Shown here one piece after another: positions 1-64,000 of a DNA stretch of 64,000 nucleotides. The DNA is taken from the IMG/VR virus record IMGVR_UViG_3300034107_000136, positions 1 to 64,000 of that record, one strand, 5' to 3'. The notes under the pieces were generated by a model. It was not told the origin of the DNA. It saw nothing but the letters and a program-made list of their open reading frames with translations, and did no database searches. The DNA is from a virus. Made by a program: the position numbers and the translations under genes. Numbering within the stretch: position 1 is the stretch's first letter; the number at the start of each line of letters is the position of its first letter.

Positions 1-151
1 GATCAAACGCACTGTTGTCACGCTTGAGCGAATGGCACAAGGTATCAAGCACCATGTTAAACATATCCATTGCTGCCTCGCCGTGATAGATGGCATAGTT
101 CCAGTCAATGGCTAGATCGGCTGCCAGAGTTACATAGTCTTTGCGGCTCAT
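1..151 (-). CDS. Small hypothetical protein, runs off the window (MSRKDYVTLAADLAIDW...KRDNSAFD)
   Basis: Manual translation; GAAAGG SD; array promoter at ~191. Confidence 0.8.
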   Translation of the reverse strand, partial: MSRKDYVTLAADLAIDWNYAIYHGEAAMDMFNMVLDTLCHSLKRDNSAFD

Positions 152-223
152 TTTGTGCCTTTCATTAGGTGATGACGTAAGTCTAACACGGGGGTGTGAC
201 ATTGGCCCGGGGCGGGGGGACGC

Positions 224-412
224 CTAAGCGTCCCACCCAAATAGATGACCTTCCATAGCGGCATCCTCAGCAAAGATATCGCCTTGGGGCCAAGGGTCTT
301 CCTGCTCATCAGCATCGGCCTCATCGGACCAAGTGTCCTCAGCGTGATCGCCATAGTCTGCCCACACGTCGGCATCGGCAACGGTTTCGGTATCCCACAG
401 GGTGCTGAACAT
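224..412 (-). CDS. 62-aa highly acidic protein (DNA-mimic candidate)
   Basis: 20 D/E, 0 K/R, 5 W; GAAAGG SD; promoter at ~451. Confidence 0.8.
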   Translation of the reverse strand: MFSTLWDTETVADADVWADYGDHAEDTWSDEADADEQEDPWPQGDIFAEDAAMEGHLFGWDA

Positions 413-562
413 GGTGTTCCTTTCATCGAAGTTAGCGTAAGCGTATCACGAGGGTCTGACATTGCGGCCCGGGCTGTTCGGTGTTCGGTATTGACCGAAC
501 AGCAGAACGGCAGTAAAATACTGGTCCATACATAAAGCGATAATACAAGAAAACACCCGGGC

Positions 563-751
563 CTAGTGCCTCCCGCAATGGGCATGGCCCTTTCGGCACT
601 CAAAGAAATCAGATGAGTAGTCTTCCTCATCAATGCTCTCAGGCATGGTGGCCTCAGCAGGGTAGAGATAGGAGCAACCCTTCTCAGCATAGTTCCAAGC
701 GGAACCGCAGACGCATCCAAACGATGCCTTGTCTAGGTGATGAGCGAACAT
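563..751 (-). CDS. 62-aa Cys/His-rich protein ending DFFECRKGHAHCGRH
   Basis: ATG 751 with CAACGAAAGG SD (the track start at 883 runs through the promoter); C-terminus paralogous to 3366-3476 and 3728-3838. Confidence 0.8.
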   Translation of the reverse strand: MFAHHLDKASFGCVCGSAWNYAEKGCSYLYPAEATMPESIDEEDYSSDFFECRKGHAHCGRH

Positions 752-815
752 TTTGTACCCTTTCGTTGAACGTAACGTAAGCCTATCACAGGGGTCTGAC
801 ATTGGCCCGGGTGGG

Positions 816-974
816 CTATGGTAGCCCCACCTCCTTGGCAAAGGCATACGCCTGCTTATAGGTGGCAAACATACGGATTTCACCCGTGTCCACGTTCATC
901 ACATCCCAAGGGGTTTCAAGCACGAAGCAGCCAAAAGAGACAGCAAGGCCATTGACAGGGACACCGTACCACAT
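816..974 (-). CDS. 52-aa hypothetical (MWYGVPVNG...MFATYKQAYAFAKEVGLP)
   Basis: Manual translation; GGAGG SD; stop next to CCCGGG 806. Confidence 0.7.
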   Translation of the reverse strand: MWYGVPVNGLAVSFGCFVLETPWDVMNVDTGEIRMFATYKQAYAFAKEVGLP

Positions 975-1048
975 AATTCCTCCAAAACTGGGATGCTTAT
1001 GTGGTCATCATAACACGGGGGTCTGACATTGCGGCCCGGGCGGTACTC

Positions 1049-1195
1049 CTAGCGGAGATACCAAGGGTCGTCTTCAGGGGTAGAGGTCACGCGGGTGAGG
1101 CGATTCTCATCAAGGGTATCAAAGTCAAGGTCGGCCATAGCCTGAACGATGGAGAGGAAGTGCTCGTCGTTTGCGTCTGCAAATGTTGTTGTCAT
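1049..1195 (-). CDS. 48-aa acidic leaderless protein (MTTTFADANDEHF...EDDPWYLR)
   Basis: ATG 6 nt after TATGAT; stop before CCCGGG 1035. Confidence 0.7.
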   Translation of the reverse strand: MTTTFADANDEHFLSIVQAMADLDFDTLDENRLTRVTSTPEDDPWYLR

Positions 1196-1277
1196 GGATT
1201 GATCATAGCATTGGGGTCTGACATTGTAAAGTCATAACGTAAGATGGACAGGAGCAAGGGTGCCCGGGGCGTGCTGG

Positions 1278-1460
1278 CTAGTGCCAGCCACAACCGCATA
1301 GGTCATAGTGCTCAGCATAGTGGGCGAGCGAACCCCAGTCAGGGGCAGAGAAGAAATCGGCAGGCGAGGTAGCGCACTGCATGGTAGGCTGGTCCTCGTC
1401 AATGATGGCGAGGTAGCCAAAGTGCTGCACCGTGGCTGCGTGCGCGAGAGTGAAGGTCAT
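1278..1460 (-). CDS. 60-aa hypothetical (MTFTLAHAA...DLCGCGWH)
   Basis: CAACGAAAGG SD; promoter at ~1498. Confidence 0.75.
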   Translation of the reverse strand: MTFTLAHAATVQHFGYLAIIDEDQPTMQCATSPADFFSAPDWGSLAHYAEHYDLCGCGWH

Positions 1461-1564
1461 GGGGGTTCCCTTTCGTTGGTTAGCCATAGCGTACCACGGG
1501 GGTCTGACATTGAGTGGTCTTAACGTAAGCACGCCTCAGAGCAAGCGCCCCGGGCCTAGCAAGT

Positions 1565-1690
1565 CTAAAGATCAGACTTGTCTAGGATCTCATAGTCCTC
1601 AGGGACAGCCTTGGAGTAGACGAACTCCAGAGCAGCGTCACGGCTGCTGAAGGACTTGACGAAGCGGGTCAAGTGGTAGACGCGGTACAT
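1565..1690 (-). CDS. 41-aa hypothetical (MYRVYHLTRFVKSFSSRDAALEFV...)
   Basis: GAAAGG SD; promoter at ~1734. Confidence 0.7.
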   Translation of the reverse strand: MYRVYHLTRFVKSFSSRDAALEFVYSKAVPEDYEILDKSDL

Positions 1691-1761
1691 GGGCGTTCCT
1701 TTCGTAGGTTTCTTATAGCGTAAGCGTACCATAGGGGTCTGACATTACCCGGGCCTTTCGG

Positions 1762-1902
1762 CTACTTGAAAATGGTCCCAGCGGTCAGCATCTCATAGCC
1801 GCAGGTTGAGCAGCGCAGCATGTAGCCCGTGATGAAATTCTCAAGGGTGTGGAAGCAAGAGTCGTTGCCAAGGGACAGGGGCGGGAGCGTCAATGTGATC
1901 AT
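1762..1902 (-). CDS. 46-aa leaderless zinc-ribbon-like peptide (CFH...CSTC)
   Basis: ATG 6 nt after TAGGCT. Confidence 0.7.
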   Translation of the reverse strand: MITLTLPPLSLGNDSCFHTLENFITGYMLRCSTCGYEMLTAGTIFK

Positions 1903-1948
1903 GGCGTAAGCCTATCATAAGGGTCTGACATTGGCTGGCCCGGGCCTC

Positions 1949-2101
1949 CTAGTAGAGGGTTTCAAAGATGCGATAGCCTGAACGATCAGGGAAGGAAATC
2001 TTGTTGGTAGCCAAGGCGTTTTCAGCCTCAGCCCTAGTCTTGAAGGTAGCGTAGTTGGTAGCGTTGGAACGGGGGGACAGGATTTCGTAGATGATGATCA
2101 T
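1949..2101 (-). CDS. 50-aa leaderless protein MIIIYEILSPRSNATNYATF...
   Basis: Paralog of 3019-3165; ATG 7 nt after TAAGGT. Confidence 0.8.
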   Translation of the reverse strand: MIIIYEILSPRSNATNYATFKTRAEAENALATNKISFPDRSGYRIFETLY

Positions 2102-2143
2102 AAGGTATACCTTAGCATAGGGGTCTGACACTGCCCGGGGCAC

Positions 2144-2206
2144 CTAGAACAGGTGAATGTTACTAAGTGCCACCACAACTATGATCACTAGGATAAGGAT
2201 ACGCAC
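2144..2206 (-). CDS. 20-aa hydrophobic peptide (VRILILVIIVVVALSNIHLF)
   Basis: GTG overlaps the upstream TAG; GAGGAGG SD; stop before CCCGGG 2134. Confidence 0.55.
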   Translation of the reverse strand: MRILILVIIVVVALSNIHLF

Positions 2207-2364
2207 TATACCTCCTCAAAATGATAGGTCAGCCAGTCGCGGTCACGGCAGTTCAACTTATTCAGGTGAAGGCCAGCGGCAATCTGAGCACCGCGAAGGG
2301 TGCGGTACTCACCAACGGTGATGACGGGGGCGTGGTGGATGCTGGTGTAAGTAACTTTGATCAT
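2206..2364 (-). CDS. 52-aa leaderless protein (MIKVTYTSIHH...WLTYHFEEV)
   Basis: ATG 6 nt after TAGTCT. Confidence 0.7.
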   Translation of the reverse strand: MIKVTYTSIHHAPVITVGEYRTLRGAQIAAGLHLNKLNCRDRDWLTYHFEEV

Positions 2365-2406
2365 AACGTAAGACTAGCATGGGGGTCTGACATTGACCCG
2401 GGCCTC

Positions 2407-2547
2407 CTACACCTCCATGCATTCGCAGAGGATGCAGATGCCAGTAGCCATCTCCCAGCCCTCTAGGCTATCTTTGCACACCGTGCAGCGTGCGTGGGTG
2501 GTGGGCACAAAATCAGTGTCCATCTCGAAGTCGATGTCAATGCTCAT
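2407..2547 (-). CDS. 46-aa CxxC-CxxC zinc-finger-like peptide (CTVC...CILC)
   Basis: CAACGAAAGG SD; promoter at ~2592. Confidence 0.75.
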   Translation of the reverse strand: MSIDIDFEMDTDFVPTTHARCTVCKDSLEGWEMATGICILCECMEV

Positions 2548-2617
2548 CGGGGCATCCTTTCGTTGGTGTCTTATAACGTAAGACTAGCAGAGGGGTCTGA
2601 CATTCCCGGGTTGCCTC

Positions 2618-2767
2618 CTACCACATCCACCCCGTGTACTTCTCCCAGTCAGCGAGGGTCATGACCCCCTTGTATTCACCGCAGAGGTAGCAGACCTTGC
2701 CGTCAGGCACCACCTCATCGCAGTAGCAGCAAACGAACTCTGGCATCTCAATCTCGGTGATCATCAT
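2618..2767 (-). CDS. 49-aa leaderless CxxC-CxxC peptide (MMITEIEMPEFVCCYC...CYLC...)
   Basis: ATG 6 nt after TACGAT. Confidence 0.75.
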   Translation of the reverse strand: MMITEIEMPEFVCCYCDEVVPDGKVCYLCGEYKGVMTLADWEKYTGWMW

Positions 2768-2773
2768 ACGATG

Positions 2774-2797
2774 ATCGTAGCACAGGGGTCTGACATT
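2774..2797 (-). promoter_or_regulatory. Representative array promoter AATGTCAGACCCCTGTGC-TACGAT (extended -10), leaderless ATG 6 nt downstream
   Basis: Same geometry across the units. -10 variants include TAGACT, TACGAT, TATGAT, TAAGAT, TAGAAT, each preceded by TGn. Confidence 0.8.
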
Positions 2798-2806
2798 GCC
2801 CGGGGC

Positions 2807-2974
2807 CTAGCGCACCTCCCAATCAGAGAGGGGGGCGAGGCGCTCATTGGAATTGAGGTAGAGGTCCATCAACTCCAACTCCATAGGGGTGAGGTAGGGC
2901 ACTGAGAATGAGGGGGGTGCATCCCACGCGGCAGGCATAGCAGGGGCAAGGGCTGGGGTTTCGGTGATCATCAT
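2807..2974 (-). CDS. 55-aa leaderless Pro-rich protein (MMITETPALAP...DWEVR)
   Basis: ATG 6 nt after TACGAT; TAG 2 nt from CCCGGG 2799. Confidence 0.7.
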   Translation of the reverse strand: MMITETPALAPAMPAAWDAPPSFSVPYLTPMELELMDLYLNSNERLAPLSDWEVR

Positions 2975-3018
2975 AGATTGATCGTAGCATAGGGGTCTGA
3001 CAGCCGACCCGGGCCTTT

Positions 3019-3165
3019 CTAGTAGAGGAATTGGAAGATGCGGTAGCCCTGCATCTCTGGGAAGCGGGTAGGGTCAGCCAGAGCAGCCTTGGCCTCAGCC
3101 AGAGTTCTGAAGGTGGCATAGTTGGTAGCCTTGGGACGGGGGGACAGAATCTCGTAGATGATCAT
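3019..3165 (-). CDS. 48-aa leaderless protein MIIYEILSPRPKATNYATF...
   Basis: Paralog of 1949-2101. Confidence 0.8.
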   Translation of the reverse strand: MIIYEILSPRPKATNYATFRTLAEAKAALADPTRFPEMQGYRIFQFLY

Positions 3166-3203
3166 AAGATCATCGTAGCAGAGGGGTCTGACATCGCCCG
3201 GGG

Positions 3204-3323
3204 CTACTCAACGCACCCCCCGCAGTAGTCCCAGAAGCATAGGATGCGGTACTGCTCGCAGATGTAGCAGACACCCATGAGGGGCATAGGGCCAATGACT
3301 GGACGTTCTTTGGAGATGATCAT
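3204..3323 (-). CDS. 39-aa leaderless CxxC-CxxC peptide (CYIC...CGGC)
   Basis: ATG 6 nt after TACGAT. Confidence 0.7.
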   Translation of the reverse strand: MIISKERPVIGPMPLMGVCYICEQYRILCFWDYCGGCVE

Positions 3324-3365
3324 ACGAGCATCGTAGCATGGGGGTGTGACACTGGCCCGGGCCTC

Positions 3366-3476
3366 CTAGTGCCTCGCGCAGAATGCGTGGCCCTTGCGGC
3401 ACTCAAAAAAGTCAGGCGAGTAGTACTCGTCATCAAGGGTAGTAGGGACATGGGCTACGTTCTCATTGATCATCAT
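3366..3476 (-). CDS. 36-aa leaderless peptide ...YYSPDFFECRKGHAFCARH
   Basis: Paralog of 3728-3838 and of the 563-751 C-terminus. Confidence 0.8.
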   Translation of the reverse strand: MMINENVAHVPTTLDDEYYSPDFFECRKGHAFCARH

Positions 3477-3517
3477 AAGAGTATCTTAGCATGGGGGTCT
3501 GACATTGCCCGGGGTGC

Positions 3518-3658
3518 TCAGGTACACATGACGCAGTAGTCGTCACGGTAGGAGCCTACTACCTCAAAGTCACATCCGCAACCTGTGGAGCAATCCGCTG
3601 CGTAGGTGTAGACGGTGTTGAAGGAATGGTCCCAGATGCCGATCTCGGTGATTGTCAT
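3518..3658 (-). CDS. 46-aa leaderless Cys-rich peptide (CSTGCGC...CVMC)
   Basis: ATG 6 nt after TACGCT. Confidence 0.7.
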   Translation of the reverse strand: MTITEIGIWDHSFNTVYTYAADCSTGCGCDFEVVGSYRDDYCVMCT

Positions 3659-3702
3659 AGCGTAAGCGTAGCAGGGGGGTCTGACAATCGACCCGGGCGC
3701 CC

Positions 3703-3729
3703 AAAAGGTGTTGGTACGCAACAACTTTT
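3703..3729. terminator. Inverted repeat AAAAGGTGTTG-gtacg-CAACAACTTTT
   Basis: Overlaps the stop of 3728-3838; near copy at 4074-4100. Confidence 0.5.
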
Positions 3730-3838
3730 AGTGCCTAGCGCAAAAGGCATGACCTTTGCGGCACTCGAAGAAATCAGGAGAGTAGTACTCGTCCTCATCA
3801 AGGGTAGTAGGGGCAACGACTGCGTTTTCTTTGATCAT
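3728..3838 (-). CDS. 36-aa leaderless peptide ...YYSPDFFECRKGHAFCARH
   Basis: Last 21 aa identical to 3366-3476 with synonymous codon differences. Confidence 0.8.
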   Translation of the reverse strand: MIKENAVVAPTTLDEDEYYSPDFFECRKGHAFCARH

Positions 3839-3949
3839 GGATTCATTCTAGCAGGGGGGTCTGACATTTGGGGGGGCATACAGACCTTCTTATGTAACGG
3901 TTGGGTAACGGTTGCCCGGGGCCTGAGGGTGGTCGCCCACCCCTAGGGG

Positions 3950-4030
3950 TTACTCGCTCCACATGCACGCGAGGGCAAAGACGCCGAGGGTGAAGGAAGC
4001 GAGGGCAAGTACCGCAACTGTGATCATCAT
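3950..4030 (-). CDS. 26-aa leaderless single-TM peptide (MMITVAVLALASFTLGVFALACMWSE)
   Basis: ATG 6 nt after TACGAT. Confidence 0.65.
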   Translation of the reverse strand: MMITVAVLALASFTLGVFALACMWSE

Positions 4031-4073
4031 AGATTGATCGTAGCAGAGGGGGCTGACAGTCGGCCCGGGGCCG

Positions 4074-4100
4074 AAAAGTTGTTGGTATGCAACAACTTTT
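4074..4100. terminator. Perfect 11-bp inverted repeat AAAAGTTGTTG-gtatg-CAACAACTTTT
   Basis: Lies downstream (minus strand) of the putative ncRNA. Confidence 0.55.
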
Positions 4101-4312
4101 TGTGTGGCCTGATCTCTAATCAGGTCTAGGTTTATTTGCTCTTGCGAGGCTCACCCTAGAGGTGGTCGATAAGTAGATAGAGAACAGTAACTGGCTGCCA
4201 GAGTTGGTCCTCATCATGAGCCTGACTTTTTGGGAATTGCAAAGGGTGGGGCTGGGGTTGCCAGACGTGTCCTTTGCTCCTGTGGTTCGGTTACTGCTCT
4301 CTATTTACTTAT
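4100..4312 (-). ncRNA. Putative structured non-coding RNA
   Basis: Promoter TTGCAT-17-CATAAT with the TGTCAGAC box in its spacer; 23-bp inverted repeat 4290-4312 / 4169-4191; internal stems; no SD-led or leaderless ORF. Confidence 0.6.
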
Positions 4313-4427
4313 AGAACTATTATGACATAGGCGTCTGACAGATGCAAGTTTTGGAGGGTTTTTCGGGATGATTAGAATCACATCGTAGGTACTTGACAAA
4401 TGGCTGCTGGAGGCCCGGGGCACCTCC

Positions 4428-4496
4428 CTAGAAGAGATGAACTTGCGTGGCAATAAGAAAAACCGTTGCTACGCAAAGGGTTATCGCTGCCCACAT
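4428..4496 (-). CDS. 22-aa hydrophobic peptide (MWAAITLCVATVFLIATQVHLF)
   Basis: GGAGG SD; second cistron after 4499-4693; ends HLF like 2144-2206. Confidence 0.55.
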   Translation of the reverse strand: MWAAITLCVATVFLIATQVHLF

Positions 4497-4498
4497 GC

Positions 4499-4693
4499 TC
4501 AACCTCCGAGGGTAGAGAGGTGAGCAACAATAGCACGACCATTGTCAGTACGTCGCTTGAATCCTGTAGACCCTTGCTCACCATACTGAATGTCATAGTA
4601 CTTATCTGCAAGCATGGCTACCCCGAAGGTAGAGAGCCAAGACAGTGCAAAGACAATAAGGGCAAAGAGCGAAACACCTGTATAGACGTTCAT
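4499..4693 (-). CDS. 64-aa protein with N-terminal TM helix
   Basis: CAACGAAAGG SD; promoter at ~4733. Confidence 0.75.
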   Translation of the reverse strand: MNVYTGVSLFALIVFALSWLSTFGVAMLADKYYDIQYGEQGSTGFKRRTDNGRAIVAHLSTLGG

Positions 4694-4747
4694 GATGTGC
4701 CTTTCGTTGTTGTTATGGTGCTAGCCTAGCAGGGGGGTGTGACACTC

Positions 4748-4897
4748 CTAGTGGAGGGGCCATTCCTCAATCATGAAACCCTCACTGCTATAGATTTCCT
4801 CTGAGGCTATAGCCTGCTCCATCCATGCTTGGGCTACCTCGCGTGATGCGAACATACGGATGGGGCCATCCCACATTTCAGATACTGAGTAGATCAT
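4748..4897 (-). CDS. 49-aa hypothetical (MIYSVSEMWDGPIRMFASREVAQAW...)
   Basis: CAACGAAAGG SD; promoter at ~4943. Confidence 0.75.
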   Translation of the reverse strand: MIYSVSEMWDGPIRMFASREVAQAWMEQAIASEEIYSSEGFMIEEWPLH

Positions 4898-4958
4898 TGT
4901 CTTGCCTTTCGTTGATTGCTTATTAGTTAGAGTCTAGCAGTAGGGTGTGACAGTGAGG

Positions 4959-5087
4959 CTAGCGGGTAGCCTGTGAGCACCAAGCGCACACACCATGTGC
5001 GTCAGTACGATGCCAGCCGCTAGGGGCTACCGTGCAAGCGACACCCTTCGGTGCGGTGCGGGCCTCAAGTGCGAACGATGAAATCAT
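4959..5087 (-). CDS. 42-aa Cys/His peptide (C..H..H..CAWC)
   Basis: CAACGAAAGG SD; promoter at ~5140. Confidence 0.7.
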   Translation of the reverse strand: MISSFALEARTAPKGVACTVAPSGWHRTDAHGVCAWCSQATR

Positions 5088-5338
5088 TTTCTTGCCTTTC
5101 GTTGTGTTTCCGTTTTTCCTTATGACGAAAGTCTAGCACGGGGGTCTGACACTTTTGACCATTTCAGGGCTTATTTTGAAATTCTTTTTTGTGGGCTACA
5201 TCACATGTGTGCGGTCTATTTTGGGCTTGACATTGCTTCAAAAGTGCGTATCGTACACCTCTAACATAAATTGTACTTTTAAAATATTTAAAGTTTAAAA
5301 TTTAATAAATCAAAATATATATATGGTATAATTTTAAA

Positions 5339-5887
5339 ATGAAGCAATGTACAAAATGTAATGAAATGAAGCAAATAGATCAATTTGCAAAAAATAAAAG
5401 TAATAAGTCAGGTATCCACTCTTGGTGCAAATTATGCATGACAGAAAAAGTATTGGGGTATCGCGGAGGCAGGGTATTCAAGAAATTGACAGAAACAGAA
5501 TCACATAAACAATGTAGGTTATGTGAAAAAATGAAACTATATTCAGAGTTTGCAACCAAGGATAGTCGTACAACAAAAACTGAGACATATTGCAAGCAAT
5601 GTAAAAAGTTTATGGGTACAGAAAAGGTGTTATCAAAATATGGGTTGAATGTTATCTCGTACATGGAAATGTTTAATGCTCAAGATGGCGTATGCGTAAT
5701 ATGCAAAAAACCTGAAAACAATGGAAAAAGACTGTCTGTCGATCATGATCATTTATGTTGTTCGGGAGCATACAGTTGTGGCAAATGCATTAGAGGACTA
5801 CTTTGTAGCAGATGCAATAAAACTCTTGGCATGGTACAAGACAACCCTGATTATCTTAATGCAATGATTGAGTATCTATCTAAATAA
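5339..5887 (+). CDS. Endonuclease VII-family nuclease with N-terminal Cys-rich repeats
   Basis: QDGVCVIC...LSVDHDH...IRGLLCSRCNKTLG motif. Confidence 0.85.
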   Translation: MKQCTKCNEMKQIDQFAKNKSNKSGIHSWCKLCMTEKVLGYRGGRVFKKLTETESHKQCRLCEKMKLYSEFATKDSRTTKTETYCKQCKKFMGTEKVLSKYGLNVISYMEMFNAQDGVCVICKKPENNGKRLSVDHDHLCCSGAYSCGKCIRGLLCSRCNKTLGMVQDNPDYLNAMIEYLSK

Positions 5888-5917
5888 AATATTTTAAACT
5901 TTGCGGTACAATGAACC

Positions 5918-6157
5918 ATGAGTTGCTGTGGAGGAATCAATCCTTGGGGCAAAGAGAGGAAAGCAGTGCGACCAGTAAAACCGTGGGACTTGTTAAAGAA
6001 AGAAAATTGGACCGAAGCAGAAGTGTACGCAAAGCGATTAGAAATTTGCGAGGCATGTGATAATTTCACCAAAACACGACAGTGCTCCTTATGTCATTGC
6101 TTCATGGACGGCAAGACACGACTTGAAAATGCGTATTGTCCTATACGCAAATGGTAA
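5918..6157 (+). CDS. Cys-rich small protein
   Basis: RLEICEAC...CSLCHCFM..KT...CPIRKW; leaderless after TACAAT. Confidence 0.7.
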   Translation: MSCCGGINPWGKERKAVRPVKPWDLLKKENWTEAEVYAKRLEICEACDNFTKTRQCSLCHCFMDGKTRLENAYCPIRKW

Positions 6158-6311
6158 TTATAATGCAGACGCATAGGGGAATGACTGTATTGTAGTGCAG
6201 ACGGCGAACTGAAGTACATTATATGGTTGCGGCATGGTGACATTATGGTGATGTGTTGGTAGGGCTGTGCTATTTTGCGGCTTTAAATGCGTGTAGTGAT
6301 ATAATTTAGTT

Positions 6312-6794
6312 ATGGCGATAGACTTTCCTGCATCACCGACATTGAATGATTTGTTTGGTGCTGACGATAAGTTGTGGCAGTGGGATGGTGTGGCGTGGAA
6401 TGGTATTCCTGGTCAATGGGATGGGGTTACTGGATTAGACACAATAAACATAGCACAGAATCAAGTAACTGGGCTGACGACATCATTATCTGGGCTGACA
6501 ACATCACTATCTGGCAAGGCAAGTACGACACATGCTGCAAGCCATGCAAGTGGTGGGAGTGATGCTATTACTATTTCTGCTTCTCAAGTAACGGGGACGG
6601 CCATTATAAGTGGCGATACTCATTTAATTACTTTTTGTACGTCGTCTACTCGTCCATCACCAGAAACTGATGGGCAGATAATCTATGAAACTGATACTCA
6701 GAAGTATTATGGATGGAATGGAACTATTTGGTCTGCCATTGGTGGTAGTGGTGATGGTGACTATACCCAAGCATTTTTCATGGGTGGAATCTGA
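6312..6794 (+). CDS. Virion appendage adaptor-like protein
   Basis: MAIDFPASP start, WQWDG motif, C-terminus FFMGGI; TGATATAAT 6 nt upstream. Confidence 0.7.
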   Translation: MAIDFPASPTLNDLFGADDKLWQWDGVAWNGIPGQWDGVTGLDTINIAQNQVTGLTTSLSGLTTSLSGKASTTHAASHASGGSDAITISASQVTGTAIISGDTHLITFCTSSTRPSPETDGQIIYETDTQKYYGWNGTIWSAIGGSGDGDYTQAFFMGGI

Positions 6795-6809
6795 TAGAAT
6801 AGGAATACT

Positions 6810-7142
6810 ATGGCTGCCACTTATAAGAATACAAGAATCCAAGGCACAGCATCCACATCTACATACTCTACTCTATATACAGTTCCTGCTGCAAGTTCAG
6901 CCGTAATCTCAACAATAAGCGTTGCAAACACATTGTCTACAGAAGCAACCTATCGTATAGCCATTGTTAATTCTGACGTTACTCCTACCGCGACCGACTG
7001 GCTAGTCTACGACTCAACCGTAGCAGGAAATGATTCAACGTTTATTAGCGTGGGAATTACATTGACTGCCAACCAAATACTTAAAATTTCTTCATCTGCC
7101 AACACCGTTACATTCATGTGCTTTATTTCGGAGATTTTATAA
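6810..7142 (+). CDS. ~110-aa TLYTVP-family structural protein
   Basis: Paralog of 15930, 17527, 24100, 15354. Confidence 0.75.
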   Translation: MAATYKNTRIQGTASTSTYSTLYTVPAASSAVISTISVANTLSTEATYRIAIVNSDVTPTATDWLVYDSTVAGNDSTFISVGITLTANQILKISSSANTVTFMCFISEIL

Positions 7143-7963
7143 TGGGTGTCAGCAGAACCAATAAGCCAACTCAATTCACTGTAAACAGTGTAAAAGGTAT
7201 AGATGCAATTGGTGGAACAGTGACTAATATTGGTGGATATAGAATACACACCTTTACTGGAAATGGTCAACAGTTACAAATAACTGCTGGATCAAGCAAT
7301 ATAGAATACCTTATTGTCGGTGCTGGAGGTGGCGGTGGTGGTGGTGATGGCGCTGGAGGTGGTGGCGGTGGAGAAGTAAAATATGGATTTGTCAACAATG
7401 TCAGCATTGGTTCATACGCCGTAGTCTTAGGATCTGGTGGAGCAACCCCAGCGGGTTCAAATCCTGGAAGTAATGGAACAATATCAACAATGTTTACCTT
7501 AACTTCTATCGGCGGGGGTGGTGGTGGAAAGTCTGCTGCTGGTGCAGGAGCAGCAGGTGCTTGTGGTGGTGGAGGTGGTTATGGTGGTTTAGGAGGCACT
7601 GGAACTGTTCACTATAACGGTGGAAATGGAGGAAGCCCTTATCCAGGTGGAGGTGGTGGTGGTGCAGGAGGTACTGGGTTTGCTGCATCTGGAACCTCTG
7701 CTGGTAATGGTGGGATAGCCTTGTTTAATTCTATATCTGGAGCGTCAGCACCTTATGCCGCTGGCGGTGGGGGTGGGGCCAATGATCCAGAGGGAGCAAC
7801 TCAAGGAATTGGTGGATCTGGAATAGGTGGAAATGGGGAATATGGATCAGTTCCACAAACTGGAGGATTAATAAATACTGGATCTGGTGCTGGGGGCATG
7901 GATAACAGTGCTGTCGGTATTTCAGGTGGTTCAGGTATAGTAATCGTTCGATATATCAAATGA
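7142..7963 (+). CDS. Glycine-rich fibre/adhesin-like protein
   Basis: YRIHTF...GGGGG...GSGIVIVRY; ATG 7142 coupled to the upstream TAA. Confidence 0.75.
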   Translation: MGVSRTNKPTQFTVNSVKGIDAIGGTVTNIGGYRIHTFTGNGQQLQITAGSSNIEYLIVGAGGGGGGGDGAGGGGGGEVKYGFVNNVSIGSYAVVLGSGGATPAGSNPGSNGTISTMFTLTSIGGGGGGKSAAGAGAAGACGGGGGYGGLGGTGTVHYNGGNGGSPYPGGGGGGAGGTGFAASGTSAGNGGIALFNSISGASAPYAAGGGGGANDPEGATQGIGGSGIGGNGEYGSVPQTGGLINTGSGAGGMDNSAVGISGGSGIVIVRYIK

Positions 7964-7974
7964 TATAATTAACT

Positions 7975-8049
7975 ATGCCTACATCAAGACTTGGATTTTT
8001 ATATGATGGTACTCAATGGGTACAAACTGTATCTCAACCTAATAAATAA
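7975..8049 (+). CDS. 24-aa peptide MPTSRLGFLYDGTQWVQTVSQPNK (adaptor N-terminal motif only)
   Basis: Leaderless after TGATATAAT; resembles the N-termini of 19595, 25013, 26404. Confidence 0.45.
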   Translation: MPTSRLGFLYDGTQWVQTVSQPNK

Positions 8050-8067
8050 ACTTGGTATAATATATAT

Positions 8068-8316
8068 ATGGCAGCAAGCAAGCCGTCTTGGAAGTTACGA
8101 CGCAGAGCAGTATTTGGTTCTTTAATTTTTTGCGGATTCATTATTGTGTATGTATCCTTAAGATGGGACGATACTAATCTTGCATCGACATTGGCTCTAG
8201 GAGCATTTGGTTTGATTGGTGCTATAGTAGCATCATATATCGGCGGGGCAGCGTATCAAGATGTACGGTTATTCAAGCAAGAACCTACAAAGGAAGAGGA
8301 ATCAGATGTTTACTAA
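8068..8316 (+). CDS. Two-TM membrane protein (lysis module)
   Basis: Two hydrophobic helices; next to the holin. Confidence 0.65.
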   Translation: MAASKPSWKLRRRAVFGSLIFCGFIIVYVSLRWDDTNLASTLALGAFGLIGAIVASYIGGAAYQDVRLFKQEPTKEEESDVY

Positions 8317-8527
8317 GTTATTCTGGAAAGACGCAACAGAGCGTGCAGTCAAGACATTCGCTCAGTTCTATGTAACACTCGCAGCAACACAAGCATTGAA
8401 TGTATTCAATATGGACTGGACCACACTATTGGGAGTATCTCTCGGCGGTGCATTGCTGTCCTACGCAACATCATTGGTTTCTGCACAGATCGGCGTGAAG
8501 GGTACGCCAAGTTTAGTCAAGGAATAG
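8306..8527 (+). CDS. Holin, r1t-like family
   Basis: MFTKLFWKDATERAVKTFAQ signature; ATG 8306 with GAGG SD. Confidence 0.8.
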   Translation: MFTKLFWKDATERAVKTFAQFYVTLAATQALNVFNMDWTTLLGVSLGGALLSYATSLVSAQIGVKGTPSLVKE

Positions 8528-8579
8528 ATGTTATAATAAACATGCACTAAAAAATAAAATAGTAGGAGAAAAACAGAAT

Positions 8580-9020
8580 ATGAAAAGCATCTGGGGACGG
8601 ATTCCTGTGAAGATCAGGGAACGTCCCTTTGATGCTTTTTCTGCTTTCCTGCTTCTTTTATTAGGGCTGTATCAGTTATTAGATCCGAATTGGCCTGAGG
8701 AAGTAACCCAAAGCATTAACGGTCCATTAATTGTTATCATATCGTTATACTTGATGTTCGCGGGTATAATAATAATTATGGCAATGAGTCTTGACTACAG
8801 AAAATATCCAATATTCTCATTTTTCGGGCAGATGTATGGTTGGGCATTCATGGCAGCAGCCACCATGTGCATAGAACTCATCACCATATACAATGCAATG
8901 CAACTCACAGTGGGTTTCTACCCACTGCTTCTCATTTGGACCACTGCGTGGCTGTTCATCACGCTCGCGGCGGTATCCAGATCATTATCCCTCTGGCTTC
9001 GCTACAGGAGAACCTGCTAA
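8580..9020 (+). CDS. Four-TM membrane protein
   Basis: Hydropathy pattern; AGGAG SD. Confidence 0.7.
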   Translation: MKSIWGRIPVKIRERPFDAFSAFLLLLLGLYQLLDPNWPEEVTQSINGPLIVIISLYLMFAGIIIIMAMSLDYRKYPIFSFFGQMYGWAFMAAATMCIELITIYNAMQLTVGFYPLLLIWTTAWLFITLAAVSRSLSLWLRYRRTC

Positions 9021-9392
9021 ATGGAAACTCCAATACTCGTAGCCATCGTGGCACTGCTCGCCGCCCCCTTGGCATCCTTCTTCACATGGATGCTGAACAA
9101 GCGCCAAGGGCTGGCAAACATATACAACTCACTGAGCGAAACGCAGCAGAACGCGGTAGAGACAATGAGCATGACCATGCAGAGCGTAAGAATAGACTTG
9201 GACAACGCTCATCAGAAAATAGATCAACTGATTTCGGAGAATCAACTCCTACGAGACAGCATAGAGGAACTCAAAGTACAGAATCGTCAACTGCTGTCTG
9301 AGAACGATCAGTTGCGGAAGCAGGTAGTCGAATTGACGAAGACCCTTCAAGAACTCGTTTCCTTTGAGAAGTCCTTACCGCGTGACAATTAG
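9021..9392 (+). CDS. N-terminal TM plus coiled-coil protein (lysis-associated)
   Basis: TM helix followed by heptad repeats. Confidence 0.65.
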   Translation: METPILVAIVALLAAPLASFFTWMLNKRQGLANIYNSLSETQQNAVETMSMTMQSVRIDLDNAHQKIDQLISENQLLRDSIEELKVQNRQLLSENDQLRKQVVELTKTLQELVSFEKSLPRDN

Positions 9393-9636
9393 CGCATATG
9401 ACCTCGCACTTGTTCATTTCGATCATGACAGTTTTCCATGAGTAGTCCGAACGAATGAGATCTGATACGTTACCTTTCTTGTCATCCCTCGTGTGATCGA
9501 ATTGCAATGCCTCTGCATGTGCGGCATAGCCGCAATCAATGCAGCCTGATGCAATTTTGATCATGCCTGCGAGACGCCAATGGCCTCTCCTTTTTCGCGC
9601 TCGCGCAGACAAACCTAAACTAGATTCGAAACTCAT
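9271..9636 (-). CDS. HNH endonuclease
   Basis: CIDCG...LQFDH...CEVICANCHAVRT. Confidence 0.8.
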   Translation of the reverse strand: MSFESSLGLSARARKRRGHWRLAGMIKIASGCIDCGYAAHAEALQFDHTRDDKKGNVSDLIRSDYSWKTVMIEMNKCEVICANCHAVRTSQRKRVLEGSSSIRLPASATDRSQTAVDDSVL

Positions 9637-10315
9637 TCCATGCCTTTGCCGTTAAGGGGTAATGATCTAATACTATTTCGTTGATGACCGTTGCATAGTC
9701 TACAATCTCTGCCTGTGCCCCGTGGCCTAGGCGCAGAGAGCAGAAGTGAAGTAAAGCATTTAATGATGCCGTCCACCGCCAACGAACATACATGGAGTAT
9801 GCAGGGAGTAGCAAACGTGCCTGTTCAGGCGCTACGCCGTCTCGTAGGGCTTCTTGATACATGTCCTCTGACTCCTTGACCAAGCGAGTCATCCATTGAG
9901 TGTACTTTGCACCATAATAAAGGGAGAGGGGATCTCCACTACCTTGTTTTACATCAAGACTTGCAGACCTCCAAGAATTAGGATCAGGAATATAAAACTC
10001 TTCCCTCTCTGTTATATAACGACGAGAGGATTCATTCCATCCTAGTTGATCATCAAGGTGAGTAGAAGATACAGCGTGCTTGTACCACTGCCTAGCAACC
10101 ATAAGAGGAGCGTACACTTCAAACGTCATAACACAGTGACGAAGAGTAGAATCATGCTTGTTCTTTACGAGGAAGTTGATAAGATGAACGTCTCTATTTT
10201 TTATTACTGATACAGACTTATCAAAAGATGTGCGTGCGCTGTTCACTACATCAATATCGCTACCCATATTATTAATGAGCATAATGTAACCATGATCAAG
10301 TACTGGAATTTTCAA
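9620..10315 (-). CDS. thyX: FAD-dependent thymidylate synthase
   Basis: ARTSF, RHCVMTF, ARQWYKH, NESSRRY, EQARLLLP; TTG start 10315 after GAAAGG. Confidence 0.92.
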   Translation of the reverse strand: MKIPVLDHGYIMLINNMGSDIDVVNSARTSFDKSVSVIKNRDVHLINFLVKNKHDSTLRHCVMTFEVYAPLMVARQWYKHAVSSTHLDDQLGWNESSRRYITEREEFYIPDPNSWRSASLDVKQGSGDPLSLYYGAKYTQWMTRLVKESEDMYQEALRDGVAPEQARLLLPAYSMYVRWRWTASLNALLHFCSLRLGHGAQAEIVDYATVINEIVLDHYPLTAKAWNEFRI

Positions 10316-10502
10316 AGGAAACCTTTCGTCTCTAGACCCTGCGGGTCTGTGTAAGGAGAAGAGTAAGAGCAACACCCTTTTCTCTCTTTTCTCTAAAGAC
10401 AAGTATACTGACCTTTTGTTGCAATTATCAAGAACGACGGTAACGTTTTTGTAACGTTTATAACCTGATATAATTATATTAAAATAGAAGGAGTTTGTTT
10501 GA

Positions 10503-10847
10503 ATGATACCCGGTAAATATAATATGATATGTCCACAAGGATCAACGTTTAATCAAGTGCTGACGTACTCTATTAATGATGTCCTTGTTAATCTTACTGG
10601 GTACTCTGCTAGGATGCAAGTAAAAGAAAAGTATTCAAGCACAGTAAAACAACTTGACTTAACAACGTCTAATGGAGGAATTACTCTAGGTGGAGCACTT
10701 GGAACAATAACAATAAATGCAACGGCAACTCAGACTGCTCTTATTGTTCCAAAAGAATACCTATATGATTTAGAATTAGTTTATGGACCAACAGTAAATA
10801 GAATTATAGAAGGAAAGTTTATCGTGACAGCAGAGGTAACTATATAA
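10503..10847 (+). CDS. Virion structural protein (Ig/BppU-like)
   Basis: QGSTF...LTGYSARMQ...YLYDLEL; paralog of 22567. Confidence 0.65.
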   Translation: MIPGKYNMICPQGSTFNQVLTYSINDVLVNLTGYSARMQVKEKYSSTVKQLDLTTSNGGITLGGALGTITINATATQTALIVPKEYLYDLELVYGPTVNRIIEGKFIVTAEVTI

Positions 10848-11320
10848 TGAAATCATTATCAATTAATGAACCTCAAGTTGTCGTTACCGCTTTAGAAGAA
10901 GTTGTACAGATAAACATAAACGATAATTCAATAAACGTATCTACATCAGAGACTGGTCCTCAAGGACCAAGGGGCACACAAGTATTATCAGGAACAACTG
11001 ATCCGTCAGTAATCGTTGGATTGATTGGCGATCAATACTTAAATACAACTAGCGGAATGCTGTTTGGACCAAAGACAGAACTTGGGTGGGGAACTGGAAT
11101 ACTGCTTGGAAATGGATTAATTATTAGTGATGTATCACATACCCATTACCAAACTACTGCATCCAGTGTATGGACAATTACTCATCAACTTTTATTTACC
11201 CCAAACATAATTGTAATAGATATGGATGGAAGGGTATTTGAAGGATCATATCAATACAATGGACAAACAATAACTGCCACATTTTCTGATTCAATAACTG
11301 GGGCGGCGTACTTATCTTGA
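10847..11320 (+). CDS. Structural protein with short collagen-like GPQGPRG
   Basis: Coupled to 10503; resembles 22902. Confidence 0.6.
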   Translation: MKSLSINEPQVVVTALEEVVQININDNSINVSTSETGPQGPRGTQVLSGTTDPSVIVGLIGDQYLNTTSGMLFGPKTELGWGTGILLGNGLIISDVSHTHYQTTASSVWTITHQLLFTPNIIVIDMDGRVFEGSYQYNGQTITATFSDSITGAAYLS

Positions 11321-11335
11321 AAGGGGATGAATTAA

Positions 11336-13039
11336 ATGGCAAAAAGATTTCTTACTGATATCAATCTTGCAGGTAACCAGTTAATAAATGCTGCTTTCGA
11401 AAAACTAACCGCCGATCCAACGACTGGCAATTTCGAGGGAAGACTATATTACAATACTGCAAGCGATATCTTAAAACTATACACTGGCTCAGCATGGACT
11501 GCGGTTGGCGCTATTACAAATGTTCAAGGCACAACAGATGAGGTTGATGTAAGTGTCTCCAACGGAGTTGCTACATTATCTTTACCAACAACCATAAATG
11601 CGAATACTACTGGAAGTGCTGCAAAATTAACAACAACTAGAGCAATTGAACTTAGTGGAGATGTAACTGGAACAGCAAACTTTGATGGTTCAGCCGCAAT
11701 AAATATCTCTACCACAATTGCTGCAAATAGTGTTGCATTGGGTACTGACACAACTGGCAACTATGTTGCAGACCTTACTGCTGGATCTGGAATTTCAGTA
11801 TCTGGTGGAGGTTCAGAAACAGCAAATGTTACTGTAACAAACTCAGATAAAGGTTCTTCTCAAAACATCTTTAAGAACATTGCTATTGACGGTGTAACTA
11901 TTGTTGCTGATAATAATGACGATACTGTCACGTTTGCAGCGGGAACTGGTATTGGGGTTGCAGGAAATGCAACAACAGATACTTTGACAATTAGCAATAC
12001 TGGTGTAACATCTATTGCAGGCACAACAAATCAAATTGCAGCCAGTGGATCAACTGGATCAGTAACGCTATCGTTACCAAGTTCCGTGACTTTTCCTGGA
12101 ACGGTAACGTTAAACGCAGATCCAACTCAAGCACTTCATGCAGCAACCAAGCAATATGTTGATGCGGTAGCAGAAGGATTGCACATTCATGCTTCAGTTG
12201 TAACAGCAACAACAGCAAACATTGCAGACTTTGACAATCCCCCAGCAGCAATTGATGGCGTAACGCTTACCGATCAGATGAGAGTTCTTGTAAAGAATCA
12301 ATCTACTACATCACAAAACGGTATCTATCTTTATGATTTAGCAACAACAGCATTGGTCAGAACATCAGACTTCAATGCTCCCGCAGAAATTCAAGGTGGA
12401 GACTTTGTGTTCTGTACTGGAGGAAACACCTATGACAATACTGGTTGGGTACAAACAGAAAAGGTTAATACCGTAGGAACTGATCCAATTGTTTGGGTAC
12501 AGTTTTCTGGTGCAGGAACATATAGTGCTGGAAATGGACTAACATTAACTGGATCAGCATTTAGTATCAATACCACTATCACAGCAGATGTTAACTCTAA
12601 TCAAACATTAACAAATAAAACGCTAACTAGCCCAGCAATAAACAATCCAGTTGTTTCAGGACTATATCTTTCTGATAACAATATTGTTATTGAGGGTACT
12701 ACGGATTCGTTTGAGACTACCCTTACTTTTACCGATCCAACAGCAGATAGAACAATTACTTTCAAAAACGAAAGTGGAACGGTAGCCTACACATCAGACA
12801 TCACATCAGCATTAACTACTTACACAAGAAAGTATTCTGCTAATGTTGGAAATGCTTCAGCAACCTCTATCTCTGTAACTCATAGTCTTTCAACAAGAGA
12901 TGTTCAGGTTCAAGTATATGACAATGCAACATACGATACGGTAGAGGTTGATGTTGTAAGAACTGATGCAGACACTGTAACTGTTTCATTTGCAACTGCC
13001 CCCGCACTCAATGCCTATAGAGTAGTAGTTGTAGGATAA
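11336..13039 (+). CDS. Long tail-fibre-like protein
   Basis: Thr/Gly-rich repeats, AATKQYVD, VLVKNQ..QNGIY motifs. Confidence 0.75.
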   Translation: MAKRFLTDINLAGNQLINAAFEKLTADPTTGNFEGRLYYNTASDILKLYTGSAWTAVGAITNVQGTTDEVDVSVSNGVATLSLPTTINANTTGSAAKLTTTRAIELSGDVTGTANFDGSAAINISTTIAANSVALGTDTTGNYVADLTAGSGISVSGGGSETANVTVTNSDKGSSQNIFKNIAIDGVTIVADNNDDTVTFAAGTGIGVAGNATTDTLTISNTGVTSIAGTTNQIAASGSTGSVTLSLPSSVTFPGTVTLNADPTQALHAATKQYVDAVAEGLHIHASVVTATTANIADFDNPPAAIDGVTLTDQMRVLVKNQSTTSQNGIYLYDLATTALVRTSDFNAPAEIQGGDFVFCTGGNTYDNTGWVQTEKVNTVGTDPIVWVQFSGAGTYSAGNGLTLTGSAFSINTTITADVNSNQTLTNKTLTSPAINNPVVSGLYLSDNNIVIEGTTDSFETTLTFTDPTADRTITFKNESGTVAYTSDITSALTTYTRKYSANVGNASATSISVTHSLSTRDVQVQVYDNATYDTVEVDVVRTDADTVTVSFATAPALNAYRVVVVG

Positions 13040-13043
13040 TGTT

Positions 13044-13079
13044 TTGGAGGGGGTGGTCCTACTCTGCTACCCCCTCCAA
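13044..13079 (+). terminator. Stem-loop after the fibre gene
   Basis: TTGGAGGGGGTGG / CTACCCCCTCCAA. Confidence 0.6.
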
Positions 13080-13101
13080 TTCAAGGAAGGTATAATAAAA
13101 T

Positions 13102-13437
13102 ATGACCAAAAGATTGCTCAATACTCAAAGAATAGTAAATCTATCGGCTGATCCTGCTACGGGTTCTGCTGGAGAAATCTATTACAACACAGTAATTTCT
13201 GCATTGAAGTATCACAATGGTACAACTTGGGTAGAATTCGGTTCTGGTGGTGGAGGCGTCACGATAAGTGATACAGCACCATCATCACCAGCAGCAGGAG
13301 ATCTTTGGTTTAATAGTTCTAACGCGATTATGTATGTATACTATGATTCATATTGGGTGGAATTTAATGCGGCTGGATCTTCTGCTCCAGTAGCAACAGA
13401 CGTGATACTGTCAAATACATGGTGGCTCGGGGTATAA
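13102..13437 (+). CDS. Appendage adaptor-like protein
   Basis: AP..GDLWF motif; C-terminus WWLGV. Confidence 0.65.
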   Translation: MTKRLLNTQRIVNLSADPATGSAGEIYYNTVISALKYHNGTTWVEFGSGGGGVTISDTAPSSPAAGDLWFNSSNAIMYVYYDSYWVEFNAAGSSAPVATDVILSNTWWLGV

Positions 13438-13444
13438 TTAGAAC

Positions 13445-14179
13445 ATGGGAATCCGTAGACTTGCAATAGCAAATCCTTCTGCCACTACAGATACCACGCT
13501 ATTCACCGCAGACAATCAATATCTAATCTCGGTTATTGCAACAAATAAATCAAGCAATACCTCCGCAACCATTAGAGTTTGGGTAGAGCCATCAGGAGCA
13601 ACGTTAGATTCTCAATTTGCCTATATAGTGTACGACATTCCTGTAGATGCAAGCAACTCCTATGAGACATTCAGGTTTGCTATCAATCAAAATGATGAGG
13701 TGCATGTTTATGCATCAACAGCAACCATATCCTTTCAATCATATGGGCTTGTTCAATATGATGTAAATCTCGGGGTAGGTATAAGTTCATACCAAGCAAA
13801 TGCCCCAGCAATAAAGGTAGATGGATTAATTTGGGTTGATGCTGATGGAACACTGCCAGGAACTACAGCCAAGCCAGCAAAGGTGTGGTCCTCATCTGCC
13901 AATGACTGGATTCCCATGGCAGGAAGTTTTGATTCCTCTGGCAACTATACTTTTTCTGGAACCAATGTGTTTACTGGGTCAGTAACAGTTCCAGGGTATG
14001 AAAAATCAATACCTCTACAATCAACTGCTCCAGCATCTCCATCATCCAGTGATTTATGGGTAGACGACACAACACCAACAGCACCACAACTTAAGGTATA
14101 TAATGGATTATCATGGGTAGCACTAGGAAGCACAGTGAATGATAGTCAAGCCGTCATAGCGCAAAGGATGTTTGCGTAA
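13445..14179 (+). CDS. Appendage protein: ~110-aa domain plus G.LWVD repeats
   Basis: N-terminus paralogous to 18787. Confidence 0.65.
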   Translation: MGIRRLAIANPSATTDTTLFTADNQYLISVIATNKSSNTSATIRVWVEPSGATLDSQFAYIVYDIPVDASNSYETFRFAINQNDEVHVYASTATISFQSYGLVQYDVNLGVGISSYQANAPAIKVDGLIWVDADGTLPGTTAKPAKVWSSSANDWIPMAGSFDSSGNYTFSGTNVFTGSVTVPGYEKSIPLQSTAPASPSSSDLWVDDTTPTAPQLKVYNGLSWVALGSTVNDSQAVIAQRMFA

Positions 14180-15006
14180 TGAGCGGCATTCAAAGATTCT
14201 TTGTAAGCAAAAGAATTGCAGATCCAGGACAAAGATTATTAACTTCGATACTTTCATCATCAACGGGTGGATCTTATGCAGATGTGGGGGGGTATAGAAT
14301 CTATACATTTTCTACTGTTGGAACATCATCATTCAATGTTTCATATGTACCAGATATGCTTAGTAAAGGAGTTCTTGAGTACCTCATTGTTGCAGGCGGC
14401 GGCGGTGCAGGCTGGGATGTCGGTGGAGGTGGAGGTGCTGGAGGTCTTATCTATAACTCATCCGCACCAGCATCTATTCAAAATTATTCAGTTGTTGTTG
14501 GCTCTGGAGGTGCATCAAGCACCGGGCTTAACGTAAAAGGATCAAATGGATCAAATTCTTCTTTTAACCTACAAATTGCTGTAGGTGGTGGAGGTGGGGG
14601 ATCTTATAACGCATCTGGACCGGGCCTTTCAGGAGGGTCTGGTGGTGGAGGAGGAAATTCTTCTTCTAATGGGGGGCTTGGAACGATTGGTCAAGGAAAT
14701 AATGGTGGTGAGTCTTCAGGTCAATGGGGTAGCGGGGGAGGTGGAGGTGCTGGAGGAGTGGGATCTAATGGGGTAGCCAACGTTCAAGTAGCAGGAGGGT
14801 TGTCAGCGTCATCTTCAATTTCTGGATCACCTATTTCCTATTCTGGTGGTGGATATGGTAACTCAGACGCTGGTGCTATAAACGCTACAGGATATAGCAT
14901 TGCAAACTCCTATATAGGAAATTATGGATTTGGAGCAAATGGTACTGGAATTGGTGCTGGTTTTCTTGGAAATCAAGGTGTAGTAATAGTAAGATATCTA
15001 CTTTAA
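14179..15006 (+). CDS. Glycine-rich fibre/adhesin-like protein
   Basis: YRIYTF...GGGGAGG...GVVIVRY. Confidence 0.75.
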   Translation: MSGIQRFFVSKRIADPGQRLLTSILSSSTGGSYADVGGYRIYTFSTVGTSSFNVSYVPDMLSKGVLEYLIVAGGGGAGWDVGGGGGAGGLIYNSSAPASIQNYSVVVGSGGASSTGLNVKGSNGSNSSFNLQIAVGGGGGGSYNASGPGLSGGSGGGGGNSSSNGGLGTIGQGNNGGESSGQWGSGGGGGAGGVGSNGVANVQVAGGLSASSSISGSPISYSGGGYGNSDAGAINATGYSIANSYIGNYGFGANGTGIGAGFLGNQGVVIVRYLL

Positions 15007-15014
15007 GGAAAATA

Positions 15015-15341
15015 ATGCCTAGATTTAAAACAACAGAAATGATACTTAAAGGTACTGAAGAGTACTTTGATGAAAATTGGATGGATACGCCATTCTTACA
15101 ACTACCCGATTCCGATGCATGGGATTATTCGCGGGAACTGAATATAGAGGACGTTGATCTCTGGGAAGTTATATCAGAAGCATCTGGCCCTACTGGACTA
15201 TATGCAGCATGGTTACCATATGCAGAATTCTATATGATTCTTGTTCGCCGACAAATTGATTCAACATATTATGGCAAGGGTGCAGATGAGCCTGCGGGTA
15301 AACGTTGTGATGAACTTGGTATTCATTACCCCAAGAAATGA
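15015..15341 (+). CDS. Hypothetical acidic protein
   Basis: AAGGA SD; not paralogous to its neighbours. Confidence 0.65.
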   Translation: MPRFKTTEMILKGTEEYFDENWMDTPFLQLPDSDAWDYSRELNIEDVDLWEVISEASGPTGLYAAWLPYAEFYMILVRRQIDSTYYGKGADEPAGKRCDELGIHYPKK

Positions 15342-15353
15342 TATAATCTATAT

Positions 15354-15704
15354 ATGGCAACTTTTAATAAAATTCCTCTTTCTGCCTCCACAAATGGCAA
15401 AGGAATTTTAGTAGCAGCCACAGCAACACTTGGAACGACAATACATACCGCAGGATCTGGAACAGCAAATTTTGATGAAGTATGGCTGTATGCTAGTAAT
15501 AATTCTTTGACATCTACAAAACTTACTATTGAGTATGGATCAGCAAGCGTTCAGGATAATGTTGAGATCACAATTCCAGGAGAATCTGGACTAGTCCTTG
15601 TTATCCCAGGATTATTTTTTAACAATGCATTAGTGGTCACAGCATTTGCTGCAACTACAAACGTCATTACCATTCATGGTTATATTAATAGGGTGACTGC
15701 ATAA
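15354..15704 (+). CDS. ~110-aa structural domain protein
   Basis: Leaderless after TGATATAAT; distant TLYTVP-family pattern. Confidence 0.65.
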   Translation: MATFNKIPLSASTNGKGILVAATATLGTTIHTAGSGTANFDEVWLYASNNSLTSTKLTIEYGSASVQDNVEITIPGESGLVLVIPGLFFNNALVVTAFAATTNVITIHGYINRVTA

Positions 15705-15928
15705 TGCCGGGGTATTTAATAGTTCCTCCATACATTGCCGCAGGAGTACCAATGTCTCCAACAGGAGATATATCTGCTACAGATGTTCAATCTGCAATGG
15801 CAGAGATAGCATCAGAGAAAGCAACAACTACAAGCGTAACAACATTGCAAAACAATCTCAATAGTGTTAATTCAACGCTATCAGCACAGATTTCTTCAGT
15901 AGAGGGAGTAGCCCTGTTGGGCTTATGA
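15704..15928 (+). CDS. Short adaptor / coiled-coil protein
   Basis: GDISATDVQSA..EI.SEKAT shared with 17198. Confidence 0.65.
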   Translation: MPGYLIVPPYIAAGVPMSPTGDISATDVQSAMAEIASEKATTTSVTTLQNNLNSVNSTLSAQISSVEGVALLGL

Positions 15929-15929
15929 T

Positions 15930-16232
15930 ATGGCAAATACATTTAAAGTTCTTTTCAGAGGTGCAGCAGCAACAACAAGTGCCACGCTTTATACTGTGCC
16001 AGCATTAACCACGGTATTAGTAAACTCAATCGTTGTTGCAAATACATCCAACACTACACAAACATATAATATTTTTTTTAATGGCGTTTCTATTGCAACG
16101 CTTGTTCCAATTCCAGCATACGACTCTATAATTTTAGAGCCAAAACAAGTAATCTTAACAACAAATACTATTTCTGGATTTGCTTCAGCAACATCAGTAA
16201 ACTTTCATGTATCTGGTTTGGAAATAACCTAA
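15930..16232 (+). CDS. TLYTVP-family structural protein
   Basis: MANTFKVL...TLYTVP. Confidence 0.7.
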   Translation: MANTFKVLFRGAAATTSATLYTVPALTTVLVNSIVVANTSNTTQTYNIFFNGVSIATLVPIPAYDSIILEPKQVILTTNTISGFASATSVNFHVSGLEIT

Positions 16233-17173
16233 TGGGTATATCAAGGTTTTCAGGGGATGTAATTAGTAGATATCAGATGCCACAGGCAATTGGTGGGTAT
16301 GTAACTGAAAGTGGTGGATATAGAATTCATACTTTTCTTAATGATTATATGTTAGATGCAAACTCAATAAATTTTATTAGAACTGGAAATGTTGAAGTTT
16401 TGCTTGTAGCAGGAGGTGGATCTGGTGGAGGACATACTACCACTAATGCTAATGGTGGCGGCGGCGCGGGGGGAATGTATACAGGAACTATGAATATGTC
16501 TGCACTAGGAAGTTATGCTATTGTTGTTGGATCTGGTGCAGCAGAAATTGTTTATGCACAGTCTGCACAAGGAAATAATGGAGGTCTTTCATCATTTAAT
16601 TCTGTAACAGTGCAAGGCGGTGGAGGTGGTGGCGCTACCTCAGCAGGAGTAACTGGAAAAAATGGTGGATCTGGTGGTGGTGGTGCCTATACTGGATCTG
16701 GAGGATCAGCAAATGCAACTGGTACTGGATTTTATGGAAATGCTGGAGGAGCAAGCAATCAAACTTGGACTGGCGGCGGTGGCGGGGGCGCAGGAAGTGC
16801 TGGCGTTGCAGGAAATGGTGGAGTTGCACCAGCAGGAAATGGTGGTCAAGGATTGTCATCAACAATAAGTGGAACCTTAAGGTGGTATGCAGGAGGTGGT
16901 GGCGGTGGTGGAAACTCATCAGAGCGTGCAGGAGATGGATATCATGGTGGTGGAAGAGGAATTGGAACAACAACACAATATAATTACACTGTTTTTGTTA
17001 GAGAAGTAAATCCAGTTACACTTGGATATGGAACAGGTCATGCAGTACAGAATACTGGAGCGGGCGGCGGCGGCGGGACATACTGGAATACTGGATATGC
17101 AAACTGGGGCGGTGGATCTGGTAGAGGTGGATCGGGAATTGTTATCATTAGATATCCACACAGTATCACTTAA
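16232..17173 (+). CDS. Glycine-rich fibre/adhesin-like protein
   Basis: YRIHTF...GSGIVIIRY. Confidence 0.75.
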   Translation: MGISRFSGDVISRYQMPQAIGGYVTESGGYRIHTFLNDYMLDANSINFIRTGNVEVLLVAGGGSGGGHTTTNANGGGGAGGMYTGTMNMSALGSYAIVVGSGAAEIVYAQSAQGNNGGLSSFNSVTVQGGGGGGATSAGVTGKNGGSGGGGAYTGSGGSANATGTGFYGNAGGASNQTWTGGGGGGAGSAGVAGNGGVAPAGNGGQGLSSTISGTLRWYAGGGGGGGNSSERAGDGYHGGGRGIGTTTQYNYTVFVREVNPVTLGYGTGHAVQNTGAGGGGGTYWNTGYANWGGGSGRGGSGIVIIRYPHSIT

Positions 17174-17197
17174 GCATTAAAATGCTATAATTAATTT

Positions 17198-17527
17198 ATG
17201 CCAGGGTATGCAAGACCAACACAGGTAGTATTTGCAACTGAAGTGATCACTGTTCCAGTAGGAGATATAGCAGCAACACAATTACAGTCTGCATTGTCTG
17301 AAATTTCCTCGGAAAAAGCAACGGTATCTAGTGTCTCATCATTACAAACTCAAACTGTTAGGGTTTACGACAATGCCGCTGCCAGATCTTCAGCAATTCC
17401 CTCTCCTACAGAAGGAATGACAACATACCTAAAAGATTTAAAAACTATCAATGTGTACAACGGTACGGCTTGGATAGAAGTTTCTGGCTCTGGCGGGGCA
17501 AATCCACTATTTTTGGCAGGTACATAA
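17198..17527 (+). CDS. Adaptor-like protein
   Basis: Leaderless after TGCTATAAT; C-terminus PLFLAGT. Confidence 0.65.
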   Translation: MPGYARPTQVVFATEVITVPVGDIAATQLQSALSEISSEKATVSSVSSLQTQTVRVYDNAAARSSAIPSPTEGMTTYLKDLKTINVYNGTAWIEVSGSGGANPLFLAGT

Positions 17528-17862
17528 TGGGAACACTATATAAAGTATTAGGACAGGTACAAGGAACTGCGGCATTGGGAACATACTCCACCCTTTATAC
17601 CGTGCCTGCTGCAACGGGAACAATTGTTTCAACGATTGCAGTATGTAATACATCTACAACTGATTATAAGTTTAGATTAGCATTGTCAACAACCACAACA
17701 CCAGGAGCAGCAAGTTGGATTGCATATGATTCTACTGTGTCAGGAAATGACACGTCTTTTATCACGGTATCTCTTTGCATGGACACAACATATAAGTATT
17801 TAATAGTTTCTTCAGAGAATGTTGCCGTATCCTTCACGGCATGTGGAAGCGAGATTTCCTAA
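17527..17862 (+). CDS. TLYTVP-family structural protein
   Basis: MGTLYKVLGQVQGTAA; TAATG coupling. Confidence 0.75.
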   Translation: MGTLYKVLGQVQGTAALGTYSTLYTVPAATGTIVSTIAVCNTSTTDYKFRLALSTTTTPGAASWIAYDSTVSGNDTSFITVSLCMDTTYKYLIVSSENVAVSFTACGSEIS

Positions 17863-18770
17863 TGGGTATCTCCAGATTAAAGTATCCAACTTATTTTAAT
17901 ATGAGTTCTTCTAAATCAAGAGTAACTGCCACTGGAGGAAATTCTACAACAGATGGAAACGGATATAGGGTTCATACATTTTTAGGTAATGGAACCTTTG
18001 CATTGTCTACAAACAACACTACAGTAAATTATTTAATAATTGCTGGTGGTGGTGGAGGAGGATCTAATATGGGTGGCGGCGGTGGTGCAGGAGGATATTT
18101 AACTGGAACAATGACCTTAAGTTCTGGAAATTATGATATTGCTATTGGATCAGGGGGGGCTGGTGCTTTAGCGGGAACAAGTATGGCTCGTGGTTCATCT
18201 GGATTAAATACAACTGCTCTATCTTTAACTGCAATTGGTGGTGGTGGTGCAGGATCAGATTATGGTTCGTCAGGAGTTTTTAACAATGCAGTAAGTGGTG
18301 GATCTGGAGGTGGAGCACAAGGAAACTCTGCTGCTGGTGGAGCAGCAACATCTGGTCAAGGAAGTGTTGGTGGAAATGGTGCTGGATCTTACTACCCTGC
18401 TGGTGGAGGAGGGGCTGGAGGAGCAGGAGTTGCAAATCCAGGCACGGGTGGAACGGGTTTGTCAAATTCAATAAATGGAACAGCATTTTTTTGGGCTGGT
18501 GGAGGTGGAGGAGCAGGCTATAGTGGCATTGGTGGAAACGGAGGAGCAGGAGGGGGCGGTGGTGGTGCAGTTGGAGTTACAACTGGAGGATCTGGATTAA
18601 ACAACGGATCTCCTGGAGGTGGAGGATCACCAAATGCAGTAACCAATACTCCAGGAGGTAGTGCAGGATCAAACACTGGTGGTGGAGGTGGTGGAGGTTC
18701 TCATCAGAATGCCAATAACTACGGTGGTACTGGTGGATCAGGTATAGTTATCATCCGATATCTTTACTGA
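17862..18770 (+). CDS. Glycine-rich fibre/adhesin-like protein
   Basis: YRVHTF...GSGIVIIRY. Confidence 0.75.
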   Translation: MGISRLKYPTYFNMSSSKSRVTATGGNSTTDGNGYRVHTFLGNGTFALSTNNTTVNYLIIAGGGGGGSNMGGGGGAGGYLTGTMTLSSGNYDIAIGSGGAGALAGTSMARGSSGLNTTALSLTAIGGGGAGSDYGSSGVFNNAVSGGSGGGAQGNSAAGGAATSGQGSVGGNGAGSYYPAGGGGAGGAGVANPGTGGTGLSNSINGTAFFWAGGGGGAGYSGIGGNGGAGGGGGGAVGVTTGGSGLNNGSPGGGGSPNAVTNTPGGSAGSNTGGGGGGGSHQNANNYGGTGGSGIVIIRYLY

Positions 18771-18786
18771 ATGATATAATTCTAAT

Positions 18787-19593
18787 ATGGCTATAGTTCG
18801 TCTTGCTCTAGGTAATCCCGCAGCAAACACCGATACTCTTCTGCATACCGCCACAAGACAATCATTAGTATCAGTAATTTCTACAAACAAGGGTACATCT
18901 GGATCAGTTCTAAGAATCTGGGTACAGCCAACAGGAACAACACTAGCATCTCAATATGCATATATGGCATATGATGCTGCTCTTCCAGCAAATAACTCAT
19001 TGGAAACTTTTCGTTTCTCCCTTGAAACTGGAGATAAACTATATGTAAGATCATCTACCGCAGACGTATCATTTTCCATCAATGCTATCCATGAGTCAAG
19101 TGGTAATCAAAACATCGTTACGGTGTCTACAACTGCCCCCGTGGGACCAAACATTGGAGATGTATGGGTAAACACGAATACATTAATTGTAGGGTTTTGG
19201 GACGGTAGCGCATGGACAAGTGCAGTTGGTGGATCAGCAGGGTATGCTCAAGCAACTGAACCAGAATTTCCTAACAGTGGTGCTATTTGGGTAGACATTG
19301 ATGAGTCATCTCCAACCTATCCTCAATTCCCTACCGTGCTCTATTCCCCCACGCAGCCAACAGGATTGGGCGTTGGGGATGTGGGAACAATCTGGGTAGA
19401 TGAAGATGCACCTACAATGTCTCAAGTAGTTGTGCCAGCCGTAAATTATGTGGCAACTGCCCCAACTGGATTAGGTTTGGGAGACGCAGGGTACTTATGG
19501 ATTGATTCAGATGAAAATACGATAGAATACAATATGAATGATTATACAAAATCAGTGGATATATTAAGTCCGTTTATGTTGGCGGGGATGTAG
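18787..19593 (+). CDS. Appendage protein: ~110-aa domain plus four G.IWVD repeats
   Basis: Paralog of 13445 (N-terminus) and 23505 (internal block). Confidence 0.65.
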   Translation: MAIVRLALGNPAANTDTLLHTATRQSLVSVISTNKGTSGSVLRIWVQPTGTTLASQYAYMAYDAALPANNSLETFRFSLETGDKLYVRSSTADVSFSINAIHESSGNQNIVTVSTTAPVGPNIGDVWVNTNTLIVGFWDGSAWTSAVGGSAGYAQATEPEFPNSGAIWVDIDESSPTYPQFPTVLYSPTQPTGLGVGDVGTIWVDEDAPTMSQVVVPAVNYVATAPTGLGLGDAGYLWIDSDENTIEYNMNDYTKSVDILSPFMLAGM

Positions 19594-19594
19594 A

Positions 19595-20551
19595 ATGGCG
19601 AAAACTGGGTATGTGTGGGATGGAACACAATTTGTATCAATCAGTTCTCCTATTGCTGCCGTGCCAAATGCGGTATCGTCATATAGTTCTTCTGCCCCAG
19701 CATCAAGGACTACAAGGACTAATCTTATAACCAACCCATCATTTGAGGTGGATACTGCTGGATGGAGCGTCGTCGGAACCGCAGGAACAATTTCAAGAAA
19801 CACCACAGATGGTATTGTCGGAAGTTCCAGCGCAAAAAATACAGTTACGGGTACAGGTAGTGCGGGAGTTATGACATATTTTGTAGGTCTTGTAGAAGGA
19901 ATCACTCCTGGAATAACCTATACTTTCTCGGCTTATATTAAGTCAAGCGTTAGTAGATCTACTATTATCTACATGAACTTTCTTGATGCATCAAATAATC
20001 TATCTGGGCAAGCACAGTCGATACCAACGTGGAGCAGCACGTCAGCGTGGACTCGCATATCAACGACACTTATTGCCCCTGCAACAACGGTAAAACTCCA
20101 TACATATGTTGGTTTTCTGGGTGCTCTTGCAGGAGAGACACACTCTATGGATGCGGCTCTCCTTGAGGTATCTTCAACCCTTAATCCATATTTCGATGGA
20201 ACAAATTATTCTTCTATACCTGAAGCATATCCTTCATCAATATTAACTACATGGACTGGAACTGCAAATGCATCAACGTCTACAATATCTTATTACAAGC
20301 AATCAGATGTAAAGGTTGGTCAGTTATGGGTGGATTCAGATGATAGATCGTTGTATGTTTACAATGGTGCTGAATGGGTAATTGCGGCGGCAGCCACAGC
20401 AACAATTCCATCAATAAACTTAAACTCAAATGTAATTGCAGCAGACTACACCATGCCAGTGGGATATAATGGTACAAGTGCTGGACCAATAACGGTTAAC
20501 TCTGGGGTTACCGTGACAATTCCCAGCGGATCAGTTTGGACGGTAGTGTAA
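19595..20551 (+). CDS. Fibre protein with carbohydrate-binding-module-like domain
   Basis: TNLITNPSFE..TAGW...YTFSAY..WTR pattern. Confidence 0.65.
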   Translation: MAKTGYVWDGTQFVSISSPIAAVPNAVSSYSSSAPASRTTRTNLITNPSFEVDTAGWSVVGTAGTISRNTTDGIVGSSSAKNTVTGTGSAGVMTYFVGLVEGITPGITYTFSAYIKSSVSRSTIIYMNFLDASNNLSGQAQSIPTWSSTSAWTRISTTLIAPATTVKLHTYVGFLGALAGETHSMDAALLEVSSTLNPYFDGTNYSSIPEAYPSSILTTWTGTANASTSTISYYKQSDVKVGQLWVDSDDRSLYVYNGAEWVIAAAATATIPSINLNSNVIAADYTMPVGYNGTSAGPITVNSGVTVTIPSGSVWTVV

Positions 20552-21192
20552 TGTCAATTAAATTAAATAGTACCCTTGGTGGATCAGTCACATTGCAGGA
20601 GCCTAATACTGCTAGTGCATTTACTTTAACATTGCCAACAGATAATATTCAACCGGGAATGAATTTAATTACCCCCACAAGCGTGGTCGGTGGAACATTT
20701 AGTGGAGGGGCAATTAGTTTTAGCGCATCAACAAGCGTAAGCATTAATGGATGTTTTAGTTCTTTATATGATAACTATCTTTATCAAATAACCTATACTG
20801 CTGCCAGTGGAGCAGACGCACAAATGCGTTTTAGATTGCGTGTTGCTGGCGTAGACTCCATTGTTTCTTATATAAATCAACGTATTTATGCGTATTCGAC
20901 AGTCATTGGCACAGACTTAAATATAGGCGGGAACACATCATTATTTATTGGTTCTATAACAACTGGATATCCGCAAGCAGCATCTTGTCAAGGAACGCTA
21001 TTCTCTCCAGCACTAATACAACAAACTCGTGGAAATAATTTAACTAATCATTCAGATAGTAGCGGTAATTATTACAATCAACTCAATAACCACTATCATA
21101 CAGTTTCTGCTGCATACGATGGTATGACAATTTTTCCATCAACTGGAACTGTAACTGGAACTATGCGTATTTATGGAATGAGGAGCCAATGA
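20551..21192 (+). CDS. Fibre/receptor-binding-like protein
   Basis: NLITPTSV...GTMRIYG; paralog of 21896. Confidence 0.65.
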   Translation: MSIKLNSTLGGSVTLQEPNTASAFTLTLPTDNIQPGMNLITPTSVVGGTFSGGAISFSASTSVSINGCFSSLYDNYLYQITYTAASGADAQMRFRLRVAGVDSIVSYINQRIYAYSTVIGTDLNIGGNTSLFIGSITTGYPQAASCQGTLFSPALIQQTRGNNLTNHSDSSGNYYNQLNNHYHTVSAAYDGMTIFPSTGTVTGTMRIYGMRSQ

Positions 21193-21218
21193 AAAAAAAT
21201 AAAAGGAATGAGGAATCA

Positions 21219-21461
21219 ATGAGTCAATATGTAGAAACATTTGCAGACGGAACAGTAATAACCCGTCCTTGGAATGAAGAAGAACTTGCTCAATTTGAGA
21301 AGGATAGAATTGATAATGAGGAAAGAGAATTGGCTGTAACTGCCGCCAAAAATGCGCGGGAAGCAGCAATGCAATCCGCTATATCCAAGTTATCAGCACT
21401 AGGTCTTGATGAGTCAGAAATTCAAGCAGTAATAGGAAGCAGCAATGCCAGTATCAATTAA
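21219..21461 (+). CDS. Possible fibre assembly chaperone
   Basis: Small, acidic and helical, follows a fibre gene; alternative start 21189. Confidence 0.5.
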   Translation: MSQYVETFADGTVITRPWNEEELAQFEKDRIDNEERELAVTAAKNAREAAMQSAISKLSALGLDESEIQAVIGSSNASIN

Positions 21462-21894
21462 TGGTGATGGCGCTATGAGCGGCGTAACTGCAAGAACCTC
21501 CAACATCTTTCCCAATTCTGTCACTGCTGCGGTATCCACAAATCAAACAACTACTAGCGCAACGTTTACTGATTTAGCGACAGTTGGCCCTACTGTTACT
21601 CTTATCACTGGAACAAAAGCCCTTGTCATAATTTCTGCATCAATATATAATTCAGGTGCTTCAGGATCGGAAGCGGGATTTGTGGTCAGTGGAGCATCAA
21701 CTCTAGCAGCAGCAAGTGCTACCGCTTTGTATATGGGAGGGTCAAATGCTGTCGTTTCTATGGGATCTTCTCGTATTGTTTTAGTTACTGGACTTACGTC
21801 TGGGTCAAATACTTTCACTATTAAATATCGAGCAGGCGGCGGCACTGCAAACTTTTATAATCGTGAAATAACAGTTATAGATATGGGGTCTTAA
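21445..21894 (+). CDS. Fibre-tip-like protein
   Basis: TTSATFTD...GSNTFTIKYR beta-rich pattern. Confidence 0.6.
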   Translation: MPVSINGDGAMSGVTARTSNIFPNSVTAAVSTNQTTTSATFTDLATVGPTVTLITGTKALVIISASIYNSGASGSEAGFVVSGASTLAAASATALYMGGSNAVVSMGSSRIVLVTGLTSGSNTFTIKYRAGGGTANFYNREITVIDMGS

Positions 21895-21895
21895 C

Positions 21896-22534
21896 ATGAG
21901 CACATTAAGGACAATCAACCTACAACATCCTACAGCAGCAACTGCTAATATTACCTTGTCAAATACGGGGGGTATAGCATTAAATGGATCTGTATCAGGT
22001 GGAGGTATGGATCTCATTACCCCGACATCGGTCGCGGGGTCAGGGGTCACCCTGTCCGGTGGTCAGGTGACGTTCACTGCGGCAGCCACCGTCAGCGTGA
22101 ACGGATGCTTCACGAGCGCATACGCAAATTATCTAGTCCTTTTGCATCAATCGGCTAGAAGCGCTGCTAGCGGCACCTTGGTCAGAATGCGTGCTGCGGG
22201 GTCTGACACCTCTAGCAGCACATATGGTTACTCCCAACTTAGGTTTGGTAGATCGGCTTTCATTGTTGACGGAAGTGCAGGAACTACCACGTCTTTTACG
22301 GTTGGTTACGGTGCCACGGGAAACACTGAGTACAGGATTATGCAATTTCTTAATGCCGCGGTAAGCGCCCAAGCCGCCTTTGACTGCTCAGCCTTTACAA
22401 CTGACTCCGGGAATCTTGGTTATCAGGTAAGCGGTATTTGCACGCAAGCCACCGCTCATGATGGCTTCACATATTACCCAGCGTCTGGCAACGTCACAGG
22501 AACACTGCGCGTTTACGGAATGAGGAACTCATGA
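21896..22534 (+). CDS. Fibre/receptor-binding-like protein
   Basis: MDLITPTSV...GTLRVYG; paralog of 20551. Confidence 0.65.
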   Translation: MSTLRTINLQHPTAATANITLSNTGGIALNGSVSGGGMDLITPTSVAGSGVTLSGGQVTFTAAATVSVNGCFTSAYANYLVLLHQSARSAASGTLVRMRAAGSDTSSSTYGYSQLRFGRSAFIVDGSAGTTTSFTVGYGATGNTEYRIMQFLNAAVSAQAAFDCSAFTTDSGNLGYQVSGICTQATAHDGFTYYPASGNVTGTLRVYGMRNS

Positions 22535-22566
22535 GCAACATAAACTCCTAATGATATAATAAACAT

Positions 22567-22902
22567 ATGAGTTTCCCGGCAACATATAATCTTTCATTGT
22601 ACGCAGGCGATACCTATGAATTCGTGGTAGTTCCAAGAAATTCAGATGCAAGTAGTTTTAGTCTTGTTGGGTATACCGCCGAAATGAACATTGCCACAAG
22701 TCGTGGGGCAACAACAAAAATATCAGTTCAGGCGGTAGTTGATTCAGTATTGAATATTGTTACTTGCACTATTCTTCCTGGAGTTAGTGGAGCGTTGTCT
22801 CCATCAACAACATATGTGTATGACGTTCAGATAACCAATGGATCAACAAAGATCTATACTCTTCTGACAGGAAGCGTTTCTGTTACAGAGGATGTTTCCT
22901 AG
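22567..22902 (+). CDS. Virion structural protein (Ig/BppU-like)
   Basis: GDTY...YVYDVQI; paralog of 10503. Confidence 0.65.
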   Translation: MSFPATYNLSLYAGDTYEFVVVPRNSDASSFSLVGYTAEMNIATSRGATTKISVQAVVDSVLNIVTCTILPGVSGALSPSTTYVYDVQITNGSTKIYTLLTGSVSVTEDVS

Positions 22903-23486
22903 TGCCCAGTATTGATGTAATTCTAGAATCTCCAGAACTCGTTGTTCTTGGAGGTCCAGCAAGTATTGAGGTTCAACTAGATACTGGGGCAACTGGTCAA
23001 CGAGGTAGCACATCATATGTTGGAGCAGGACTACCAAGTTCCTCAACGATACCTAATTATTCTTCAATTCTTCCGGGGGATTTGTATATAAATGCATCCC
23101 CAGGACCCAACTATTCTTGGTTGTATCAGTATTTGGTAAAACCAGGAGGTAATAACTGGGAACCAATTCTTTCACTTAATCCTGCACTATATAACTCGGT
23201 ATATGAAGTATCATTTGTTGCTGGAGAAGCAACTGTATCAATTCCAGTATCAACAATTACCACAACGACAACAACTCTTACTTCAGATAACTTTGCAATT
23301 ACATTTAACTTTGAAAATCTTCATCCAATTGCAGGATCATTAAAAACAAAAACACTTACGTCTGGAAACTTAATTCTAGTTTTCACGGCAGCAGAATTTA
23401 CTTCATCAACATGGGCGGCATTAGTAGATGCAAGCGTAAAGATGTCAATTGGCGTCAGAATAATCGCTGGCTCCATTCTGCTATAA
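22902..23486 (+). CDS. Structural protein
   Basis: GATGQRG and GDLYIN resemble 10847. Confidence 0.6.
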   Translation: MPSIDVILESPELVVLGGPASIEVQLDTGATGQRGSTSYVGAGLPSSSTIPNYSSILPGDLYINASPGPNYSWLYQYLVKPGGNNWEPILSLNPALYNSVYEVSFVAGEATVSIPVSTITTTTTTLTSDNFAITFNFENLHPIAGSLKTKTLTSGNLILVFTAAEFTSSTWAALVDASVKMSIGVRIIAGSILL

Positions 23487-23504
23487 TTTAGAAGGTGATG
23501 ACTA

Positions 23505-24053
23505 ATGGCTAATACTGGAGAACAAGTTGGAGTAGATTATCCAACACTTATGCCAGACCTTACTGATATTGCTGATATTCAACAAGCATTTCAGATGTAT
23601 CAGATTGGCATTGCAAACTGGAATGGTATTGATCCTCCAGCAGCAGATAGTATTGAGGGCCATTATGCATCCGTAAACTCTAGAGTAGATGATCTTGAAG
23701 ATCGTCCAGTCGGAGGTGGAGAAGTAAATGATAATGAGCCAACGGTTGTAGGACCAGGCAGTCTTCCAGTTCCTAATGGATATATTTGGGTAGACAGTAA
23801 TGCTGATGCCCCCACCTACCCACAATTTCCCACAGTATTATATTCCCCAACAGAACCAACTGGCCTAGGCGTTGGAGATGTAGGAACAATTTGGGTTGAT
23901 GAAGATGGATCAGCGGCGGTACTTAATATAAACGATTATCTTCTCGTTACTACCGCTTCTTCCACTTATGAAACCATAGCAGCGCATAACACTTCTGTTC
24001 AGTCAGTCATTGATGCTTCAGCAGCATCTTCGTTCATGCTTATGGGCGCTTAA
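23505..24053 (+). CDS. Adaptor-like protein
   Basis: G.IWVD repeats; C-terminus FMLMGA. Confidence 0.65.
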   Translation: MANTGEQVGVDYPTLMPDLTDIADIQQAFQMYQIGIANWNGIDPPAADSIEGHYASVNSRVDDLEDRPVGGGEVNDNEPTVVGPGSLPVPNGYIWVDSNADAPTYPQFPTVLYSPTEPTGLGVGDVGTIWVDEDGSAAVLNINDYLLVTTASSTYETIAAHNTSVQSVIDASAASSFMLMGA

Positions 24054-24099
24054 TGATTTGCTATAATAGTAAAGTAACTAAAATTAGGATGGTATAAAC

Positions 24100-24432
24100 A
24101 TGGCAACTACATATAAAGTTTTAGGGCAAGTTCAAGGTACGGCAGCAGTAGGAACATATGCCACGCTTTATACTGTCCCAACATCTACATCTTCAGTGAT
24201 ATCAACAATCACCATTTGCAATCAAGCAGCAGCAGATGCTACCTATCGTGTAGCCGTAGCCGCAGCGGCAACACCAGCAACAGCAGAATTCATTGTGTAT
24301 GGAGCGACAGTAAAGGCAAATGATACCGTTACACTAACACTCGGCTTAACACTTCAAGCAGCAAAACTGCTTGTTATTTCGTCTTCAGCAAACACCACAT
24401 CCTTCGGGGCATTTGGAAGCGAGATTGTCTAA
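24100..24432 (+). CDS. TLYTVP-family structural protein
   Basis: MATTYKVLGQVQGTAA...GSEI. Confidence 0.75.
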   Translation: MATTYKVLGQVQGTAAVGTYATLYTVPTSTSSVISTITICNQAAADATYRVAVAAAATPATAEFIVYGATVKANDTVTLTLGLTLQAAKLLVISSSANTTSFGAFGSEIV

Positions 24433-24983
24433 TGGCTGTTGCTGCTGTAAGTAATAGTGGGACAAACGGTTCTAAGGCTAAAAACTTTTCCAGCATGTTT
24501 GGAGGAAGTAAATGGATAACTGTAAATGAGGGAAGCAGCACTAATGCAAGTTTTTCAACTTTGATCAATCCTGATGGAGACGGGACTAACTATCGTCTTG
24601 CGACATGGATAAACGCTGGAGACTTGAATGTTGTTTCTGCTGGATACGCAGAAGTCTTTATTGTCAGCGGTGGAGGATCTTATGGTTTATTTCAATTTGA
24701 TCAATTTGGTCAAGGTGGAGAAGGTGGAGATGTTATTAGAGGGATATTTACATTACCTGTTGGAAATTTAACGGTTCTTGTGGGCGCTGCTGGTGTTTAT
24801 AATGGTGGCTCTGGAGGTAAGAGTGGTATTGGAACCTTACAGACTAGACAAGCAGCATCGGGGCAAGGTTATGGTGGAGGGGTTGCTACTAGCATAACAG
24901 GCACATCGCAAACGTTGGCACTGTCTACTGGATATGGAACTGGTGCAGTTAAAGGTGTTGTTTATGCAAGATGGAAAATTTAA
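24432..24983 (+). CDS. Short glycine-rich fibre/adhesin-like protein
   Basis: IVSGGG...GVVYARWK; shortened family member. Confidence 0.6.
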   Translation: MAVAAVSNSGTNGSKAKNFSSMFGGSKWITVNEGSSTNASFSTLINPDGDGTNYRLATWINAGDLNVVSAGYAEVFIVSGGGSYGLFQFDQFGQGGEGGDVIRGIFTLPVGNLTVLVGAAGVYNGGSGGKSGIGTLQTRQAASGQGYGGGVATSITGTSQTLALSTGYGTGAVKGVVYARWKI

Positions 24984-25012
24984 ACACTAGTAAGAAATGA
25001 TATAATAAACCT

Positions 25013-25612
25013 ATGGCATATAAACCCGCATATATCTGGAATGGAACATCGTTTGATCAGATTGGAAATCAAGCGGTAGCCAGTTTGGACAATTATGTTC
25101 TTCTAGTAGGAGCACAGACAGTATCAGATAAGACATTAACTTCTACAATTCTCACTTCCCCCACAATTAACGGGGCAACGTTATCAGGAACTCTTTCTGG
25201 AGATGCCACACTATCTGGAAACGTATCAGTAACAGGAAGACTTGATCTTCAAGATGTTCGTGAAACTATTAATGATGGTACGATCACAACAAACGTTCTT
25301 ACATTAGACTATCCAGCAGGAACTATTTCATACATTCCTACTGCACCTACCGCAAATTTCACGGTAAATATAACAAATGCTCCAACAGATAACGGTAAAG
25401 CAATAACTATTGTTGTCATGGTTACGCAAGGGGCAACAGGATACATTCCCAACGTATTGCAAGTTGCAGGGTCAGCCCAAACAGTAAGGTGGCTTTCAGG
25501 AGTAACCCCAACTCCAACATCATCTGTTGGAAAACTAGACATCTTCAACTTCACGCTTATTCGTCGTTCCACGGCATGGACGGTAATTGGAAATGCAGCA
25601 CTTAATTTCTAG
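25013..25612 (+). CDS. Appendage protein
   Basis: NFTVNITNAPT...TQGATGYIP domain shared with 26404. Confidence 0.65.
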   Translation: MAYKPAYIWNGTSFDQIGNQAVASLDNYVLLVGAQTVSDKTLTSTILTSPTINGATLSGTLSGDATLSGNVSVTGRLDLQDVRETINDGTITTNVLTLDYPAGTISYIPTAPTANFTVNITNAPTDNGKAITIVVMVTQGATGYIPNVLQVAGSAQTVRWLSGVTPTPTSSVGKLDIFNFTLIRRSTAWTVIGNAALNF

Positions 25613-25621
25613 GAGATACTT

Positions 25622-26386
25622 ATGCCAATAATTTCAAGTGTATCAGGTAACTTTAGCCCCATAGGTAGATCTAGAAGACCAAAAAATAGTGTTATTGGTG
25701 GAACAATAACGTATTACACTTCTGGTGGAAAAAATTATGCCGTAAATACTTTTAGTACTGCTGGATCATATACCGCCAACATAGCATCAGCATTAGATCC
25801 TTTTGATATCTTAGTAGTTGGAAGTGGTGCAAGCGGCGGCGGCGGTGGATTTGGTAGTGCTGGGGGATCTGGGGGATCTAGTGCAGCAGGATATATAAGT
25901 AATCTTGTTGCTGGATCATATGCAGTAACGATAAGTGCCGCAGGAGGAACTACAACGGTATCTTTTCCAACACCTATAGTTAGGGCTGGTGCAGGAGCAG
26001 CAGCAGGAACATCACCATATCCAAACCTAACCTATTATGCAGGAGGTGGTGGTGGATCTGGATGTCCATATGATTGCTGTGGCGGTGGCTCAGGTTCAGG
26101 TGGAATAACATCCTCTATAACTGGAACTCTTTTGGGTTACGGTGGTGGTGGTGGTGGTGGCTCCGCTGGGTGTACAAATGGACCAGGAGGCTCCCAGCAA
26201 TTACCAGGTGGTGCTGGAGTAAATGGTGGTGGAGGTGGAGGAACTGGAGGGTCTGGAAACATTCAATCAGGAGGTAATGGAGGACCGGGAGTTCGCGGCG
26301 GTGGCGGTGGAGGATATGGAAACTACGCTTACGGAGCAGGTACTGGATCTTCTGGAGTTTTTATTATAAGTTATGAAATCGACTAG
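25622..26386 (+). CDS. Glycine-rich fibre/adhesin-like protein
   Basis: YAVNTF...GVFIISY. Confidence 0.7.
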   Translation: MPIISSVSGNFSPIGRSRRPKNSVIGGTITYYTSGGKNYAVNTFSTAGSYTANIASALDPFDILVVGSGASGGGGGFGSAGGSGGSSAAGYISNLVAGSYAVTISAAGGTTTVSFPTPIVRAGAGAAAGTSPYPNLTYYAGGGGGSGCPYDCCGGGSGSGGITSSITGTLLGYGGGGGGGSAGCTNGPGGSQQLPGGAGVNGGGGGGTGGSGNIQSGGNGGPGVRGGGGGGYGNYAYGAGTGSSGVFIISYEID

Positions 26387-26403
26387 GATGATATAATAAA
26401 CAT

Positions 26404-27198
26404 ATGGCTACAATAGACGCTACTGGAAGACCAGGGTACATGTATGATGATGCAACTGATGTTTGGTATGAAATCTCGGGTAAAGTTTCTACCGCCGCAA
26501 ATTATCAATGGATAGGCGCTCATCAATTTGACAATAACGTAACAATGAATGGTGCTTTGACTGCAACATTAAAGTTTAATTCTTTTCTTAATCCTGCCGC
26601 AAGATTGGCAGCAATAGCCACCCCCTCTACAGGACTTATAAGTTTTTTGCAGCAAGATGCGGGGGGTAACACAATAAATAGATTTGAGTTTTGGAGCGGC
26701 AGTGCTTGGATACCAATGGTAGATCAAACATCAGCGCAAACATTAACTAATAAAACAATAAGTGGTGCCTCAAACACATTGACAAACATTGCTCAAGCAT
26801 CAATCACATCGTTAACTACAGACCTTGCAGCCAAGGCTGATAGACAATCAGAAGATCTTCCAACAATAGCAATTGCATCAAATATTCTTACCTTTAACCT
26901 AACTAACTCAAACTTAGCAAACATAACATCAGCATCAGCAAACTTTACAGTTAATATTACAAACGCCCCAACGACAAACGATAAAGCAATTACTGTTACG
27001 GTGTTTCTCACTCAAGGTGCTACTGGCTATATACCAAATGCATTACAGATTGCAGGAGTATCACAAACAATTAAGTGGCAGGGTGGAACTGCTCCTACGC
27101 CAACAAGTACAGCAGGCAAGGTGGATATATTCTCATTCACTCTTAATCGCGTATCAAGTGCTTGGGTCGTATTCGGTTCCGCGCTATTGGCGTTCTAA
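26404..27198 (+). CDS. Appendage protein
   Basis: Paralog of 25013. Confidence 0.65.
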   Translation: MATIDATGRPGYMYDDATDVWYEISGKVSTAANYQWIGAHQFDNNVTMNGALTATLKFNSFLNPAARLAAIATPSTGLISFLQQDAGGNTINRFEFWSGSAWIPMVDQTSAQTLTNKTISGASNTLTNIAQASITSLTTDLAAKADRQSEDLPTIAIASNILTFNLTNSNLANITSASANFTVNITNAPTTNDKAITVTVFLTQGATGYIPNALQIAGVSQTIKWQGGTAPTPTSTAGKVDIFSFTLNRVSSAWVVFGSALLAF

Positions 27199-27911
27199 TG
27201 CCTAGACGTGGAAGTGTGGCAGGTATTTACGGTCCTAGTTCTGGTTTAGGAAGAAAAATGTTTAACCTAGCAACTGGTGGAAACACAGTCACAACTGTTA
27301 CGAATTATAATAGTACTGGAGAAATTTGGAAAGTACATACTTTTACAAGTTCTGGAACCTTTACTGTGTTGTCTGCACCACAAACATTTCGTTGGATTAA
27401 TATTGCTGGCGGTGGATATGGTGGTGGTGATCGCGGCGGCGGTGGCGGTGGAGGAGGCGTTTTATTCAGTAATTCTGCAATTCTTGCTGTGACCTCTTAT
27501 AGTTTTACTGTCGGCATAGCGCAGAATAATTCTATAGCATTTGGACAAACAACTATCGCTGGAGGAACTGGAGGATCATATTCAAGCGGAGCAGGCGCTA
27601 GTGGTGGATCTGGCGGTGGCGGTGGTGGTCCAAGCGGTGGTGGTGGTGCAGGAACAGCAGGACAAGGTAATAATGGAAACAGTGCTCCTGGATTTAATGG
27701 AGGATATGGAGGATCTTGGGGATCTTCTAGCAATATAACTGGAACCTCTGTAGCATATTCTACTGGCGGGGCTGCTGCTGACTGGTCAGGAGCAAACACT
27801 ACTCCCACTATCTTTGGGTATGGTGGGTATGGTGGAAGAAATAATGCAGATCAGTTAGGCAGAACAAATGGAGCACCAGGGGCTGTTATCGTTGCATATC
27901 AGATTGGATAA
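27198..27911 (+). CDS. Glycine-rich fibre/adhesin-like protein
   Basis: WKVHTF...GAVIVAY; TAATG coupling. Confidence 0.7.
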   Translation: MPRRGSVAGIYGPSSGLGRKMFNLATGGNTVTTVTNYNSTGEIWKVHTFTSSGTFTVLSAPQTFRWINIAGGGYGGGDRGGGGGGGGVLFSNSAILAVTSYSFTVGIAQNNSIAFGQTTIAGGTGGSYSSGAGASGGSGGGGGGPSGGGGAGTAGQGNNGNSAPGFNGGYGGSWGSSSNITGTSVAYSTGGAAADWSGANTTPTIFGYGGYGGRNNADQLGRTNGAPGAVIVAYQIG

Positions 27912-27952
27912 CGGTCACATCATAAACATATTGACAGTGATATAATAATCAC

Positions 27953-28504
27953 ATGGCTACAGGATCAACAACCACATACAACCTTCCTTACCCCCTTCCA
28001 ACTGACCCAGTAAACGTTGCTGGAGACATTCAAGCATTGGCAGGAAGAATTGAATATATTCTTCCAGAACTTACTCAACCAAATACAAAACTAACTGTTC
28101 AGAACGGAAGCATTGCTTCAATTGCCGCAGGCACTCCAGTATATATTTCTGGAACTGGAACTGGCGGGGAAATTCAAGTAACCAAATCAAATGCTGCAAC
28201 TGGTTCAACAATGCCATCAATTGGAATAGCAGCACAAGCAATAGGATCTACCAATAGCGGAGATATTGTTATCTCTGGAGTAGTTGATGCCGATCTTAAT
28301 ACTAGCGCCTATGCGATAGGGCAAATACTGTATGTCGCGGTTGGCGGGGGGCTTACAGGAGTCGCTCCAGTATATCCAGACCTTGCTCAGCAAATTGCTA
28401 TGGTTGTAAAAGTCAGTGCATCAACAGGAAGAATCATGATGCTATCTGGCGGCGGCGGCAACACTGGCCCTGTTACTTGGGGCCAATTAGCAAATGGATT
28501 GTAA
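27953..28504 (+). CDS. Structural protein (fibre/cement-like)
   Basis: YNLPYP..TDP start; GTPVYI...IGIA...G.LYV pattern. Confidence 0.6.
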   Translation: MATGSTTTYNLPYPLPTDPVNVAGDIQALAGRIEYILPELTQPNTKLTVQNGSIASIAAGTPVYISGTGTGGEIQVTKSNAATGSTMPSIGIAAQAIGSTNSGDIVISGVVDADLNTSAYAIGQILYVAVGGGLTGVAPVYPDLAQQIAMVVKVSASTGRIMMLSGGGGNTGPVTWGQLANGL

Positions 28505-28623
28505 CAACATCGTTATAATACTCACACTTTAATCTTCTCAATTCCCCCTAAACCGTATTGCGGATAACCCATATTATTGCTATACTGAATCCTTACCAAA
28601 TTTAAGAATGGACGGTGTTGTGC

Positions 28624-30567
28624 ATGTCATTTATTGATGACAATGGGTCTATCGTAGACCCCTACAGAAATTTTATACATATTTCAAGATACAGCAGATG
28701 GATGGAGGACAAGAGTAGACGAGAGACATGGGTAGAAACCGTAGATCGCTACATGCTTTTTATGAAAAAGCATCTTGTAGAAAATTATAAGTACAATGAA
28801 GATGACATTAAGTTTGCACAAGTAAAAGATGCAATCCTACACCACAAGGTGATGCCCTCCATGAGGGCTATGATGACCGCTGGGCCTGCTTTAGAGCGTG
28901 ATAACATCGCAGCATATAATTGCTCGTTTATCGCGGTAGACAGCCTGAGATCCTTCGATGAGGCTATGTATATCCTCATGAATGGTACTGGTGTGGGATT
29001 CTCAGTAGAGCAGAAGTATGTTGCTCAACTACCTGTTATTGCAGAAGAGTTATATCCAACAAATACCACAATTGTGGTAGAGGATTCAAAGTTAGGGTGG
29101 GCTAAGGCATACAAAGAACTCATTGGCCTTCTTGTTACAGGGCAGATTCCAGAATGGGATATGTCAAAGGTTCGTCCCGCAGGCGCACGACTCAAGACAT
29201 TTGGTGGACGTGCATCAGGACCAGAACCACTGAACGATCTATTTAAGTTTACCGTTGAGCAATTCAAGATTGCCAAGGGACGTAGACTCAAGTCAATTGA
29301 GGCACATGACATTATGTGCAAGATTGGCGAGGTAGTTGTTGTTGGAGGTGTTCGTCGCTCCGCTCTTATTTCCCTTTCTAATCTAGATGACTTTGAAATG
29401 GCTAAGGCCAAGTCAGGTCAATGGTGGGAGACAGAGGGGCAGCGTGCCCTTGCCAATAACTCAGCGGTATATAACATGAAACCAAATACTGCTCAGTTTC
29501 TTCGTGAGTGGAGAAACCTCTATGAGTCAAAGTCAGGAGAGCGTGGAATCTACAATATGGATTCAGTTCGCAAGCATATTGACAAGTTTGATCGCAGAGA
29601 TTCCTCAAAGGTTGCAGGAACAAACCCATGTGGTGAAATTCTATTGCGAGCCAATCAATTCTGTAACCTTACTGAGGTAGTTATTGATTCCAGCGACACT
29701 ATGGAAACCTTGAATGAGAAAGTTAAACTTGCTACAATTCTAGGAACTTGGCAGTCAACGCTAAGTAACTTTAAATACATTAGAAAGTCTTGGCAAACAA
29801 ATACAGAAGAAGAAAGACTCTTGGGAGTATCGTTAACTGGTATTTTTGGAAACAAACTTACTGGAACTCTTAATAAGGATCTTGCAGAAAACCTCACAAT
29901 GCTTCGCGAAACTGCGGTAGAAGTTAATGCCAATGAAGCAGATGGTTTAGGAATTGAAAGATCTGTTGCCATCACTACCGTAAAGCCTTCTGGAACTGTT
30001 TCTCAGTTGACTGGGGTATCTAGTGGAATTCATCCTTGGTATTCAAAGTACTATCTTCGTTCAGTTCGTGCAGATAACAAAGATCCTTTGACAATGTTTC
30101 TAAAGGACTTTGGAGTACCAAATGAACCAGACGTAATGAAGCCAGAAGCAACAACTGTATTCTACTTCCCAATCAAGGCTCCAGATGGAGCAACCGTAAC
30201 AACAGATCTCTCAGCAATTGATCACCTTGAGATTTGGAAGGTATATAGAACTTATTGGACAGAGCATAATCCATCTGTAACAATCAACGTTTCAGAGGAT
30301 GAGTGGGTTTCAGTTGGGGCTTGGGTATACGATAACTTTGATTCTATTGGTGGAGTAAGTTTTCTTCCATTGTCAGAGCATTCATACAAGCAGGCTCCAT
30401 ATCAAGAAATTACTAAGGAAGATTACAACGCTGCTGTTGCAGCAATGCCAACTAACATTCCTTGGCAGTCATTACCACTGTATGAACTAGTAGATTCAAC
30501 TACAGGAAGCCAAGAATTGGCTTGTTCTTCTGGGTCTTGTGACGTGGCTGATCTAGTTTCTGCATAA
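28624..30567 (+). CDS. nrdJ: Class II (adenosylcobalamin-dependent) ribonucleotide reductase
   Basis: YNCSF, GTGVGF, VGGVRRSA, TNPCGEI, TVKPSGT, C-terminal CSSGSC; no beta-subunit gene adjacent. Confidence 0.9.
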   Translation: MSFIDDNGSIVDPYRNFIHISRYSRWMEDKSRRETWVETVDRYMLFMKKHLVENYKYNEDDIKFAQVKDAILHHKVMPSMRAMMTAGPALERDNIAAYNCSFIAVDSLRSFDEAMYILMNGTGVGFSVEQKYVAQLPVIAEELYPTNTTIVVEDSKLGWAKAYKELIGLLVTGQIPEWDMSKVRPAGARLKTFGGRASGPEPLNDLFKFTVEQFKIAKGRRLKSIEAHDIMCKIGEVVVVGGVRRSALISLSNLDDFEMAKAKSGQWWETEGQRALANNSAVYNMKPNTAQFLREWRNLYESKSGERGIYNMDSVRKHIDKFDRRDSSKVAGTNPCGEILLRANQFCNLTEVVIDSSDTMETLNEKVKLATILGTWQSTLSNFKYIRKSWQTNTEEERLLGVSLTGIFGNKLTGTLNKDLAENLTMLRETAVEVNANEADGLGIERSVAITTVKPSGTVSQLTGVSSGIHPWYSKYYLRSVRADNKDPLTMFLKDFGVPNEPDVMKPEATTVFYFPIKAPDGATVTTDLSAIDHLEIWKVYRTYWTEHNPSVTINVSEDEWVSVGAWVYDNFDSIGGVSFLPLSEHSYKQAPYQEITKEDYNAAVAAMPTNIPWQSLPLYELVDSTTGSQELACSSGSCDVADLVSA

Positions 30568-30581
30568 TTTAATAGCATTTT

Positions 30582-30610
30582 GGGCGGGGTACTCATTGAG
30601 TGCCTCGTCC
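30582..30610 (+). terminator. Stem-loop after RNR
   Basis: GGGCGGGGTACTC-att-GAGTGCCTCGTCC. Confidence 0.65.
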
Positions 30611-30627
30611 TTGCTATAATATAAGAT

Positions 30628-33600
30628 ATGGCAATCGCATCTAATCTTTATGCATCAAAGGTATTCTCTGAACATCCGATTGCCTCATGGTCTTTAGATG
30701 ACGACATATCATACATATCATTAATAACTGAAAGCGAAAGAGACTTAGCAAATTGGACAGAACTTGTAAATGCTACTGAATCAGAAGTCATTGGGATGCA
30801 GGGCAGTCCATTTGAGAATAGTATTCTTACTGAAATCACTGCAATCAACCCTACATTAGTTGTAGAAGCATTCAGTCAAGATCTTTTTAATCTTCAAGAT
30901 TTAAATCAAGCAATGAATACTTTTGCAATAAATTTATTCCTGTACACAGACGGATCTGTCTTGTATTATGAATATGGATACCGATATATAGACCCAGACT
31001 CAGCAGAATATATTGAGAATGTACAAAGAGTGGAAGATTCAAGGTTCTCAACTTGGATTAGGGTTGGATCTACCTTTAATCCCCCAAATCTCAACACTCA
31101 AGCACAAGTAGTATTTCGTGCAGCATTTTCCTCTGGATCTTCAGCATCAATAATCTTAAATGGTCTAACTGTTGGTCAGTGGGCAGAGCCAACAAGCAAC
31201 GTATCTTTGGGTGTTATCCCACAACTAGTAGATGCTGATCTTCAATCTATTCTTGGACCAGTATACGGAGTTACAACACAAGCATATGGGTTATCGTCCA
31301 ATGACGGATACATTTTGGCTGAAGATGGAAAACTTTTAGCAATAAATCGCGGAATACCGATGGTATATGGATCGGACAACGTTACACGACTAAGTTCATC
31401 AGAAACTTTACCATCAGTTGTCATTCCTGGAATGGGTATGCTTAATGAATCTGGAAAGTATAACTCCTACACGATGGAAATGTGGCTTAAGATAGAAAAT
31501 AATCACGCAACATCTAGAAGAATTTGGGGTCCACTGTCTAGTAACGACGGGTTACACATAAAAAGAGGTTATTTATCTTTAGTAATAGGCAATTCTATTG
31601 GATCATACTTTGTATCAGAGTGGTACAGGCCAATGATCGTTCATATTGTTGTAAGAGAGAACTCGGCATCGTTATTGATTAATGGAGAAGAGGTAATATC
31701 AATTGCATTTGACACATCAAGTCTAATTTTGCCAGATATTACAGAAGATTGGATAGGATTTTACTGCCATCATGAAATGCCTATATTTGAATTAGATTGC
31801 ATCTCAATACTTCCATATGTTATCCCCGCCCAAGTTGCAAAAAGAAGATTTGTTTGGGGGCAAGGAGTAGAAAGTCCAGAAACTATTAACTCTGCTTATG
31901 AAGGTACGGTTGCATACATAGATTATCCATATTCAGAGTACACCGCTAATCAAACATACCCAGATTTTGCTAGATGGGATGCTGCGTACTCAGAAAACCT
32001 TGCAACAACAAGAAGATCAGTCGCCATACCAGATTACAGATTGCCAGATATATTTATTGGAGAAAAAACAGTTCAAGATTTATATGATGACAACTATTTA
32101 ATACAAGAAGTCGGTCATTCAAGATTTATGTCGTTTAGACCAAATGATACTTGGACAGATCCATGCTATTACTATTTTAATTCATTAAATATACTGACAG
32201 ATGTTGTCCGTGCGGCTTGGGGGGTATTTGAAGTAGAGACGCCCACAGCAGCGTCAGAACCACTCATGCACTTCTATAACTCTATCACTGGAGATTCATT
32301 CAACATTGATATAGATGGGTTAGAAATTACATACAATCTGTATAGAAATAACTCAATCACCCCACAAAACTTTAAAACAGAAACTATCACTTTAAATTCT
32401 CATTTTGTTGTAGGCGTTGATCTTCCAAGGCTATTTTCTTCCTTTGGAAGCCAAGTTGGAGAATTCTTTGGCAATCCGTCTGCAATTCAGATAAAAATTG
32501 GTGGAGATGGATCAACAACATTTTCTGGATGGATTTACCGTGTAGGATTTTCAAATCAAACAAATCTTGAAAAAATTCAAAATCATTTTGATAGCAATGG
32601 CATTGCAATTCCACTAGACATAGAACTACTAGATGATCATCTTGCATCCTACACACTGTTGCCCACAGAAGACTTTAATCTGTACTACCTTGATGTTGGC
32701 GTATCGTCATATTGGGAAGAATACTACCCGCTTTCATTTTTTGCAGGATCTCTCAAGGATTCATACGGCAATCAATTCTATGATCTAGACTTCATCCAAT
32801 ATAATATTGGATATCCAACTACTACGGTGCTAGTGGAGGATACTGTAACAGGCAGTTGGTCATATGAAGAACTATCTGAAGCGTATTCAATCCCAATAAT
32901 AAAGCCTTATGATGTGTTAGACAATGCATTGATATCTGGTTACAATGACTACGATGAATTAAAGAATAAAACGGTAACCGTAGAAAGTTATGATTTCTCT
33001 GAATCATCACTAAGGTCATACATAACCTTTCAAAAAATATCTGACGGATCAAATCGACCAATATCTGATTATCCACAAACGCAATCTATTCCAGCAACAA
33101 ATGTACTAGATGTTCCATCATTTATAAATCAATTTAGTACAAAGTTTGAAATAAAAGATCAATCAGTAATATATCCACCAAAAACTTTCGGCATAGAAGA
33201 TACAGCCATCGTAATACATTTAGAGGCAAACATATATGGGGTCAAGACAAATCCATTGAACATAAGGAAGATGTCTCTGTCATCAAAATCTTTAGATCCT
33301 TCAACGTTTAATCAAATAGGAACAAGATTTGGAAATAAACTGTATCCGTACTCAAAGACTGGTATCTACTATGACAATTCAAAACAAAATCCATACTCAA
33401 TATATAAAGACTCATCACCGTACTTATATCTAACAAAATACTCAGGAATAGAGTCATTAGGAGAAAGAGAGTTCCAAGTAGAACGAGGAATATCCATGCC
33501 AATAAACTCTGAGAAAAAAAACGGGGATAAGATCAGTGCGATCCAGTTATGGATAAAATACAATGGCGATACATTTACTCAATCACCAACCACCTTGTTT

Positions 33601-34248
33601 TCATTAGACTCAGCAAGCCTAGACTTAGGCTTTAACGTAATATCAGATCAAAGTGCAACAAGAGGTAGATTGTTTTCAACAAATCTTATTACTGGTCAAG
33701 AGTATGTGGATCTAACATTCTATCAAGATGGAATAGAAGTAATAACACCATACTTAGAAAAAAATAAATGGACTGTTATTGGCGTTAACTTTGGAACCCC
33801 TATTGGATTCTCAAATTACACGGGATCAATAAACCTATTCCAATCAGCAACATTTAATGATATTGCTTATTACAAAGCAACATCACTACAAGAGGCTCAA
33901 TCTATTATTTATAGAAGATGGGATAACGTTAATGGGACTCCGCTTACTCCACTTGATTGGCAATATTGGATAGGAAATACAGATCCTTATGGAAAGTGGG
34001 ACAACGTTCTTAAACTTGCAGAAAAGAATATTTACGGGGTAAGTCCAGAAACATTGTATAAATCCTATACTGGAACAAACAGGCAGATCGTAGATGATGG
34101 AGAATTGCTAGTAATATCAGAAAGCGGTGTAACAATTCTTTCAAGTAGCATGACCGATGAGACTTATAGTTCAACATACCCAACAAAAACTAGGGTGGTC
34201 GTGGGAAATAGTCCAGAATGGTCATCATATAACAAGAAACCAGTCTAG
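30628..34248 (+). CDS. Large virion structural protein with LamG/concanavalin-like region
   Basis: YTMEMWLKI...MIVHIVV...LLINGEEV pattern; 1206 aa. Confidence 0.6.
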   Translation: MAIASNLYASKVFSEHPIASWSLDDDISYISLITESERDLANWTELVNATESEVIGMQGSPFENSILTEITAINPTLVVEAFSQDLFNLQDLNQAMNTFAINLFLYTDGSVLYYEYGYRYIDPDSAEYIENVQRVEDSRFSTWIRVGSTFNPPNLNTQAQVVFRAAFSSGSSASIILNGLTVGQWAEPTSNVSLGVIPQLVDADLQSILGPVYGVTTQAYGLSSNDGYILAEDGKLLAINRGIPMVYGSDNVTRLSSSETLPSVVIPGMGMLNESGKYNSYTMEMWLKIENNHATSRRIWGPLSSNDGLHIKRGYLSLVIGNSIGSYFVSEWYRPMIVHIVVRENSASLLINGEEVISIAFDTSSLILPDITEDWIGFYCHHEMPIFELDCISILPYVIPAQVAKRRFVWGQGVESPETINSAYEGTVAYIDYPYSEYTANQTYPDFARWDAAYSENLATTRRSVAIPDYRLPDIFIGEKTVQDLYDDNYLIQEVGHSRFMSFRPNDTWTDPCYYYFNSLNILTDVVRAAWGVFEVETPTAASEPLMHFYNSITGDSFNIDIDGLEITYNLYRNNSITPQNFKTETITLNSHFVVGVDLPRLFSSFGSQVGEFFGNPSAIQIKIGGDGSTTFSGWIYRVGFSNQTNLEKIQNHFDSNGIAIPLDIELLDDHLASYTLLPTEDFNLYYLDVGVSSYWEEYYPLSFFAGSLKDSYGNQFYDLDFIQYNIGYPTTTVLVEDTVTGSWSYEELSEAYSIPIIKPYDVLDNALISGYNDYDELKNKTVTVESYDFSESSLRSYITFQKISDGSNRPISDYPQTQSIPATNVLDVPSFINQFSTKFEIKDQSVIYPPKTFGIEDTAIVIHLEANIYGVKTNPLNIRKMSLSSKSLDPSTFNQIGTRFGNKLYPYSKTGIYYDNSKQNPYSIYKDSSPYLYLTKYSGIESLGEREFQVERGISMPINSEKKNGDKISAIQLWIKYNGDTFTQSPTTLFSLDSASLDLGFNVISDQSATRGRLFSTNLITGQEYVDLTFYQDGIEVITPYLEKNKWTVIGVNFGTPIGFSNYTGSINLFQSATFNDIAYYKATSLQEAQSIIYRRWDNVNGTPLTPLDWQYWIGNTDPYGKWDNVLKLAEKNIYGVSPETLYKSYTGTNRQIVDDGELLVISESGVTILSSSMTDETYSSTYPTKTRVVVGNSPEWSSYNKKPV

Positions 34249-34266
34249 TCTGGTACAATTGTGGTT

Positions 34267-34659
34267 ATGAGTAATACAAAAATCCCCAAAATTGGTAAAA
34301 GTAAGATAACCCATATAGATAAAGGCTCTGGTCAGCGTAACATGTTTGGTTACGAGTGGGGTCTTTATTTCTGGAGGCTTCCAAGTGGAAGACTTTTTAA
34401 GGATGATGGAGGAAGGCTTCTTAATGTTCCTTCAGTTAAAGGAGACATTGGACAAATGTCAAAAATACGTCAAGCGGCAGCATCATACGGTCAACCAGAT
34501 GGTGAAGCATGGTTCTATGCTGGTGCGAACAGAGCCACAGATGAAGAATATGGAGAGCAACTTGATCGTCTTAATCAAGGGTTGATCCCATCAATGAATG
34601 ATCTTGGTGCAGTCCATGCTGCAAAGAAAACTGCTGCCATATACGGAGATGCCGAATAA
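34267..34659 (+). CDS. Hypothetical protein preceding the portal
   Basis: ATG 7 nt after TGGTACAAT; coupled to the portal. Confidence 0.65.
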   Translation: MSNTKIPKIGKSKITHIDKGSGQRNMFGYEWGLYFWRLPSGRLFKDDGGRLLNVPSVKGDIGQMSKIRQAAASYGQPDGEAWFYAGANRATDEEYGEQLDRLNQGLIPSMNDLGAVHAAKKTAAIYGDAE

Positions 34660-36290
34660 TGTCTGAACTCCTTATTGATGCAAAGTTAGCAGACGCTATC
34701 ATTGAGAATGAATTCTTAAATTCAGACCCATTCAATAAGAGTTGGGAATCCCTTATCGGATTTAACGGAATAGATAAAAATTTTAAGCGTAGAGTTGCTC
34801 GTACTGAAAAAGCAAACACAACAATTAACAACATTCCTCGTCAAGCAGACGGTCAAATCTCTGAAAGATACTTATCTGAAGCAAATGCAATTGGTCAGTC
34901 AGAAAGTGGAGATGCAAACTCAAAGAAAATTAATCCTGGGCAGGTATATAGAAATGGATATGGAATCTTTGATTTAATTACCCCTCCATACAATCTATAC
35001 GAACTCTCATCTTATTACGACACTTCATTTGCTAACCATGCGGCAATAGATACAAAAGTATCAAATACAGTCGGTCTTGGTTATAAGTTTGACATAACAA
35101 CAGAAACATTGCTTAGACTAGAAGCCACATCAAGTGAATCTGCAAAAAAGAAAGCCAAAAAGCGTATTGAACAATTGAAGATTGAATTGGCTGACTGGGT
35201 TGAAAGTTGTAATGATGATGATAGTTTAACAAAAACTCTTGAAAAAACAGTTACAGACATGCAAGCAACTGGAAACGGTTATATTGAAATTGGTAGAACG
35301 GTAACTGGTGATATTGGGTACATTGGTCACATTCCCTCAACCACAATGCGTGTTCGTCGTCTTCATGATGGGTATATTCAAATTATTGCAGGAACGATTA
35401 CATACTTTAGGAATTTTGGTGCTACCAATCCAAATCCAGTTACAACTGATAACAGACCTAACGAGGTTATTCACCTTAAAGAATACTCTCCACTCAATAC
35501 GTTCTACGGTGTTCCAGATATCGTTGCCGCAATGACATCTCTTCGTGGGGATCAAATGGCTGCTCAGTATAATATTGATTATTTTGAGAACAAGGCTGTT
35601 CCACGATACATTATTACCGTTAAGGGTGCCAAATTGACTGCGGAAGCAGAAGATAAGTTATTCCGCTTCTTCCAAACTGGACTGAAGGGTCAATCCCACA
35701 GAACACTGTATATTCCGCTTCCTGGAGATAGCGAGGGAAGTAAAATAGAGTTTGAAATGCATCCTGTAGAGAATGGTGTACAAGAGGCATCATTTAGCGA
35801 CTATCGCTTGAGAAATCGTGACGACATCCTTATGGCGCATCAAGTACCGCTATCTAAATTGGGCGGTACTGGTTCAGGTGGAACTGCTGCGGCAATGAGC
35901 CAAGACAGAACATTCAGAGATCAAGTTGCAAAACCATTACAAGAGTATGTTGAGAAGGCTGTAAACAAGATCATTAAAGAGAAGACAGACATTATCAAAC
36001 TTTGCTTTAATCAACTCAGTCTTATTGATGAAATTGCAGATTCTCAGATTAATGAAAGATATGTAAAGAATCAAGTTCTCACTCCAAACGAAGTTCGTGA
36101 AAAGATTGGATATCCACAAAGAGATGGTGGAGATGTTCCTCTTGAATTAAACCCAAGACAAGCAGCAGATGCTAAAGGAAATATGACGGGGAACAAGACA
36201 AGAGACACAGAAAGATCAAACAATCAGTCTGATGGTGCTGGAGCGGTAACAGGAAGAAACCCTAAAGGTGAAGGAGCAAAGACATCATAA
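34659..36290 (+). CDS. Portal protein
   Basis: TGNGYIEI, EVIHLK, YGVPD, YFENKAVP, LTPNEVRE..G motifs. Confidence 0.9.
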   Translation: MSELLIDAKLADAIIENEFLNSDPFNKSWESLIGFNGIDKNFKRRVARTEKANTTINNIPRQADGQISERYLSEANAIGQSESGDANSKKINPGQVYRNGYGIFDLITPPYNLYELSSYYDTSFANHAAIDTKVSNTVGLGYKFDITTETLLRLEATSSESAKKKAKKRIEQLKIELADWVESCNDDDSLTKTLEKTVTDMQATGNGYIEIGRTVTGDIGYIGHIPSTTMRVRRLHDGYIQIIAGTITYFRNFGATNPNPVTTDNRPNEVIHLKEYSPLNTFYGVPDIVAAMTSLRGDQMAAQYNIDYFENKAVPRYIITVKGAKLTAEAEDKLFRFFQTGLKGQSHRTLYIPLPGDSEGSKIEFEMHPVENGVQEASFSDYRLRNRDDILMAHQVPLSKLGGTGSGGTAAAMSQDRTFRDQVAKPLQEYVEKAVNKIIKEKTDIIKLCFNQLSLIDEIADSQINERYVKNQVLTPNEVREKIGYPQRDGGDVPLELNPRQAADAKGNMTGNKTRDTERSNNQSDGAGAVTGRNPKGEGAKTS

Positions 36291-36328
36291 CGAAATCGTT
36301 ATAAAATGATGTTATAATTACAATAGTC

Positions 36329-37882
36329 ATGATTAAATTCCAAGAAACTAAAACAGCAATCAGTGGCAACCACCTTAACTTTTCTACTCCTATTTCTAAG
36401 ATAGATGTAGAAAAAAGAATGGTACATGGTTTTGCAACACTGGACAATCTTGATAGGCAAGGTGACGTTGTTCCACTTGAAGCATCAATAAAAGCCTTTG
36501 AGTCTTTTAGAGGAAACATAAGGGAGATGCATCAGCCAATTTCTGTCGGCAAGGTGGTTTCCTTTAAAGAAGAAACATATTTTGATGCAGAAAGCAATAA
36601 ATCCTACAATGGAATCTATGTATCCGCTTATGTAAGCAAGGGTGCTCAAGACACATGGGAAAAAGTACTTGATGGAACGCTTAGTGCATTTTCAATAGGT
36701 GGAGAAGTTCATGACTCAGAAGATGTTTATGATGAAGAGTTGAATAAAAAATATCAAGTAATTAAAGAGTATTCCCTTAGCGAACTTTCTTTAGTTGACA
36801 ATCCAGCAAACCAATTTGCTAACGTTATTAGTATTGAAAAAGGCCAAGGAACAGGATATTTGATGAAGGCAACAATTGAAAATGTATTTTGGTGCAGAAA
36901 AGATGATGTAATTCAAATGTCATATGGAGCAAATAAGGCTTGTCCTCAATGCGATAAGGCCATGTCAAACATTGGCTTCGTAGAAAGCAATGATCCAGAA
37001 AAAACATCAGTAATAAAAGGAATAATTACTAATACAAAGAAAACCATAATTCAAAAGAATATTGACATTGATTCATACGTTAAGTTTGATGATAGTTATG
37101 GAAGAGTAATTGACTTAGTATTTAAGGGTGGAGCAAGACTTTCGTCTGAAGAAGTTGCTGTTATGGCAAAAACAGACGATCCAGTTGTGATAATAAAATT
37201 ATACTCACAAAAGGACGGTATAATTATACCAACAAATCGTCGCGTTATTAAGAATATTTCATTAGTAGAAACAGTTAATGCGATTAGTAAATCAGAGGTA
37301 AAGGAGGTAAGCAAGATGAATTCAGATATTATCGTTGTAGATGAGATCGAAAAGTCAATGAGTGAAGAGCAAATCAATCCACCAATGGAGGACGCAATTC
37401 CTGTCACTATGGTTGACACGCAAAAGGCTATTGAGATCGAAGTCACAGAAGAAGACGAAGAAGACTCAGAAGATGAAATGGCAGAAAAAGCCTATTCAGG
37501 AGCCGAAGAAGAAAAGGGCGACATGAGTGATGAGGCAAAGAAAGCCATTTCACCATCAGTAGTCAGTGAAGAAGATGTTAATGCTACAACCAAAATGATT
37601 GAAACCATTAACGATCATCTCGCATCTGCACTTTCTAGTCTTGCTGAAACAGTAAAGGCTCTTGATGCTAAGATTGAAGGCATTAATAAGGCAATTGCTG
37701 GAGTCAGCAATGAAGTAAGTGAAGTAAAAGATAGTTTTGGAAAGCGCGTGGACGCTGTGGAAAAGGACACTGCTTTCCGTAAGTCTGCTGATCTTGGCGA
37801 GATCTTGCAGGAACAACCAATAGTGGTTAAAAAATCACTGTGGGGCGGCAGTTTCCTCAAAAATGCCGATCTATTTAAATAA
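36329..37882 (+). CDS. Prohead protease / scaffold fusion
   Basis: VHGFAT..D..GD, IREMH, FSIGG, ELSLVDNPAN; acidic coiled-coil C-terminus. Confidence 0.85.
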   Translation: MIKFQETKTAISGNHLNFSTPISKIDVEKRMVHGFATLDNLDRQGDVVPLEASIKAFESFRGNIREMHQPISVGKVVSFKEETYFDAESNKSYNGIYVSAYVSKGAQDTWEKVLDGTLSAFSIGGEVHDSEDVYDEELNKKYQVIKEYSLSELSLVDNPANQFANVISIEKGQGTGYLMKATIENVFWCRKDDVIQMSYGANKACPQCDKAMSNIGFVESNDPEKTSVIKGIITNTKKTIIQKNIDIDSYVKFDDSYGRVIDLVFKGGARLSSEEVAVMAKTDDPVVIIKLYSQKDGIIIPTNRRVIKNISLVETVNAISKSEVKEVSKMNSDIIVVDEIEKSMSEEQINPPMEDAIPVTMVDTQKAIEIEVTEEDEEDSEDEMAEKAYSGAEEEKGDMSDEAKKAISPSVVSEEDVNATTKMIETINDHLASALSSLAETVKALDAKIEGINKAIAGVSNEVSEVKDSFGKRVDAVEKDTAFRKSADLGEILQEQPIVVKKSLWGGSFLKNADLFK

Positions 37883-37912
37883 AACAGGAAGAAATTCAGG
37901 AGGTGAAACACA

Positions 37913-39037
37913 ATGACACAAGAAATTATTAAGAACCAGCCAAGTGATACAGGAGAATACGGTGATCCAAACCCAGGTCTATACCAAGGTCAAGGAGCAT
38001 TCGCCGCAGGAGGTATTGGTACTGTGGAAGACCCAAGTGCTGGTGTATTGGGAAACATCCCAAACTCCAACTATGGTGACACAACAGGCCCAAACGCAGT
38101 TAATCCAGTAGGAGCACCTGGTGGTCTTTTAAACCCAGAACAAGCACGTCGATTCATCGACTATGTTTGGGATGCAACAGTTCTCGCCCAAGACGGTCGT
38201 AGAGTTACAATGCGTGCAAACACGATTGAACTTGAAAAGGTCAACGTAGGTGAGCGTGTTATCCGTTCAGCAGCACAGGCACTTGGTGAATACACCAATG
38301 CTGGAGCAACATTCACAAAGGTTGAACTTACTACAAAGAAGATTCGTCTTGACTGGGAGGTTTCAACTGAGGCACTTGAAGATAACATCGAAGGTGCAGC
38401 ACTTGAAGACCATCTAGTTCGTTTGATGACAAACTCATTCGGTAACGACCTTGAGGATCTTGCCATCAACGGTACTGGAGGGATGGACCCATTCCTTGGT
38501 ATCATGAACGGTTTCGTAAATCAGGCAACTGATGGAGATTCACACGAAGCAGTCGTTGATACAACAGGAGGATGGACACCTGAGGTAATGCAGGAGATCA
38601 TTTATGCTCTCCCACGCAAGTACCGTGCTATCAAGTCAGGACTCAAGTTCTACGCAGGTACAGATGTCTTTGCAAACATTGTAAAGAACAACGGTACACT
38701 TGCAGATGCTATCTCTGAAGCACTTATGCCAAGAGTTAGCGGAACACCAGGACGTCGTGAAGACTACCTTTCAGGTGGTGGACAGACATTTGGTGGCGCT
38801 CGTACCACTCGTGTTCTTGGCATGAATGTTCAGGAAGTTCCTTACTACCCTGCTGGTTATGTCGATTTGACATTCCCACAGAACCGTGTATGGGGTTTCC
38901 AGAGAGACATCACTGTTAACCGTGAGTACAAGCCAAAGAAGGACACAATTGAATATACAATTTTCGTCCGTTTTGGCCTAACATGGGAAGAACTAGACGC
39001 AATTGCATACGCAGAAGCAACACCAGTTGTTTCCTAG
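37913..39037 (+). CDS. Major capsid protein (HK97 fold)
   Basis: GGLLNPEQ..RFI, EALEDNIEG, DLEDLAING; position; strong codon bias. Confidence 0.9.
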   Translation: MTQEIIKNQPSDTGEYGDPNPGLYQGQGAFAAGGIGTVEDPSAGVLGNIPNSNYGDTTGPNAVNPVGAPGGLLNPEQARRFIDYVWDATVLAQDGRRVTMRANTIELEKVNVGERVIRSAAQALGEYTNAGATFTKVELTTKKIRLDWEVSTEALEDNIEGAALEDHLVRLMTNSFGNDLEDLAINGTGGMDPFLGIMNGFVNQATDGDSHEAVVDTTGGWTPEVMQEIIYALPRKYRAIKSGLKFYAGTDVFANIVKNNGTLADAISEALMPRVSGTPGRREDYLSGGGQTFGGARTTRVLGMNVQEVPYYPAGYVDLTFPQNRVWGFQRDITVNREYKPKKDTIEYTIFVRFGLTWEELDAIAYAEATPVVS

Positions 39038-39057
39038 TATCAAATATGCTATGCTTT

Positions 39058-39081
39058 GGGGAGGGACTGCGGTCCCTCCCC
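39058..39081 (+). terminator. Stem-loop after the capsid gene
   Basis: GGGGAGGGAC-tgcg-GTCCCTCCCC. Confidence 0.75.
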
Positions 39082-39124
39082 TTAAGCATATAATGATATA
39101 ATTAACATAAAGGAGAGGTACAGC

Positions 39125-39574
39125 ATGATGAATGAATCAGTAGACTTGGTAGAAGAAGAGTCAGATGTTGAAGAAAATGAAACTGCTGTAGAAGCAGTAG
39201 CAAAAGAAAACCCAGTAATTCAAAACGTAAAGGTGGGAGAAGTTGTCAACTATGACAACCAAAAGGTTATTACTGGACCAGCAAAGAAGAAGACATCAAG
39301 ATCTTCAAACATACAGAAAGATACTGAAAATGTTCTTGGATCGAAGGCTGCTGACAGAGCACTTGCAAAAATCATCGTAGAAGAAAAAAAAGAACCAAAG
39401 AAAGTTTCAGAAAAGATTGCACTTTGGTCAAACAAGAATATTCGTTGGTCAGATGTTGGAGACTTAAAAAAGGGTTATAATATTGTAACAGAGGGGGCAT
39501 CCGAAAAGTGGCTTTCTAGGGATGGTATCCGCAAGGCTACTCCTGAAGAAGTAGCAACTTATTTCGGTAAGTAG
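39125..39574 (+). CDS. Hypothetical head-associated protein
   Basis: AGGAGAGG SD; synteny. Confidence 0.6.
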   Translation: MMNESVDLVEEESDVEENETAVEAVAKENPVIQNVKVGEVVNYDNQKVITGPAKKKTSRSSNIQKDTENVLGSKAADRALAKIIVEEKKEPKKVSEKIALWSNKNIRWSDVGDLKKGYNIVTEGASEKWLSRDGIRKATPEEVATYFGK

Positions 39575-39577
39575 TTT

Positions 39578-40594
39578 ATGGAAATTCCAAGAACGCAACC
39601 GTTTCCACTGACTTTTACTCAGTCTGGATTTGAAGCAGATACAGAATATGTGTTGTGCATTCTTGATGATCACGCGGCAGATCTTGTAGAGATTAGAAGT
39701 CCTAGCGATTCAGATGGAACTATCTCCATAGATCTACCTAATTATTTTTCTAGGTACGATGATGAATACCGTGGAGAAATTTATTACAATCTTTCAATGA
39801 CACCAGAAACTACAATTTTACGAGGAGATTTAGTATGGGTAGACACAATTACAGTCATGCGTCCATATGTAAATCCATTAACTATTGCTGAAACTCCAGA
39901 AGACATAGCAAATGCAATAATTTATGAAGAAATTGCAAGGGCAATCATTAATTCAATAACTGGTGGATTCATGTATAAAAGAGAGGTGGTTGAAACCGTA
40001 GGACTAGGCAACGACTACCTATCAGTTCCATTTAGACTTAATAAAATAGTTCGGGTATATGAAAACGATGTAATTGTTTATGATACAGAGCCTGCTGATG
40101 CAGAAACTTGGACAAACGTAAAGGAATATTATATTACTCCAGACAAGGCATCTATCAGCGTGGTTGTGCCCGGTACAACTGGATTTAATAGAACACAGTC
40201 AAAGCCTGTAAACATGAGAAGAGGTGCATCAGATTCCTTTACTCTATACAACACTAACGACTCACCAAACTTTGCGTATGATGTGTACGATACTAAAACA
40301 TTCTCAGATTACGGGGGTAACTCTGTAATGTTTCCATCTGGATGGGATTATGTAGTATTGGTTGAAACGGGTTGGCCTATTATTCCACAAGATATAAAGC
40401 AGGCGACTAGCCTTCTCATCAGTGACATTAAATGCAACAATCTCCCTTATGTAAATCAATACATTTCAGAATATAAGAGCGATCAATTTAACATTAAATT
40501 TAATGATCTTGCATTTAAGGATACTGGAAACAGGATTGCTGACAAAATTCTTTCTGCCTACGTTAGGCCAATCTATCGCCTTGGTGTTTTGTGA
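39578..40594 (+). CDS. Head-tail adaptor-like protein
   Basis: IINSITG...GW..IPQDIKQAT..L pattern; synteny. Confidence 0.65.
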   Translation: MEIPRTQPFPLTFTQSGFEADTEYVLCILDDHAADLVEIRSPSDSDGTISIDLPNYFSRYDDEYRGEIYYNLSMTPETTILRGDLVWVDTITVMRPYVNPLTIAETPEDIANAIIYEEIARAIINSITGGFMYKREVVETVGLGNDYLSVPFRLNKIVRVYENDVIVYDTEPADAETWTNVKEYYITPDKASISVVVPGTTGFNRTQSKPVNMRRGASDSFTLYNTNDSPNFAYDVYDTKTFSDYGGNSVMFPSGWDYVVLVETGWPIIPQDIKQATSLLISDIKCNNLPYVNQYISEYKSDQFNIKFNDLAFKDTGNRIADKILSAYVRPIYRLGVL

Positions 40595-41067
40595 TGGCGT
40601 TATTTCCATGCTACAACCTATTCTTTCCAATGCATTGCGATGTCTACTATTCAGTAGAGACTCAAGATGATTATGGAAAGATGGTAAAAGAATGGTTTTT
40701 TGATAGATCAGAACATTGCTCAATATATTCAATTAGCGATAGATCTAATGATGAAAACTTTACTTTTAATGCCGCCAGCAAAGACATATTCTTTAAATTA
40801 GAAACCATGCTGTATGGAAGAACTCAAACAGATTTAAGAAAATCTTCAAGTGGAGAATACTATCCAATGTCTAATATTTTAATAAAAAATATTCGTGGCT
40901 TAGAGGGAGATGACTCATTCTTTATTGAGACTGTAGGCGGGTATTCTGGAAAATCAACAATATATGAGATAAAGGCAAATCAACCATACGTTGGACCATT
41001 TAATAAAGTAGACTACTTTAAGATACAATTAGAACGTTCAGATATTCAAGGTGAGTTGATAACATGA
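40591..41067 (+). CDS. Head-closure-like protein
   Basis: QDDYGKMVKEW; synteny. Confidence 0.55.
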   Translation: MMALFPCYNLFFPMHCDVYYSVETQDDYGKMVKEWFFDRSEHCSIYSISDRSNDENFTFNAASKDIFFKLETMLYGRTQTDLRKSSSGEYYPMSNILIKNIRGLEGDDSFFIETVGGYSGKSTIYEIKANQPYVGPFNKVDYFKIQLERSDIQGELIT

Positions 41068-41735
41068 TAGACATTAAGGTTGATGCAATGCAACTAAACA
41101 AAACTTTAAAGAATGTTGTGGATTACTCTGAAGGATTTCTTAAAGGTATAAACATGAAATCAATAGAGTTTAATAATGAGGTTGCTAACTTTACACATGC
41201 TGCACTAAATAAATATATTGATTCTCAAGCAAGAATGAATCCACTTAGGCTTCACCATGTGTATGAGTGGGGCAAGGCTGGTAATCAAGCATCAAGACTT
41301 TTTGAGTTTGATACAAGAGTCTTAGGAAAAACTATATCATTTACTGGAAAGTTTCTTCCATCAAGATCTGTAAGTGATACGTCAAGTGAACCGTTTGTCA
41401 ACAAGGCAAATATTATGGAAAACGACATTCAAATAGTAATAGAGCCAAAGAATAGCGACGTGTTAGTATTTGAAAACAATGGAGAAACAGTTTTTACCAC
41501 AAATGCAATTTATATAGATCATCCTGGTGGAAATGAAGTTGCTGGAAGTTTTGGAGAAACAGTGAGTAATTTTTTTGACAATTACTTTACCAATGGATTG
41601 TTAAAGCCATTAATAAATAAACTATCAACAGCAAGTGAGTTTGCTGCATCATTTTCCTCTGGTGCAAAAAGCGGTAGCAATGTGGGCATTCGTGCAGGAA
41701 AAGAATATTTAAATCTTAAGGGGATAGTTGAATGA
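41064..41735 (+). CDS. Neck/tail-completion-like protein
   Basis: Synteny. Confidence 0.5.
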   Translation: MIDIKVDAMQLNKTLKNVVDYSEGFLKGINMKSIEFNNEVANFTHAALNKYIDSQARMNPLRLHHVYEWGKAGNQASRLFEFDTRVLGKTISFTGKFLPSRSVSDTSSEPFVNKANIMENDIQIVIEPKNSDVLVFENNGETVFTTNAIYIDHPGGNEVAGSFGETVSNFFDNYFTNGLLKPLINKLSTASEFAASFSSGAKSGSNVGIRAGKEYLNLKGIVE

Positions 41736-42235
41736 GCCTAACAGATCTAACCTTGCCAGTGCTTGCAGTAAACGGATATCTATGGGATACCATGAAAGAC
41801 ATTGAGCCAAGTTTTGCGGCAAGGTATGGATCTACCCTACCATTCTTCCCACTTAGCGATTCAGCAACGGGAGCAAGTTGGGAAAACAAACCTTACATTA
41901 TCTATGACAGAATGATGAGAACTACGGGAAGTTCATTTTATCCAATAAAGAAGGATCATATACTTTATGCGGTAAAAGCAACAGACATTGAATCATTGCA
42001 GTGGGGACTTGCAATTGAATACATTCTTGATAGAATGGATGATGCTGCTCAAGATATCAATGAGTGGAATAGACAAAAGAATAATAAATATAAGGTATAC
42101 TTTCATAGTTTGAGAGTGTTTCAATCGGAATCCTCTACAAATAGAAACTTCAGTACGAGGCCGTACTATATTACTGAATTCATCGTTCAGTCTGAATATC
42201 ACTTTACTGAGTCATTAGAATCATTTTTGACATAA
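41732..42235 (+). CDS. Tail terminator-like protein
   Basis: Directly before the tail tube gene. Confidence 0.5.
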   Translation: MSLTDLTLPVLAVNGYLWDTMKDIEPSFAARYGSTLPFFPLSDSATGASWENKPYIIYDRMMRTTGSSFYPIKKDHILYAVKATDIESLQWGLAIEYILDRMDDAAQDINEWNRQKNNKYKVYFHSLRVFQSESSTNRNFSTRPYYITEFIVQSEYHFTESLESFLT

Positions 42236-42305
42236 AAAAGCAGGTATAATAGTACCGAGGGAACAACCGCAACAAAAAATAAAAGGAAAATAGAGGTGAA
42301 GTAAA

Positions 42306-42980
42306 ATGGCTTATAGTCGTGGTGATTCAAAGCAGATTATCATTGGTGCAGCAGCACTATTTGTATCAAAGACTGCTCAATTTGATCCAACAAATACCAG
42401 CCCAGTTCTACCAGATTTCGTGGCAGGTACAGCATACCGTGAAACACTTACAACTGCTTCAACAGTAGTTCGTAACGTCGGTTACACAATGAACGGTTTA
42501 GAAATTCAATTTCAGCCAGATTTTGGTGAGGTTCAAGTAGATCAAATTCTTGACGTTGCAAAGTTGTACAAGCAAGGAATGCAGGTTAACCTTAACACAG
42601 CATTTGCAGAAGCAACTCTTGAGAACCTTCTCGTAGCAATTGCTGCTAGCGATAATGACCTTGCAAAAGATGTCAAGATGGACAACCCACTTGAAATAGG
42701 AACAGTTAACTTTGCAGATGTCATGGAAATTAAATCAGGCGAACTTGGCGAATGCCCAGTAGAGCGTGGACTTATTGCAATTGGACCTGGAACAGGAGAC
42801 TGTGCTGCTGGTTCAACAATCGAAAGAATTTATGTTGCTTACCGTGCCCTCTCAATTGAGAGTGTTACAGTATCCGCAAAGCGTGATGCCCCTTCAATGT
42901 TTGAAGTTTCATTCCGTTTGCTCCCAGCAAACAACGGTTCATACGGAAAGATCGTTGACCGTCTCGTCCCATCTTCATGA
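42306..42980 (+). CDS. Major tail tube protein
   Basis: IIIGAAALF, VGYTMNGL, FAEATLENL; followed by a terminator and chaperones. Confidence 0.85.
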   Translation: MAYSRGDSKQIIIGAAALFVSKTAQFDPTNTSPVLPDFVAGTAYRETLTTASTVVRNVGYTMNGLEIQFQPDFGEVQVDQILDVAKLYKQGMQVNLNTAFAEATLENLLVAIAASDNDLAKDVKMDNPLEIGTVNFADVMEIKSGELGECPVERGLIAIGPGTGDCAAGSTIERIYVAYRALSIESVTVSAKRDAPSMFEVSFRLLPANNGSYGKIVDRLVPSS

Positions 42981-43005
42981 TGTGACTATAATTTAATAGG
43001 CATTG

Positions 43006-43027
43006 GCCCCGCTTCGGCGGGGCTTTT
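43006..43027 (+). terminator. Intrinsic terminator
   Basis: GCCCCGC-TTCG-GCGGGGC-TTTT. Confidence 0.85.
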
Positions 43028-43076
43028 GTCATGCGTGATATAATTTACACACAAACCTTAGAAAGGGTAAAAATAA

Positions 43077-43418
43077 ATGGCTACTACAGTTTTTGAAAAG
43101 ACAGATCTTGTACTTATGGATGGCACAAAAATATCTATGCGTCCATTAAAGATTTCACTCCTTCGTAAGTTCATGAAGAAGTTCGATACCGTTGTTGAGG
43201 TTGCCTCAAGTAACGTTGATTCAATGGATGTACTTATTGATTGTGCATTGATTGCAATGGAGCAGTACGCCCCAGATCTTTCAACAGATCGTGAGAAGTT
43301 TGAAGATGTTGCTGACATTAAGATGGTTTACAAGATCATTGAAGTTGCTTCTGGTATCAAGTTGGACGCAGAGGGAAACGATCAGGCGATGGCGGCGGCA
43401 CTACTTGGTCAGAACTAG
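43077..43418 (+). CDS. Tail assembly chaperone (G-like)
   Basis: Between tail tube and tape measure; slippery site near the 3' end. Confidence 0.8.
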   Translation: MATTVFEKTDLVLMDGTKISMRPLKISLLRKFMKKFDTVVEVASSNVDSMDVLIDCALIAMEQYAPDLSTDREKFEDVADIKMVYKIIEVASGIKLDAEGNDQAMAAALLGQN

Positions 43419-43780
43419 ACCTCGCTGTCCTTGAATCAGAAATATTTCTTTTAGGTAATTGGAAGGATTATGAAGAATTAGAAGATAATCTTTCTATGCC
43501 AGAATTAACGGCAACCCTAACAGCAATAAGAGAAAGAGAAAACAATCACAATAAATTCTTAGCAGCAATTCAAGGAATTGACCTTGATGGAGAATCTCAA
43601 GAAACCAAAGGGCAGAAAGAATGGGAAGACCTTAAAGCAAGGGTATTTAGCGGTGGAACTGCAAAAGATTCAAATGATATAACATCCCTTCAAGGGATAA
43701 ATGCTTCACAGGCTGGTTTTGGTATTGGCGCTGGTCTTTCTTACAACAATGTTGGAGATGGATCGGGTAGTTGGGCATGA
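43373..43780 (+). CDS. Tail assembly chaperone -1 frameshift extension (GT-like)
   Basis: G GGA AAC at 43373-43379; the -1 frame is open into the 43496-43780 ORF. Confidence 0.8.
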   Translation, partial: GKRSGDGGGTTWSELDLAVLESEIFLLGNWKDYEELEDNLSMPELTATLTAIRERENNHNKFLAAIQGIDLDGESQETKGQKEWEDLKARVFSGGTAKDSNDITSLQGINASQAGFGIGAGLSYNNVGDGSGSWA

Positions 43781-43815
43781 GGAAAAATGATATAATCTAT
43801 TAAGGTGAAAACATA

Positions 43816-46800
43816 ATGGCAGATGTAAATGCAATCATTAATATAGACATTAACTCGTCTTCTGCATTGGTAAATCTTAAAAGACTTGAATCGCAGATAG
43901 ATCAGTTTAATCGGTCTGTATCAACAAGCAATGCAACGGCTGCTGCATCACAACAAAGTTTAAATAGAGCACTTCTTGATGGCATAAATAACACTGGATT
44001 ATTTACTTCAAAGATTATTCCAGTTGAATCATCAATGAAAAGATTTTCAAGATCTTTAGATGAGGGTCGTTTATCTCTTGGAGAGTATACAAGATACGCT
44101 GGATCTCAATTACCTGGATTAAGCAAGGTGTTTAGAAAAGAATTTGACTCCATTGAACAAGTTGCCACATCTAGAGTTAAATCAATGCAGACTCAATATC
44201 TTGCCCTTGGTAAAACGGTAGATGGAGTTACAAGAGCAATCTCTTCAACTCCAACTGGATTAGCAAAAGGTATGGCTACAGACTTAGCCATGACTCAACA
44301 ACGACAACAAATATTCAATAAATTACTTGATGATGGTTCTACTAAGTTGTTGAACTGGGGTAAAAATACTCAATGGGCTGGTCGTCAGTTGATGGTTGGC
44401 TTTAGCCTTCCCCTTGCTGCATTTGGCGCTGCCGCTGCCAAAACATTCATGGAAATTGACAAAGCAACTATTTCACTTAAAAGAGTTTATGGAGACTTAA
44501 GCACAACAAAAGAAGAGTTAGATTCAAATGTTGAGGCAGTAAAAGGTCTTGGAAAAGAATATACTAAATACGGTATAACACTAGCAGAAACAATATCCTT
44601 GTCTGGACGTGCGGCAGCCACTGGTGCAACAAATGAAAAACTTATGGCTGCAACTGAACAGACACTAAGATTTGCAACACTTGGTCAAATGGACTACAAT
44701 CAAGCACTTGATACAACAATTTCTCTTCAAACTGCATTTGCAATTTCCAATGAAGATCTTGGGAAAACTGTAGATTACCTTAACGCTGTAGAAAACCAAA
44801 CAATTCTTACAATGGAAGACATGTCTGTTGCTATTCCAAGAGTTGCCACGGTAGTCAAGGGACTTGGGGGTAGTGTACAAGATTTAGCAGTAATGATGAC
44901 AGCAATGCGTGAAGGTGGAGTAAGCGCAGAGAATGCTGCAAACGGTTTGAAGTCAGGTCTTGCATCTTTGATTAATCCAACAAAGAGGGCATCTGAAAGT
45001 TTGGCTGATATGGGTGTCAATCTCAAAGGCATCATTAATCAAAATAAGGGTGACCTTATGGGTATCGTTACTGAATTTGGAACGGCAATAAATAAACTAG
45101 ATGAATTTAGTCGTCAACAGGTTCTTGAGCAGGTATTCGGTAAATTTCAGTATGCAAGAATGAGCGCATTATTTACTAATATTACAAAAGATGCTGGACA
45201 AGCAGCAAGAGCAATGGATCTTGCTGGAATGTCAGCAGAAGATCTTGCAAAGATTTCTGAAAAAGAACTTGGACAGATATCAGAATCAACATCTGTAAAG
45301 TTTCAAGCATCAATGGAAAAACTTAAAATTTCCATCGCACCTATTGGAGAGGCATTCTTAAAAGGAATCACTCCAGTAGTCGATATGGTTTCAAAAATTG
45401 CTGATGCATTTAATAATCTTCCAGATGGGGTAAAAAATGCAATAGCAGTTCTTACGGGCGTGGTTGCAGGAATAGGCCCAGTACTCCTTATGACCATTGG
45501 TTTGTTAGGTAACGGTATAGCAAACATAACAAAATTTGTTCAATTTATTAGAAAAAGTTTGGCTGGCATCAAGGGTGATGCATCAGCATTCACTTATTTA
45601 GCACAAGGAGAACTTGAAGCAGTAACAGCAAGCAAGGCGCTTGAAGGTAGTGCTGTTAATCTTACAGATAAATTACTTCTTCAAAGGGGAGCAGTAGTTG
45701 GTCTTACAGCAGAATACGAAAGATTTGCTCGTGCCGCAGGAATTGCTAGAGCAGAAATGGGACTAGTAAGTGGAGCGCCCATGCCCAGTGGTGGAGGTAG
45801 GCAAGCAATACCAGTACCAAGAATACGCAAAAATACAGGTGGAACAATTCCAGGTGTTGGAAGCACAGACACAGTTCCTGCAATGCTTACGCCTGGTGAA
45901 TTTGTAATTAACAAAAAAGCAACTGCTCAAAACCTTCCACTGCTTCATGCAATAAATGATGGAAAAGGAATGGGAGGATTTAATAAGGGTGGGCAGATTC
46001 CTGGGGTACAGTATTTTGCAATGGCAGGAAAAGTTCTTCCAAAACCCAAAAATGTAACTGTTCCTAAAGGTACGCAATCACCACAAATGACACATACAAC
46101 ACCAAAACCTATTTTATCAACAATTGGCACAGCAATGCCACAAAGAATTCTTGGTTCAGCAAGAGGAAGAGTTGCTCAGAGATTGGCTAATGCTGGAATT
46201 CCAGTTGAGTTATTAACTGATGCATGGATAAGAAGTCCATTTAATCAAAAACTTAAATCTAAAGTGCAAGGCTCAACAATAACTGATTGGGTAGAAGATT
46301 TAAAAGATAGTCAACTTGGTCCAGCGTACAGAAGAGCAGAAATAAGAGCGAGTGATTTAAGAGAAGAACTAAGAGGTAGTTTTCTTTCTGAAAACACTTA
46401 TACTCAAGAGGATTTTGGAAATATAATAGAAGATGCTGCTAAAAGAATAAAACCAAGTTTTAGTCCAGCAATAGATTCTGCATATTTACCAAAACCAGAA
46501 GTTTTAAGAGAATATTCAGAGCAACTTGAGAGTGCTGGATTTTATTTACAAAAAAATGAAGCCAACGGTAAGAATTACATTGTAGATAGCACAGAAGTAG
46601 AAAAAAGACAAATGGCTTCTTCCTCATACCCTTTAACAAGAAATAAAGGTGGTTTAATTCCTGGTGGAGAAGTAACACAAAGTAGACCATTCTATGGAGT
46701 GTTCAATGCAAAAACAATTGATATGTTTAAGAATTGGATAGGAACTCATTCTGAAGCAATTCCTGCACTTAGACAAACGATATTAAAAGATCCTAAAATG

Positions 46801-49800
46801 AAGTCAATGTTTGGTTCAGCATTTTTAAAAAGTAAAGAACCAGAAACATTACTTCGTTCTCAATTTATGTCATCTGTACCAGAGATTGGTTCTGAATTAT
46901 CTTTAGGAGCGTTAAGGTCTTTTTCTGCCGAAGGTACTGATGTAGTGAGACACCTAGCAGATAGTAAAATAAGAAAGGAGGCTGAAAAAGCATCTTATGA
47001 GTTAGGTGTAGATCAAAAGAGACAAAAAAGAGATGCAGCAAGATTAAGAAAGGCAGAAACTGTTGGACTACCATCTTGGTCACCAGAACATAAATATCGT
47101 AGTCCAGTTGGTGGAGCAACTGGAATAGATGCGTGGATGGAAGATACTAGACGATCAATTGAACAAGGAAAAGCAGGTATTAAAAAAAGCAAATCAAAGA
47201 TAAGGGATTACAGGAAATTAAATCCAACCATCATTAGATTAAAAACTCCTGCTGGAACAATTCGTGCAAATCTTGATGATATTGTTCCACAAATTGAGCA
47301 GCAGTATGGAACTTCAGGTTCGTCTTATCAAGTTCAAGAACAAGAAAGAATTCTTAATAACGCAAGAATAAAAGTAAGTGGTAAGTCAACAGATAAAAAT
47401 GGAATTACCACTTTAGATGCTGAATTGATAGAATCCTTTGGATTAAATAAGGGTGGAACAATTCCAGGATCAGGAAATACAGATACAGTTCCAGCAATGC
47501 TTACACCAGGAGAATTTGTAGTAAATAAAAAAGCAACACAATCTAATATTGATCTATTACATGCAATCAACAGTAATGGCGATTCTCAATCAATGAAAAA
47601 ATTTAACAAGGGTGGAATGATTGGTGACGTTCAATATTTTGCAGAGGGTGGTGAGGCTCAATCAGATAGAGGTAGTGCATCTGGATCTGGGGCATACAAA
47701 GCAGAAACAAGAAGAGTTATGGCTGTTGGTTGGGACAGTCTACAAACAGAATTAGACATTTTAAAAGAAATGAAAAAAAATAATGAACTTAATGAAACTC
47801 AAGTTAAAGCATTTTCTCAAGGAGAAACATCCCATATAACTCCAGAAGTTGGTCCAAATGGAGGAAAGATGTGGAGGCCATCAAATATGATGGCAGACTT
47901 GGGATTAATCAATAATTACATTGAAGCACAAAAAGGTACATCTAAAAAAGCATTAGGAAATGCTAAATTGTTTGATGAAATTCAAAGCAAAACAAGTCTT
48001 TCCGCAGAACGTTTGCGTGCAGAATTAGACTTACTTTCACGAGGATTCCATGCAACAACAAAAGAATCTGCTATGGCATTACGAGCACTCTCTCAAGTTG
48101 GTGATCAAACCGGACAAAAAATAGCAGTTAGTAGAGTTTTAGATGCTAGATTACAGGGAACATTCTATGACACCTTAAATGCACCAGAAAGACAATACCG
48201 TTCAGACCTTCCAGTAGAAGAAAAATTTGGCAAGCGTAGTAAGCGTAGTAAGCCTGATAGAAACATTCCTCAGCCTGAAACTAGAGATCCAATGCGTCCA
48301 CCAAAGTTATCAGCACAAGAAGCGGATAAAATTAAAAGAAACGCAGAAAGAGAAGCAAGGTCTAGTCTTGGAATAGCACCGCACAGAGGATTTAGTGCAA
48401 GTCAAGGTGGAGGAGGGTATGATCAAAACGATATATTCATTCCTCAACAAGTTATAGATGAGGAATCTAAAAAAATAAGAACTAGAGAGTATGACAAAAG
48501 AAATAAGGAGCATGGAAGAGAACAAGCAAGATTAATTGCAGCATCAAAACAAAGCGAAATGAATCAGCCAACTCCACCAACTCCACCAACTCCACCAGAA
48601 ATAGATGCAGATAAGCAAGGTAAAAGAGCAAAAATGGGTAGAGGAATGGCAAAGGCTGGTGGTGTCATAGGAATGGCATCCATGCTTCCCTTTATGATGC
48701 AAGATCAAGAAGGTAAGTTTATGGGCATGGATGCAAACATGCTTGGCATGGGAATGATGGGTGCAGGAATGGCTATGCCAGCAATAGGAAGTGCTATGAG
48801 TGCAGGTGGTGGTGCTGGAATGCTTGCAGGAGGTGGTGTGCTTGCAACCCTTGCTCCAGTGTTAGCCCCACTCGCTGCTGCCGCTGCTGTTGCTGGCGTT
48901 GGCTTGATGTTGTGGAGAAAAAACATTGATGAGACTTCTAAAGAAACATCTAAGTTAGCATCTAATGTTGGAGTAACAGCAAACTCTTTAGGAGAAGTAT
49001 CAAAAATATTAGGAGTCTCAACTCCATCTCAAAGACAAGCCCAAATGAACTTAGGAATAACAAAAGAAGATATTCAAAATCAAGAAATAATTTCTCCAAT
49101 TCTTCAAAGTGAAGGTGGTCAAAAGTTTATTGAAGAATTAAAAACTGCAACATCTGAAGAAAGATTTAAGAAATTAGCAGATTACACTAAAGCGGCTATT
49201 GCCTCAGGAATGATGGACAAGTCAATGGCTTCAACATTTGCTAAGGGGGTCAGCCTTTCATTAAACGATGTTCTTCTTGGAAGAAGAATGATGCCAGTTA
49301 TATCTGGTCAAAAGATTGGCAGTGGTGGAATGATGTCCATAGCAGATGAAAGAATTTCTGCTCTTAATAAATCCTCAGAAATAAAAAGAGTTGCAGCAGC
49401 AAGCGGAGAATCTCGAACTATCACAACTGCTGACGCGGCCTATACAGTAGGAGCAACAACTCAAGTAATATCTGATCTTTCTAATGTTATTGCTTTGGCT
49501 AGAGAGGAGTACGATAAGGGAACAATATCATTTGAAAAGATGAGATCAACAGTAGACAAGGCAACTGCTTCTCAGAATGAATACAGCAGTATGCTTACAA
49601 AAGCAATTTCTGGGTCTATGGAGCAAGGTGGAACCAGACAAGCACTTAATGATGCTCTTGTCACTATGGGTGTTGATCCAGAAAAAATATCAACATTTAA
49701 GAATGCTATGGATATAGGTGTGGGCGGTCTTGGAGTAAGTGCTTTTCAACAAGAACAAACAAAAAGAATTTTGACAGAAAAGGGAATGTCTGGAAACATA

Positions 49801-52800
49801 GTTACTAATCCAAATGCAATCGGCAGTAGTAGAAGTGCGGCATATGGTGCAAGATTCTCTAATTTAACTGGAAGCACAAAATCTTTTGAAAATTATCAAG
49901 CAGCAAAAGATCAAGCAGCAAAAGATGAAAGTGCCATTGTAAATGCTCAAACTTCAGGATTAGCAGAGCAATTACTTCAAGCCGTTGCTGCTAATAAGAT
50001 TACAATAGATCAAGCAAATTTAATTTCAGAACAAGTAAAAACTGGATCAAAATTTGGAATGGATCTTGTTCGTGAGTTTAATGCAGGAGCAAAAGATTTA
50101 GGAGGAACCTTAAATGCATTATTTGTAGCCTCATCAAGAACAGCAGATATTGCTGGAGTTAGCGATGCTAAGGTTATGGGAATTTCACAAAAAGATAGGT
50201 ATATTTCCGCTGGTGCAGCATTTGGACGTAAAGGTGGAGATGTTGATCAGTATGCTGCTTTAATTGAAAGCATTCCTTCACAAAAAAGAATAGACATAAT
50301 TACAACATTTAACGGATTGACATATGAGCAACAATCAAAGCAAATAGCAGATATGACTCAGTTATCGGCAATTGGTGGAGCAGAAAATACTGGAAAACTT
50401 CAATCCTCAGATTTTTATCAAGGACAACTAAAAGCAGGGAAAACTGGAGGAATTGTTGATAGAGCGAAGGGTGCCGCTGCCGCAGGAGTTGGAGAAGATT
50501 ACCTAAATGTAATGGCTACCATTTCAGCAGAAGACAACGGTGTTCCTATTTCATCAAAAGAATATAACTCTAGATCTAAGTTAGTTTTGAAATCATTAAA
50601 AGATTTTAGTTCTAATGACAAAATAAAAAAACAAGAGGCTGGAATAGTTTTACTACAGCAAATTGAAAATCCAGATGGTAAAAAAATAACAGCGGCTGAA
50701 GCAGAAAAAGGAATGCAAGACTTGATGAAAAAATTTGGAAAAGGAAAGACATTAAATCTTCCACCCACAATATTTAGAAAAGTTATAATTTTACAATCAA
50801 AGATCCTAGGACTACAACAAATGATAGATGCAAAAAGACTAGCACTATCAACTGCTAGCGGCGAGGGGGCACGAGATTTAAGGTTATCACTTAGAGCAGA
50901 CGAAAACCAACAAGTTGGAATTGATGAACAAATTTTATCTGAGTATAATCAATCAGGAGTTACTGGTGGTGGAGATGGAGAAGGAAGCAAAGATGGTGGT
51001 GGAGGTGGATCAAAAGCCAATCCCCTACTAGACTTAAAAAAATCTATTCTTGATCAAATTAAAATGTATGTTGATATCAATGCAACAATGAAAAAACTGA
51101 ATGATCAAAAATATAAGTTTTCAGATATGATATCAGGCAAGGGTGGAGTGCTTAACAGACTGCGAGGATTAAAAGGTAATGCTGGGGGTCTTAGTGATTC
51201 AGTCATTGATGCTATTTCAGGTATGGGTCCAGATGCAGCAAAGAAATGGATTGAAAAAAATACTAAGGGTGGAAAACTTACCAAAGAAGGACAAAATCAA
51301 GCGGATCTTTTAAATTCAGGTAAAATTAGGGGAACCATAGAAGGTAATCTTGCAGAATTTAGAGGAGCAAGAGCACAAAGAAAAGCATACAGAAACCTCA
51401 GGGGTAGAGGATTAGATAATTCTGTAGTTCAAGCAATTGCAGGAGATCCAGAAAAAGCAAAAGAACTTGAGGTTCTTCAAGCAAGAGTAAATGCTGGAAT
51501 AAAGAAATCAGTAAAGGACATGAATGCCTTTATTAATTCACAAATAAAGGCAACTAAGGAGGCAGAACTTCTTGCAAGAGCACAAGATCCTCTTCAAACT
51601 AAAATAGACGATTTAACAATGGCACATAGAATAGACAGTGTAGTAATTAATAAACAAATTAAAATATATGAAGATCAAATTACTGCAATAAATAAAGAAA
51701 TAACTGCGATACAAGAGTTAAATTCTAAGGATCAAAATAGAATTAGAGATCTTGATCGTCAAAAAGAAATTATTAATCGTCAGATTGAAATACTTAATCG
51801 TGCAAACGAATTAGATCAAAGAAGAGCAGATGCATTAAGAAGAGAAGATGATATAAGAAATAGAGCAGCAGATTCTTTAAATCATGAATTAGATATTATG
51901 TCTAAGCAAGAACAAAAAATACAAGATGCATACAATAAAAGAATTAAGGCTCTTGACGAAGTTGCAAAGATTAATGACTACATCATTAATCAACAAAAGA
52001 GCCAACTTGGATTAGCCGATGCATTGAGTCGTGGAGACATTTCAGCAGCAGTATCAGTGCAGCAAGATATGCAAGCAGGCAATGCTCAATTTGCTACTGA
52101 GCAAATGCGCTCTGGCCTTCAAACTGGGGTAGACAATCAAATTGCAGGCTTAACAACTACTGGTGGATTAACTAGAGATCAAGCAGAAGCACAAATTTCT
52201 GCTATCAAAGAGCAGTCATATCAAACAAGTTTATTAATTCGTGATATTGAAGATGCAATTTATCAAAGAAACCTTCAAATGATTCCATTAAAAGATAGTC
52301 AATTAGTAATTGATAATCAAATTAGAGTTATTCAAGATGCAATGTATGTCAGAGAAACAAGTATTATTGAAATACAAAATGGTAAACTTGCTAATGCACA
52401 GAAGCAACTAGACAAAGAATTAGAAATTAAAACAGCCTTAGACGATAAGTTCAATAGCCAAGTGGCAGATTATGAATTACAAAAAGATATAGTAGACATG
52501 ATTGACGCACAAAGCACTGCTGTTGCACAACTTTCACGACATTACGAAGTTATTGCCAATCAAATTGATAATATTAATAAACTTGCTGCTAAAGCAACAA
52601 GTGAAATTAAAAAGCCAATAGAGAAGACAAATGAAACAGAAACAGACTTTAATGAAAGATATAAAAGATATGAAGATAGGATCTCTGCAATTGAAGCAAA
52701 AAGAGCAGCAGATGCGGCAGCAGTAGTAGCATCAATGACTCCAGTAAATAAGGCTGTTGGAGGATTGATTGGAGATGGAGCAAGAGATTCAATTCCTGCC

Positions 52801-53106
52801 ATGCTTACCCCTGGAGAATTTGTAATGCGTAAAGCATCTGTGCAAAAATATGGATCATCAATGCTTGAAAAAATGAATATGGGTGCGTTTGAAATGCCAA
52901 GGTACAACGTTCAAGGACCACAAGAACAGACTAAGGCATCAAACACAAATAATACAAGCATTAACGCTCCAGTGTATAATACTTATAGTGTCAACGTCAA
53001 CGTTCCAAATACCAATGCTGATCCAGATGTTATTGCCAATAAGGTTATGATGAGAATGACGCAAATAGATAACTCAAACATAAGGAGTCTCCGTGGCAAC
53101 AAGTAA
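43816..53106 (+). CDS. Tape measure protein (3096 aa) with internal cargo-like domains
   Basis: Length, position, helical core, three PAMLTPGEFV motifs. Confidence 0.9.
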   Translation: MADVNAIINIDINSSSALVNLKRLESQIDQFNRSVSTSNATAAASQQSLNRALLDGINNTGLFTSKIIPVESSMKRFSRSLDEGRLSLGEYTRYAGSQLPGLSKVFRKEFDSIEQVATSRVKSMQTQYLALGKTVDGVTRAISSTPTGLAKGMATDLAMTQQRQQIFNKLLDDGSTKLLNWGKNTQWAGRQLMVGFSLPLAAFGAAAAKTFMEIDKATISLKRVYGDLSTTKEELDSNVEAVKGLGKEYTKYGITLAETISLSGRAAATGATNEKLMAATEQTLRFATLGQMDYNQALDTTISLQTAFAISNEDLGKTVDYLNAVENQTILTMEDMSVAIPRVATVVKGLGGSVQDLAVMMTAMREGGVSAENAANGLKSGLASLINPTKRASESLADMGVNLKGIINQNKGDLMGIVTEFGTAINKLDEFSRQQVLEQVFGKFQYARMSALFTNITKDAGQAARAMDLAGMSAEDLAKISEKELGQISESTSVKFQASMEKLKISIAPIGEAFLKGITPVVDMVSKIADAFNNLPDGVKNAIAVLTGVVAGIGPVLLMTIGLLGNGIANITKFVQFIRKSLAGIKGDASAFTYLAQGELEAVTASKALEGSAVNLTDKLLLQRGAVVGLTAEYERFARAAGIARAEMGLVSGAPMPSGGGRQAIPVPRIRKNTGGTIPGVGSTDTVPAMLTPGEFVINKKATAQNLPLLHAINDGKGMGGFNKGGQIPGVQYFAMAGKVLPKPKNVTVPKGTQSPQMTHTTPKPILSTIGTAMPQRILGSARGRVAQRLANAGIPVELLTDAWIRSPFNQKLKSKVQGSTITDWVEDLKDSQLGPAYRRAEIRASDLREELRGSFLSENTYTQEDFGNIIEDAAKRIKPSFSPAIDSAYLPKPEVLREYSEQLESAGFYLQKNEANGKNYIVDSTEVEKRQMASSSYPLTRNKGGLIPGGEVTQSRPFYGVFNAKTIDMFKNWIGTHSEAIPALRQTILKDPKMKSMFGSAFLKSKEPETLLRSQFMSSVPEIGSELSLGALRSFSAEGTDVVRHLADSKIRKEAEKASYELGVDQKRQKRDAARLRKAETVGLPSWSPEHKYRSPVGGATGIDAWMEDTRRSIEQGKAGIKKSKSKIRDYRKLNPTIIRLKTPAGTIRANLDDIVPQIEQQYGTSGSSYQVQEQERILNNARIKVSGKSTDKNGITTLDAELIESFGLNKGGTIPGSGNTDTVPAMLTPGEFVVNKKATQSNIDLLHAINSNGDSQSMKKFNKGGMIGDVQYFAEGGEAQSDRGSASGSGAYKAETRRVMAVGWDSLQTELDILKEMKKNNELNETQVKAFSQGETSHITPEVGPNGGKMWRPSNMMADLGLINNYIEAQKGTSKKALGNAKLFDEIQSKTSLSAERLRAELDLLSRGFHATTKESAMALRALSQVGDQTGQKIAVSRVLDARLQGTFYDTLNAPERQYRSDLPVEEKFGKRSKRSKPDRNIPQPETRDPMRPPKLSAQEADKIKRNAEREARSSLGIAPHRGFSASQGGGGYDQNDIFIPQQVIDEESKKIRTREYDKRNKEHGREQARLIAASKQSEMNQPTPPTPPTPPEIDADKQGKRAKMGRGMAKAGGVIGMASMLPFMMQDQEGKFMGMDANMLGMGMMGAGMAMPAIGSAMSAGGGAGMLAGGGVLATLAPVLAPLAAAAAVAGVGLMLWRKNIDETSKETSKLASNVGVTANSLGEVSKILGVSTPSQRQAQMNLGITKEDIQNQEIISPILQSEGGQKFIEELKTATSEERFKKLADYTKAAIASGMMDKSMASTFAKGVSLSLNDVLLGRRMMPVISGQKIGSGGMMSIADERISALNKSSEIKRVAAASGESRTITTADAAYTVGATTQVISDLSNVIALAREEYDKGTISFEKMRSTVDKATASQNEYSSMLTKAISGSMEQGGTRQALNDALVTMGVDPEKISTFKNAMDIGVGGLGVSAFQQEQTKRILTEKGMSGNIVTNPNAIGSSRSAAYGARFSNLTGSTKSFENYQAAKDQAAKDESAIVNAQTSGLAEQLLQAVAANKITIDQANLISEQVKTGSKFGMDLVREFNAGAKDLGGTLNALFVASSRTADIAGVSDAKVMGISQKDRYISAGAAFGRKGGDVDQYAALIESIPSQKRIDIITTFNGLTYEQQSKQIADMTQLSAIGGAENTGKLQSSDFYQGQLKAGKTGGIVDRAKGAAAAGVGEDYLNVMATISAEDNGVPISSKEYNSRSKLVLKSLKDFSSNDKIKKQEAGIVLLQQIENPDGKKITAAEAEKGMQDLMKKFGKGKTLNLPPTIFRKVIILQSKILGLQQMIDAKRLALSTASGEGARDLRLSLRADENQQVGIDEQILSEYNQSGVTGGGDGEGSKDGGGGGSKANPLLDLKKSILDQIKMYVDINATMKKLNDQKYKFSDMISGKGGVLNRLRGLKGNAGGLSDSVIDAISGMGPDAAKKWIEKNTKGGKLTKEGQNQADLLNSGKIRGTIEGNLAEFRGARAQRKAYRNLRGRGLDNSVVQAIAGDPEKAKELEVLQARVNAGIKKSVKDMNAFINSQIKATKEAELLARAQDPLQTKIDDLTMAHRIDSVVINKQIKIYEDQITAINKEITAIQELNSKDQNRIRDLDRQKEIINRQIEILNRANELDQRRADALRREDDIRNRAADSLNHELDIMSKQEQKIQDAYNKRIKALDEVAKINDYIINQQKSQLGLADALSRGDISAAVSVQQDMQAGNAQFATEQMRSGLQTGVDNQIAGLTTTGGLTRDQAEAQISAIKEQSYQTSLLIRDIEDAIYQRNLQMIPLKDSQLVIDNQIRVIQDAMYVRETSIIEIQNGKLANAQKQLDKELEIKTALDDKFNSQVADYELQKDIVDMIDAQSTAVAQLSRHYEVIANQIDNINKLAAKATSEIKKPIEKTNETETDFNERYKRYEDRISAIEAKRAADAAAVVASMTPVNKAVGGLIGDGARDSIPAMLTPGEFVMRKASVQKYGSSMLEKMNMGAFEMPRYNVQGPQEQTKASNTNNTSINAPVYNTYSVNVNVPNTNADPDVIANKVMMRMTQIDNSNIRSLRGNK

Positions 53107-53680
53107 TTATTTGGAAGGTAGAACGAGATGGTCTAGACCACAAGGACTGCTCTTCTCTGATAATGCAGGAACTCTTAGTAATGGCATCTTTGTTCCGCAG
53201 GGATCTGAGGCAGACGGTGATTTTATTATCCCCTCCGATCATAATCGTGGAGCAATAAACTTAACTCAACAAAGAATAGAGAATAGACTGAGAACTATTA
53301 ATGGAACGATGCGTTCGTACCATGTAGCAGACAAGATAAACCTTTCTGTTTCTTGGCAGAATCTACCATCTAGGGCACACTCGCAAGAAGAATCTTATAA
53401 TGCTAATGGCATATACGATGGGACTGGAATTGAATATACCGCCGATGCAGGCGCGGGTGGAGTTGAAATGCTTGAATGGTATCAGAATCACTCTGGACCA
53501 TTCTATGTATATCTATCCTATGACAAATACATCAACTTTGAAGAAAATAGATATGATCACTTGAATCAATACAGTCAAGTTATCCACATGTTCTTCTCTT
53601 CTTTTGATTACACAATATCAAAACGTGGTGCAACTAACCATGACTTGTGGGACATAAGTTTATCCTTGGAAGAGGTTTAA
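53093..53680 (+). CDS. Distal-tail-like protein
   Basis: Follows the tape measure; RTINGTMR..SW..LP...SLEEV. Confidence 0.6.
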   Translation: MATSNYLEGRTRWSRPQGLLFSDNAGTLSNGIFVPQGSEADGDFIIPSDHNRGAINLTQQRIENRLRTINGTMRSYHVADKINLSVSWQNLPSRAHSQEESYNANGIYDGTGIEYTADAGAGGVEMLEWYQNHSGPFYVYLSYDKYINFEENRYDHLNQYSQVIHMFFSSFDYTISKRGATNHDLWDISLSLEEV

Positions 53681-53681
53681 G

Positions 53682-56600
53682 ATGTTTCAGTCAGATGCGC
53701 TGAAAGATCATCTACAGACTTCCTATACCATTGAAAACAAGTCACTAGTTTTTGCTGAGTGGAATCTTAATCAACCAGAAAATATAGCGAGGATTGGCAA
53801 CTATCGCTACAGACCTAGCGGTGGCGTCGTTGATGCTCAATTCGCTACAGTGCCGCTAACATACGATATCAACGATGCTGGTGGGTATTACACAGGAGCA
53901 ACAGATGCAGACATTGTTGTTGATGGTGGGTATGATGACAATGGAGATCCTATAAGTTTTACTACCGCTAAAGATAAGATGCAGATGCTTTACTCACTTG
54001 AAGATTGTTTTAATCCGTTCAGACCAAGATCTGGAATAAACAAGATGATTTATTTGGGACTATCTGGAGCGGGGTATACAGAATCACAATACATTGCAAA
54101 CTTTGGATCAGATTCTGCAACAAGACCAAGATACTATTTGTCATCAAAGTACGATCAATTTAAATATTGGACATCATATAGAACTCAAGACGGTGTGGAG
54201 TATGGCGTATCTAAAACAATGTTTAATGGAAGATCATATATTGACGATGCAGTTCCCTTTGTTGTATACAACGAAAACATAACAGCAAATAGAATTGTTA
54301 TCAAAATGCAGACAAACGTAGGAGAAACAAATCTTGGAGATATTCGTGTAGGAGAGACTACAATTCCAGATCCTCTCTACGGTGTTGCCAATCAAACAAC
54401 TCCCGTTAGGTGGCGGGTAGAGGTGCTCAAGGGTACTTCTTGGATAGAGGTAGCATCCTTTGATGAGAACTCTCTTCGTTCTGATGGAACAGCAATAATA
54501 CAATCTGATGGATATGTAGAACTTGCATACGGATTACAGTTGCCAAATGAATATAAGGATATCTTTGTTTATGCTGGTGAAATATCTTCGTTTGATAGTC
54601 TTCCAACTAGCGCACCAAACGGGTATGCATATTTATTAAAAGATAATTCTGATGACAAGGGTATTTTTTATATATACAATGAAGTAGATAGTGAGTGGGT
54701 AGGGTTAGACCCACAATACACTTGGGACATAGCAGACAATTTTGTTAGTAAGAATAGCAAATTTGTAACTGATTTGACTAATCCAGATTATTTTTGGGAT
54801 CAAGGTAAAAAAGTATATAGAGACATTGAAGTATTTAAGGGCATAAGAATTGTAGTTGCAACAATGAATAAGCCGAATTGTACTTTTGACCTTATTGAAT
54901 TATCCCCTCGTCTATCTGCTGATCTTACTGATCGTGTTCAAGACTTTAGCATTACGAGGACTCTTTCTGATTTGGGTAATGGAAAGATTCCTGTAGGATC
55001 TTTGCTTGCTGGTACTGGTCAAATAAACGTTAACGATAATGATTTTGCTTTCGTACAAAATAATTCATTTAATGAAATAACTTCTCAAGGAAGCATTGTA
55101 TCAAAATACTTATTGACACATGTAAAGTTTATGTTTTATGATGTGATAAGAAACGTTGACTCATATGATTACTATGTTCCTATAAAGACAATGTATTCTG
55201 AAGGTCTTCCTCAATCTCAAGGTAACTTTGATCAGATCTCTATAAACCTAAGAGATGCATATTTAATTCTTGAAGCAAGTCCTGCTCCATCCTTAATGCT
55301 TACAGACATTTCTTTAAGTGCTGCAATAATGATTCTACTGGATTACATAGGTTTTAGCAACTACGTCTTTAAAAGAATTCAAGGGGTGCCAGACCCAGTT
55401 ATTCCTTATTTCTTTGTTGCACCAAATCAAAACGTTGCAGAAGTTCTTACTCAATTAGCAGTTGCAACTCAGAGTGCAATGTTCTTTGATGAGTATAATA
55501 ATTTTGTTTTGATGACAAAAGAATATTTGTTACCAGATATCGGAGGAAGAGATTTAGATATAACGTTATTTGGTAACAAAGTAGATTCAATGTTACCAAA
55601 CATTATTCAAGTATCTTCATCAAATAAAAGTGTTAACAATAATGGTCAAATAAACTATACTCAAAGATATATTCAAAGAACATATGGGTCAACTCGTCAA
55701 TCCATGTATAGTGATGAGTTTAAGACTTGGGTATATACTCCAACATTAATGTGGGAAGTTACAGGAGATCAAACTACTAAAGCAATAAATGAAACTGCTA
55801 CTGAACAATCTTCCTATTCGTTATCAGCAATGCCGTTAAATTCTAATCTCACAGCAGACGTTCCAACAGTGATAAACAACACAATGACCAACAATATACT
55901 TGACGTGGGCGAATCTATCTACTATATTGCTAGGTACAATGGATTCTTTTACGCTAATGGAGAGATAATAAAGTATGATGCAGTAGAGTATTCAATAACT
56001 GGACAAGCAACACCATTGTGGATAAACAATGTTCAAGAATATCAAAACTACTTCCTAAATATTCCATTTAACGGAAAGATGTATCCAACAGGAAAGATAA
56101 GAATATATTCAGAACCAGAGTATATTGTTGTTGGAGGAGTGACGGTAATGAGTCCTGGCCCTGCTAAGATTCACGGTAGAGGTCAATTTGGAACAACCAT
56201 AACAAATCACGATGCTGGAATCAATACTTATTGGACAGATTCTAATAATGTGTATGGATGTCAGCAGCAAGGTAACTATATTTATAGTGCTGATCAAGTT
56301 GTTAATTATCCATTAGGATTAGAAAAGAATACTGCTGCTGGTATAAGTAATGCAAAAGCAAGAGAAAGTTCTAGAAACGGTATTATAAAGAATACAACCT
56401 CTCAAGTCTATTGGACAGAAAGACAAGTAAATGAATTTACAACAGCACAATCTGGAACTGTTCAATCTTCTGCACTAGTTTTTACTGGTCCAAACTTTGA
56501 TACAGGAGTTTCGCCAAGAGATTATGTTTCTTATATACACAAGCCACTAGACAATGCCTATAAGCATTTTGGAACAAGAATGAGAATTATAGGTAAGATT

Positions 56601-58289
56601 GAAGCGGGTGCAAATAGAGTACAGACACCAATTGGAAGTGCTGAGTACATTTCAATCTCCCCCACAGATTCAAGCCAGCAGATGAGCATCTCAGGAGGCT
56701 CAGGTGGAATAGGTGTTATGGTCAATAACACAACAAACAATGGTTATTATTTTGAAATAGCAGCACTAACAAACAACAACATAAGCAGTTATTATGATTC
56801 CAATAGAAAGCAAATAGTTGTCTATCCTGTTGCAGTAGGAGGAATAGCACTTTCTGGATCTGGAAACAGGATAGTAACAGTTACTACATCTGTAAATCAT
56901 CAGTTTAAGGTTGGTGAAAAAGTTGTTATGTCTGGTTTTGTTAGATCCCCAGTCAGTTCAGAGGTAAATGGTGAGTTTACAATAACAGCAGTAACAGCAA
57001 GAACGCTCACCTATGACTCAGGAGTATCAATTCCAGGAGTTCCGACAAGCGGTGGGCAAGCAGAAATCTATATTGACTCTGGTGTAAACATAAACAACCT
57101 AATATTTTATAAGGTAGTTGAAGGACCAGATCCAGTTACAGGAGTAAGAGGAGCAGCCTACCCAGTCAAACTATGGTCTGGACTTGGAAACATCCTTGTT
57201 GACTCAGGAAGGTTTACAGGACAATATAGAACCGTTGGAGAAAATGCACCAACAGTATATGATCTTGCGGTAGAGTATAAGGATAGTGGAACAATCAGAA
57301 CCTTCTACTTATATGTAAATGATAAACAAGTTGCAACAGTAGTAGATAGTGATCCTTTAATAAAAAATAACAACATGTGTGTCTTTGTTCGTGGGTCAAC
57401 AAAGTGTATGTTTGAAAACGTATACGCTTTATCAGAAAACTATGCTCAGAACACTATTGCCACAGCAGTAGATAACATATCGCAAGTGTTTGGAGATACA
57501 GAGATAAACTCTTCTGAGGCGTTAAGGAAATATGCGGTAAATGGTTTTGTTCAGGCATCGTATTTAAGTGGTATCAGTAGTTATCAGCCACCAAACTTTA
57601 ATATGTATTTTGAAGAATTTGGCACAATACTAAGAGAAGCCGCTCATTTTAATATTGAGTATGACAGAGCCTATCCTGCATTATATGCAAAACTTGCTCC
57701 AACAATGAATAGAATTAAAACATATTCATCTTCTGGATTCTATGCTGGGGCATACGCAGCAGACTTCTTAATCTTTAATTGTTTAGATAAAAATATTAAC
57801 CTTGACCCAACATCGGGAAACTTCCTAAGAATTCAAGGAATAACATTTACTCAAAACACAACTAAAACTTTAACAGTAGATGATTATTTTAATAGAGTGT
57901 CAAATCTTGCTGACCCACAATTTGATTCTGGAAACTTAGTTTATAGTCCATTACATGCAAAAGAACTATACAACAAAGTGAAGGTTAGTAGAACTCGCCA
58001 CGGCAATCAAGAGTTTTCTATTGATAGCATGTATATACAAACAGATGCAGCAGCGAATGATACCTTGGGTTGGATTATTAATAGAACGATGGAGCCTAAA
58101 AAGAATATTGGGATGACCACCTTCGGAACCCAAATGATTCAATTAGGAGATTTAGTAAACATATCCTATACAAATCCTGAAGGCATCAATGTTATTGCAG
58201 ATATAGATACAAAGTTTGTCGTCTATAATATTGAATATGGAAGAACTTCAAGCGGGACAAATATGACGTTATATTTGGCTGAGGTGTAG
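53682..58289 (+). CDS. Large baseplate/tail-tip protein
   Basis: LAVATQSAMFFDEYNNF hub-like motif; synteny. Confidence 0.65.
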   Translation: MFQSDALKDHLQTSYTIENKSLVFAEWNLNQPENIARIGNYRYRPSGGVVDAQFATVPLTYDINDAGGYYTGATDADIVVDGGYDDNGDPISFTTAKDKMQMLYSLEDCFNPFRPRSGINKMIYLGLSGAGYTESQYIANFGSDSATRPRYYLSSKYDQFKYWTSYRTQDGVEYGVSKTMFNGRSYIDDAVPFVVYNENITANRIVIKMQTNVGETNLGDIRVGETTIPDPLYGVANQTTPVRWRVEVLKGTSWIEVASFDENSLRSDGTAIIQSDGYVELAYGLQLPNEYKDIFVYAGEISSFDSLPTSAPNGYAYLLKDNSDDKGIFYIYNEVDSEWVGLDPQYTWDIADNFVSKNSKFVTDLTNPDYFWDQGKKVYRDIEVFKGIRIVVATMNKPNCTFDLIELSPRLSADLTDRVQDFSITRTLSDLGNGKIPVGSLLAGTGQINVNDNDFAFVQNNSFNEITSQGSIVSKYLLTHVKFMFYDVIRNVDSYDYYVPIKTMYSEGLPQSQGNFDQISINLRDAYLILEASPAPSLMLTDISLSAAIMILLDYIGFSNYVFKRIQGVPDPVIPYFFVAPNQNVAEVLTQLAVATQSAMFFDEYNNFVLMTKEYLLPDIGGRDLDITLFGNKVDSMLPNIIQVSSSNKSVNNNGQINYTQRYIQRTYGSTRQSMYSDEFKTWVYTPTLMWEVTGDQTTKAINETATEQSSYSLSAMPLNSNLTADVPTVINNTMTNNILDVGESIYYIARYNGFFYANGEIIKYDAVEYSITGQATPLWINNVQEYQNYFLNIPFNGKMYPTGKIRIYSEPEYIVVGGVTVMSPGPAKIHGRGQFGTTITNHDAGINTYWTDSNNVYGCQQQGNYIYSADQVVNYPLGLEKNTAAGISNAKARESSRNGIIKNTTSQVYWTERQVNEFTTAQSGTVQSSALVFTGPNFDTGVSPRDYVSYIHKPLDNAYKHFGTRMRIIGKIEAGANRVQTPIGSAEYISISPTDSSQQMSISGGSGGIGVMVNNTTNNGYYFEIAALTNNNISSYYDSNRKQIVVYPVAVGGIALSGSGNRIVTVTTSVNHQFKVGEKVVMSGFVRSPVSSEVNGEFTITAVTARTLTYDSGVSIPGVPTSGGQAEIYIDSGVNINNLIFYKVVEGPDPVTGVRGAAYPVKLWSGLGNILVDSGRFTGQYRTVGENAPTVYDLAVEYKDSGTIRTFYLYVNDKQVATVVDSDPLIKNNNMCVFVRGSTKCMFENVYALSENYAQNTIATAVDNISQVFGDTEINSSEALRKYAVNGFVQASYLSGISSYQPPNFNMYFEEFGTILREAAHFNIEYDRAYPALYAKLAPTMNRIKTYSSSGFYAGAYAADFLIFNCLDKNINLDPTSGNFLRIQGITFTQNTTKTLTVDDYFNRVSNLADPQFDSGNLVYSPLHAKELYNKVKVSRTRHGNQEFSIDSMYIQTDAAANDTLGWIINRTMEPKKNIGMTTFGTQMIQLGDLVNISYTNPEGINVIADIDTKFVVYNIEYGRTSSGTNMTLYLAEV

Positions 58290-58290
58290 T

Positions 58291-59046
58291 ATGGCTCAAT
58301 CAAATGCAGAAAAAGCAATTGAACGGATGAGACTTGCTCAAGAGGCTACAAATGCAGGTAATTTTGCAGCCGCCGAAGCATATGCTGCTGCTGCTGCAAA
58401 ACAAGCAGCCAAGGCTCCAGCAACTGTTCAACAAGCAGTATATAACCATACCGCTCAAATAATGCAAACTTTATCACAAACTCCAACAACACCAGCAACA
58501 CCAACCCCCAAGGGTCCAGACTCTGGAGGCGGTGGAGGCGGTGGAGGCGGTGGAGGCGGTGGAGGCGGTGGAGGCGGTGGAGGTTCTTCAGCACCAGCAT
58601 CTACACCGCCAGCGCCCGTAATTCCACCACCAGCAGCAACCACTTACGCAGTAAAACAGCCAGCCCCAAGCCTAGTCACATACAATGCAGAAACTTTGCC
58701 ACAAGAACTTATTGTTGATTTGCTATTTGAGGATGTCGGTGGAACAGAGTTAATTAATGTTTCTAGGCATGATACCATTAATGGTCAAAACGTAGTCTAT
58801 TCATTAGTAAGCAACCTATCTATATTAAATAGATCATTCAATCCAAATAACATTCTTGCTGGACAGATGTCATACTCTCAATTTTCTGAATACTCACTAG
58901 ACATTGCATCAAAACTAGTTGGTATTTCATTAGACGCAGGCGGTAACCTTGTTATTGAATTTTCATCAATAGGAAACGATGAGTATGCAGAGATAGAATT
59001 ATCTAGCGATGGTACAATATATAGGATTGGAGTGGTCATACCTTGA
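58291..59046 (+). CDS. Tail-associated protein with poly-Gly linker
   Basis: ORF; synteny. Confidence 0.6.
   Translation: MAQSNAEKAIERMRLAQEATNAGNFAAAEAYAAAAAKQAAKAPATVQQAVYNHTAQIMQTLSQTPTTPATPTPKGPDSGGGGGGGGGGGGGGGGGGGGSSAPASTPPAPVIPPPAATTYAVKQPAPSLVTYNAETLPQELIVDLLFEDVGGTELINVSRHDTINGQNVVYSLVSNLSILNRSFNPNNILAGQMSYSQFSEYSLDIASKLVGISLDAGGNLVIEFSSIGNDEYAEIELSSDGTIYRIGVVIP
58525..58578 (+). repeat. Perfect 9-bp tandem repeat (GGAGGCGGT)x6
   Basis: Encodes 18 of 20 consecutive Gly. Confidence 0.95.
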
Positions 59047-60179
59047 TTACAAATAACGGAAAAGAAATTATTGCTAAGTTTTTGCTTGGTCAAGCACCTG
59101 CATATGCAACCCACATTGCATTAGGTTGTGGAGCAAAGCCAAACTCTGTGGGAGACTTTTCTGCTAAAGAGGTTATGGATTTTGAAATGATCAGGGTTCC
59201 AATTTCTTCAAGAGGATTTGTTGACGTGGGCGGCATAACAAAGTTAGCATTGTCAGCAGAAATGCCAACAGAATCTCGTTATGAGATATCTGAAGTTGCC
59301 CTATGGTCAGCAGCATCAAACAGCGCAGTCACAAACTCTGATAGCCGTATACTTTTTAGTTTTGATTCAAGCGAAGGGTGGAGACTTCATAAGACGGAAT
59401 CTCCTGGATTTACTGGGCCAATTCCAGAATTCACTGCATCTCTTGATGGTGGAGATGACACAAACGATATCAATCTTCCTGTCGTTGCTGGCGATGCTAT
59501 CTTTGCAACCACAGCAGACAACGAAACACTTCTTAGTTCAATCAGAAAAGATAGGCAAGAAGGTTCGCGGTTCCTTAATCACACCATCTTTTTAAGAGGA
59601 GACACCTCTGACATAAACTCGTCATTTGTTATCTCTGACGGAAGTGTTGGAAATTCATCCCACATCCATTTAGACGGAAGAAACATCAACTTATCTAAAA
59701 ATAGTCCAGACGATGAAATAAAGATCGCATTATCAATAGTTCCTCAACAAGAAAGTAATATTGTTATTCCAGATTCAACGAGGGTCGTCATTGAATTTCT
59801 TCAATCAGAAATAAATCCAACAGTTGGATATGCTCGTCTCACTCACGAAGTATTAAATACAGACTTAGAAGCAGACAATAGGTATGCCGTAATTACTAAA
59901 AAACTTAAAGATCTTGAAACATCTCCAGAATTTTCATGGACAGACGTAAGAATGATTAGAATATACACGTCAATACATAAGGATACAGGTGACGTTAATC
60001 CAAGCGATGAGTACTACGTTGTATTAGATGCAATGAGATTTGAAAACCTTAATTCTCCAAACCCGCTGTATGTAATGTCTGGGTATTCAGTTGTTGACAC
60101 CACGCTACAAAGACCAATTGTAAAAATAGCAAACACTAGTAACTATATAGAGTTTAGGCTTTCCGTGGGAGTTGGGTAA
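59043..60179 (+). CDS. Baseplate/tail structural protein
   Basis: MITNNGK..IAKFL..HIALGCG N-terminus. Confidence 0.6.
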   Translation: MITNNGKEIIAKFLLGQAPAYATHIALGCGAKPNSVGDFSAKEVMDFEMIRVPISSRGFVDVGGITKLALSAEMPTESRYEISEVALWSAASNSAVTNSDSRILFSFDSSEGWRLHKTESPGFTGPIPEFTASLDGGDDTNDINLPVVAGDAIFATTADNETLLSSIRKDRQEGSRFLNHTIFLRGDTSDINSSFVISDGSVGNSSHIHLDGRNINLSKNSPDDEIKIALSIVPQQESNIVIPDSTRVVIEFLQSEINPTVGYARLTHEVLNTDLEADNRYAVITKKLKDLETSPEFSWTDVRMIRIYTSIHKDTGDVNPSDEYYVVLDAMRFENLNSPNPLYVMSGYSVVDTTLQRPIVKIANTSNYIEFRLSVGVG

Positions 60180-60616
60180 TGCCAAAGATAATAATAAGAA
60201 AAGAAGAACTTCCCCCCATCAGTACAGATGATACTGGATACAACGTTCGTGTAAGATTGATATCTCAAGACAGAAACAGATCATCCTTTTGGACTCCATT
60301 GGTTACAATCATCTCCCCTCAAGTAACTGAAATTCCATACATTACTCACATAGTCAATACTGGTTCTGGAAAAACAATAAATGTTGTTTGGGATGATAAT
60401 CAAAATAATAAAGAATACGATATTTATGTAAAGTGGTATATGACTAATGGAGATCCATCAGCAATTTGGGAGTACAAAGGATCGACACTATCAAATACCT
60501 ATACTTTAATAGATCCATCAGCCCATTCATATCAAGTAAGCGTACAGAGGCTGACCTATCCAAAACAATATTCTTCAAGGTATTCTCTGTTTACATCACC
60601 AATACAGAACGTTTGA
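60179..60616 (+). CDS. Structural protein (FN3-like pattern)
   Basis: YNVRVR...WDD...YDIYV. Confidence 0.5.
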   Translation: MPKIIIRKEELPPISTDDTGYNVRVRLISQDRNRSSFWTPLVTIISPQVTEIPYITHIVNTGSGKTINVVWDDNQNNKEYDIYVKWYMTNGDPSAIWEYKGSTLSNTYTLIDPSAHSYQVSVQRLTYPKQYSSRYSLFTSPIQNV

Positions 60617-60628
60617 TATACTTAACCT

Positions 60629-61072
60629 ATGGCAATAGTTAGAGTCCCAGAAAGAGGGACGCCCCTAGATGTAACATACCTATATGATTTAGCAAACGCT
60701 ATCAATAACGTATCTAATTCGGTATCCTCAGCAACATATAATTACACTACAGTAAAAACTAGAGAAGCATCAGATCAAAGCATAAAAACTAGTGAGTCTA
60801 GGATTATTGCAGCGTATGTAGATGTAGTAAATAATGAAAACATGTTGGCAGGAACAACAAGATCATTCAGTTATGATTACCCATCAGACTTTAGATACGC
60901 ACCAATCGCCACAGCAAGTCCTGTAAATACTGGACGGACGGCAGTTGGAAACGATGTCACTATTGTTTTAAATTCAATAACAACTTCCAGAGTAGAAGGA
61001 GAAATTAAATTTGCTTCTACTGGAACGATGAGTGTAAGCATAAACTTAATCATTATTGGAATACCAACGTGA
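60629..61072 (+). CDS. Structural protein
   Basis: Leaderless after TGATATACT. Confidence 0.55.
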   Translation: MAIVRVPERGTPLDVTYLYDLANAINNVSNSVSSATYNYTTVKTREASDQSIKTSESRIIAAYVDVVNNENMLAGTTRSFSYDYPSDFRYAPIATASPVNTGRTAVGNDVTIVLNSITTSRVEGEIKFASTGTMSVSINLIIIGIPT

Positions 61073-61087
61073 TATACTTCTTTCATT

Positions 61088-61279
61088 ATGCTTACTTGTA
61101 AAAAATGTAGTGGAAGAATGTTTATTGATAGAGCATTCTCTGAACACAATCATATGGAAACTTTCTGTATAAGATGCGGAACAAGAGTGTTTTATCATAA
61201 CTTTGATCAATCAAATGGAGAAATCTCATGGCTATGGAACATGGAGAAGATGAGAATGAAAGATCATATATCCAAGTAA
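61088..61279 (+). CDS. Zinc-ribbon protein
   Basis: CKKC...CIRCG. Confidence 0.7.
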   Translation: MLTCKKCSGRMFIDRAFSEHNHMETFCIRCGTRVFYHNFDQSNGEISWLWNMEKMRMKDHISK

Positions 61280-61770
61280 TACATAGAAAAAATAAAAAGG
61301 CTTGGTTCCTTGATGGAGATCTGGTAAGAATAATTCATGTCAGTCGTGCTCAAGGAATTGTTATACTTTGGAACTGTACAAAGTCTTTACAGATGACTGC
61401 CACTCTGGTAGAATTTAAAAGAAAGAGAAAAAGAGCCTTTACAGTAGCAGAAACAGCAAGACTTCTTAACTATCACAGAAAGAGTATTCCCAGACTAGTT
61501 AAAGCGGGAATGCTTCCTCCTCCCATAGGACAACTGCCAGATGGCAGAACAGCATTTCATCATCTCAGTTATTATAGTGAAGATCATATCTGGGAAGCAA
61601 GAAATCTTATGGCTCAGACCCATATGGGCAGGGCAAGAAAAGATGGAATGATAACAAATAATAAAACCCCAACAGAACAAGAACTCAAGTATGCAATGGG
61701 TGAGGGTCTTATTTATTATGTAAAGAATAATGAAGGAAGATTTATTCCTGTATTTAGTGAGACTGTCTAG
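61228..61770 (+). CDS. HTH (MerR/excisionase-like) DNA-binding protein
   Basis: FTVAETARLLNYHRKSI..L..G.LP. Confidence 0.65.
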   Translation: MAMEHGEDENERSYIQVIHRKNKKAWFLDGDLVRIIHVSRAQGIVILWNCTKSLQMTATLVEFKRKRKRAFTVAETARLLNYHRKSIPRLVKAGMLPPPIGQLPDGRTAFHHLSYYSEDHIWEARNLMAQTHMGRARKDGMITNNKTPTEQELKYAMGEGLIYYVKNNEGRFIPVFSETV

Positions 61771-61829
61771 GTCTTGACTACTTACTATTAATCCAATATT
61801 ATAGGTCCATCAACTAGGAAAGGCTTTAC

Positions 61830-62027
61830 ATGGAAGAAACCAGAATTGCTTGGTCACTCGGTTATACTTTTAATACCGGCAATTTTCAAAACCTTCGTCT
61901 TGACTGTCAAGTGACAGATTACAAGCACGATGATGAAACAGCCAAGGAAGCATCTGATCGTATTTATCAGTTTGTAGAAAATCAACTAATGGAAAAACTC
62001 AACGAGGCAAAGGAAGAACTAGCATGA
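61830..62027 (+). CDS. Hypothetical protein
   Basis: GAAAGG SD; LGYTFNTGNFQNLRLD. Confidence 0.7.
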   Translation: MEETRIAWSLGYTFNTGNFQNLRLDCQVTDYKHDDETAKEASDRIYQFVENQLMEKLNEAKEELA

Positions 62028-62227
62028 TCAATGATCATAGTGGACGATATGAAGCAAGAAACGAAAATCCAATCGTGCTTTGTTCCTATGGAGAGAGTCC
62101 AGCAGATGCCTTTAAGCAAATGGCTAAGTTACTAAAGAAGAGCGATCTTGTTAGCGACTTTGCAAGTGTTAATGCCGTAAACACTTCGTTTGAAGAAGGA
62201 ATTCATTACGTTACCGTCTATATTTAA
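62024..62227 (+). CDS. Hypothetical protein
   Basis: ATGA overlap with the upstream gene. Confidence 0.6.
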   Translation: MINDHSGRYEARNENPIVLCSYGESPADAFKQMAKLLKKSDLVSDFASVNAVNTSFEEGIHYVTVYI

Positions 62228-62235
62228 GGAGAGTC

Positions 62236-62544
62236 ATGGCTGATCGCAAGGATAGGTTTGCACTTATCACTAGGTTCGAAAGGTCATGCAAGATGAAAGG
62301 CATGTCTGCGCCCACTATCAATAAGTACAATGAGCAGTGGGCAGCAGACGCCCTCTTGGAATCTTTTGATATAGATGAGTTGTACAGGGCAATGGAATAC
62401 TATTTTAGTATTCAGGAACGTCCCACATGGAAGGCATTTGCCAATAACGCTGGCCGCCTGCTAGAATCCATGAAGGCAAGTAAAGAAGACAGAGAATTTC
62501 GGGCAGAAATGCGACAGAAGGCAAAGGAATGGGTGAATGGCTAA
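62236..62544 (+). CDS. Hypothetical replication protein (helicase-loader-like position)
   Basis: AAGGAG SD; overlaps the helicase start. Confidence 0.55.
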   Translation: MADRKDRFALITRFERSCKMKGMSAPTINKYNEQWAADALLESFDIDELYRAMEYYFSIQERPTWKAFANNAGRLLESMKASKEDREFRAEMRQKAKEWVNG

Positions 62545-63751
62545 TCTAGAGGCAAAGACAATATCAGCAGTCTTGAATGACAAGCAGGTTCACATTCTGC
62601 TACAGGCTAACATTGATACGATTCTTAGGACACACAACGATGTGTGGGGATTCGTAAGAAACTACTATGAGCAGAATCAGACTGTTCCTCCTGCAAACAT
62701 TGTGAAGCAGCAGTTTGCTGATTTTGAGTACACCTCTGATACTGGTAGCACCAAGCATCATCTTGATGAATTGCGTACCGACTTTCTTAATGACAATATT
62801 AAGATAATGCTTCGCTCTGCTGCAAATGAGGTTCAAGATGGAAAGGCAACGGATGCCCTCAACACTCTTGTTACCGAAACAGCAAACCTAAAGCGCATCA
62901 CATCAACAGTGCGAGATCTTGATGTTTCAAACGTTGATGATGCTGTAGCATACTTTGAGAATATCAAGAGGCTACAGGAAAGCGGTATGCATGGAATCTA
63001 CACAGGACTTGCAGGATTTGACAACTATATGCCAGCGGGAATTACCCCCGGACAGTTTGGCGTCCTTCTTGCTTACCCTGCTATTGGTAAGTCTTGGATG
63101 GCCTTGTACCTTGCTGTACAGGCATGGAAGCACGGCAAGTCACCACTGATCATCAGCCTTGAAATGACGGAGGCAGAAGTTCGTAATAGATTATTTGCAA
63201 TTATTGGCAACGGTATGTGGAGTCATCGTAAACTATCATCTGGAAACGTAGAGATTGATATGTTTAAGAAGTGGATGAGCAAGACCTTTGATGGCAAGCC
63301 AAGCATTCATATTATTTCCAACGAGGGAATTGGAGAGGTTTCTCCATCAGTACTTCGTGGAAAGATTGATCAGTACAACCCATCTATCGTGTTTGTTGAC
63401 TACTTGAACCTTATGACTTCTAATACTCGTACTGAGAGTGAAGTTGTCAAGATGAAGAATCTTTCGCGGGAACTGAAGTTGCTTGCAATTAGCGAGGAAG
63501 TTCCAATCGTAGCCATCTCATCTGCAACACCAGATGACGTAACAGACATGAATAGTGTTCCTACTCTTGGTCAGACTTCATGGTCACGACAGATTGCCTA
63601 TGATGCTGATTGGTTACTAGCCCTAGGACGTGCAGCCAACAGTGATGTGTTGGAGTGCGTATTTAGGAAGAATCGTAATGGCTTTCTTGGAGAGTTTATG
63701 GTTCAGGTAGACTTCGATAGTGGTCGATTTATCTATAAGGATTTTGAGTAA
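62537..63751 (+). CDS. dnaB: Replicative helicase, DnaB-like (SF4)
   Basis: AYPAIGKS Walker A, SLEM, VFVDYL, IAYDAD, KNRNG. Confidence 0.9.
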   Translation: MANLEAKTISAVLNDKQVHILLQANIDTILRTHNDVWGFVRNYYEQNQTVPPANIVKQQFADFEYTSDTGSTKHHLDELRTDFLNDNIKIMLRSAANEVQDGKATDALNTLVTETANLKRITSTVRDLDVSNVDDAVAYFENIKRLQESGMHGIYTGLAGFDNYMPAGITPGQFGVLLAYPAIGKSWMALYLAVQAWKHGKSPLIISLEMTEAEVRNRLFAIIGNGMWSHRKLSSGNVEIDMFKKWMSKTFDGKPSIHIISNEGIGEVSPSVLRGKIDQYNPSIVFVDYLNLMTSNTRTESEVVKMKNLSRELKLLAISEEVPIVAISSATPDDVTDMNSVPTLGQTSWSRQIAYDADWLLALGRAANSDVLECVFRKNRNGFLGEFMVQVDFDSGRFIYKDFE

Positions 63752-63769
63752 ATAGTGTATAATTAGTCT

Positions 63770-64000
63770 ATGCCAATTACACATAATCTTATATCACTAA
63801 ACAATACAACTGCAATACCAGTCTCTGTTACGGGTAATCATGCTGGAAGAGATATCACTATTCAAAATGTATCTAGTTCTGCAATTGTCTACCTTGGAGC
63901 AGAGGGTGTAACCACCACTAATTATGGATATAAAATTGCCCCAAATACTGCGTGGTCTGTAGAACTAAGGGGTGGAGATGTTTTGTATGCAATATCATCT
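63770..64000 (+). CDS. Hypothetical protein, runs off the window (MPITHNLISLNNTT...)
   Basis: ATG 6 nt after TATAAT; open to the window end. Confidence 0.65.
   Translation, partial: MPITHNLISLNNTTAIPVSVTGNHAGRDITIQNVSSSAIVYLGAEGVTTTNYGYKIAPNTAWSVELRGGDVLYAISS

Follow-up and report, generated by a model that had tools for sequence, protein, structure and literature searches.

A tandem array of promoter and micro-gene units with PafBC-like promoter geometry in an uncultured lake phage

Near a genome end, Bacillus phage SPO1 has a host-takeover module in which some two dozen small early genes are accompanied by numerous strong promoters; these genes are grouped into operons, with sigma-A promoters of the canonical type and strong ribosome-binding sites, and to our knowledge neither a junction palindrome nor unit shuffling has been described for it. 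Integrons hold rows of promoterless cassettes that share the promoter Pc, together with IntI and attC/attI sites. In T4-type phages, promoter-early stem-loop (PeSL) regulatory cassettes have been described (PMC2839356, PMC4122927). PafBC-dependent promoters of actinobacteria (RecA-NDp, recA P1-type) are read by sigma adaptation (PMC8635444, PMC5656591, PMC11804915), in which PafBC, once activated by ssDNA, takes a place between sigma domain 4 and the DNA and works with RNA polymerase and sigma-A. Their motif is tGTCgg(N10)tA(N3)T, its 5' part lying at -23 to -28 and a -35 element being absent (PMC8635444), or in another version tTGTCRgtg-8nt-TAnnnT (PMC5656591).

An uncultured lake phage of 102 kb (record 101.7 kb) has at its left end at least 23 tiny genes in a row, with one promoter copy each; the window analysed here is the first 64,000 nucleotides of that record. 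As judged by organization, the PeSL cassettes, one of the analogues named in the first-pass annotation, are closest to it: in both, a variable region holds small orphan genes flanked by a short conserved promoter element, and this element bounds insertions, deletions and replacements between close relatives. The lake phage array differs in its promoter class, in having a 6-10-bp palindrome without a loop instead of a terminator stem-loop, and in its mostly leaderless units. Terminator-like matches were no more numerous than in shuffles, and the only one at a unit junction was a weak hairpin over the CCCGGG at 556; 11-bp hairpins occur twice, only after U04 and U06. With the SPO1 module the array shares a small-gene block with many promoters near a genome end, but it has per-unit promoters, a junction palindrome and unit shuffling.

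The array also resembles integron arrays in that it lines up unrelated small genes between conserved borders and that relatives differ cassette by cassette. However, it lies on a lytic-type phage, each unit has its own promoter, and the stop-to-box junctions are mostly 10-25 nt long, compared with about 57-141 bp for attC. The junctions contain no attC-like imperfect palindrome and no inverted repeat of at least 12 within 40 nt, and the 101.7-kb record, from which about 6% of the genome is missing, has no match to tyrosine or serine recombinases (PF00589, PF00239). An integron cassette array, the other analogue suggested at first pass, was therefore rejected. The accompanying remark that no integrase or recombinase is visible holds for these two enzyme classes but is misleading, because the array's divergent neighbour (5339-5887, plus strand) encodes an endonuclease VII-like protein whose N-terminus has a Lar-like zinc ribbon (phrog_2633, E = 6.5e-35), and genes for a UvsX/RecA-like recombinase, a Cas4-like exonuclease, a RuvC-like resolvase and SSB lie just beyond the window.

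Anatomy of the array

The array occupies positions 1-5160 on the minus strand, its units being numbered from the 5151 end (U01) towards the contig end (U23), and an AT-rich divergent intergenic region (5161-5338) separates it from the rightward genes, with a flank conserved in contigs L115, L233 and L255. With up to two mismatches, TGTCAGACCCC has 28 matches in the window, compared with 12.5 +/- 3.6 in shuffles, and none of 100 shuffles reached 28. Among these matches, 23 are minus-strand copies within 191-5151; they have the form TGTCA[G/C]ACCCC and are all followed after 2 nt by TGnTAnnnT. The sole other exact copy in the window, at 22198(-), lacks a -10 element and seems to be a chance match; the box has no copies in the 64-101.7 kb part of the record.

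U01 (4959-5151, box 5151-5141) and U02 (4748-4952, box 4952-4942) have SD leaders and ORFs of 42 aa (5087-4959) and 49 aa (4897-4748), with 93% and 100% amino acid identity in L115, respectively. U03 (4428-4744, box 4744-4734) carries a 64-aa membrane-like ORF (4693-4499) and the 22-aa hydrophobic ORF U03b (4496-4428). U04 (4060-4340, box 4340-4330), which is missing from L115, is predicted to specify a structured RNA (about 4312-4060; -85.8 kcal/mol, z = -6.6) closed by a long stem and followed by an 11-bp hairpin (4074-4100), and an Rfam family search with it returned no match. The next eight units are leaderless: U05 (3950-4058, box 4058-4048; 26-aa hydrophobic ORF, 4030-3950), U06 (3728-3866, box 3866-3856; 36 aa, ..YYSPDFFECRKGHAFCARH family), U07 (3518-3686, box 3686-3676; 46 aa, Cys-rich), U08 (3366-3504, box 3504-3494; 36 aa, U06 paralog), U09 (3204-3351, box 3351-3341; 39 aa, CxxC..CxxC), U10 (3019-3193, box 3193-3183; 48 aa, U15 paralog), U11 (2807-3002, box 3002-2992; 55 aa) and U12 (2618-2795, box 2795-2785; 49 aa, CCYC..CYLC, zinc-ribbon-like). 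U13 (2407-2602, box 2602-2592) has an SD leader and a 46-aa CxxC..CxxC ORF. Leaderless ORFs recur in U14 (2144-2392, box 2392-2382; 52 aa, with the 20-aa hydrophobic U14b), U15 (1949-2130, box 2130-2120; 50 aa, at +29), U16 (1762-1930, box 1930-1920; 46 aa) and U19 (1049-1223, box 1223-1213; 48 aa, acidic). SD leaders precede the ORFs of U17 (1565-1744, box 1744-1734; 41 aa), U18 (1278-1509, box 1509-1499; 60 aa, 100% amino acid identity and one synonymous change in L115), U20 (816-1028, box 1028-1018; 52 aa), U21 (563-801, box 801-791; 62 aa, C-terminus of the U06 family), U22 (224-461, box 461-451; 62 aa, very acidic, 412-224) and U23 (1-201, box 201-191), whose ORF (151-1) is cut by the contig end and has 77 aa in L115.

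In total there are 24 micro-ORFs, comprising 22 first ORFs of 26-64 aa and two second ORFs of 20-22 aa (U03b, U14b), and related cargo recurs at non-adjacent positions (U06/U08/U21, U10/U15 and U03b/U14b). Between the window and L115, 605 codons were compared: differences at codon positions 1, 2 and 3 numbered 25, 20 and 53, and 40 codons differed synonymously versus 37 non-synonymously. The micro-ORFs are coding and under purifying selection. The micro-proteins, putative early host-takeover or anti-defence peptides in the first-pass reading, gave zero family matches in searches against PHROG and Pfam. U12 alone among the cargo has distant homologs, namely ORFs of 37-56% identity on more than 12 further contigs that bear the promoter, and in a large protein index it had only relatives of at least 80% identity. 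The first-pass description of self-contained promoter and micro-gene units, with 23 boxes, 24 micro-ORFs, one non-coding unit and scattered paralogs, was thus reproduced, every unit having a promoter. Its extent of 23 units in 1-5160 is right for the boxes but truncated at position 1, beyond which the array continues in lake contigs; the sister contig L115 has 26 boxes.

The junctions recur every 150-400 bp in the order stop codon, CCCGGG, short spacer, box and -10 element. Stop codons are mostly TAG (19/23) and in 14 units lie 1-10 nt before CCCGGG. This hexamer, weakly extended to G[G/C]CCCGGGC[C/A], occurs 21 times in 206-4419, starting at 206, 468, 556, 806, 1035, 1263, 1549, 1748, 1939, 2134, 2397, 2605, 2799, 3008, 3197, 3356, 3508, 3692, 3915, 4064 and 4414; 16 copies lie 2-8 nt and five lie 46-90 nt upstream of a box. 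Two more copies (100951 and 101015), at the record's far right end in the same leftward module, form unit borders before a different promoter type. The hexamer is absent from the 95 kb between the array and these copies and from 511 kb of relatives. The array is distinctive in four ways: its density, its GC-rich composition (GC3 0.66 versus 0.26), its leaderless design and its CCCGGG delimiter.

Promoter geometry, host and relatives

The pattern TGTCA[G/C]-N10-TAnnnT fits all 23 boxes, with a spacing to the -10 element of exactly 10 bp. In 12 of the 23 units the ATG lies precisely at +28, from which a box position of -28 to -23 follows; in one unit it lies at +29. Among 188 distinct promoters from other phage contigs, 72% have A at +28 and 74% a pyrimidine at +27. 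No -35 element was apparent: relatives show zero conservation upstream of -31, and the distance to CCCGGG is variable. Canonical sigma-70-like promoter matches numbered six, compared with 4.7 in shuffles, and only one fell on a unit promoter (U19).

When bacterial genomes were scanned with the phage motif, many Actinomycetota matched, several of them next to LexA-box-like sites or immediately 5' of radA-like genes that are leaderless. In a survey of 30 radA genes from one actinobacterial order, run without imposing the phage motif, 24 had nGTCnn-N10-TAnnnT followed 4-8 nt on by ATG or GTG. The phage promoters thus share with PafBC promoters TGTC[A/G]G at -28 to -23, the 10-bp spacing, TAnnnT, the lack of a -35 element and an often leaderless start codon 6 nt past the -10 element, as at host radA. 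Judged by its sequence core and geometry, the box is the '-26 element' of PafBC/RecA-NDp promoters. The identity of the geometry is an observed result, whereas PafBC dependence, the start site, the timing, the recombination mechanism and the functions of the peptides are inferred. In contrast to host promoters, the phage copies stand in at least 23 tandem copies with the element extended to an invariant 11-mer, and all have the TG extended -10 motif that radA lacks; they may fire without an activator.

The record encodes a WhiB protein (79304-79480, 40 bits) and a portal 45% identical to Streptomyces phage portals, and its habitat is lake water; the host is assumed to be a freshwater actinobacterium with PafBC. 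Searches revealed neither a sigma factor of phage origin nor a T7-type RNA polymerase nor a WYL protein. The scan of related phage contigs proposed at first pass was productive: the number of viral contigs with the promoter exceeds 120. Each complete relative has 10 copies, all on the same strand and within a single block of 7-10 kb, and reversed-pattern controls gave 0-1. The promoter is therefore a feature common to a large lake-phage group and not special to this array.

Unit turnover at the junctions

Shuffling of units had been predicted from the window, and the comparison with relatives agrees. The unit order differs among the window, L115 and a third lineage, and assembled contigs from four lake metagenomes, together with the sister contig, showed whole-unit deletions, insertions and cargo swaps with edges in the CCCGGG/box junction. 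In run X16, U07 is deleted exactly from the CCCGGG at 3508 to that at 3692; the whole of U20 is deleted between 806 and 1035 in runs X2, X16 and X21; and in run X21, 165 other bases stand in place of the U11 cargo. U15 is absent from this place in L115, and the indel is flanked on both sides by CCCGGG. Among the 15 joints listed, 11 have an end within 5 nt of CCCGGG, and windows of this kind cover 6% of the stretch; some joints instead lie in the -10 element, the start codon or the box. In four independent deletions both ends are at CCCGGG, and only 6-8 letters are shared. These results support cassette-like turnover. Joints of this last kind, which share CCCGGG and not the longer box, are unlike the prediction of simple homologous recombination.

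Interpretation

TGnTAnnnT by itself can drive transcription in actinobacteria, and it is present in all copies. The units could then have ordinary extended -10 sigma-A promoters, the box being an inherited repeat or upstream enhancer that resembles the PafBC element by coincidence. We consider this very unlikely, because selection holds the box invariant across phages with unalignable flanks, its core, position and spacing equal those of the published motif (PMC8635444, PMC5656591), and a chance match of six informative bases at a fixed distance is improbable. The 11-mer is far stricter than host PafBC sites, in which only GTC is near-invariant, so a different or additional reader is possible. 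A phage protein, perhaps one of the conserved zinc-ribbon micro-proteins or an unrecognised helix-turn-helix protein, might read TGTCAGACCCC and adapt sigma-A with the same geometry, making host PafBC unnecessary. Across more than 180 promoters from diverged phages the 11-mer hardly varies over its full length, PafBC specificity is mainly for GTC (PMC8635444), exact copies are rare in candidate host genomes (1-6), and the phage encodes a WhiB-like sigma-4 binder. Such a reader nevertheless seems unlikely: genes for the WYL, sigma and polymerase classes were not found, the factor would have to be injected or made before the first promoter fires, and the match to host radA in core, spacing and leaderless distance would be left as coincidence.

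An enzyme that cuts and rejoins at a CCCGGG crossover core, giving an integron-like outcome without integron parts, would explain why the four deletions and the U15 indel end in CCCGGG on both sides although the longer box adjoins, why the hexamer is confined to the array and the right-end units, where it borders another promoter type, and why an endonuclease VII-like gene lies next door. We regard this as quite unlikely, given that no integrase, resolvase or transposase was found in the record, that some joints lie elsewhere, that resolution is weak, with one or two distinguishing bases at each junction, and that low-GC relatives hold similar micro-gene blocks without CCCGGG. Equally improbable in our judgement is a combination in which CCCGGG is the core of a new kind of cassette exchange, recombinase-independent or run by an unrecognised enzyme, that builds and reshuffles a library of leaderless, self-expressing micro-genes, all fired by the host PafBC ssDNA alarm at phage sensing.

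The explanation that we hold to be probable is that PafBC-type promoters drive the micro-genes and that the conserved junction serves as a recombination scaffold for unit turnover; the GC3 difference, the TAG stops and the purpose of CCCGGG are not accounted for by it. Each unit promoter would be a hybrid of the '-26 element' (TGTCAG at -28 to -23, extended to the 11-mer) and the extended -10 TGnTAnnnT without a -35 element, the added TG probably giving some basal activity. Transcription would start at +28, the A of the start codon in 12 units, to give leaderless mRNA. Because a leaderless gene is translated only from its own 5' end, each such micro-gene would need its own promoter. At the repeated junction units would be deleted, duplicated, moved and replaced, most likely by the phage's own homologous-recombination proteins. 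The array would represent the densest part of a leftward-transcribed micro-gene block in a siphophage of lytic type that infects a freshwater actinobacterium, and through it the phage may plug this gene block into the ssDNA/DNA-damage switch of its host or a functional equivalent.

Organization and coding content of the array

The leftward array at window 1-5160 is a minus-strand row of units numbered from U01 (the 5151 end) to U23 (the contig end). It contains 23 copies of the 11-mer box TGTCA(G/C)ACCCC between 191 and 5151, all on the minus strand and each followed 2 nt later by an extended -10 element, TGnTAnnnT. The whole 64-kb window holds 28 box matches with up to 2 mismatches, compared with 12.5 +/- 3.6 in shuffled sequences, and no shuffle reached 28; the box at 22198(-) has no -10 element and was ruled out as a promoter. 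Units are 150-400 bp long and carry one ORF of 26-64 aa, with a second, hydrophobic ORF of 20-22 aa in two of them. U04 has a strongly folded RNA (z = -6.6) instead of an ORF, for which the Rfam search yielded no family and one sub-threshold chance match. The row of 23 promoter boxes with micro-ORFs and a single non-coding unit described in the first-pass annotation is thus confirmed. The leftward block also includes the right end of the record (101709-100367, minus strand), therefore the array is truncated by the contig end, and contigs from lakes extend beyond window position 1. The sister contig L115 has 26 boxes. An assembly chimera was ruled out because the junction between array and flank also occurs in L115, in L233 and L255 of a third lineage and in several long lake contigs. 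The long U21-U22 spacer, which contains two CCCGGG sites, also holds a perfect inverted repeat, TGTTCGG-N6-CCGAACA, at window 478-500, followed by a third CCGAACA.

The main collinear blocks of the window and L115 share 91-95% DNA identity. Over 605 aligned codons, positions 1, 2 and 3 had 25, 20 and 53 differences, and 40 codon changes were synonymous versus 37 non-synonymous; this comparison indicates that the micro-ORFs are genes. Identity between the two genomes is a mosaic, in which U02, U18 and U20 have 100% protein identity and some units show no differences at all while U12 reaches only ~83%, pointing to unit exchange between lineages. PHROG and Pfam scans of 19 micro-proteins returned no family match. 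The products include several CxxC...CxxC peptides and several single hydrophobic helices, and a ...YYSPDFFECRKGH.FC.RH terminus is common to three of them. U12 is the only cargo with distant homologs (37-56% identity), which occur in more than 12 other contigs with the same promoter; the protein index search found only relatives of U12 at >=80% identity, and the protein atlas search with U21 gave no usable match. Composition sets the array apart, with an overall GC of 54% in 1-5160 versus 38% in 11336-63751, and a GC3 of 0.66 in array genes versus 0.26 in nine large phage genes from the latter region; TAG is the stop codon in 19/23 cases. The GC3 and TAG bias may come from import from a GC-richer phage with the same promoter, such as contig L049, from selection on codons, or from a recombination hot spot with GC-biased gene conversion.

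A PafBC-like promoter with predicted leaderless starts

The box promoter was found in at least 120 viral contigs, many of them ~100 kb long with 36-40% GC, where the consensus reads aaaTGTCAGACCCC-nn-TG-n-TAnaaT, then an A-rich leader, GAAAGG and ATG. In each of two near-complete relatives, 10 promoters lie on a single strand within one 7-10-kb block, compared with 0-1 for the reversed control pattern. The low-GC relative L040 contains five consecutive ~200-bp units, two of them leaderless at +28 (counted from the first T of the box) and none with CCCGGG; at ~6370-6405 of its reverse complement, a tRNA-like 3' end (GGTTCGAATCC) stands directly before a promoter box.

Scanning bacterial genomes with the phage motif gave many Actinomycetota among the matches. 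Several of these lie immediately upstream of leaderless radA-like genes and others beside LexA-box-like palindromes. Candidate genomes contain just 1-6 copies each of the exact 11-mer, which rules it out as a common host promoter. A RecA-independent DNA-damage promoter has been described as tTGTCRgtg-8 nt-TAnnnT (PMC5656591). PafBC, the actinobacterial DNA-damage activator, recognizes tGTCgg(N10)tA(N3)T, the 5' part lying at -23 to -28 with no -35 element; in this 'sigma adaptation', RNA polymerase with sigma-A reads the promoter while PafBC sits between sigma domain 4 and the DNA (PMC8635444). Single-stranded DNA switches PafBC on (PMC11804915). The phage element TGTCAG-N10-TAnnnT matches the published core and spacing. 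In 12/23 units, an ATG follows the first T of the box at exactly 28 nt, 6 nt past the -10 element, so that the box would occupy -28 to -23 if the A of this ATG is the start site. Among 188 promoters in other contigs, 72% have A at +28 and 74% a pyrimidine at +27. As an unbiased control, radA was fetched from 30 genomes of one actinobacterial order, and 24/30 had nGTCnn-N10-TAnnnT followed by ATG or GTG after 4-8 nt. These host promoters have the same geometry as the phage promoters, but they lack the TG motif and their N10 is variable. The searchable literature yielded no phage described with PafBC-type promoters, and the literal box motif matched only unrelated primers. On sequence grounds, we interpret the array as regulatory cassettes built on a PafBC-type promoter and resembling the promoter-early stem-loop (PeSL) cassettes of T4-type phages.

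Leaderless mRNAs are translated from a 5'-terminal AUG in mycobacteria and other bacteria. Leaderless units account for 52% of the array versus ~4% of promoters in the relatives, and the remaining array units have AACGAAAGG leaders. The leaderless units (window 1049-4030) open with ATGATGATCAC or ATGATCA, encoding peptides that begin MMIT.., MII.. or MIK.., and these starts supply the 12 TGATCA sites of the array. Because the starts are shared, the conserved stretch spans CCCGGG to about +10. A leaderless gene internal to a read-through transcript would have no ribosome-binding site, therefore the 12-13 leaderless units would each need a start site of their own. This logic offers a simple reason for having one promoter per micro-gene.

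Unit turnover and the CCCGGG hexamer

Unit order was compared as strings in which a letter is a cargo cluster and a dot a cargo found in that genome alone. The window reads B C.. D A E A F G. H I J K L M N. O A P Q, and L115 reads B. C. A. K G. H I J L M N. O A P Q, then six further units; the third lineage (L233/L255/L207/L190) begins directly with D-type units. Blocks of homology between genomes start at CCCGGG and stop just past the next box. The window has U15 between U14 and U16, and L115 lacks it there; at this indel, the bases preceding CCCGGG belong with the left-hand neighbour and the spacer behind CCCGGG with the right-hand one. Contigs from four lake metagenomes provided natural variants of the array. 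Four whole-unit deletions, 804>1035 (three runs), 3195>3507, 3507>3692 and 3920>4424, have both ends in CCCGGG with just 6-8 shared letters, so they cannot be k = 31 assembly collapses. Two cargo replacements, 2798>2981 (165 nt for 182) and 3364>3473, span CCCGGG to the -10 element or start codon, and U01-U02 are deleted in lake contigs (4744>5192). An end within 5 nt of CCCGGG was seen for 11/15 listed joints, with such windows making up 6% of the stretch. Some boxes are preceded by a CTTACGTTA(A/T)GAC-like sequence and not by CCCGGG (window 1263-1300 and 1549-1590; L115 5051-5095, 6030-6077 and 7864-7906). This sequence is the -10-to-start segment of other units and looks like the remnant of a promoter into which another unit has inserted.

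The array holds 21 CCCGGG sites, each between a stop codon and the following box at a variable distance from it. The far right end of the record has two more, and the intervening 95 kb has none. A weak extension gives G(G/C)CCCGGGC(C/A), and the hexamer is too short for a hairpin or terminator. The right-end sites open two tandem ~64-bp units (100920-101020 of the record, minus strand, outside the window) before a 179-aa gene, where a different, AT-rich promoter-like sequence (..TTTTAAGAATGCCGAAA..) follows. Since it precedes another promoter type there, CCCGGG marks borders independently of the PafBC-type box. CCCGGG is clearly under selection. Candidate roles are a crossover site and a place where a dimeric protein docks to act as insulator, shut-off or roadblock. 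In 511 kb of low-GC relatives, CCCGGG occurs 0 times versus 25 expected from composition. Its avoidance in the phage body was ruled out as a special signal because many 6-bp palindromes are equally absent: record positions 5301-100300 contain no GGATCC (13-18 expected), no CTGCAG (13-28 expected), two CCATGG (13-15 expected) and no CTCGAG, GTCGAC or GGGCCC. The missing palindromes indicate strong restriction-site avoidance.

The first-pass annotation had proposed a shufflable library likened to both integron cassettes and PeSL elements. Shuffling at unit borders is supported, as relatives differ in unit order and breakpoints fall mostly at CCCGGG; the integron side of the comparison is not, as no integrase, resolvase or attC-like structure was found. 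A site-specific mechanism driving unit exchange is improbable; what speaks for it is the preference of crossovers for CCCGGG over the longer box, which junction recombination does not account for. In PeSL cassettes, recombination between repeated junctions has been shown (PMC2839356), and turnover of the array would proceed in the same way. The phage encodes a UvsX/RecA-like recombinase, a Cas4-like exonuclease, a RuvC-like resolvase and an SSB, and a gene for an endonuclease VII-like protein adjoins the array. Recombination between repeated junctions is the simplest account of the turnover.

The phage, its host and implications

The record is a linear virus of 101,709 bp, estimated to be 94% complete, from lake water, and the stretch is present in 22 runs. 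It is a siphovirus with genes including portal, protease, capsid protein, ribonucleotide reductase and DnaB-like helicase. The tape measure protein (window 43816-53106) has 3096 aa, well above the usual size; an N4-like virion RNA polymerase with hairpin promoters was ruled out because this ORF is the tape measure protein. The portal shares 45% identity with its counterparts in Streptomyces cluster BE-type phages. Streptomyces phage BoomerJR, the closest cultured relative by portal, has no promoters of the box type, and neither the array nor the promoter of a relative gave a usable match in nucleotide searches of GenBank phages. Searches of the phage's genes for a sigma factor, a T7-type polymerase and a WYL protein found none, and a phage-borne PafBC was ruled out by the lack of a WYL domain. 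A WhiB-like gene (79304-79480 of the record, plus strand, outside the window; PF02467, 40 bits) is present, a family that to our knowledge is confined to actinobacteria and their phages. The surface bound by WhiB proteins, sigma-A domain 4, is used by PafC too, and the phage WhiB could turn transcription away from the array later in infection.

If PafBC drives the units, an abundant group of lake phages would time a gene block by the host's own ssDNA sensor, a counterpart of T4 sigma appropriation without need for a phage factor. The promoter could also serve as a cheap marker of an Actinomycetota host for uncultured phage contigs. Together with its natural variants, the array offers a collection of over 40 orphan peptides (20-64 aa), many of them rich in Cys or membrane-like, which can be screened in laboratory actinobacteria for toxicity, polymerase binding and anti-defence activity. 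Unit polymorphism in the wild, bounded by CCCGGG, provides a natural test of small-gene shuffling by phages.

Follow-up and report, generated by a model that had tools for sequence, protein, structure and literature searches.

The window, which is the whole stretch of 64,000 nt that was analysed, belongs to a 101,709-bp contig of a siphovirus-like actinophage from lake water. One end of the window is occupied by an array of micro-genes that has a GC content of 0.50-0.56 compared with ~0.40 in the remaining genome, and the contig break at position 1 lies inside this array. Each cassette of the array consists of a spacer, a PafBC-type promoter, a micro-gene, a stop codon and an optional hairpin, with one hexamer CCCGGG on each side. 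The features are listed in Table 1.

Table 1. Features of the micro-gene array and the surroundings of each CCCGGG site.
Feature	Position	Strand	Context
Micro-gene array	1-5160	-	~23 units of 26-92 aa, each with its own promoter
PafBC-type promoters	440-5151	-	18 exact TGTCRG-N10-TANNNT and ~5 with C at position 6
Three promoter-gene units without hexamer	4686-5160	-	Boxes 5151, 4952 and 4744
CCCGGG	4414-4419		After stop of last hexamer-less unit; TTGTCA-type promoter-like stretch and structured-RNA unit next; no PafBC box within 70 nt; end of 3920>4424 deletion
CCCGGG	4064-4069		After hairpin; spacer CCGAC, then promoter of 26-aa gene
CCCGGG	3915-3920		After hairpin; 48-nt type A module directly next, then box; G001 homology begins exactly here; end of 3920>4424 deletion
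Type A module	3867-3914	-	Two CGTTAC repeats, then TAAG; between hexamer and box
CCCGGG	3692-3697		After hairpin; spacer TCGAT, then promoter; exact end of G001 homology; end of 3507>3692 deletion
CCCGGG	3508-3513		4 nt past TGA; spacer CAA, then promoter; end of deletions 3195>3507, 3507>3692 and 3513>3729
CCCGGG	3356-3361		4 nt past TAG; within 10-bp palindrome GGCCCGGGCC; spacer CCAG
CCCGGG	3197-3202		1 nt past TAG; spacer CGA; end of deletion 3195>3507, 8 shared letters at joint
CCCGGG	3008-3013		5 nt past TAG; spacer TCGGC; G001 100% identical over 45 nt up to hexamer, then other spacer
CCCGGG	2799-2804		2 nt past TAG; spacer CAA; edge of replaced cassette 2798>2981
CCCGGG	2605-2610		7 nt past TAG; spacer AA
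CCCGGG	2397-2402		4 nt past TAG; spacer TCAA
CCCGGG	2134-2139		Spacer CAG; upstream edge of unit missing at this place in G001
CCCGGG	1939-1944		4 nt past TAG; spacer CCAGCCAA; downstream edge of same G001 indel as 2134-2139
CCCGGG	1748-1753		Overlaps GCC-GAAA-GGC mini-hairpin; spacer TAA
CCCGGG	1549-1554		10 nt past TAG; 39-nt type B module (ending ..CTTACGTTAAGAC..), then box
CCCGGG	1263-1268		After hairpin; 39-nt type B module, then box
CCCGGG	1035-1040		8 nt past TAG; spacer CCGCAA; end of deletion 804>1035
CCCGGG	806-811		Abuts hairpin directly; spacer CCAA; end of deletion 804>1035
CCCGGG	556-561		1 nt past TAG; upstream flank of promoterless 82-nt module; end of joint 513>556
Promoterless module, 82 nt	474-555	-	AT-richer, with hairpin; CCCGGG on both flanks; conserved in G001
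CCCGGG	468-473		Downstream flank of 82-nt module; spacer CCGCAA, then promoter
CCCGGG	206-211		5 nt past hairpin; spacer CCAA, then promoter of unit cut by contig end

The initial annotation had placed 21 copies of CCCGGG within 206-4419, all of them intergenic, and none elsewhere in the window. An exact search bears this out, as no copy is present in 4420-64000 and every one of the 21 lies between predicted minus-strand micro-genes. No other hexamer is as frequent in the array (1-5160, GC 0.53-0.56), where only 1.6 (order-1 Markov) or 5.0 (order 3) copies of CCCGGG are expected, and 100 dinucleotide-preserving shuffles of the window gave a mean of 3.0 and a maximum of 7 copies. The whole contig contains 23 copies, and the two beyond the window (100951 and 101015) are located just over the contig end from the array. 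The relative G001 carries 29 copies that are all inside 12.7 kb, with none in its other 35 kb, a stretch of GC 0.52 included. The ~50 sites of the window array and G001 are all perfect.

The same annotation had stated that the hexamer stays close to the upstream stop codon and is missing from the three units nearest to 5160, and both statements were confirmed. The distance from the stop codon to the next CCCGGG among 17 predicted cassette ORFs is 1-10 nt in 14, 29-30 nt past a hairpin in two and 66 nt in one. A clear hairpin is present at ~7 of the 21 junctions, and at the others the hexamer and the stop codon are 1-10 nt apart. The elements before the hexamer are stops, hairpins and a tRNA, and those after it are four kinds of module; the hexamer brackets every kind of module. 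It also stands at the head of each copy of a 64-bp tandem duplication. That phages avoid such palindromes, as had been claimed, holds here for other words: the remaining GC-only hexamer palindromes occur 0-1 times each genome-wide and AGCT does not occur at all. After masking of the hexamers, the two arrays retain 0 and 1 copies of CCGG, whereas 7.6-23 and 19-50 would be expected. Look-alikes that share five of the six letters of CCCGGG number 1 in the arrays against 19 expected, while elsewhere they reach about half of their expected number. None of the junctions showed a one-mismatch remnant.

Every exact match to the promoter motif (18 against 1.15 expected) falls within the array and on its minus strand. 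Twelve of the PafBC-type promoters drive leaderless genes with the ATG 6-7 nt past the -10, and the sequence upstream of the array promoters is variable. In their sequence, these promoters match the actinobacterial PafBC-dependent (RecA-NDp) type, whose motif tGTCgg(N10)tA(N3)T has tGTCgg at -28 to -23 and no -35 consensus (PMC8635444). The motif was also found in actinobacterial genomes, including Candidatus Planktophila, and judging from the motif, the array promoters may be activated by PafBC. In 16 units CCCGGG lies 2-8 nt from the TGTCAG box, and three others have distances of 39, 39 and 48 nt; these are the same values as the 0-6, 37, 37 and 46 nt given earlier, when the box was defined 2 nt further upstream. 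The hexamers at 4414 and 556 have no box within 70 nt, and five sites lie 39-94 nt ahead of the nearest box. Other phage contigs contained 231 promoters of this class, and 211 of these have no CCCGGG within 60 nt upstream. CCCGGG is independent of the promoter, as initially proposed, because it is absent from those 211 promoters and from three units here, because its spacing is variable, and because promoters of this class make no -35 contact.

The genome comparison covered one relative, G001, and both arrays were cut at every CCCGGG. The resulting segments align end to end (coverage 0.97-1.0), and their order and presence differ. Six segments of the window and two of G001 have no partner in the compared stretch, and one segment is relocated. 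The segment pair W3/R1 has an identity of 95-100% that breaks off exactly at the edge of the hexamer on either side, and the same holds for the downstream side of W7/R4, W11/R8 and W12/R3 and for the upstream side of W13/R9. The spacer remains with the downstream unit at the indel edge of 1939-1944. However, the spacer differs at three junctions with changed neighbours (W7, W9 and W12), and therefore some exchanges may lie in the spacer or the box. The type A module is also present in G001 and in other phage lineages.

Assembled contigs from four lake metagenomes provided the population data. The hexamer-to-hexamer deletions 3195>3507, 3507>3692, 804>1035 and 3920>4424 were identified in independent metagenomes, and the last of them was seen in four runs. 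The joints share 8 letters at 3195>3507 and 6 letters at 3507>3692, which is far below the assembler k of 31, and thus they are not graph artefacts. We counted 30 joint ends, and 11-13 of these are within 2 nt of a hexamer edge, against ~1.2 expected. The spacer was kept with the downstream promoter in all four clearly readable deletions, which places the exchange inside the 6-8 bp hexamer; the longer identity of the box (10-14 bp) is just 2-8 nt away, yet it was used in none of them. In a fifth deletion (804>1035), whose spacer matches neither parent exactly, the crossover was probably in the hexamer too. These four deletions (probably five) give a weak sign test, with p about 0.03-0.06, and the independent events number ~9 because they come from one relative genome and four contig sets. 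The hexamer-less units rearrange as well (joints 4484>4698 and 4744>5192). The check suggested by the initial annotation, namely whether indels between relatives end at CCCGGG, is hence positive both against G001 and in the four metagenome runs: gain, loss, relocation and duplication of cassettes start and end in the hexamer, between relatives and in natural populations.

A sister lineage has a different, asymmetric GC octamer, CCGCGCCC, at the position of the hexamer. This octamer is invariant and adjoins LexA-box-like and DnaA-box sequences. Conservation of the junction in the present lineage is limited to the hexamer plus one or two neighbouring bases, with a weak dyad extension GS-CCCGGG-CM of 8-10 bp over 48 distinct contexts.

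The cassette joint looks like a real and lineage-specific feature. We propose that CCCGGG is the boundary mark of small mobile cassettes and their preferred crossover core, a reading whose chances we regard as even. DNA would be broken and rejoined at the hexamer, or the template switched there, by a factor that recognises the dyad-symmetric site. Such a factor may be a nuclease, from the host or the phage, whose specificity resembles that of XmaI/SmaI, or else a protein that binds and provokes breaks. Besides the changed spacers, the rearranging hexamer-less units and the lack of a matching enzyme or binding protein in the phage, three points speak against the proposal. The single orientation of all cassettes would not be guaranteed by simple cutting and ligation at a palindrome, the asymmetric octamer of the sister lineage fits a bound factor or a transcription-related mark at least as well, and evolvability on its own would be a weak force to maintain ~50 perfect sites.

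The hexamer could instead be bound by a dimeric protein with DNA sequence specificity, of host or phage origin, which docks there so as to mark the upstream boundary of every regulatory region, for example as an insulator, a roadblock or a co-regulator of the PafBC-type promoters. Recombination would then end there only as the outer edge of a repeated junction. We consider this unlikely but worth serious attention. The weak dyad extension and the perfection of all ~50 sites are in its favour, as is the different invariant mark of the sister lineage in the same position; the LexA-box-like and DnaA-box sequences beside CCGCGCCC show that such phages do equip intergenic modules with host-factor sites. 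Known parallels come from mycobacteriophages of Cluster O, with their 17-bp palindrome, and from Cluster A phages, with their stoperators. However, a site of six fully specified base pairs is very short for a specific regulator, the distance to the promoter ranges over 2-94 nt, and the site also brackets the promoterless module. An edge-of-homology effect predicts equally many apparent crossovers past the -10, at the opposite edge, and the readable deletions show none. No candidate protein for this role, and no ParB, was found in the phage.

The phage likewise yielded no enzyme for CCCGGG. Searches found no match to C5 or N4/N6 methyltransferases (PF00145 and PF01555) or to XcyI-type nucleases (PF09571, a weak search since its control matched nowhere). 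Tyrosine and serine recombinases (Phage_integrase and Resolvase) also had no match in the 94%-complete genome, where a small chance of a missed gene is left by the assembly gap within the array. The word is identical to the Type II target of SmaI and XmaI/Cfr9I/XcyI, and the site-to-site deletions are such as cutting and religation would give. Unlike a restriction target, the sites here are kept and not avoided. The initial suggestion of a decoy for an SmaI/XmaI-type system was not supported, as the phage has no matching methyltransferase or, within that weak search, nuclease, a cut decoy would still destroy the genome, and the asymmetric, non-restriction-like sister mark argues against a pure restriction-site reading. 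It is improbable, too, that the hexamers are functionless, passive scars of host Type II cutting (XmaI/SmaI specificity) and ligation in the cell. Scars would agree with the deletions, which join one site precisely to another and leave an intact site behind, and with the strong restriction-type avoidance of other palindromes in the phage. Restriction plus ligation in vivo is also a known route by which DNA recombines, as Chang and Cohen reportedly found in 1977. However, a phage that purges AGCT wholly and other CCGG would soon lose useless sites, and none of the ~50 has decayed; the cassettes are moreover all co-oriented, and the analogous mark of the sister lineage is not palindromic.

We attach very little probability to an RNA or terminator element, in which the GGG half would pair with the CCCC of the box or lengthen upstream hairpins so that read-through transcripts are stopped or processed. 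We read such pairing in the minimum-free-energy folds of about a third of the 21 junctions, a hairpin ends 0-5 nt before the hexamer at ~1/3 of them, and the stem-loops of T4-type phages discussed below are rich in G-tracts and C-tracts, but the pairing is inconsistent, has just 3-4 bp with 8-12-nt loops and is impossible where the hexamer is 39-94 nt from the box, no U-tract follows, and an RNA signal need not be palindromic. A -35-like or UP-like part of the promoter is hardly tenable: the hexamer is at about -32 to -40 from the inferred start site in 16 units, but its distance varies by 6 nt within this close group and reaches 94 nt instead of being fixed 16-18 bp from the -10, most promoters of the class lack it, and the initial question of a -35 role is answered indirectly in the negative by a motif that has no -35 element and by the placement of PafBC between sigma domain 4 and DNA (PMC8635444).

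The cassette joint can be compared with known systems. The array resembles an integron in its tandem, co-oriented small cassettes, which are each bounded by recombination sites and differ in order and in whether they are present. However, no integrase was found in the phage genome. The attC sites of integrons are imperfect palindromes of ~60-140 bp that are recombined as folded single strands, whereas such ends are replaced here by the short conserved junction. Most integron cassettes lack a promoter of their own; those of the present array all have one. Cluster O mycobacteriophages carry >30 copies of the 17-bp palindromic repeat TGTTCGGNNNCCGAACA (PMC4351075). That repeat is similarly invariant and dyad-symmetric, with many copies in the short gaps of a long small-gene operon of an actinobacteriophage, but it is longer, genome-wide, partly inside genes and not one-to-one with junctions.

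PeSLs (promoter-early stem-loops) are mobile regulatory cassettes of T4-type phages (Arbiol et al. 2010, PMC2839356; Comeau et al. 2014, PMC4122927). They are ~100-bp composites of a sigma-70 promoter and a terminator stem-loop, and their exchange has been ascribed to homologous recombination over that length (PMC2839356; PMC4122927). Both systems exhibit dense arrays of small orphan early genes with a strong early promoter each, indels and replacements between close relatives that are bounded by a repeated intergenic element, and regulatory signals that are shuffled together with the gene. The promoter-bearing intergenic element ahead of small orphan genes is found here with ~23 promoters and genes of 26-92 aa in 5.2 kb. 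In contrast to PeSLs, the promoter here is PafBC-type and not sigma-70 -35/-10, the host of the elements is a siphovirus-like actinophage, a stem-loop is present at only ~1/3 of the junctions, and exchanges occur in a separate 6-8 bp palindrome and not across a ~100-bp element or the longer promoter repeat.

If the hexamer is the preferred crossover core, whole cassettes would be exchanged at it without damage to genes or promoters, and look-alike sites within genes would be selected against.

The window contains 21 CCCGGG hexamers, all at 206-4419 within the array of micro-gene units (1-5160), and an exact search found none in the remaining 59.6 kb. Dinucleotide-preserving shuffling of the window gave a mean of 3.0 copies and a maximum of 7. 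GC content is 0.50-0.56 in the array versus about 0.40 elsewhere, and the Markov k-mer check proposed in the initial annotation gave 1.6 (order-1) to 5.0 (order-3) expected copies at array composition against the 21 observed. CCCGGG is the commonest hexamer in the array, where every gene lies on the minus strand. That annotation had described the pattern correctly on every point, namely the counts, the placement, the variable distance to the promoter box, and the three hexamer-less units near 5160. The window forms the first 64 kb of a viral contig of 101,709 bp. Two more CCCGGG, at 100951 and 101015, lie in the remainder of this contig, with only the contig end separating them from the array, and the 64-bp duplication found there lies upstream of a 179-aa minus-strand gene. 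The contig break (window 1/genome 101709) falls within the array, as revealed by a relative contig (G001). The extra array of G001 includes larger genes (DUF932, DUF7178, and HNH) and three tRNA genes (Asp, Asn, and Lys), with CCCGGG punctuation continuing throughout. The coordinates of the features are collected in the table.

Coordinates of array modules, related loci and deletion joints (window positions unless a contig or locus is named; a joint a>b is a contig jumping from position a to position b)
Feature	Coordinates	Strand	Remarks
Endonuclease VII-family ORF	5339-5887	+	182 aa; zinc-ribbon N-terminus; beside the array
Type A module, CGTTAYC-N5-GTTAY-TTAAG	3867-3914; L107 (locus in G001):1349-1396, 1572-1619, 5349-5396, 6953-7000
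Extra array in G001	G001 31143-39463 (L107:4991-13311)		~8.3 kb; without counterpart in this contig
64-bp AT-rich module, tandem duplicate	genome 100951-101020 (locus L286:4951-5020)		outside the window; CCCGGG heads each copy
Sister loci	L004:3052-10044; L294, L290, L310, L332, L337, L312, L341, L291, L323, L320
Joint	3195>3507		311 nt skipped; 8 shared letters GCCCGGGG
Joint	3507>3692		184 nt skipped; 6 shared letters
Joint	804>1035		230 nt skipped
Joint	3920>4424		503 nt skipped; in 4/4 runs
Joint	3513>3729		listed among the four-run joints
One-sided joints	556 and 2798

The junctions share a common order when read on the minus strand. The micro-gene stop is TAG in 14 of the 17 predicted cassette ORFs (window 563-3950). 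These TAG stops often read TAGGAGG, which places a Shine-Dalgarno-like GGAGG immediately before the hexamer. In a typical junction, stop and hexamer lie 1-10 nt apart, or 29-30 nt where a hairpin intervenes. Behind the hexamer comes a spacer of 2-8 nt, followed by the promoter in the order box TGTCAGACCCC, NN, TGN, TANNNT. Twelve units have a leaderless start (ATG 6-7 nt past the -10), and the start of the other units follows a leader with ACGAAAGG. Inserted modules of 39, 39, and 48 nt part three hexamers from their boxes, the hexamers at 4414 and 556 have no box within 70 nt, and the three units adjoining 5160 have the box and lack the hexamer. A promoterless module of 82 nt (window 474-555) is also bracketed by hexamers. 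Its hairpin at 482-501 reads TGTTCGG-N6-CCGAACA, and the 7-bp arms match the Cluster O mycobacteriophage repeat TGTTCGGNNNCCGAACA; this identity may be a coincidence. The hexamer in G001 comes after stop codons, hairpins, and one tRNA gene, and four kinds of module lie downstream of it: the box directly, type A, type B, and a TTGTCA-type promoter-like stretch. The type A module contains two CGTTAY repeats and type B ends in CTTACGTTAAGAC. Type A recurs ahead of PafBC-type promoters in several phage lineages and has the appearance of an operator built on a pair of direct repeats spaced one helical turn. The hexamer always occupies the outer, upstream edge of the regulatory material behind it.

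The consensus of PafBC-dependent (RecA-NDp) promoters in Actinobacteria is tGTCgg(N10)tA(N3)T, with the upstream half at -28 to -23 (the '-26 element'), and these promoters have no -35 element because PafBC sits between sigma domain 4 and DNA (PMC8635444). The array box fits this consensus; judged by its sequence, it is not an unknown spacer element. The motif TGTCRG-N10-TANNNT has 18 exact matches in the window versus 1.15 expected, all in the array (440-5151) and on the minus strand. Actinobacterial genomes, among them one of Candidatus Planktophila, carry it too, as shown by a scan of genome contigs that gave mainly single matches in high-GC genomes and was used solely to recognise the promoter type. 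The lake-water origin and the leaderless starts fit the assignment. A box-only scan that did not require the hexamer matched more than 120 IMG/VR contigs, and the motif heads early genes in these phage contigs, which suggests that many freshwater actinophages may use the ssDNA-sensing activator of the host for early transcription. Of the 231 PafBC-type promoters in the loci retrieved from these contigs, 211 lack CCCGGG in the 60 nt upstream. Hexamer-less promoters of this class are mostly preceded by AAA or ATT, and no palindromic mark was found upstream of the promoters of other phages with this class. The hexamer is thus an element separate from the promoter, as the initial annotation had proposed: most promoters do without it, its spacing varies, and it brackets a promoterless module.

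The array matched nothing in near or distant searches of the phage GenBank collection. Metagenome and viral contigs were scanned with the pattern CCCGGG-N0-10-TGTCAGACCC. The metagenome matches listed were single chance matches with no further relative among them, and the viral contig scans with this pattern and with a micro-gene protein found G001 alone. Six homologues of one array micro-gene were found. G001 (48,143 bp, ~90% identical in alignable parts) is the only contig sharing the CCCGGG punctuation; its 29 copies all lie inside 12.7 kb, and the other 35 kb have none, a stretch of GC 0.52 included. Both arrays were split at every hexamer and the segments were compared between the window and this single relative genome. 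Fifteen window segments are end-to-end matches in G001 (coverage mostly 0.97-1.0, identity 0.86-1.0). No partner exists for six segments of the window and two of G001, and one segment is relocated. Where the neighbours differ, near-perfect identity breaks off exactly at the hexamer: for unit 3698-3914 this is so on both sides. Identity stops at the hexamer on the downstream side for the units ending 3014, 2140, and 1945, and on the upstream side for the unit starting 1938. Spacers differ at three junctions with changed neighbours. The clearest indel reads tail-CCCGGG-CAG-box ... tail-CCCGGG-CCAGCCAA-box in the window, and the first tail, a single CCCGGG, then CCAGCCAA-box in G001. This locates the exchange in CCCGGG(C), outside the 10-bp box identity that begins a few bases away, since G001 kept the CCAGCCAA spacer.

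The array stretch is present in at least 24 lake-water metagenome runs, and the assembled Logan contigs of four runs were aligned to window 1-5400. Among the joints listed, a hexamer edge is no more than 2 nt away from 11-13 of 30 joint ends in our own tally, versus ~1.2 expected by position. Logan contigs are built from 31-letter words, so joints with only 6-8 shared letters rest on real reads. Four deletions have differing parental spacers (the G001 indel, 3195>3507, 3507>3692, and 3920>4424), and all four kept the spacer of the downstream promoter, which locates the exchange in the hexamer. Had the crossover fallen in the box, or had the entire repeated junction annealed, roughly half of the products should carry the other spacer. 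The spacer of the fifth deletion, 804>1035, exactly matches neither parent. Indels between relatives were thus found to end at CCCGGG, an expectation of the initial annotation, both against G001 and in the four runs. The hexamer is the boundary of a mobile unit, and natural exchanges begin and finish in it. The evidence for this placement is not exclusive, given the differing spacers at three junctions noted above, and hexamer-free units rearrange too (joints 4484>4698 and 4744>5192).

We consider the reading of the hexamer as a joint or crossover core, taken as a whole, to be an evenly balanced proposition. A site-directed break-and-join or a template switch would occur at the hexamer. Such a process is favoured because 6-8 bp are preferred over a longer nearby repeat and because look-alikes are purged from the cassettes. 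All 21 CCGG in the array are inside hexamers; with hexamers masked, CCGG occurs 0 times in this array (7.6-23 expected) and once in the G001 array (19-50 expected), and the five-of-six look-alikes (CCCGGH and DCCGGG) number 1 versus 19.3 expected in the two arrays together. A more specific form of the crossover reading is offered only tentatively: a dedicated, integrase-free, integron-like exchange with a CCCGGG core, in which a putative phage or host nuclease or recombinase would cut and rejoin, shuffling self-expressing early micro-genes among co-infecting relatives and leaving the rest of the genome core-free.

The main rival is that the hexamer is the docking site of a dimeric protein and that recombination is a side effect, which we regard as possible though rather unlikely. 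The hexamer flanks are poor in information: bias is confined to two bases on each side (G and G/C ahead of the hexamer, C and A/C behind it), so that the dyad extends weakly to 8-10 bp. The 10 fully orthologous junctions, whose flanks are by estimate only ~5% diverged, say little on hexamer conservation, as ~2.6 losses would be expected there and none was seen. A sister lineage was identified through the type A module; it is AT-rich (GC 0.35-0.39) and has the same promoter class. There, every intergenic regulatory region opens with an invariant asymmetric octamer, CCGCGCCC, of which as many as 7 copies, all in one orientation, occur in 14 kb; it follows stops, small hairpins, and tRNAs as the hexamer does. 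The palindrome TCGAAC-N4-GTTCGA, which we take to be LexA-box-like, often precedes the octamer, and exact DnaA boxes lie between the octamer and the PafBC-type promoter. Octamer-delimited segments of ~1 kb are mosaic across eleven contigs, and homology among them does not break at the octamer in every case. An invariant GC mark at the upstream edge of regulatory modules is thus a design common to the lineages, each using its own word, and recognition of such marks by a bound factor stays a tenable view.

A protein reading the hexamer was searched for in the 94%-complete genome, and no C5 or N4/N6 DNA methyltransferase, XcyI-type nuclease, ParB (ParB_N), or tyrosine or serine recombinase was found there. 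Docking of the ParB/KorB type was rejected on the lack of ParB_N. The phage encodes RecA, a PD-(D/E)XK nuclease, DNA polymerase III alpha, primase, helicase, and an HNH-AP2 nuclease. Pfam scans of 40 larger proteins, those of the G001 extra array included, turned up genes of replication and recombination, glycosyltransferases, DUF932, DUF7178, and HNH, and no site-specific candidate; the G001 extra array with its tRNAs, DUF932, DUF7178, and HNH gene held nothing site-specific. The endonuclease VII-family gene was rejected as the hexamer reader: it lies in an AT-rich insertion of ~630 bp (GC 0.37) not present at the corresponding position of G001, whose only homologue is 39% identical and located elsewhere. 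We regard it as a probable free-standing mobile nuclease gene.

That the hexamers are passive scars of restriction is improbable. All other GC-only hexamer palindromes have 0-1 copies genome-wide. Neither the 101.7-kb genome (~280-340 expected) nor the 48-kb G001 contains a single AGCT, a total avoidance of an AluI-type site. The CCCGGH and DCCGGG look-alikes are at about half of expectation outside the arrays (16 versus 28.7 in genome 5161-100900, 7 versus 15 in the rest of G001), and DCCGGH is nearly missing from genome 5161-100900 (4 versus ~55 expected). This CCGG depletion outside the array is context-dependent, DCCGGH being rarer relative to expectation than CCCGGH/DCCGGG. The scarcity of palindromes, CCGG, and AGCT shows the phage to be under strong restriction-type selection, to which the junction hexamers are a deliberate exception. 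The GC-mark design shared with the sister lineage, whose octamer is asymmetric, makes it harder to read the hexamer purely as a restriction site. A role as an RNA element or terminator has slighter prospects still: when all 21 junctions were folded, no structure involving the hexamer recurred consistently. A promoter element is the least credible reading, since in close-spaced units the hexamer lies at about -32 to -40 and cannot be the usual -35 element.

Among known systems, the PeSL cassettes of T4-type phages come closest; there, repeated elements made of a promoter and a stem-loop delimit the indels of hyperplastic regions (PMC2839356, PMC4122927). Architecture and consequence are common to both; however, the array has another promoter type and no constant stem-loop, and its exchanges map to a separate minimal palindrome. 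The logic of integron cassettes is also common, although the array lacks an integrase and attC structure. A formal parallel is offered by Cluster O mycobacteriophages with their 17-bp palindrome of unknown function (PMC4351075).

Arrays of tiny early genes are the home of the fastest-evolving host-takeover and counter-defence functions of phages, and the early micro-genes shuffled here probably serve host takeover or anti-defence. Reshuffling of such arrays has so far been known, in outline, for T4-type phages only; the exchange points here are readable to the single base. Cutting at CCCGGG is a simple rule for delimiting cassettes in metagenomes. The PafBC-type promoters of the cassettes suggest, from their motif, that early phage expression may be tied to host sensing of single-stranded DNA. 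That exchange takes place in a hexamer resembling a restriction site, while the longer promoter repeat is spared, points towards a site-directed process in these phages of abundant freshwater Actinobacteria, for which a new nuclease or a recombination hot spot may be responsible.

Follow-up and report, generated by a model that had tools for sequence, protein, structure and literature searches.

A Conserved Internal-Loop RNA Module in the Early Leaders of Uncultured Lake Phages, and a Candidate ORF-Less Leader Cassette That Carries It

Introduction

Phage early transcripts, among them those of the T7 early region, contain structured 5' stabilizers and RNase III sites. Signals for processive antitermination, such as putL/putR of HK022 and nutL/nutR of lambda, act in nascent phage RNA; they suppress terminators further downstream and bind either RNA polymerase or an N-like protein together with Nus factors. 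In HK022, the put element is about 70 nt long and folds into two stem-loops; at PL it follows the promoter directly, and at PR it is found about 270 nt past the start (PMC9378689). A different kind of early element is found in Cluster K mycobacteriophages, where the 13 bp SAS, GGGATAGGAGCCC, is located 3–7 bp before the start codon, contains the SD, and occurs 11–19 times per genome; for the ESAS inverted repeats, the authors found no support for an RNA hairpin (PMC3203893).

The DNA analyzed here (the window, 64,000 nt) is the left 64 kb of a 101,709 bp IMG/VR virus contig. Its early region includes an ORF-less unit that carries a short RNA module with a second hairpin, H2, directly behind it:

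4125–4160, minus strand: conserved leader module, 36 nt (model R1, 60.3 bits, E = 1e-13)
4108–4124, minus strand: hairpin H2, CCUGAU-UAGAG-AUCAGG, with CCACAC (4107–4102) next to it

Module and H2 together span about 53 nt, compared with about 70 nt for the two stem-loops of put. We liken the module to put and nut by placement and architecture, not by sequence or structural homology: across related phage contigs it has invariant unpaired nucleotides and, where a second hairpin follows, would be part of a compact two-stem-loop RNA of about 55–70 nt. It is also tied to promoters rather than to genes, and a genome has it once or twice, either close behind an early promoter or between the first small ORF and a terminator. 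As with put, placement is either promoter-proximal (42 of 83 instances) or after an ORF stop (37 of 83). Unlike put and nut, most instances have no terminator nearby, some phages have nested, two-fold symmetric copies or three copies per 3 kb, and the likely host is actinobacterial; we know of no put/nut-type system described in actinobacteria. With SAS/ESAS, the module shares an association with the 5' regions of a subset of unrelated non-structural actinophage genes and an absence from host genomes, but it is not the same element, as it differs in sequence, position (upstream of the SD or after ORFs), copy number (0–2) and covariation. Being a leader or intercistronic hairpin with an internal loop, it is also similar to the stabilizers and RNase III sites of phage early transcripts. 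Its helices (4–12 and 3–7 bp across instances) are, however, too short for RNase III, and a 26 bp stem found elsewhere in the unit is long enough as a substrate but is not conserved.

Results

Phage, Probable Host and Early Array

The genome is of the siphovirus type and encodes a tape-measure protein of 3,096 aa, along with a portal, protease and major capsid protein that show about 44% identity to their counterparts in large Streptomyces phages. The host is probably a freshwater actinobacterium, since the phage carries a WhiB-family gene (genome positions 79304–79480, outside the window; 40 bits, above the Pfam cut-off). The same host is suggested by the signals of the early genes, which have SDs of the type GAAAGG, promoters that are typically of the extended −10 kind with no −35, and frequent leaderless starts, and also by the presence of the phage in more than 20 lake-water metagenomes.

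Positions 1–5160 hold an array of about 23 minus-strand cassettes with a shared promoter box, and the ORF-less unit is cassette no. 4 counted from the array head. The G+C content of the early array is about 55%, against about 40% for the phage. CCCGGG junctions add to the cassette-like appearance of the array, and natural strains represented in DNA runs X16 and X21 differ by whole cassettes within window positions 3400–5000, and the joints include 3920 to 4424, 3513 to 3729, 4100 to 4716 and 4484 to 4698. Reshuffling of the array at cassette borders takes place inside one lake population.

Promoter and Leader Start

All elements of the unit are on the minus strand and lie where the initial annotation had placed them. 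Its 5' part comprises the following features, in which L251 and L271 are lake metagenome contigs with orthologous units:

4348–4419, minus strand: conserved upstream region, about 85% identical to the sequence upstream of the orthologous L251 and L271 promoters
4319–4347, minus strand: promoter, as read from the sequence, orthologous to the TTGCAA-box-TGGTAGGCT promoters of L251 and L271
4294–4312, minus strand: predicted transcription start (about 4312, 7 nt after the −10) and leader start AUAAGUAAAUAGAGAGCAG

The upstream region includes a CCCGGG junction (4414–4419), a TTGTCAAG motif and the palindrome TGATT-nn-AATCA (about 4370–4381). A CRP/GlxR-like palindrome, TGTGA-N6-TCACA, is found about 50–70 nt upstream of module-bearing promoters in L009, L035, L066, L251 and L271, and may be an operator or activator site; the TGATT-nn-AATCA of the window (about 4366–4386, minus strand) is a degenerate version of it. 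The promoter consists of a −35 (TTGCAT, 4347–4342), a 17 nt spacer that carries the TGTCAGACGCC box of the array (4340–4330), and a TG-extended −10 (TGtCATAAT, 4327–4319). It had been described as the most canonical promoter of the array and is the sole box promoter with a recognizable −35; its score is below the threshold of a simple consensus scan. The leader start also forms most of the 5' arm of a long stem (see below). In 13 of its 19 nt it matches both L251 and L271, and the leaders of other phages begin alike.

The Conserved Internal-Loop Module

In the window, helix P1 (UCUAGG/CCUAGA) is formed by 4160–4155 with 4130–4125, and encloses a loop strand, GUGAGC (4154–4149), helix P2 with its loop, CUC-GCAA-GAG (4148–4139), and an opposite loop strand, CAAAUAAA (4138–4131). 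More generally, the module runs from a P1 of variable sequence through an (R)UGAGC strand, P2 and a CAAAUAA(N) strand back into P1. P2 begins with C-U...A-G and usually ends in a GNRA loop (GCAA, GAAA or GAGA), and 13 loop nucleotides are invariant.

With a covariance model built from nine sequences, 31 matches were obtained in 100 sources that had been chosen solely by their promoter box. Other loci added 56, and the distinct instances across related phage contigs number 83. Paired cells make up 86–91% of the alignments, compared to 59–61% in shuffles and 21–54% when partners were slid. Changes on both sides are seen in all nine P1 pairs and in the sole variable P2 pair, and the covariation score was reached by none of 500 shuffles. 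These alignments were fitted to the model, and the same compensatory changes are visible in plain regex and MAFFT listings. By this comparative evidence the module is a real RNA structure. The initial annotation had proposed a covariation analysis of homologues, with the long stem in mind; covariation proved to be strong in the module, while the long stem is absent from the orthologues. In many phages, two 16-mers, UGAGCCUAGCAAAUAA, face each other across a self-complementary CUAG/CUAG helix, and this middle helix of the dimer covaries as well, with CUAC on one side accompanied by GUAG on the other. Nested double and triple forms occur, the loop being unchanged in the nested and two-fold arrangements, and some contigs have three modules within about 3 kb.

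An Rfam search, another of the proposed checks, found no family that matches the unit with E up to 10. Specifically, the Rfam 15 covariance models gave no match in the window at the gathering score, only chance-level matches in 3950–4450 at E ≤ 10, and none in six orthologous or dimer loci at E ≤ 1. When 185,579 prokaryote genomes were searched, the dimer pattern was present on just four short MAG contigs, indicating that the element belongs to phages; these contigs are of discordant taxa and give no clue to the host. As far as sequence comparison goes, the module is a new RNA element, uncatalogued in Rfam and strongly conserved among related lake phages.

Related genomes of about 100 kb carry 0–2 copies (E < 0.01), and the 101.7 kb genome studied here has exactly one. 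In the 42 promoter-proximal instances, an extended −10 promoter is located less than 80 nt upstream, and the module typically begins 16–45 nt after the predicted start; in the window this distance is 152 nt because of an insert of 132 nt. Behind the 37 instances that directly follow an ORF stop there is often a small hairpin, and behind some post-ORF modules a terminator made of inverted DnaA-box-like sequences. An SD and ATG are found within 130 nt downstream in 39 of the 83. About half of all instances have a second hairpin 0–8 nt after the module, and its sequence differs between groups. Six contigs (L004, L027, L041, L050, L068 and L090) share the layout of the window, i.e., promoter, leader, module, second box-type promoter and gene. 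Since the genes downstream of modules code for unrelated tiny proteins, the element goes with promoters and not with genes.

About 20 IMG/VR loci (e.g., L134:850–882, L156:3421–3453, L168:2000–2032) hold a reduced form, in which a 5 bp ACUGG/CCAGU helix closes a 13 nt loop, UGAGCCAAAUAAA, and is followed by a U run; judged by its layout, this looks like an intrinsic terminator with the two strands of the module as its loop. Related phages also have many copies of the DnaA-box-like TTATCCACA between early cassettes (L236:1400–1500, L236:2380–2480 on the minus strand, L235:1640–1760, L249, L252 and L256), and some inverted pairs of it form a terminator-like 10 bp hairpin followed by UUUU. The module loop may resemble the 'UAA/GAN' loop motif, a likeness that we do not claim. 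A K-turn, a CRISPR-repeat mimic, a type III antitoxin (ToxI-like) mimic, a tmRNA-like tag and a preQ1-like aptamer were also considered, and on inspection the sequence features fit none of them.

Orthologous Units and the 3' End

Units orthologous to that of the window were found in L251 (same as L266), in L271, and as unit B of L253. Like the window, they have the conserved upstream region and promoter, the first 19 nt of the leader, P1 (UCUAGG/CCUAGA), the CUC-GCAA-GAG fold, H2 and CCACAC. H2 is kept in L251 (loop UGAAG), in L271 (a different loop, and one A-U pair changed to G·U) and in unit B of L253. The module of L251 is identical to that of the window, although the promoter regions differ by about 15–20%. 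All of the orthologues are without 4293–4162, and in the alignment with L251 and L271 the insertion in the window is clean. Two leaders of L253 (L253:400–720 and L253:1480–1720, minus strand) carry inserts that contain internal tandem repeats and measure about 250 and 190 nt, and because these occupy the same position as the 132 nt of the window, the site between leader start and module appears to be a variable expansion point. In L251, H2 is followed by an SD and a small ORF; in their place the window has:

4074–4100, minus strand: terminator-like hairpin (−10.6 kcal/mol, z = −3.5), then a CCCGGG junction (4069–4064)

On this comparison, the unit would be a leader cassette minus its gene, which has been replaced by the hairpin, and plus a 5' stem domain. 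We are confident of this anatomy and orthology.

The three small hairpins listed in the initial annotation, i.e., CUC-GCAA-GAG (4148–4139), CCUGAU/AUCAGG (4124–4108) and 4100–4074, are all present. The last can be drawn as an 11 bp A/U-rich stem or as 7 bp followed by UUUU, with three G-C pairs in the core stem; it has four U only, and was not called by a terminator scan. The hairpin at 4064–4104 is 85% identical to another at 3693–3733, and each adjoins CCCGGG; the latter ends a 36 aa gene and the former the ORF-less unit. This pair suggests that 3' cassette ends are exchanged by recombination. The ORF-less state could simply be a deletion remnant, with a hairpin after H2 that looks recombined from the 3' end of another cassette.

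The unit had been described as having no credible ORF, which is nearly right. There is one candidate, with no good SD:

4116–4217, minus strand: 33 aa ATG ORF, overlapping the 3' arm of the long stem, the module and half of H2

This ORF is probably not translated, judging by its context, and it is very unlikely that the unit is an mRNA for the 33 aa peptide (4217–4119) with a structured leader. Its start, AUGAUGAGGACC, does resemble the AUGAUGAUCACC starts of leaderless genes in the array, but the AUG is internal, so that it cannot be leaderless, and a GAAAGG-type SD is missing. The substitutions at 4167, 4176 and 4179 in a related strain (run X22, see below) fall on third codon positions and are synonymous, a pattern with a chance probability of about 0.09 (n = 5 substitutions). 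Further against translation, the frame crosses both the 26 bp stem and the module, the module is untranslated in every orthologue, and tblastn detected no relatives in 2.4 Mb of related DNA.

The Long Stem and the 132 nt Insert

The initial annotation was built around a 23 bp stem that closes the 5' part of the predicted transcript. This stem is real: on the minus strand, 4312–4290 pairs with 4191–4169 through 21 Watson-Crick pairs, one A·C and one G·U. An inverted-repeat search extends it to 26 nt (arms 4315–4290 and 4191–4166, 88% complementary, 98 nt enclosed) when run with seed 7; the default seed of 9 misses it because the longest exact run is 7. No second such stem is found in the 64 kb window, and none appeared in 20 Markov-1 randomizations. 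The 256 nt RNA has an MFE of −87.4 kcal/mol (z = −5.8, with 0 of 200 shuffles as good), and pair probabilities in the long stem are 0.92–1.0. The enclosed 98 nt (4289–4192) fold at chance level (z = −0.40, 63 of 200 shuffles as good), and the fold signal of the 256 nt RNA comes from the terminal repeat alone. The inner stems that had been listed, GCAAAGG/CCUUUGC and CUGG/CCAG, do occur in the MFE structure but are not beyond chance, given that the shuffled sequences fold equally well. Most of the stem domain belongs to the insert:

4162–4293, minus strand: lineage-specific insert of 132 nt, absent from L251 and L271 and without DNA or protein similarity to the sequences searched

The insert consists of the innermost part of the 5' arm, all 98 enclosed nt, the 3' arm (4191–4166), which repeats the window's own leader start in inverted orientation, and a short linker. 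As the defining feature of the unit the stem does not hold up, since it is part of an insert that orthologous units lack. A pattern for the 3' arm with two variable positions left open had no matches in IMG/VR, and the stem domain, compared by low-stringency BLAST with the remainder of its own genome, gave chance-level matches only. When the unit was compared with 120 promoter-selected loci and 23 related genomes of about 100 kb (BLAST and nhmmer), the stem domain was unmatched, and matches were confined to a 30 nt module, the terminator hairpin and the promoter box. The best six-frame tblastn match of the insert in 2.4 Mb of related DNA had an E of 0.94. Compensatory change in the stem had been expected; the data are two substitutions in a 94% identical strain, by which the mismatch was moved rather than cleanly compensated. 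Comparison beyond near-identical strains gives no support for selection on the long stem, and by the same alignments this eye-catching 23 bp stem is the least conserved part of the unit.

An AGGCUCA in the enclosed loop (4223–4217) exactly complements the invariant UGAGCCU of the module (4147–4153), both on the minus strand. This could be a pseudoknot that masks the module, or chance, for which the probability of such a 7-mer is about 1–15%, depending on the way of counting. Forcing the helix in a nested fold costs 17 kcal/mol; since the helix would be a pseudoknot with respect to the stem, a nested fold is no measure of it.

Two other explanations of the stem can be considered here. The first is that the inverted repeat acts at the DNA level, as a miniature transposable element, a cruciform or a recombination site, and would fit an insert that is present in some lineages and absent from others, in a cassette-like array with CCCGGG junctions. 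We regard it as highly improbable, as there is no second copy in its own genome, the 23 related genomes or IMG/VR, a target-site duplication cannot be seen, the resident leader start and not imported sequence supplies one of the arms, the repeat begins no more than 3 nt from the predicted transcription start, and one of the two non-Watson-Crick positions is a G·U, which pairs in RNA only. The second is an RNA of the retron msr/msd, 6S or Y RNA kind, to which a long, terminal-looking stem, an own promoter and the lack of an ORF would be suited. The comparison with retron a1/a2 arms fails because there is no reverse transcriptase, and because the 3' arm is internal with about 100 nt of conserved RNA beyond it. 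The initial annotation had correctly seen no reverse transcriptase in the window, and a profile search extends this to the whole 101.7 kb genome (no PF00078, RVT_1, at E ≤ 1; control genomes gave matches). The likeness to 6S RNA is not borne out either, with no Rfam match even at E ≤ 10 and no central bubble between paired termini, and a Y RNA (YrlA/Rsr) was rejected on the absence of PF05731 (TROVE/Ro) from the 101.7 kb genome and of any Rfam match. As orthologues also lack the stem, we consider an RNA of these kinds extremely improbable.

Transcription and Strain Variants

Record 16 of the lake metatranscriptome run X22 is a contig of 1,408 nt, about 94% identical to the window, whose first position is 4309, without a loose end; DNA contigs are continuous across this position. 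The predicted start near 4312 is supported by this contig, which begins 3 nt away (one study, an assembled contig, and DNA carry-over is possible). On the minus strand it reads through the 4100–4074 hairpin into at least four further cassettes. The evidence for transcription of the unit is weak but positive, the contigs being from one study with possible DNA carry-over. The RNA runs X22 and X23 both belong to this study and consist of contigs, so that the uncovered 4318–4641 is not evidence of silence.

The X22 variant is changed at 4165–4167, in the linker, and at 4086 and 4087, in the loop of the terminator-like hairpin. Within the stem, a change at 4176 turns the A·C mismatch into A-U, and one at 4179 turns an A-U into A·C, unless 4302 has also changed. 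The module, H2 and 4180–4264 are unchanged. The neighboring coding cassette differs by about 6–7%, with 17 changes in about 250 nt, compared with five listed changes in about 210 nt of the unit. In DNA runs X21 and X16, which are from the same lakes, there are strains without the unit (joint 3920 to 4424, with 3921–4423 missing), and the unit is therefore dispensable. Another joint in same-lake DNA runs, 4161 to 4360, suggests a module without the stem domain. By these joints, both unit and insert appear to be polymorphic in nature.

These data bear on whether the module works at the level of the message, as an exonuclease roadblock, a translation control or a cleavage tag for decay, with the ORF-less unit of the window a functionless or decaying remnant. 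The orthologues have an ORF after H2 where the window has a hairpin 85% identical to the 3' end of another cassette, the array is highly recombinogenic, with some strains lacking the unit, and the orphan insert folds like random sequence, all of which would agree with a remnant; 39 of 83 modules with an SD and ATG within 130 nt downstream, and placement at both 5' and 3' positions, would agree with a protective or targeting tag. On the other hand, the unit has kept its promoter, upstream region, module and H2 intact, its module is identical to that of L251, and it is less diverged than the neighboring coding cassette in the X22 variant. Zero to two copies per genome would be odd for a general mRNA tag, and thirteen invariant loop nucleotides favor specific recognition over a mere roadblock. 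Taking both sides together, we think this explanation unlikely.

The initial proposal of a structured phage sRNA, possibly a decoy, has been borne out in part: an ORF-less unit that would act at the RNA level, through a module with strong covariation, is retained, and the stem, which is not conserved, is not. As a trans-acting sRNA or decoy, a stable RNA of about 240 nt would titrate a factor that binds the module (of the host, the phage itself or a competing phage), or would base-pair through exposed sequences that serve as antisense seeds. The own promoter, missing ORF and terminator-like hairpin would be in keeping with this, a buried 5' end should make the RNA long-lived, the only module of the genome sits in this unit, and the AGGCUCA of the enclosed loop is an exact complement of the module's UGAGCCU. 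The terminator, however, is weak (four U, uncalled by the scan) and is read through in the X22 contig, relatives normally have the module in cis as part of mRNA leaders, and a 7-mer complement has a probability of about 1–15% by chance. A trans-acting role is, in our estimation, quite unlikely.

Discussion

The interpretation that we put forward, and hold to be evenly balanced between right and wrong, is that uncultured lake phages, probably actinophages, share a conserved early-leader cassette, of which the unit is a copy without an ORF. A sigma-70-type promoter with an extended −10 would start the RNA at about 4312, and the 5' end of this RNA would be locked in the 26 bp stem around 98 nt of orphan sequence. 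Close to the promoter, module and H2 would give the nascent RNA a signal that is recognized either by the polymerase directly or by a factor acting in trans, as with HK022 put and lambda nut, and that would control elongation and read-through into the downstream cassettes. Some of the RNA may stop at 4074 and so form a stable species of about 240 nt. The long stem would be an add-on that buries the 5' end, most plausibly as a shield from 5'-end-dependent RNases or as an RNase III site.

Control of elongation of the nut/put kind is tentative as a specific mechanism. It is favored by the link to promoters, the one or two copies per genome, the placement, and the invariant unpaired nucleotides, which suggest specific recognition; an antitermination role is not required by the anatomy, because most leader-class modules have no terminator nearby. 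The one hint of terminator suppression is the X22 contig, which passes the 4100–4074 hairpin. Going further, the module may be a previously unknown nascent-RNA signal of actinophages, by which the polymerase would be reprogrammed without a protein, as with put, or together with a phage protein, as with nut. In that case the unit of the window might be a 'loader' or decoy RNA for the signal, possibly interfering with the leaders of competing lake phages; this is speculative, and we consider it unlikely.

What is new at this locus is the conserved leader module and not the stem. It is a compact RNA structure with unusually clean covariation, shared by many uncultured lake-phage contigs and nearly absent from prokaryote genomes. 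The locus also gives a view of leader evolution, since the site between leader start and module holds nothing, 132 nt, or about 190–250 nt, depending on the lineage, and one lineage has kept the RNA and lost the gene. Freshwater actinobacterial hosts are uncultured or hard to grow, and we know of no such early-control mechanism for their phages. If the module controls elongation or the fate of early mRNA, it would offer a handle on early gene control in the phages of freshwater actinobacteria.
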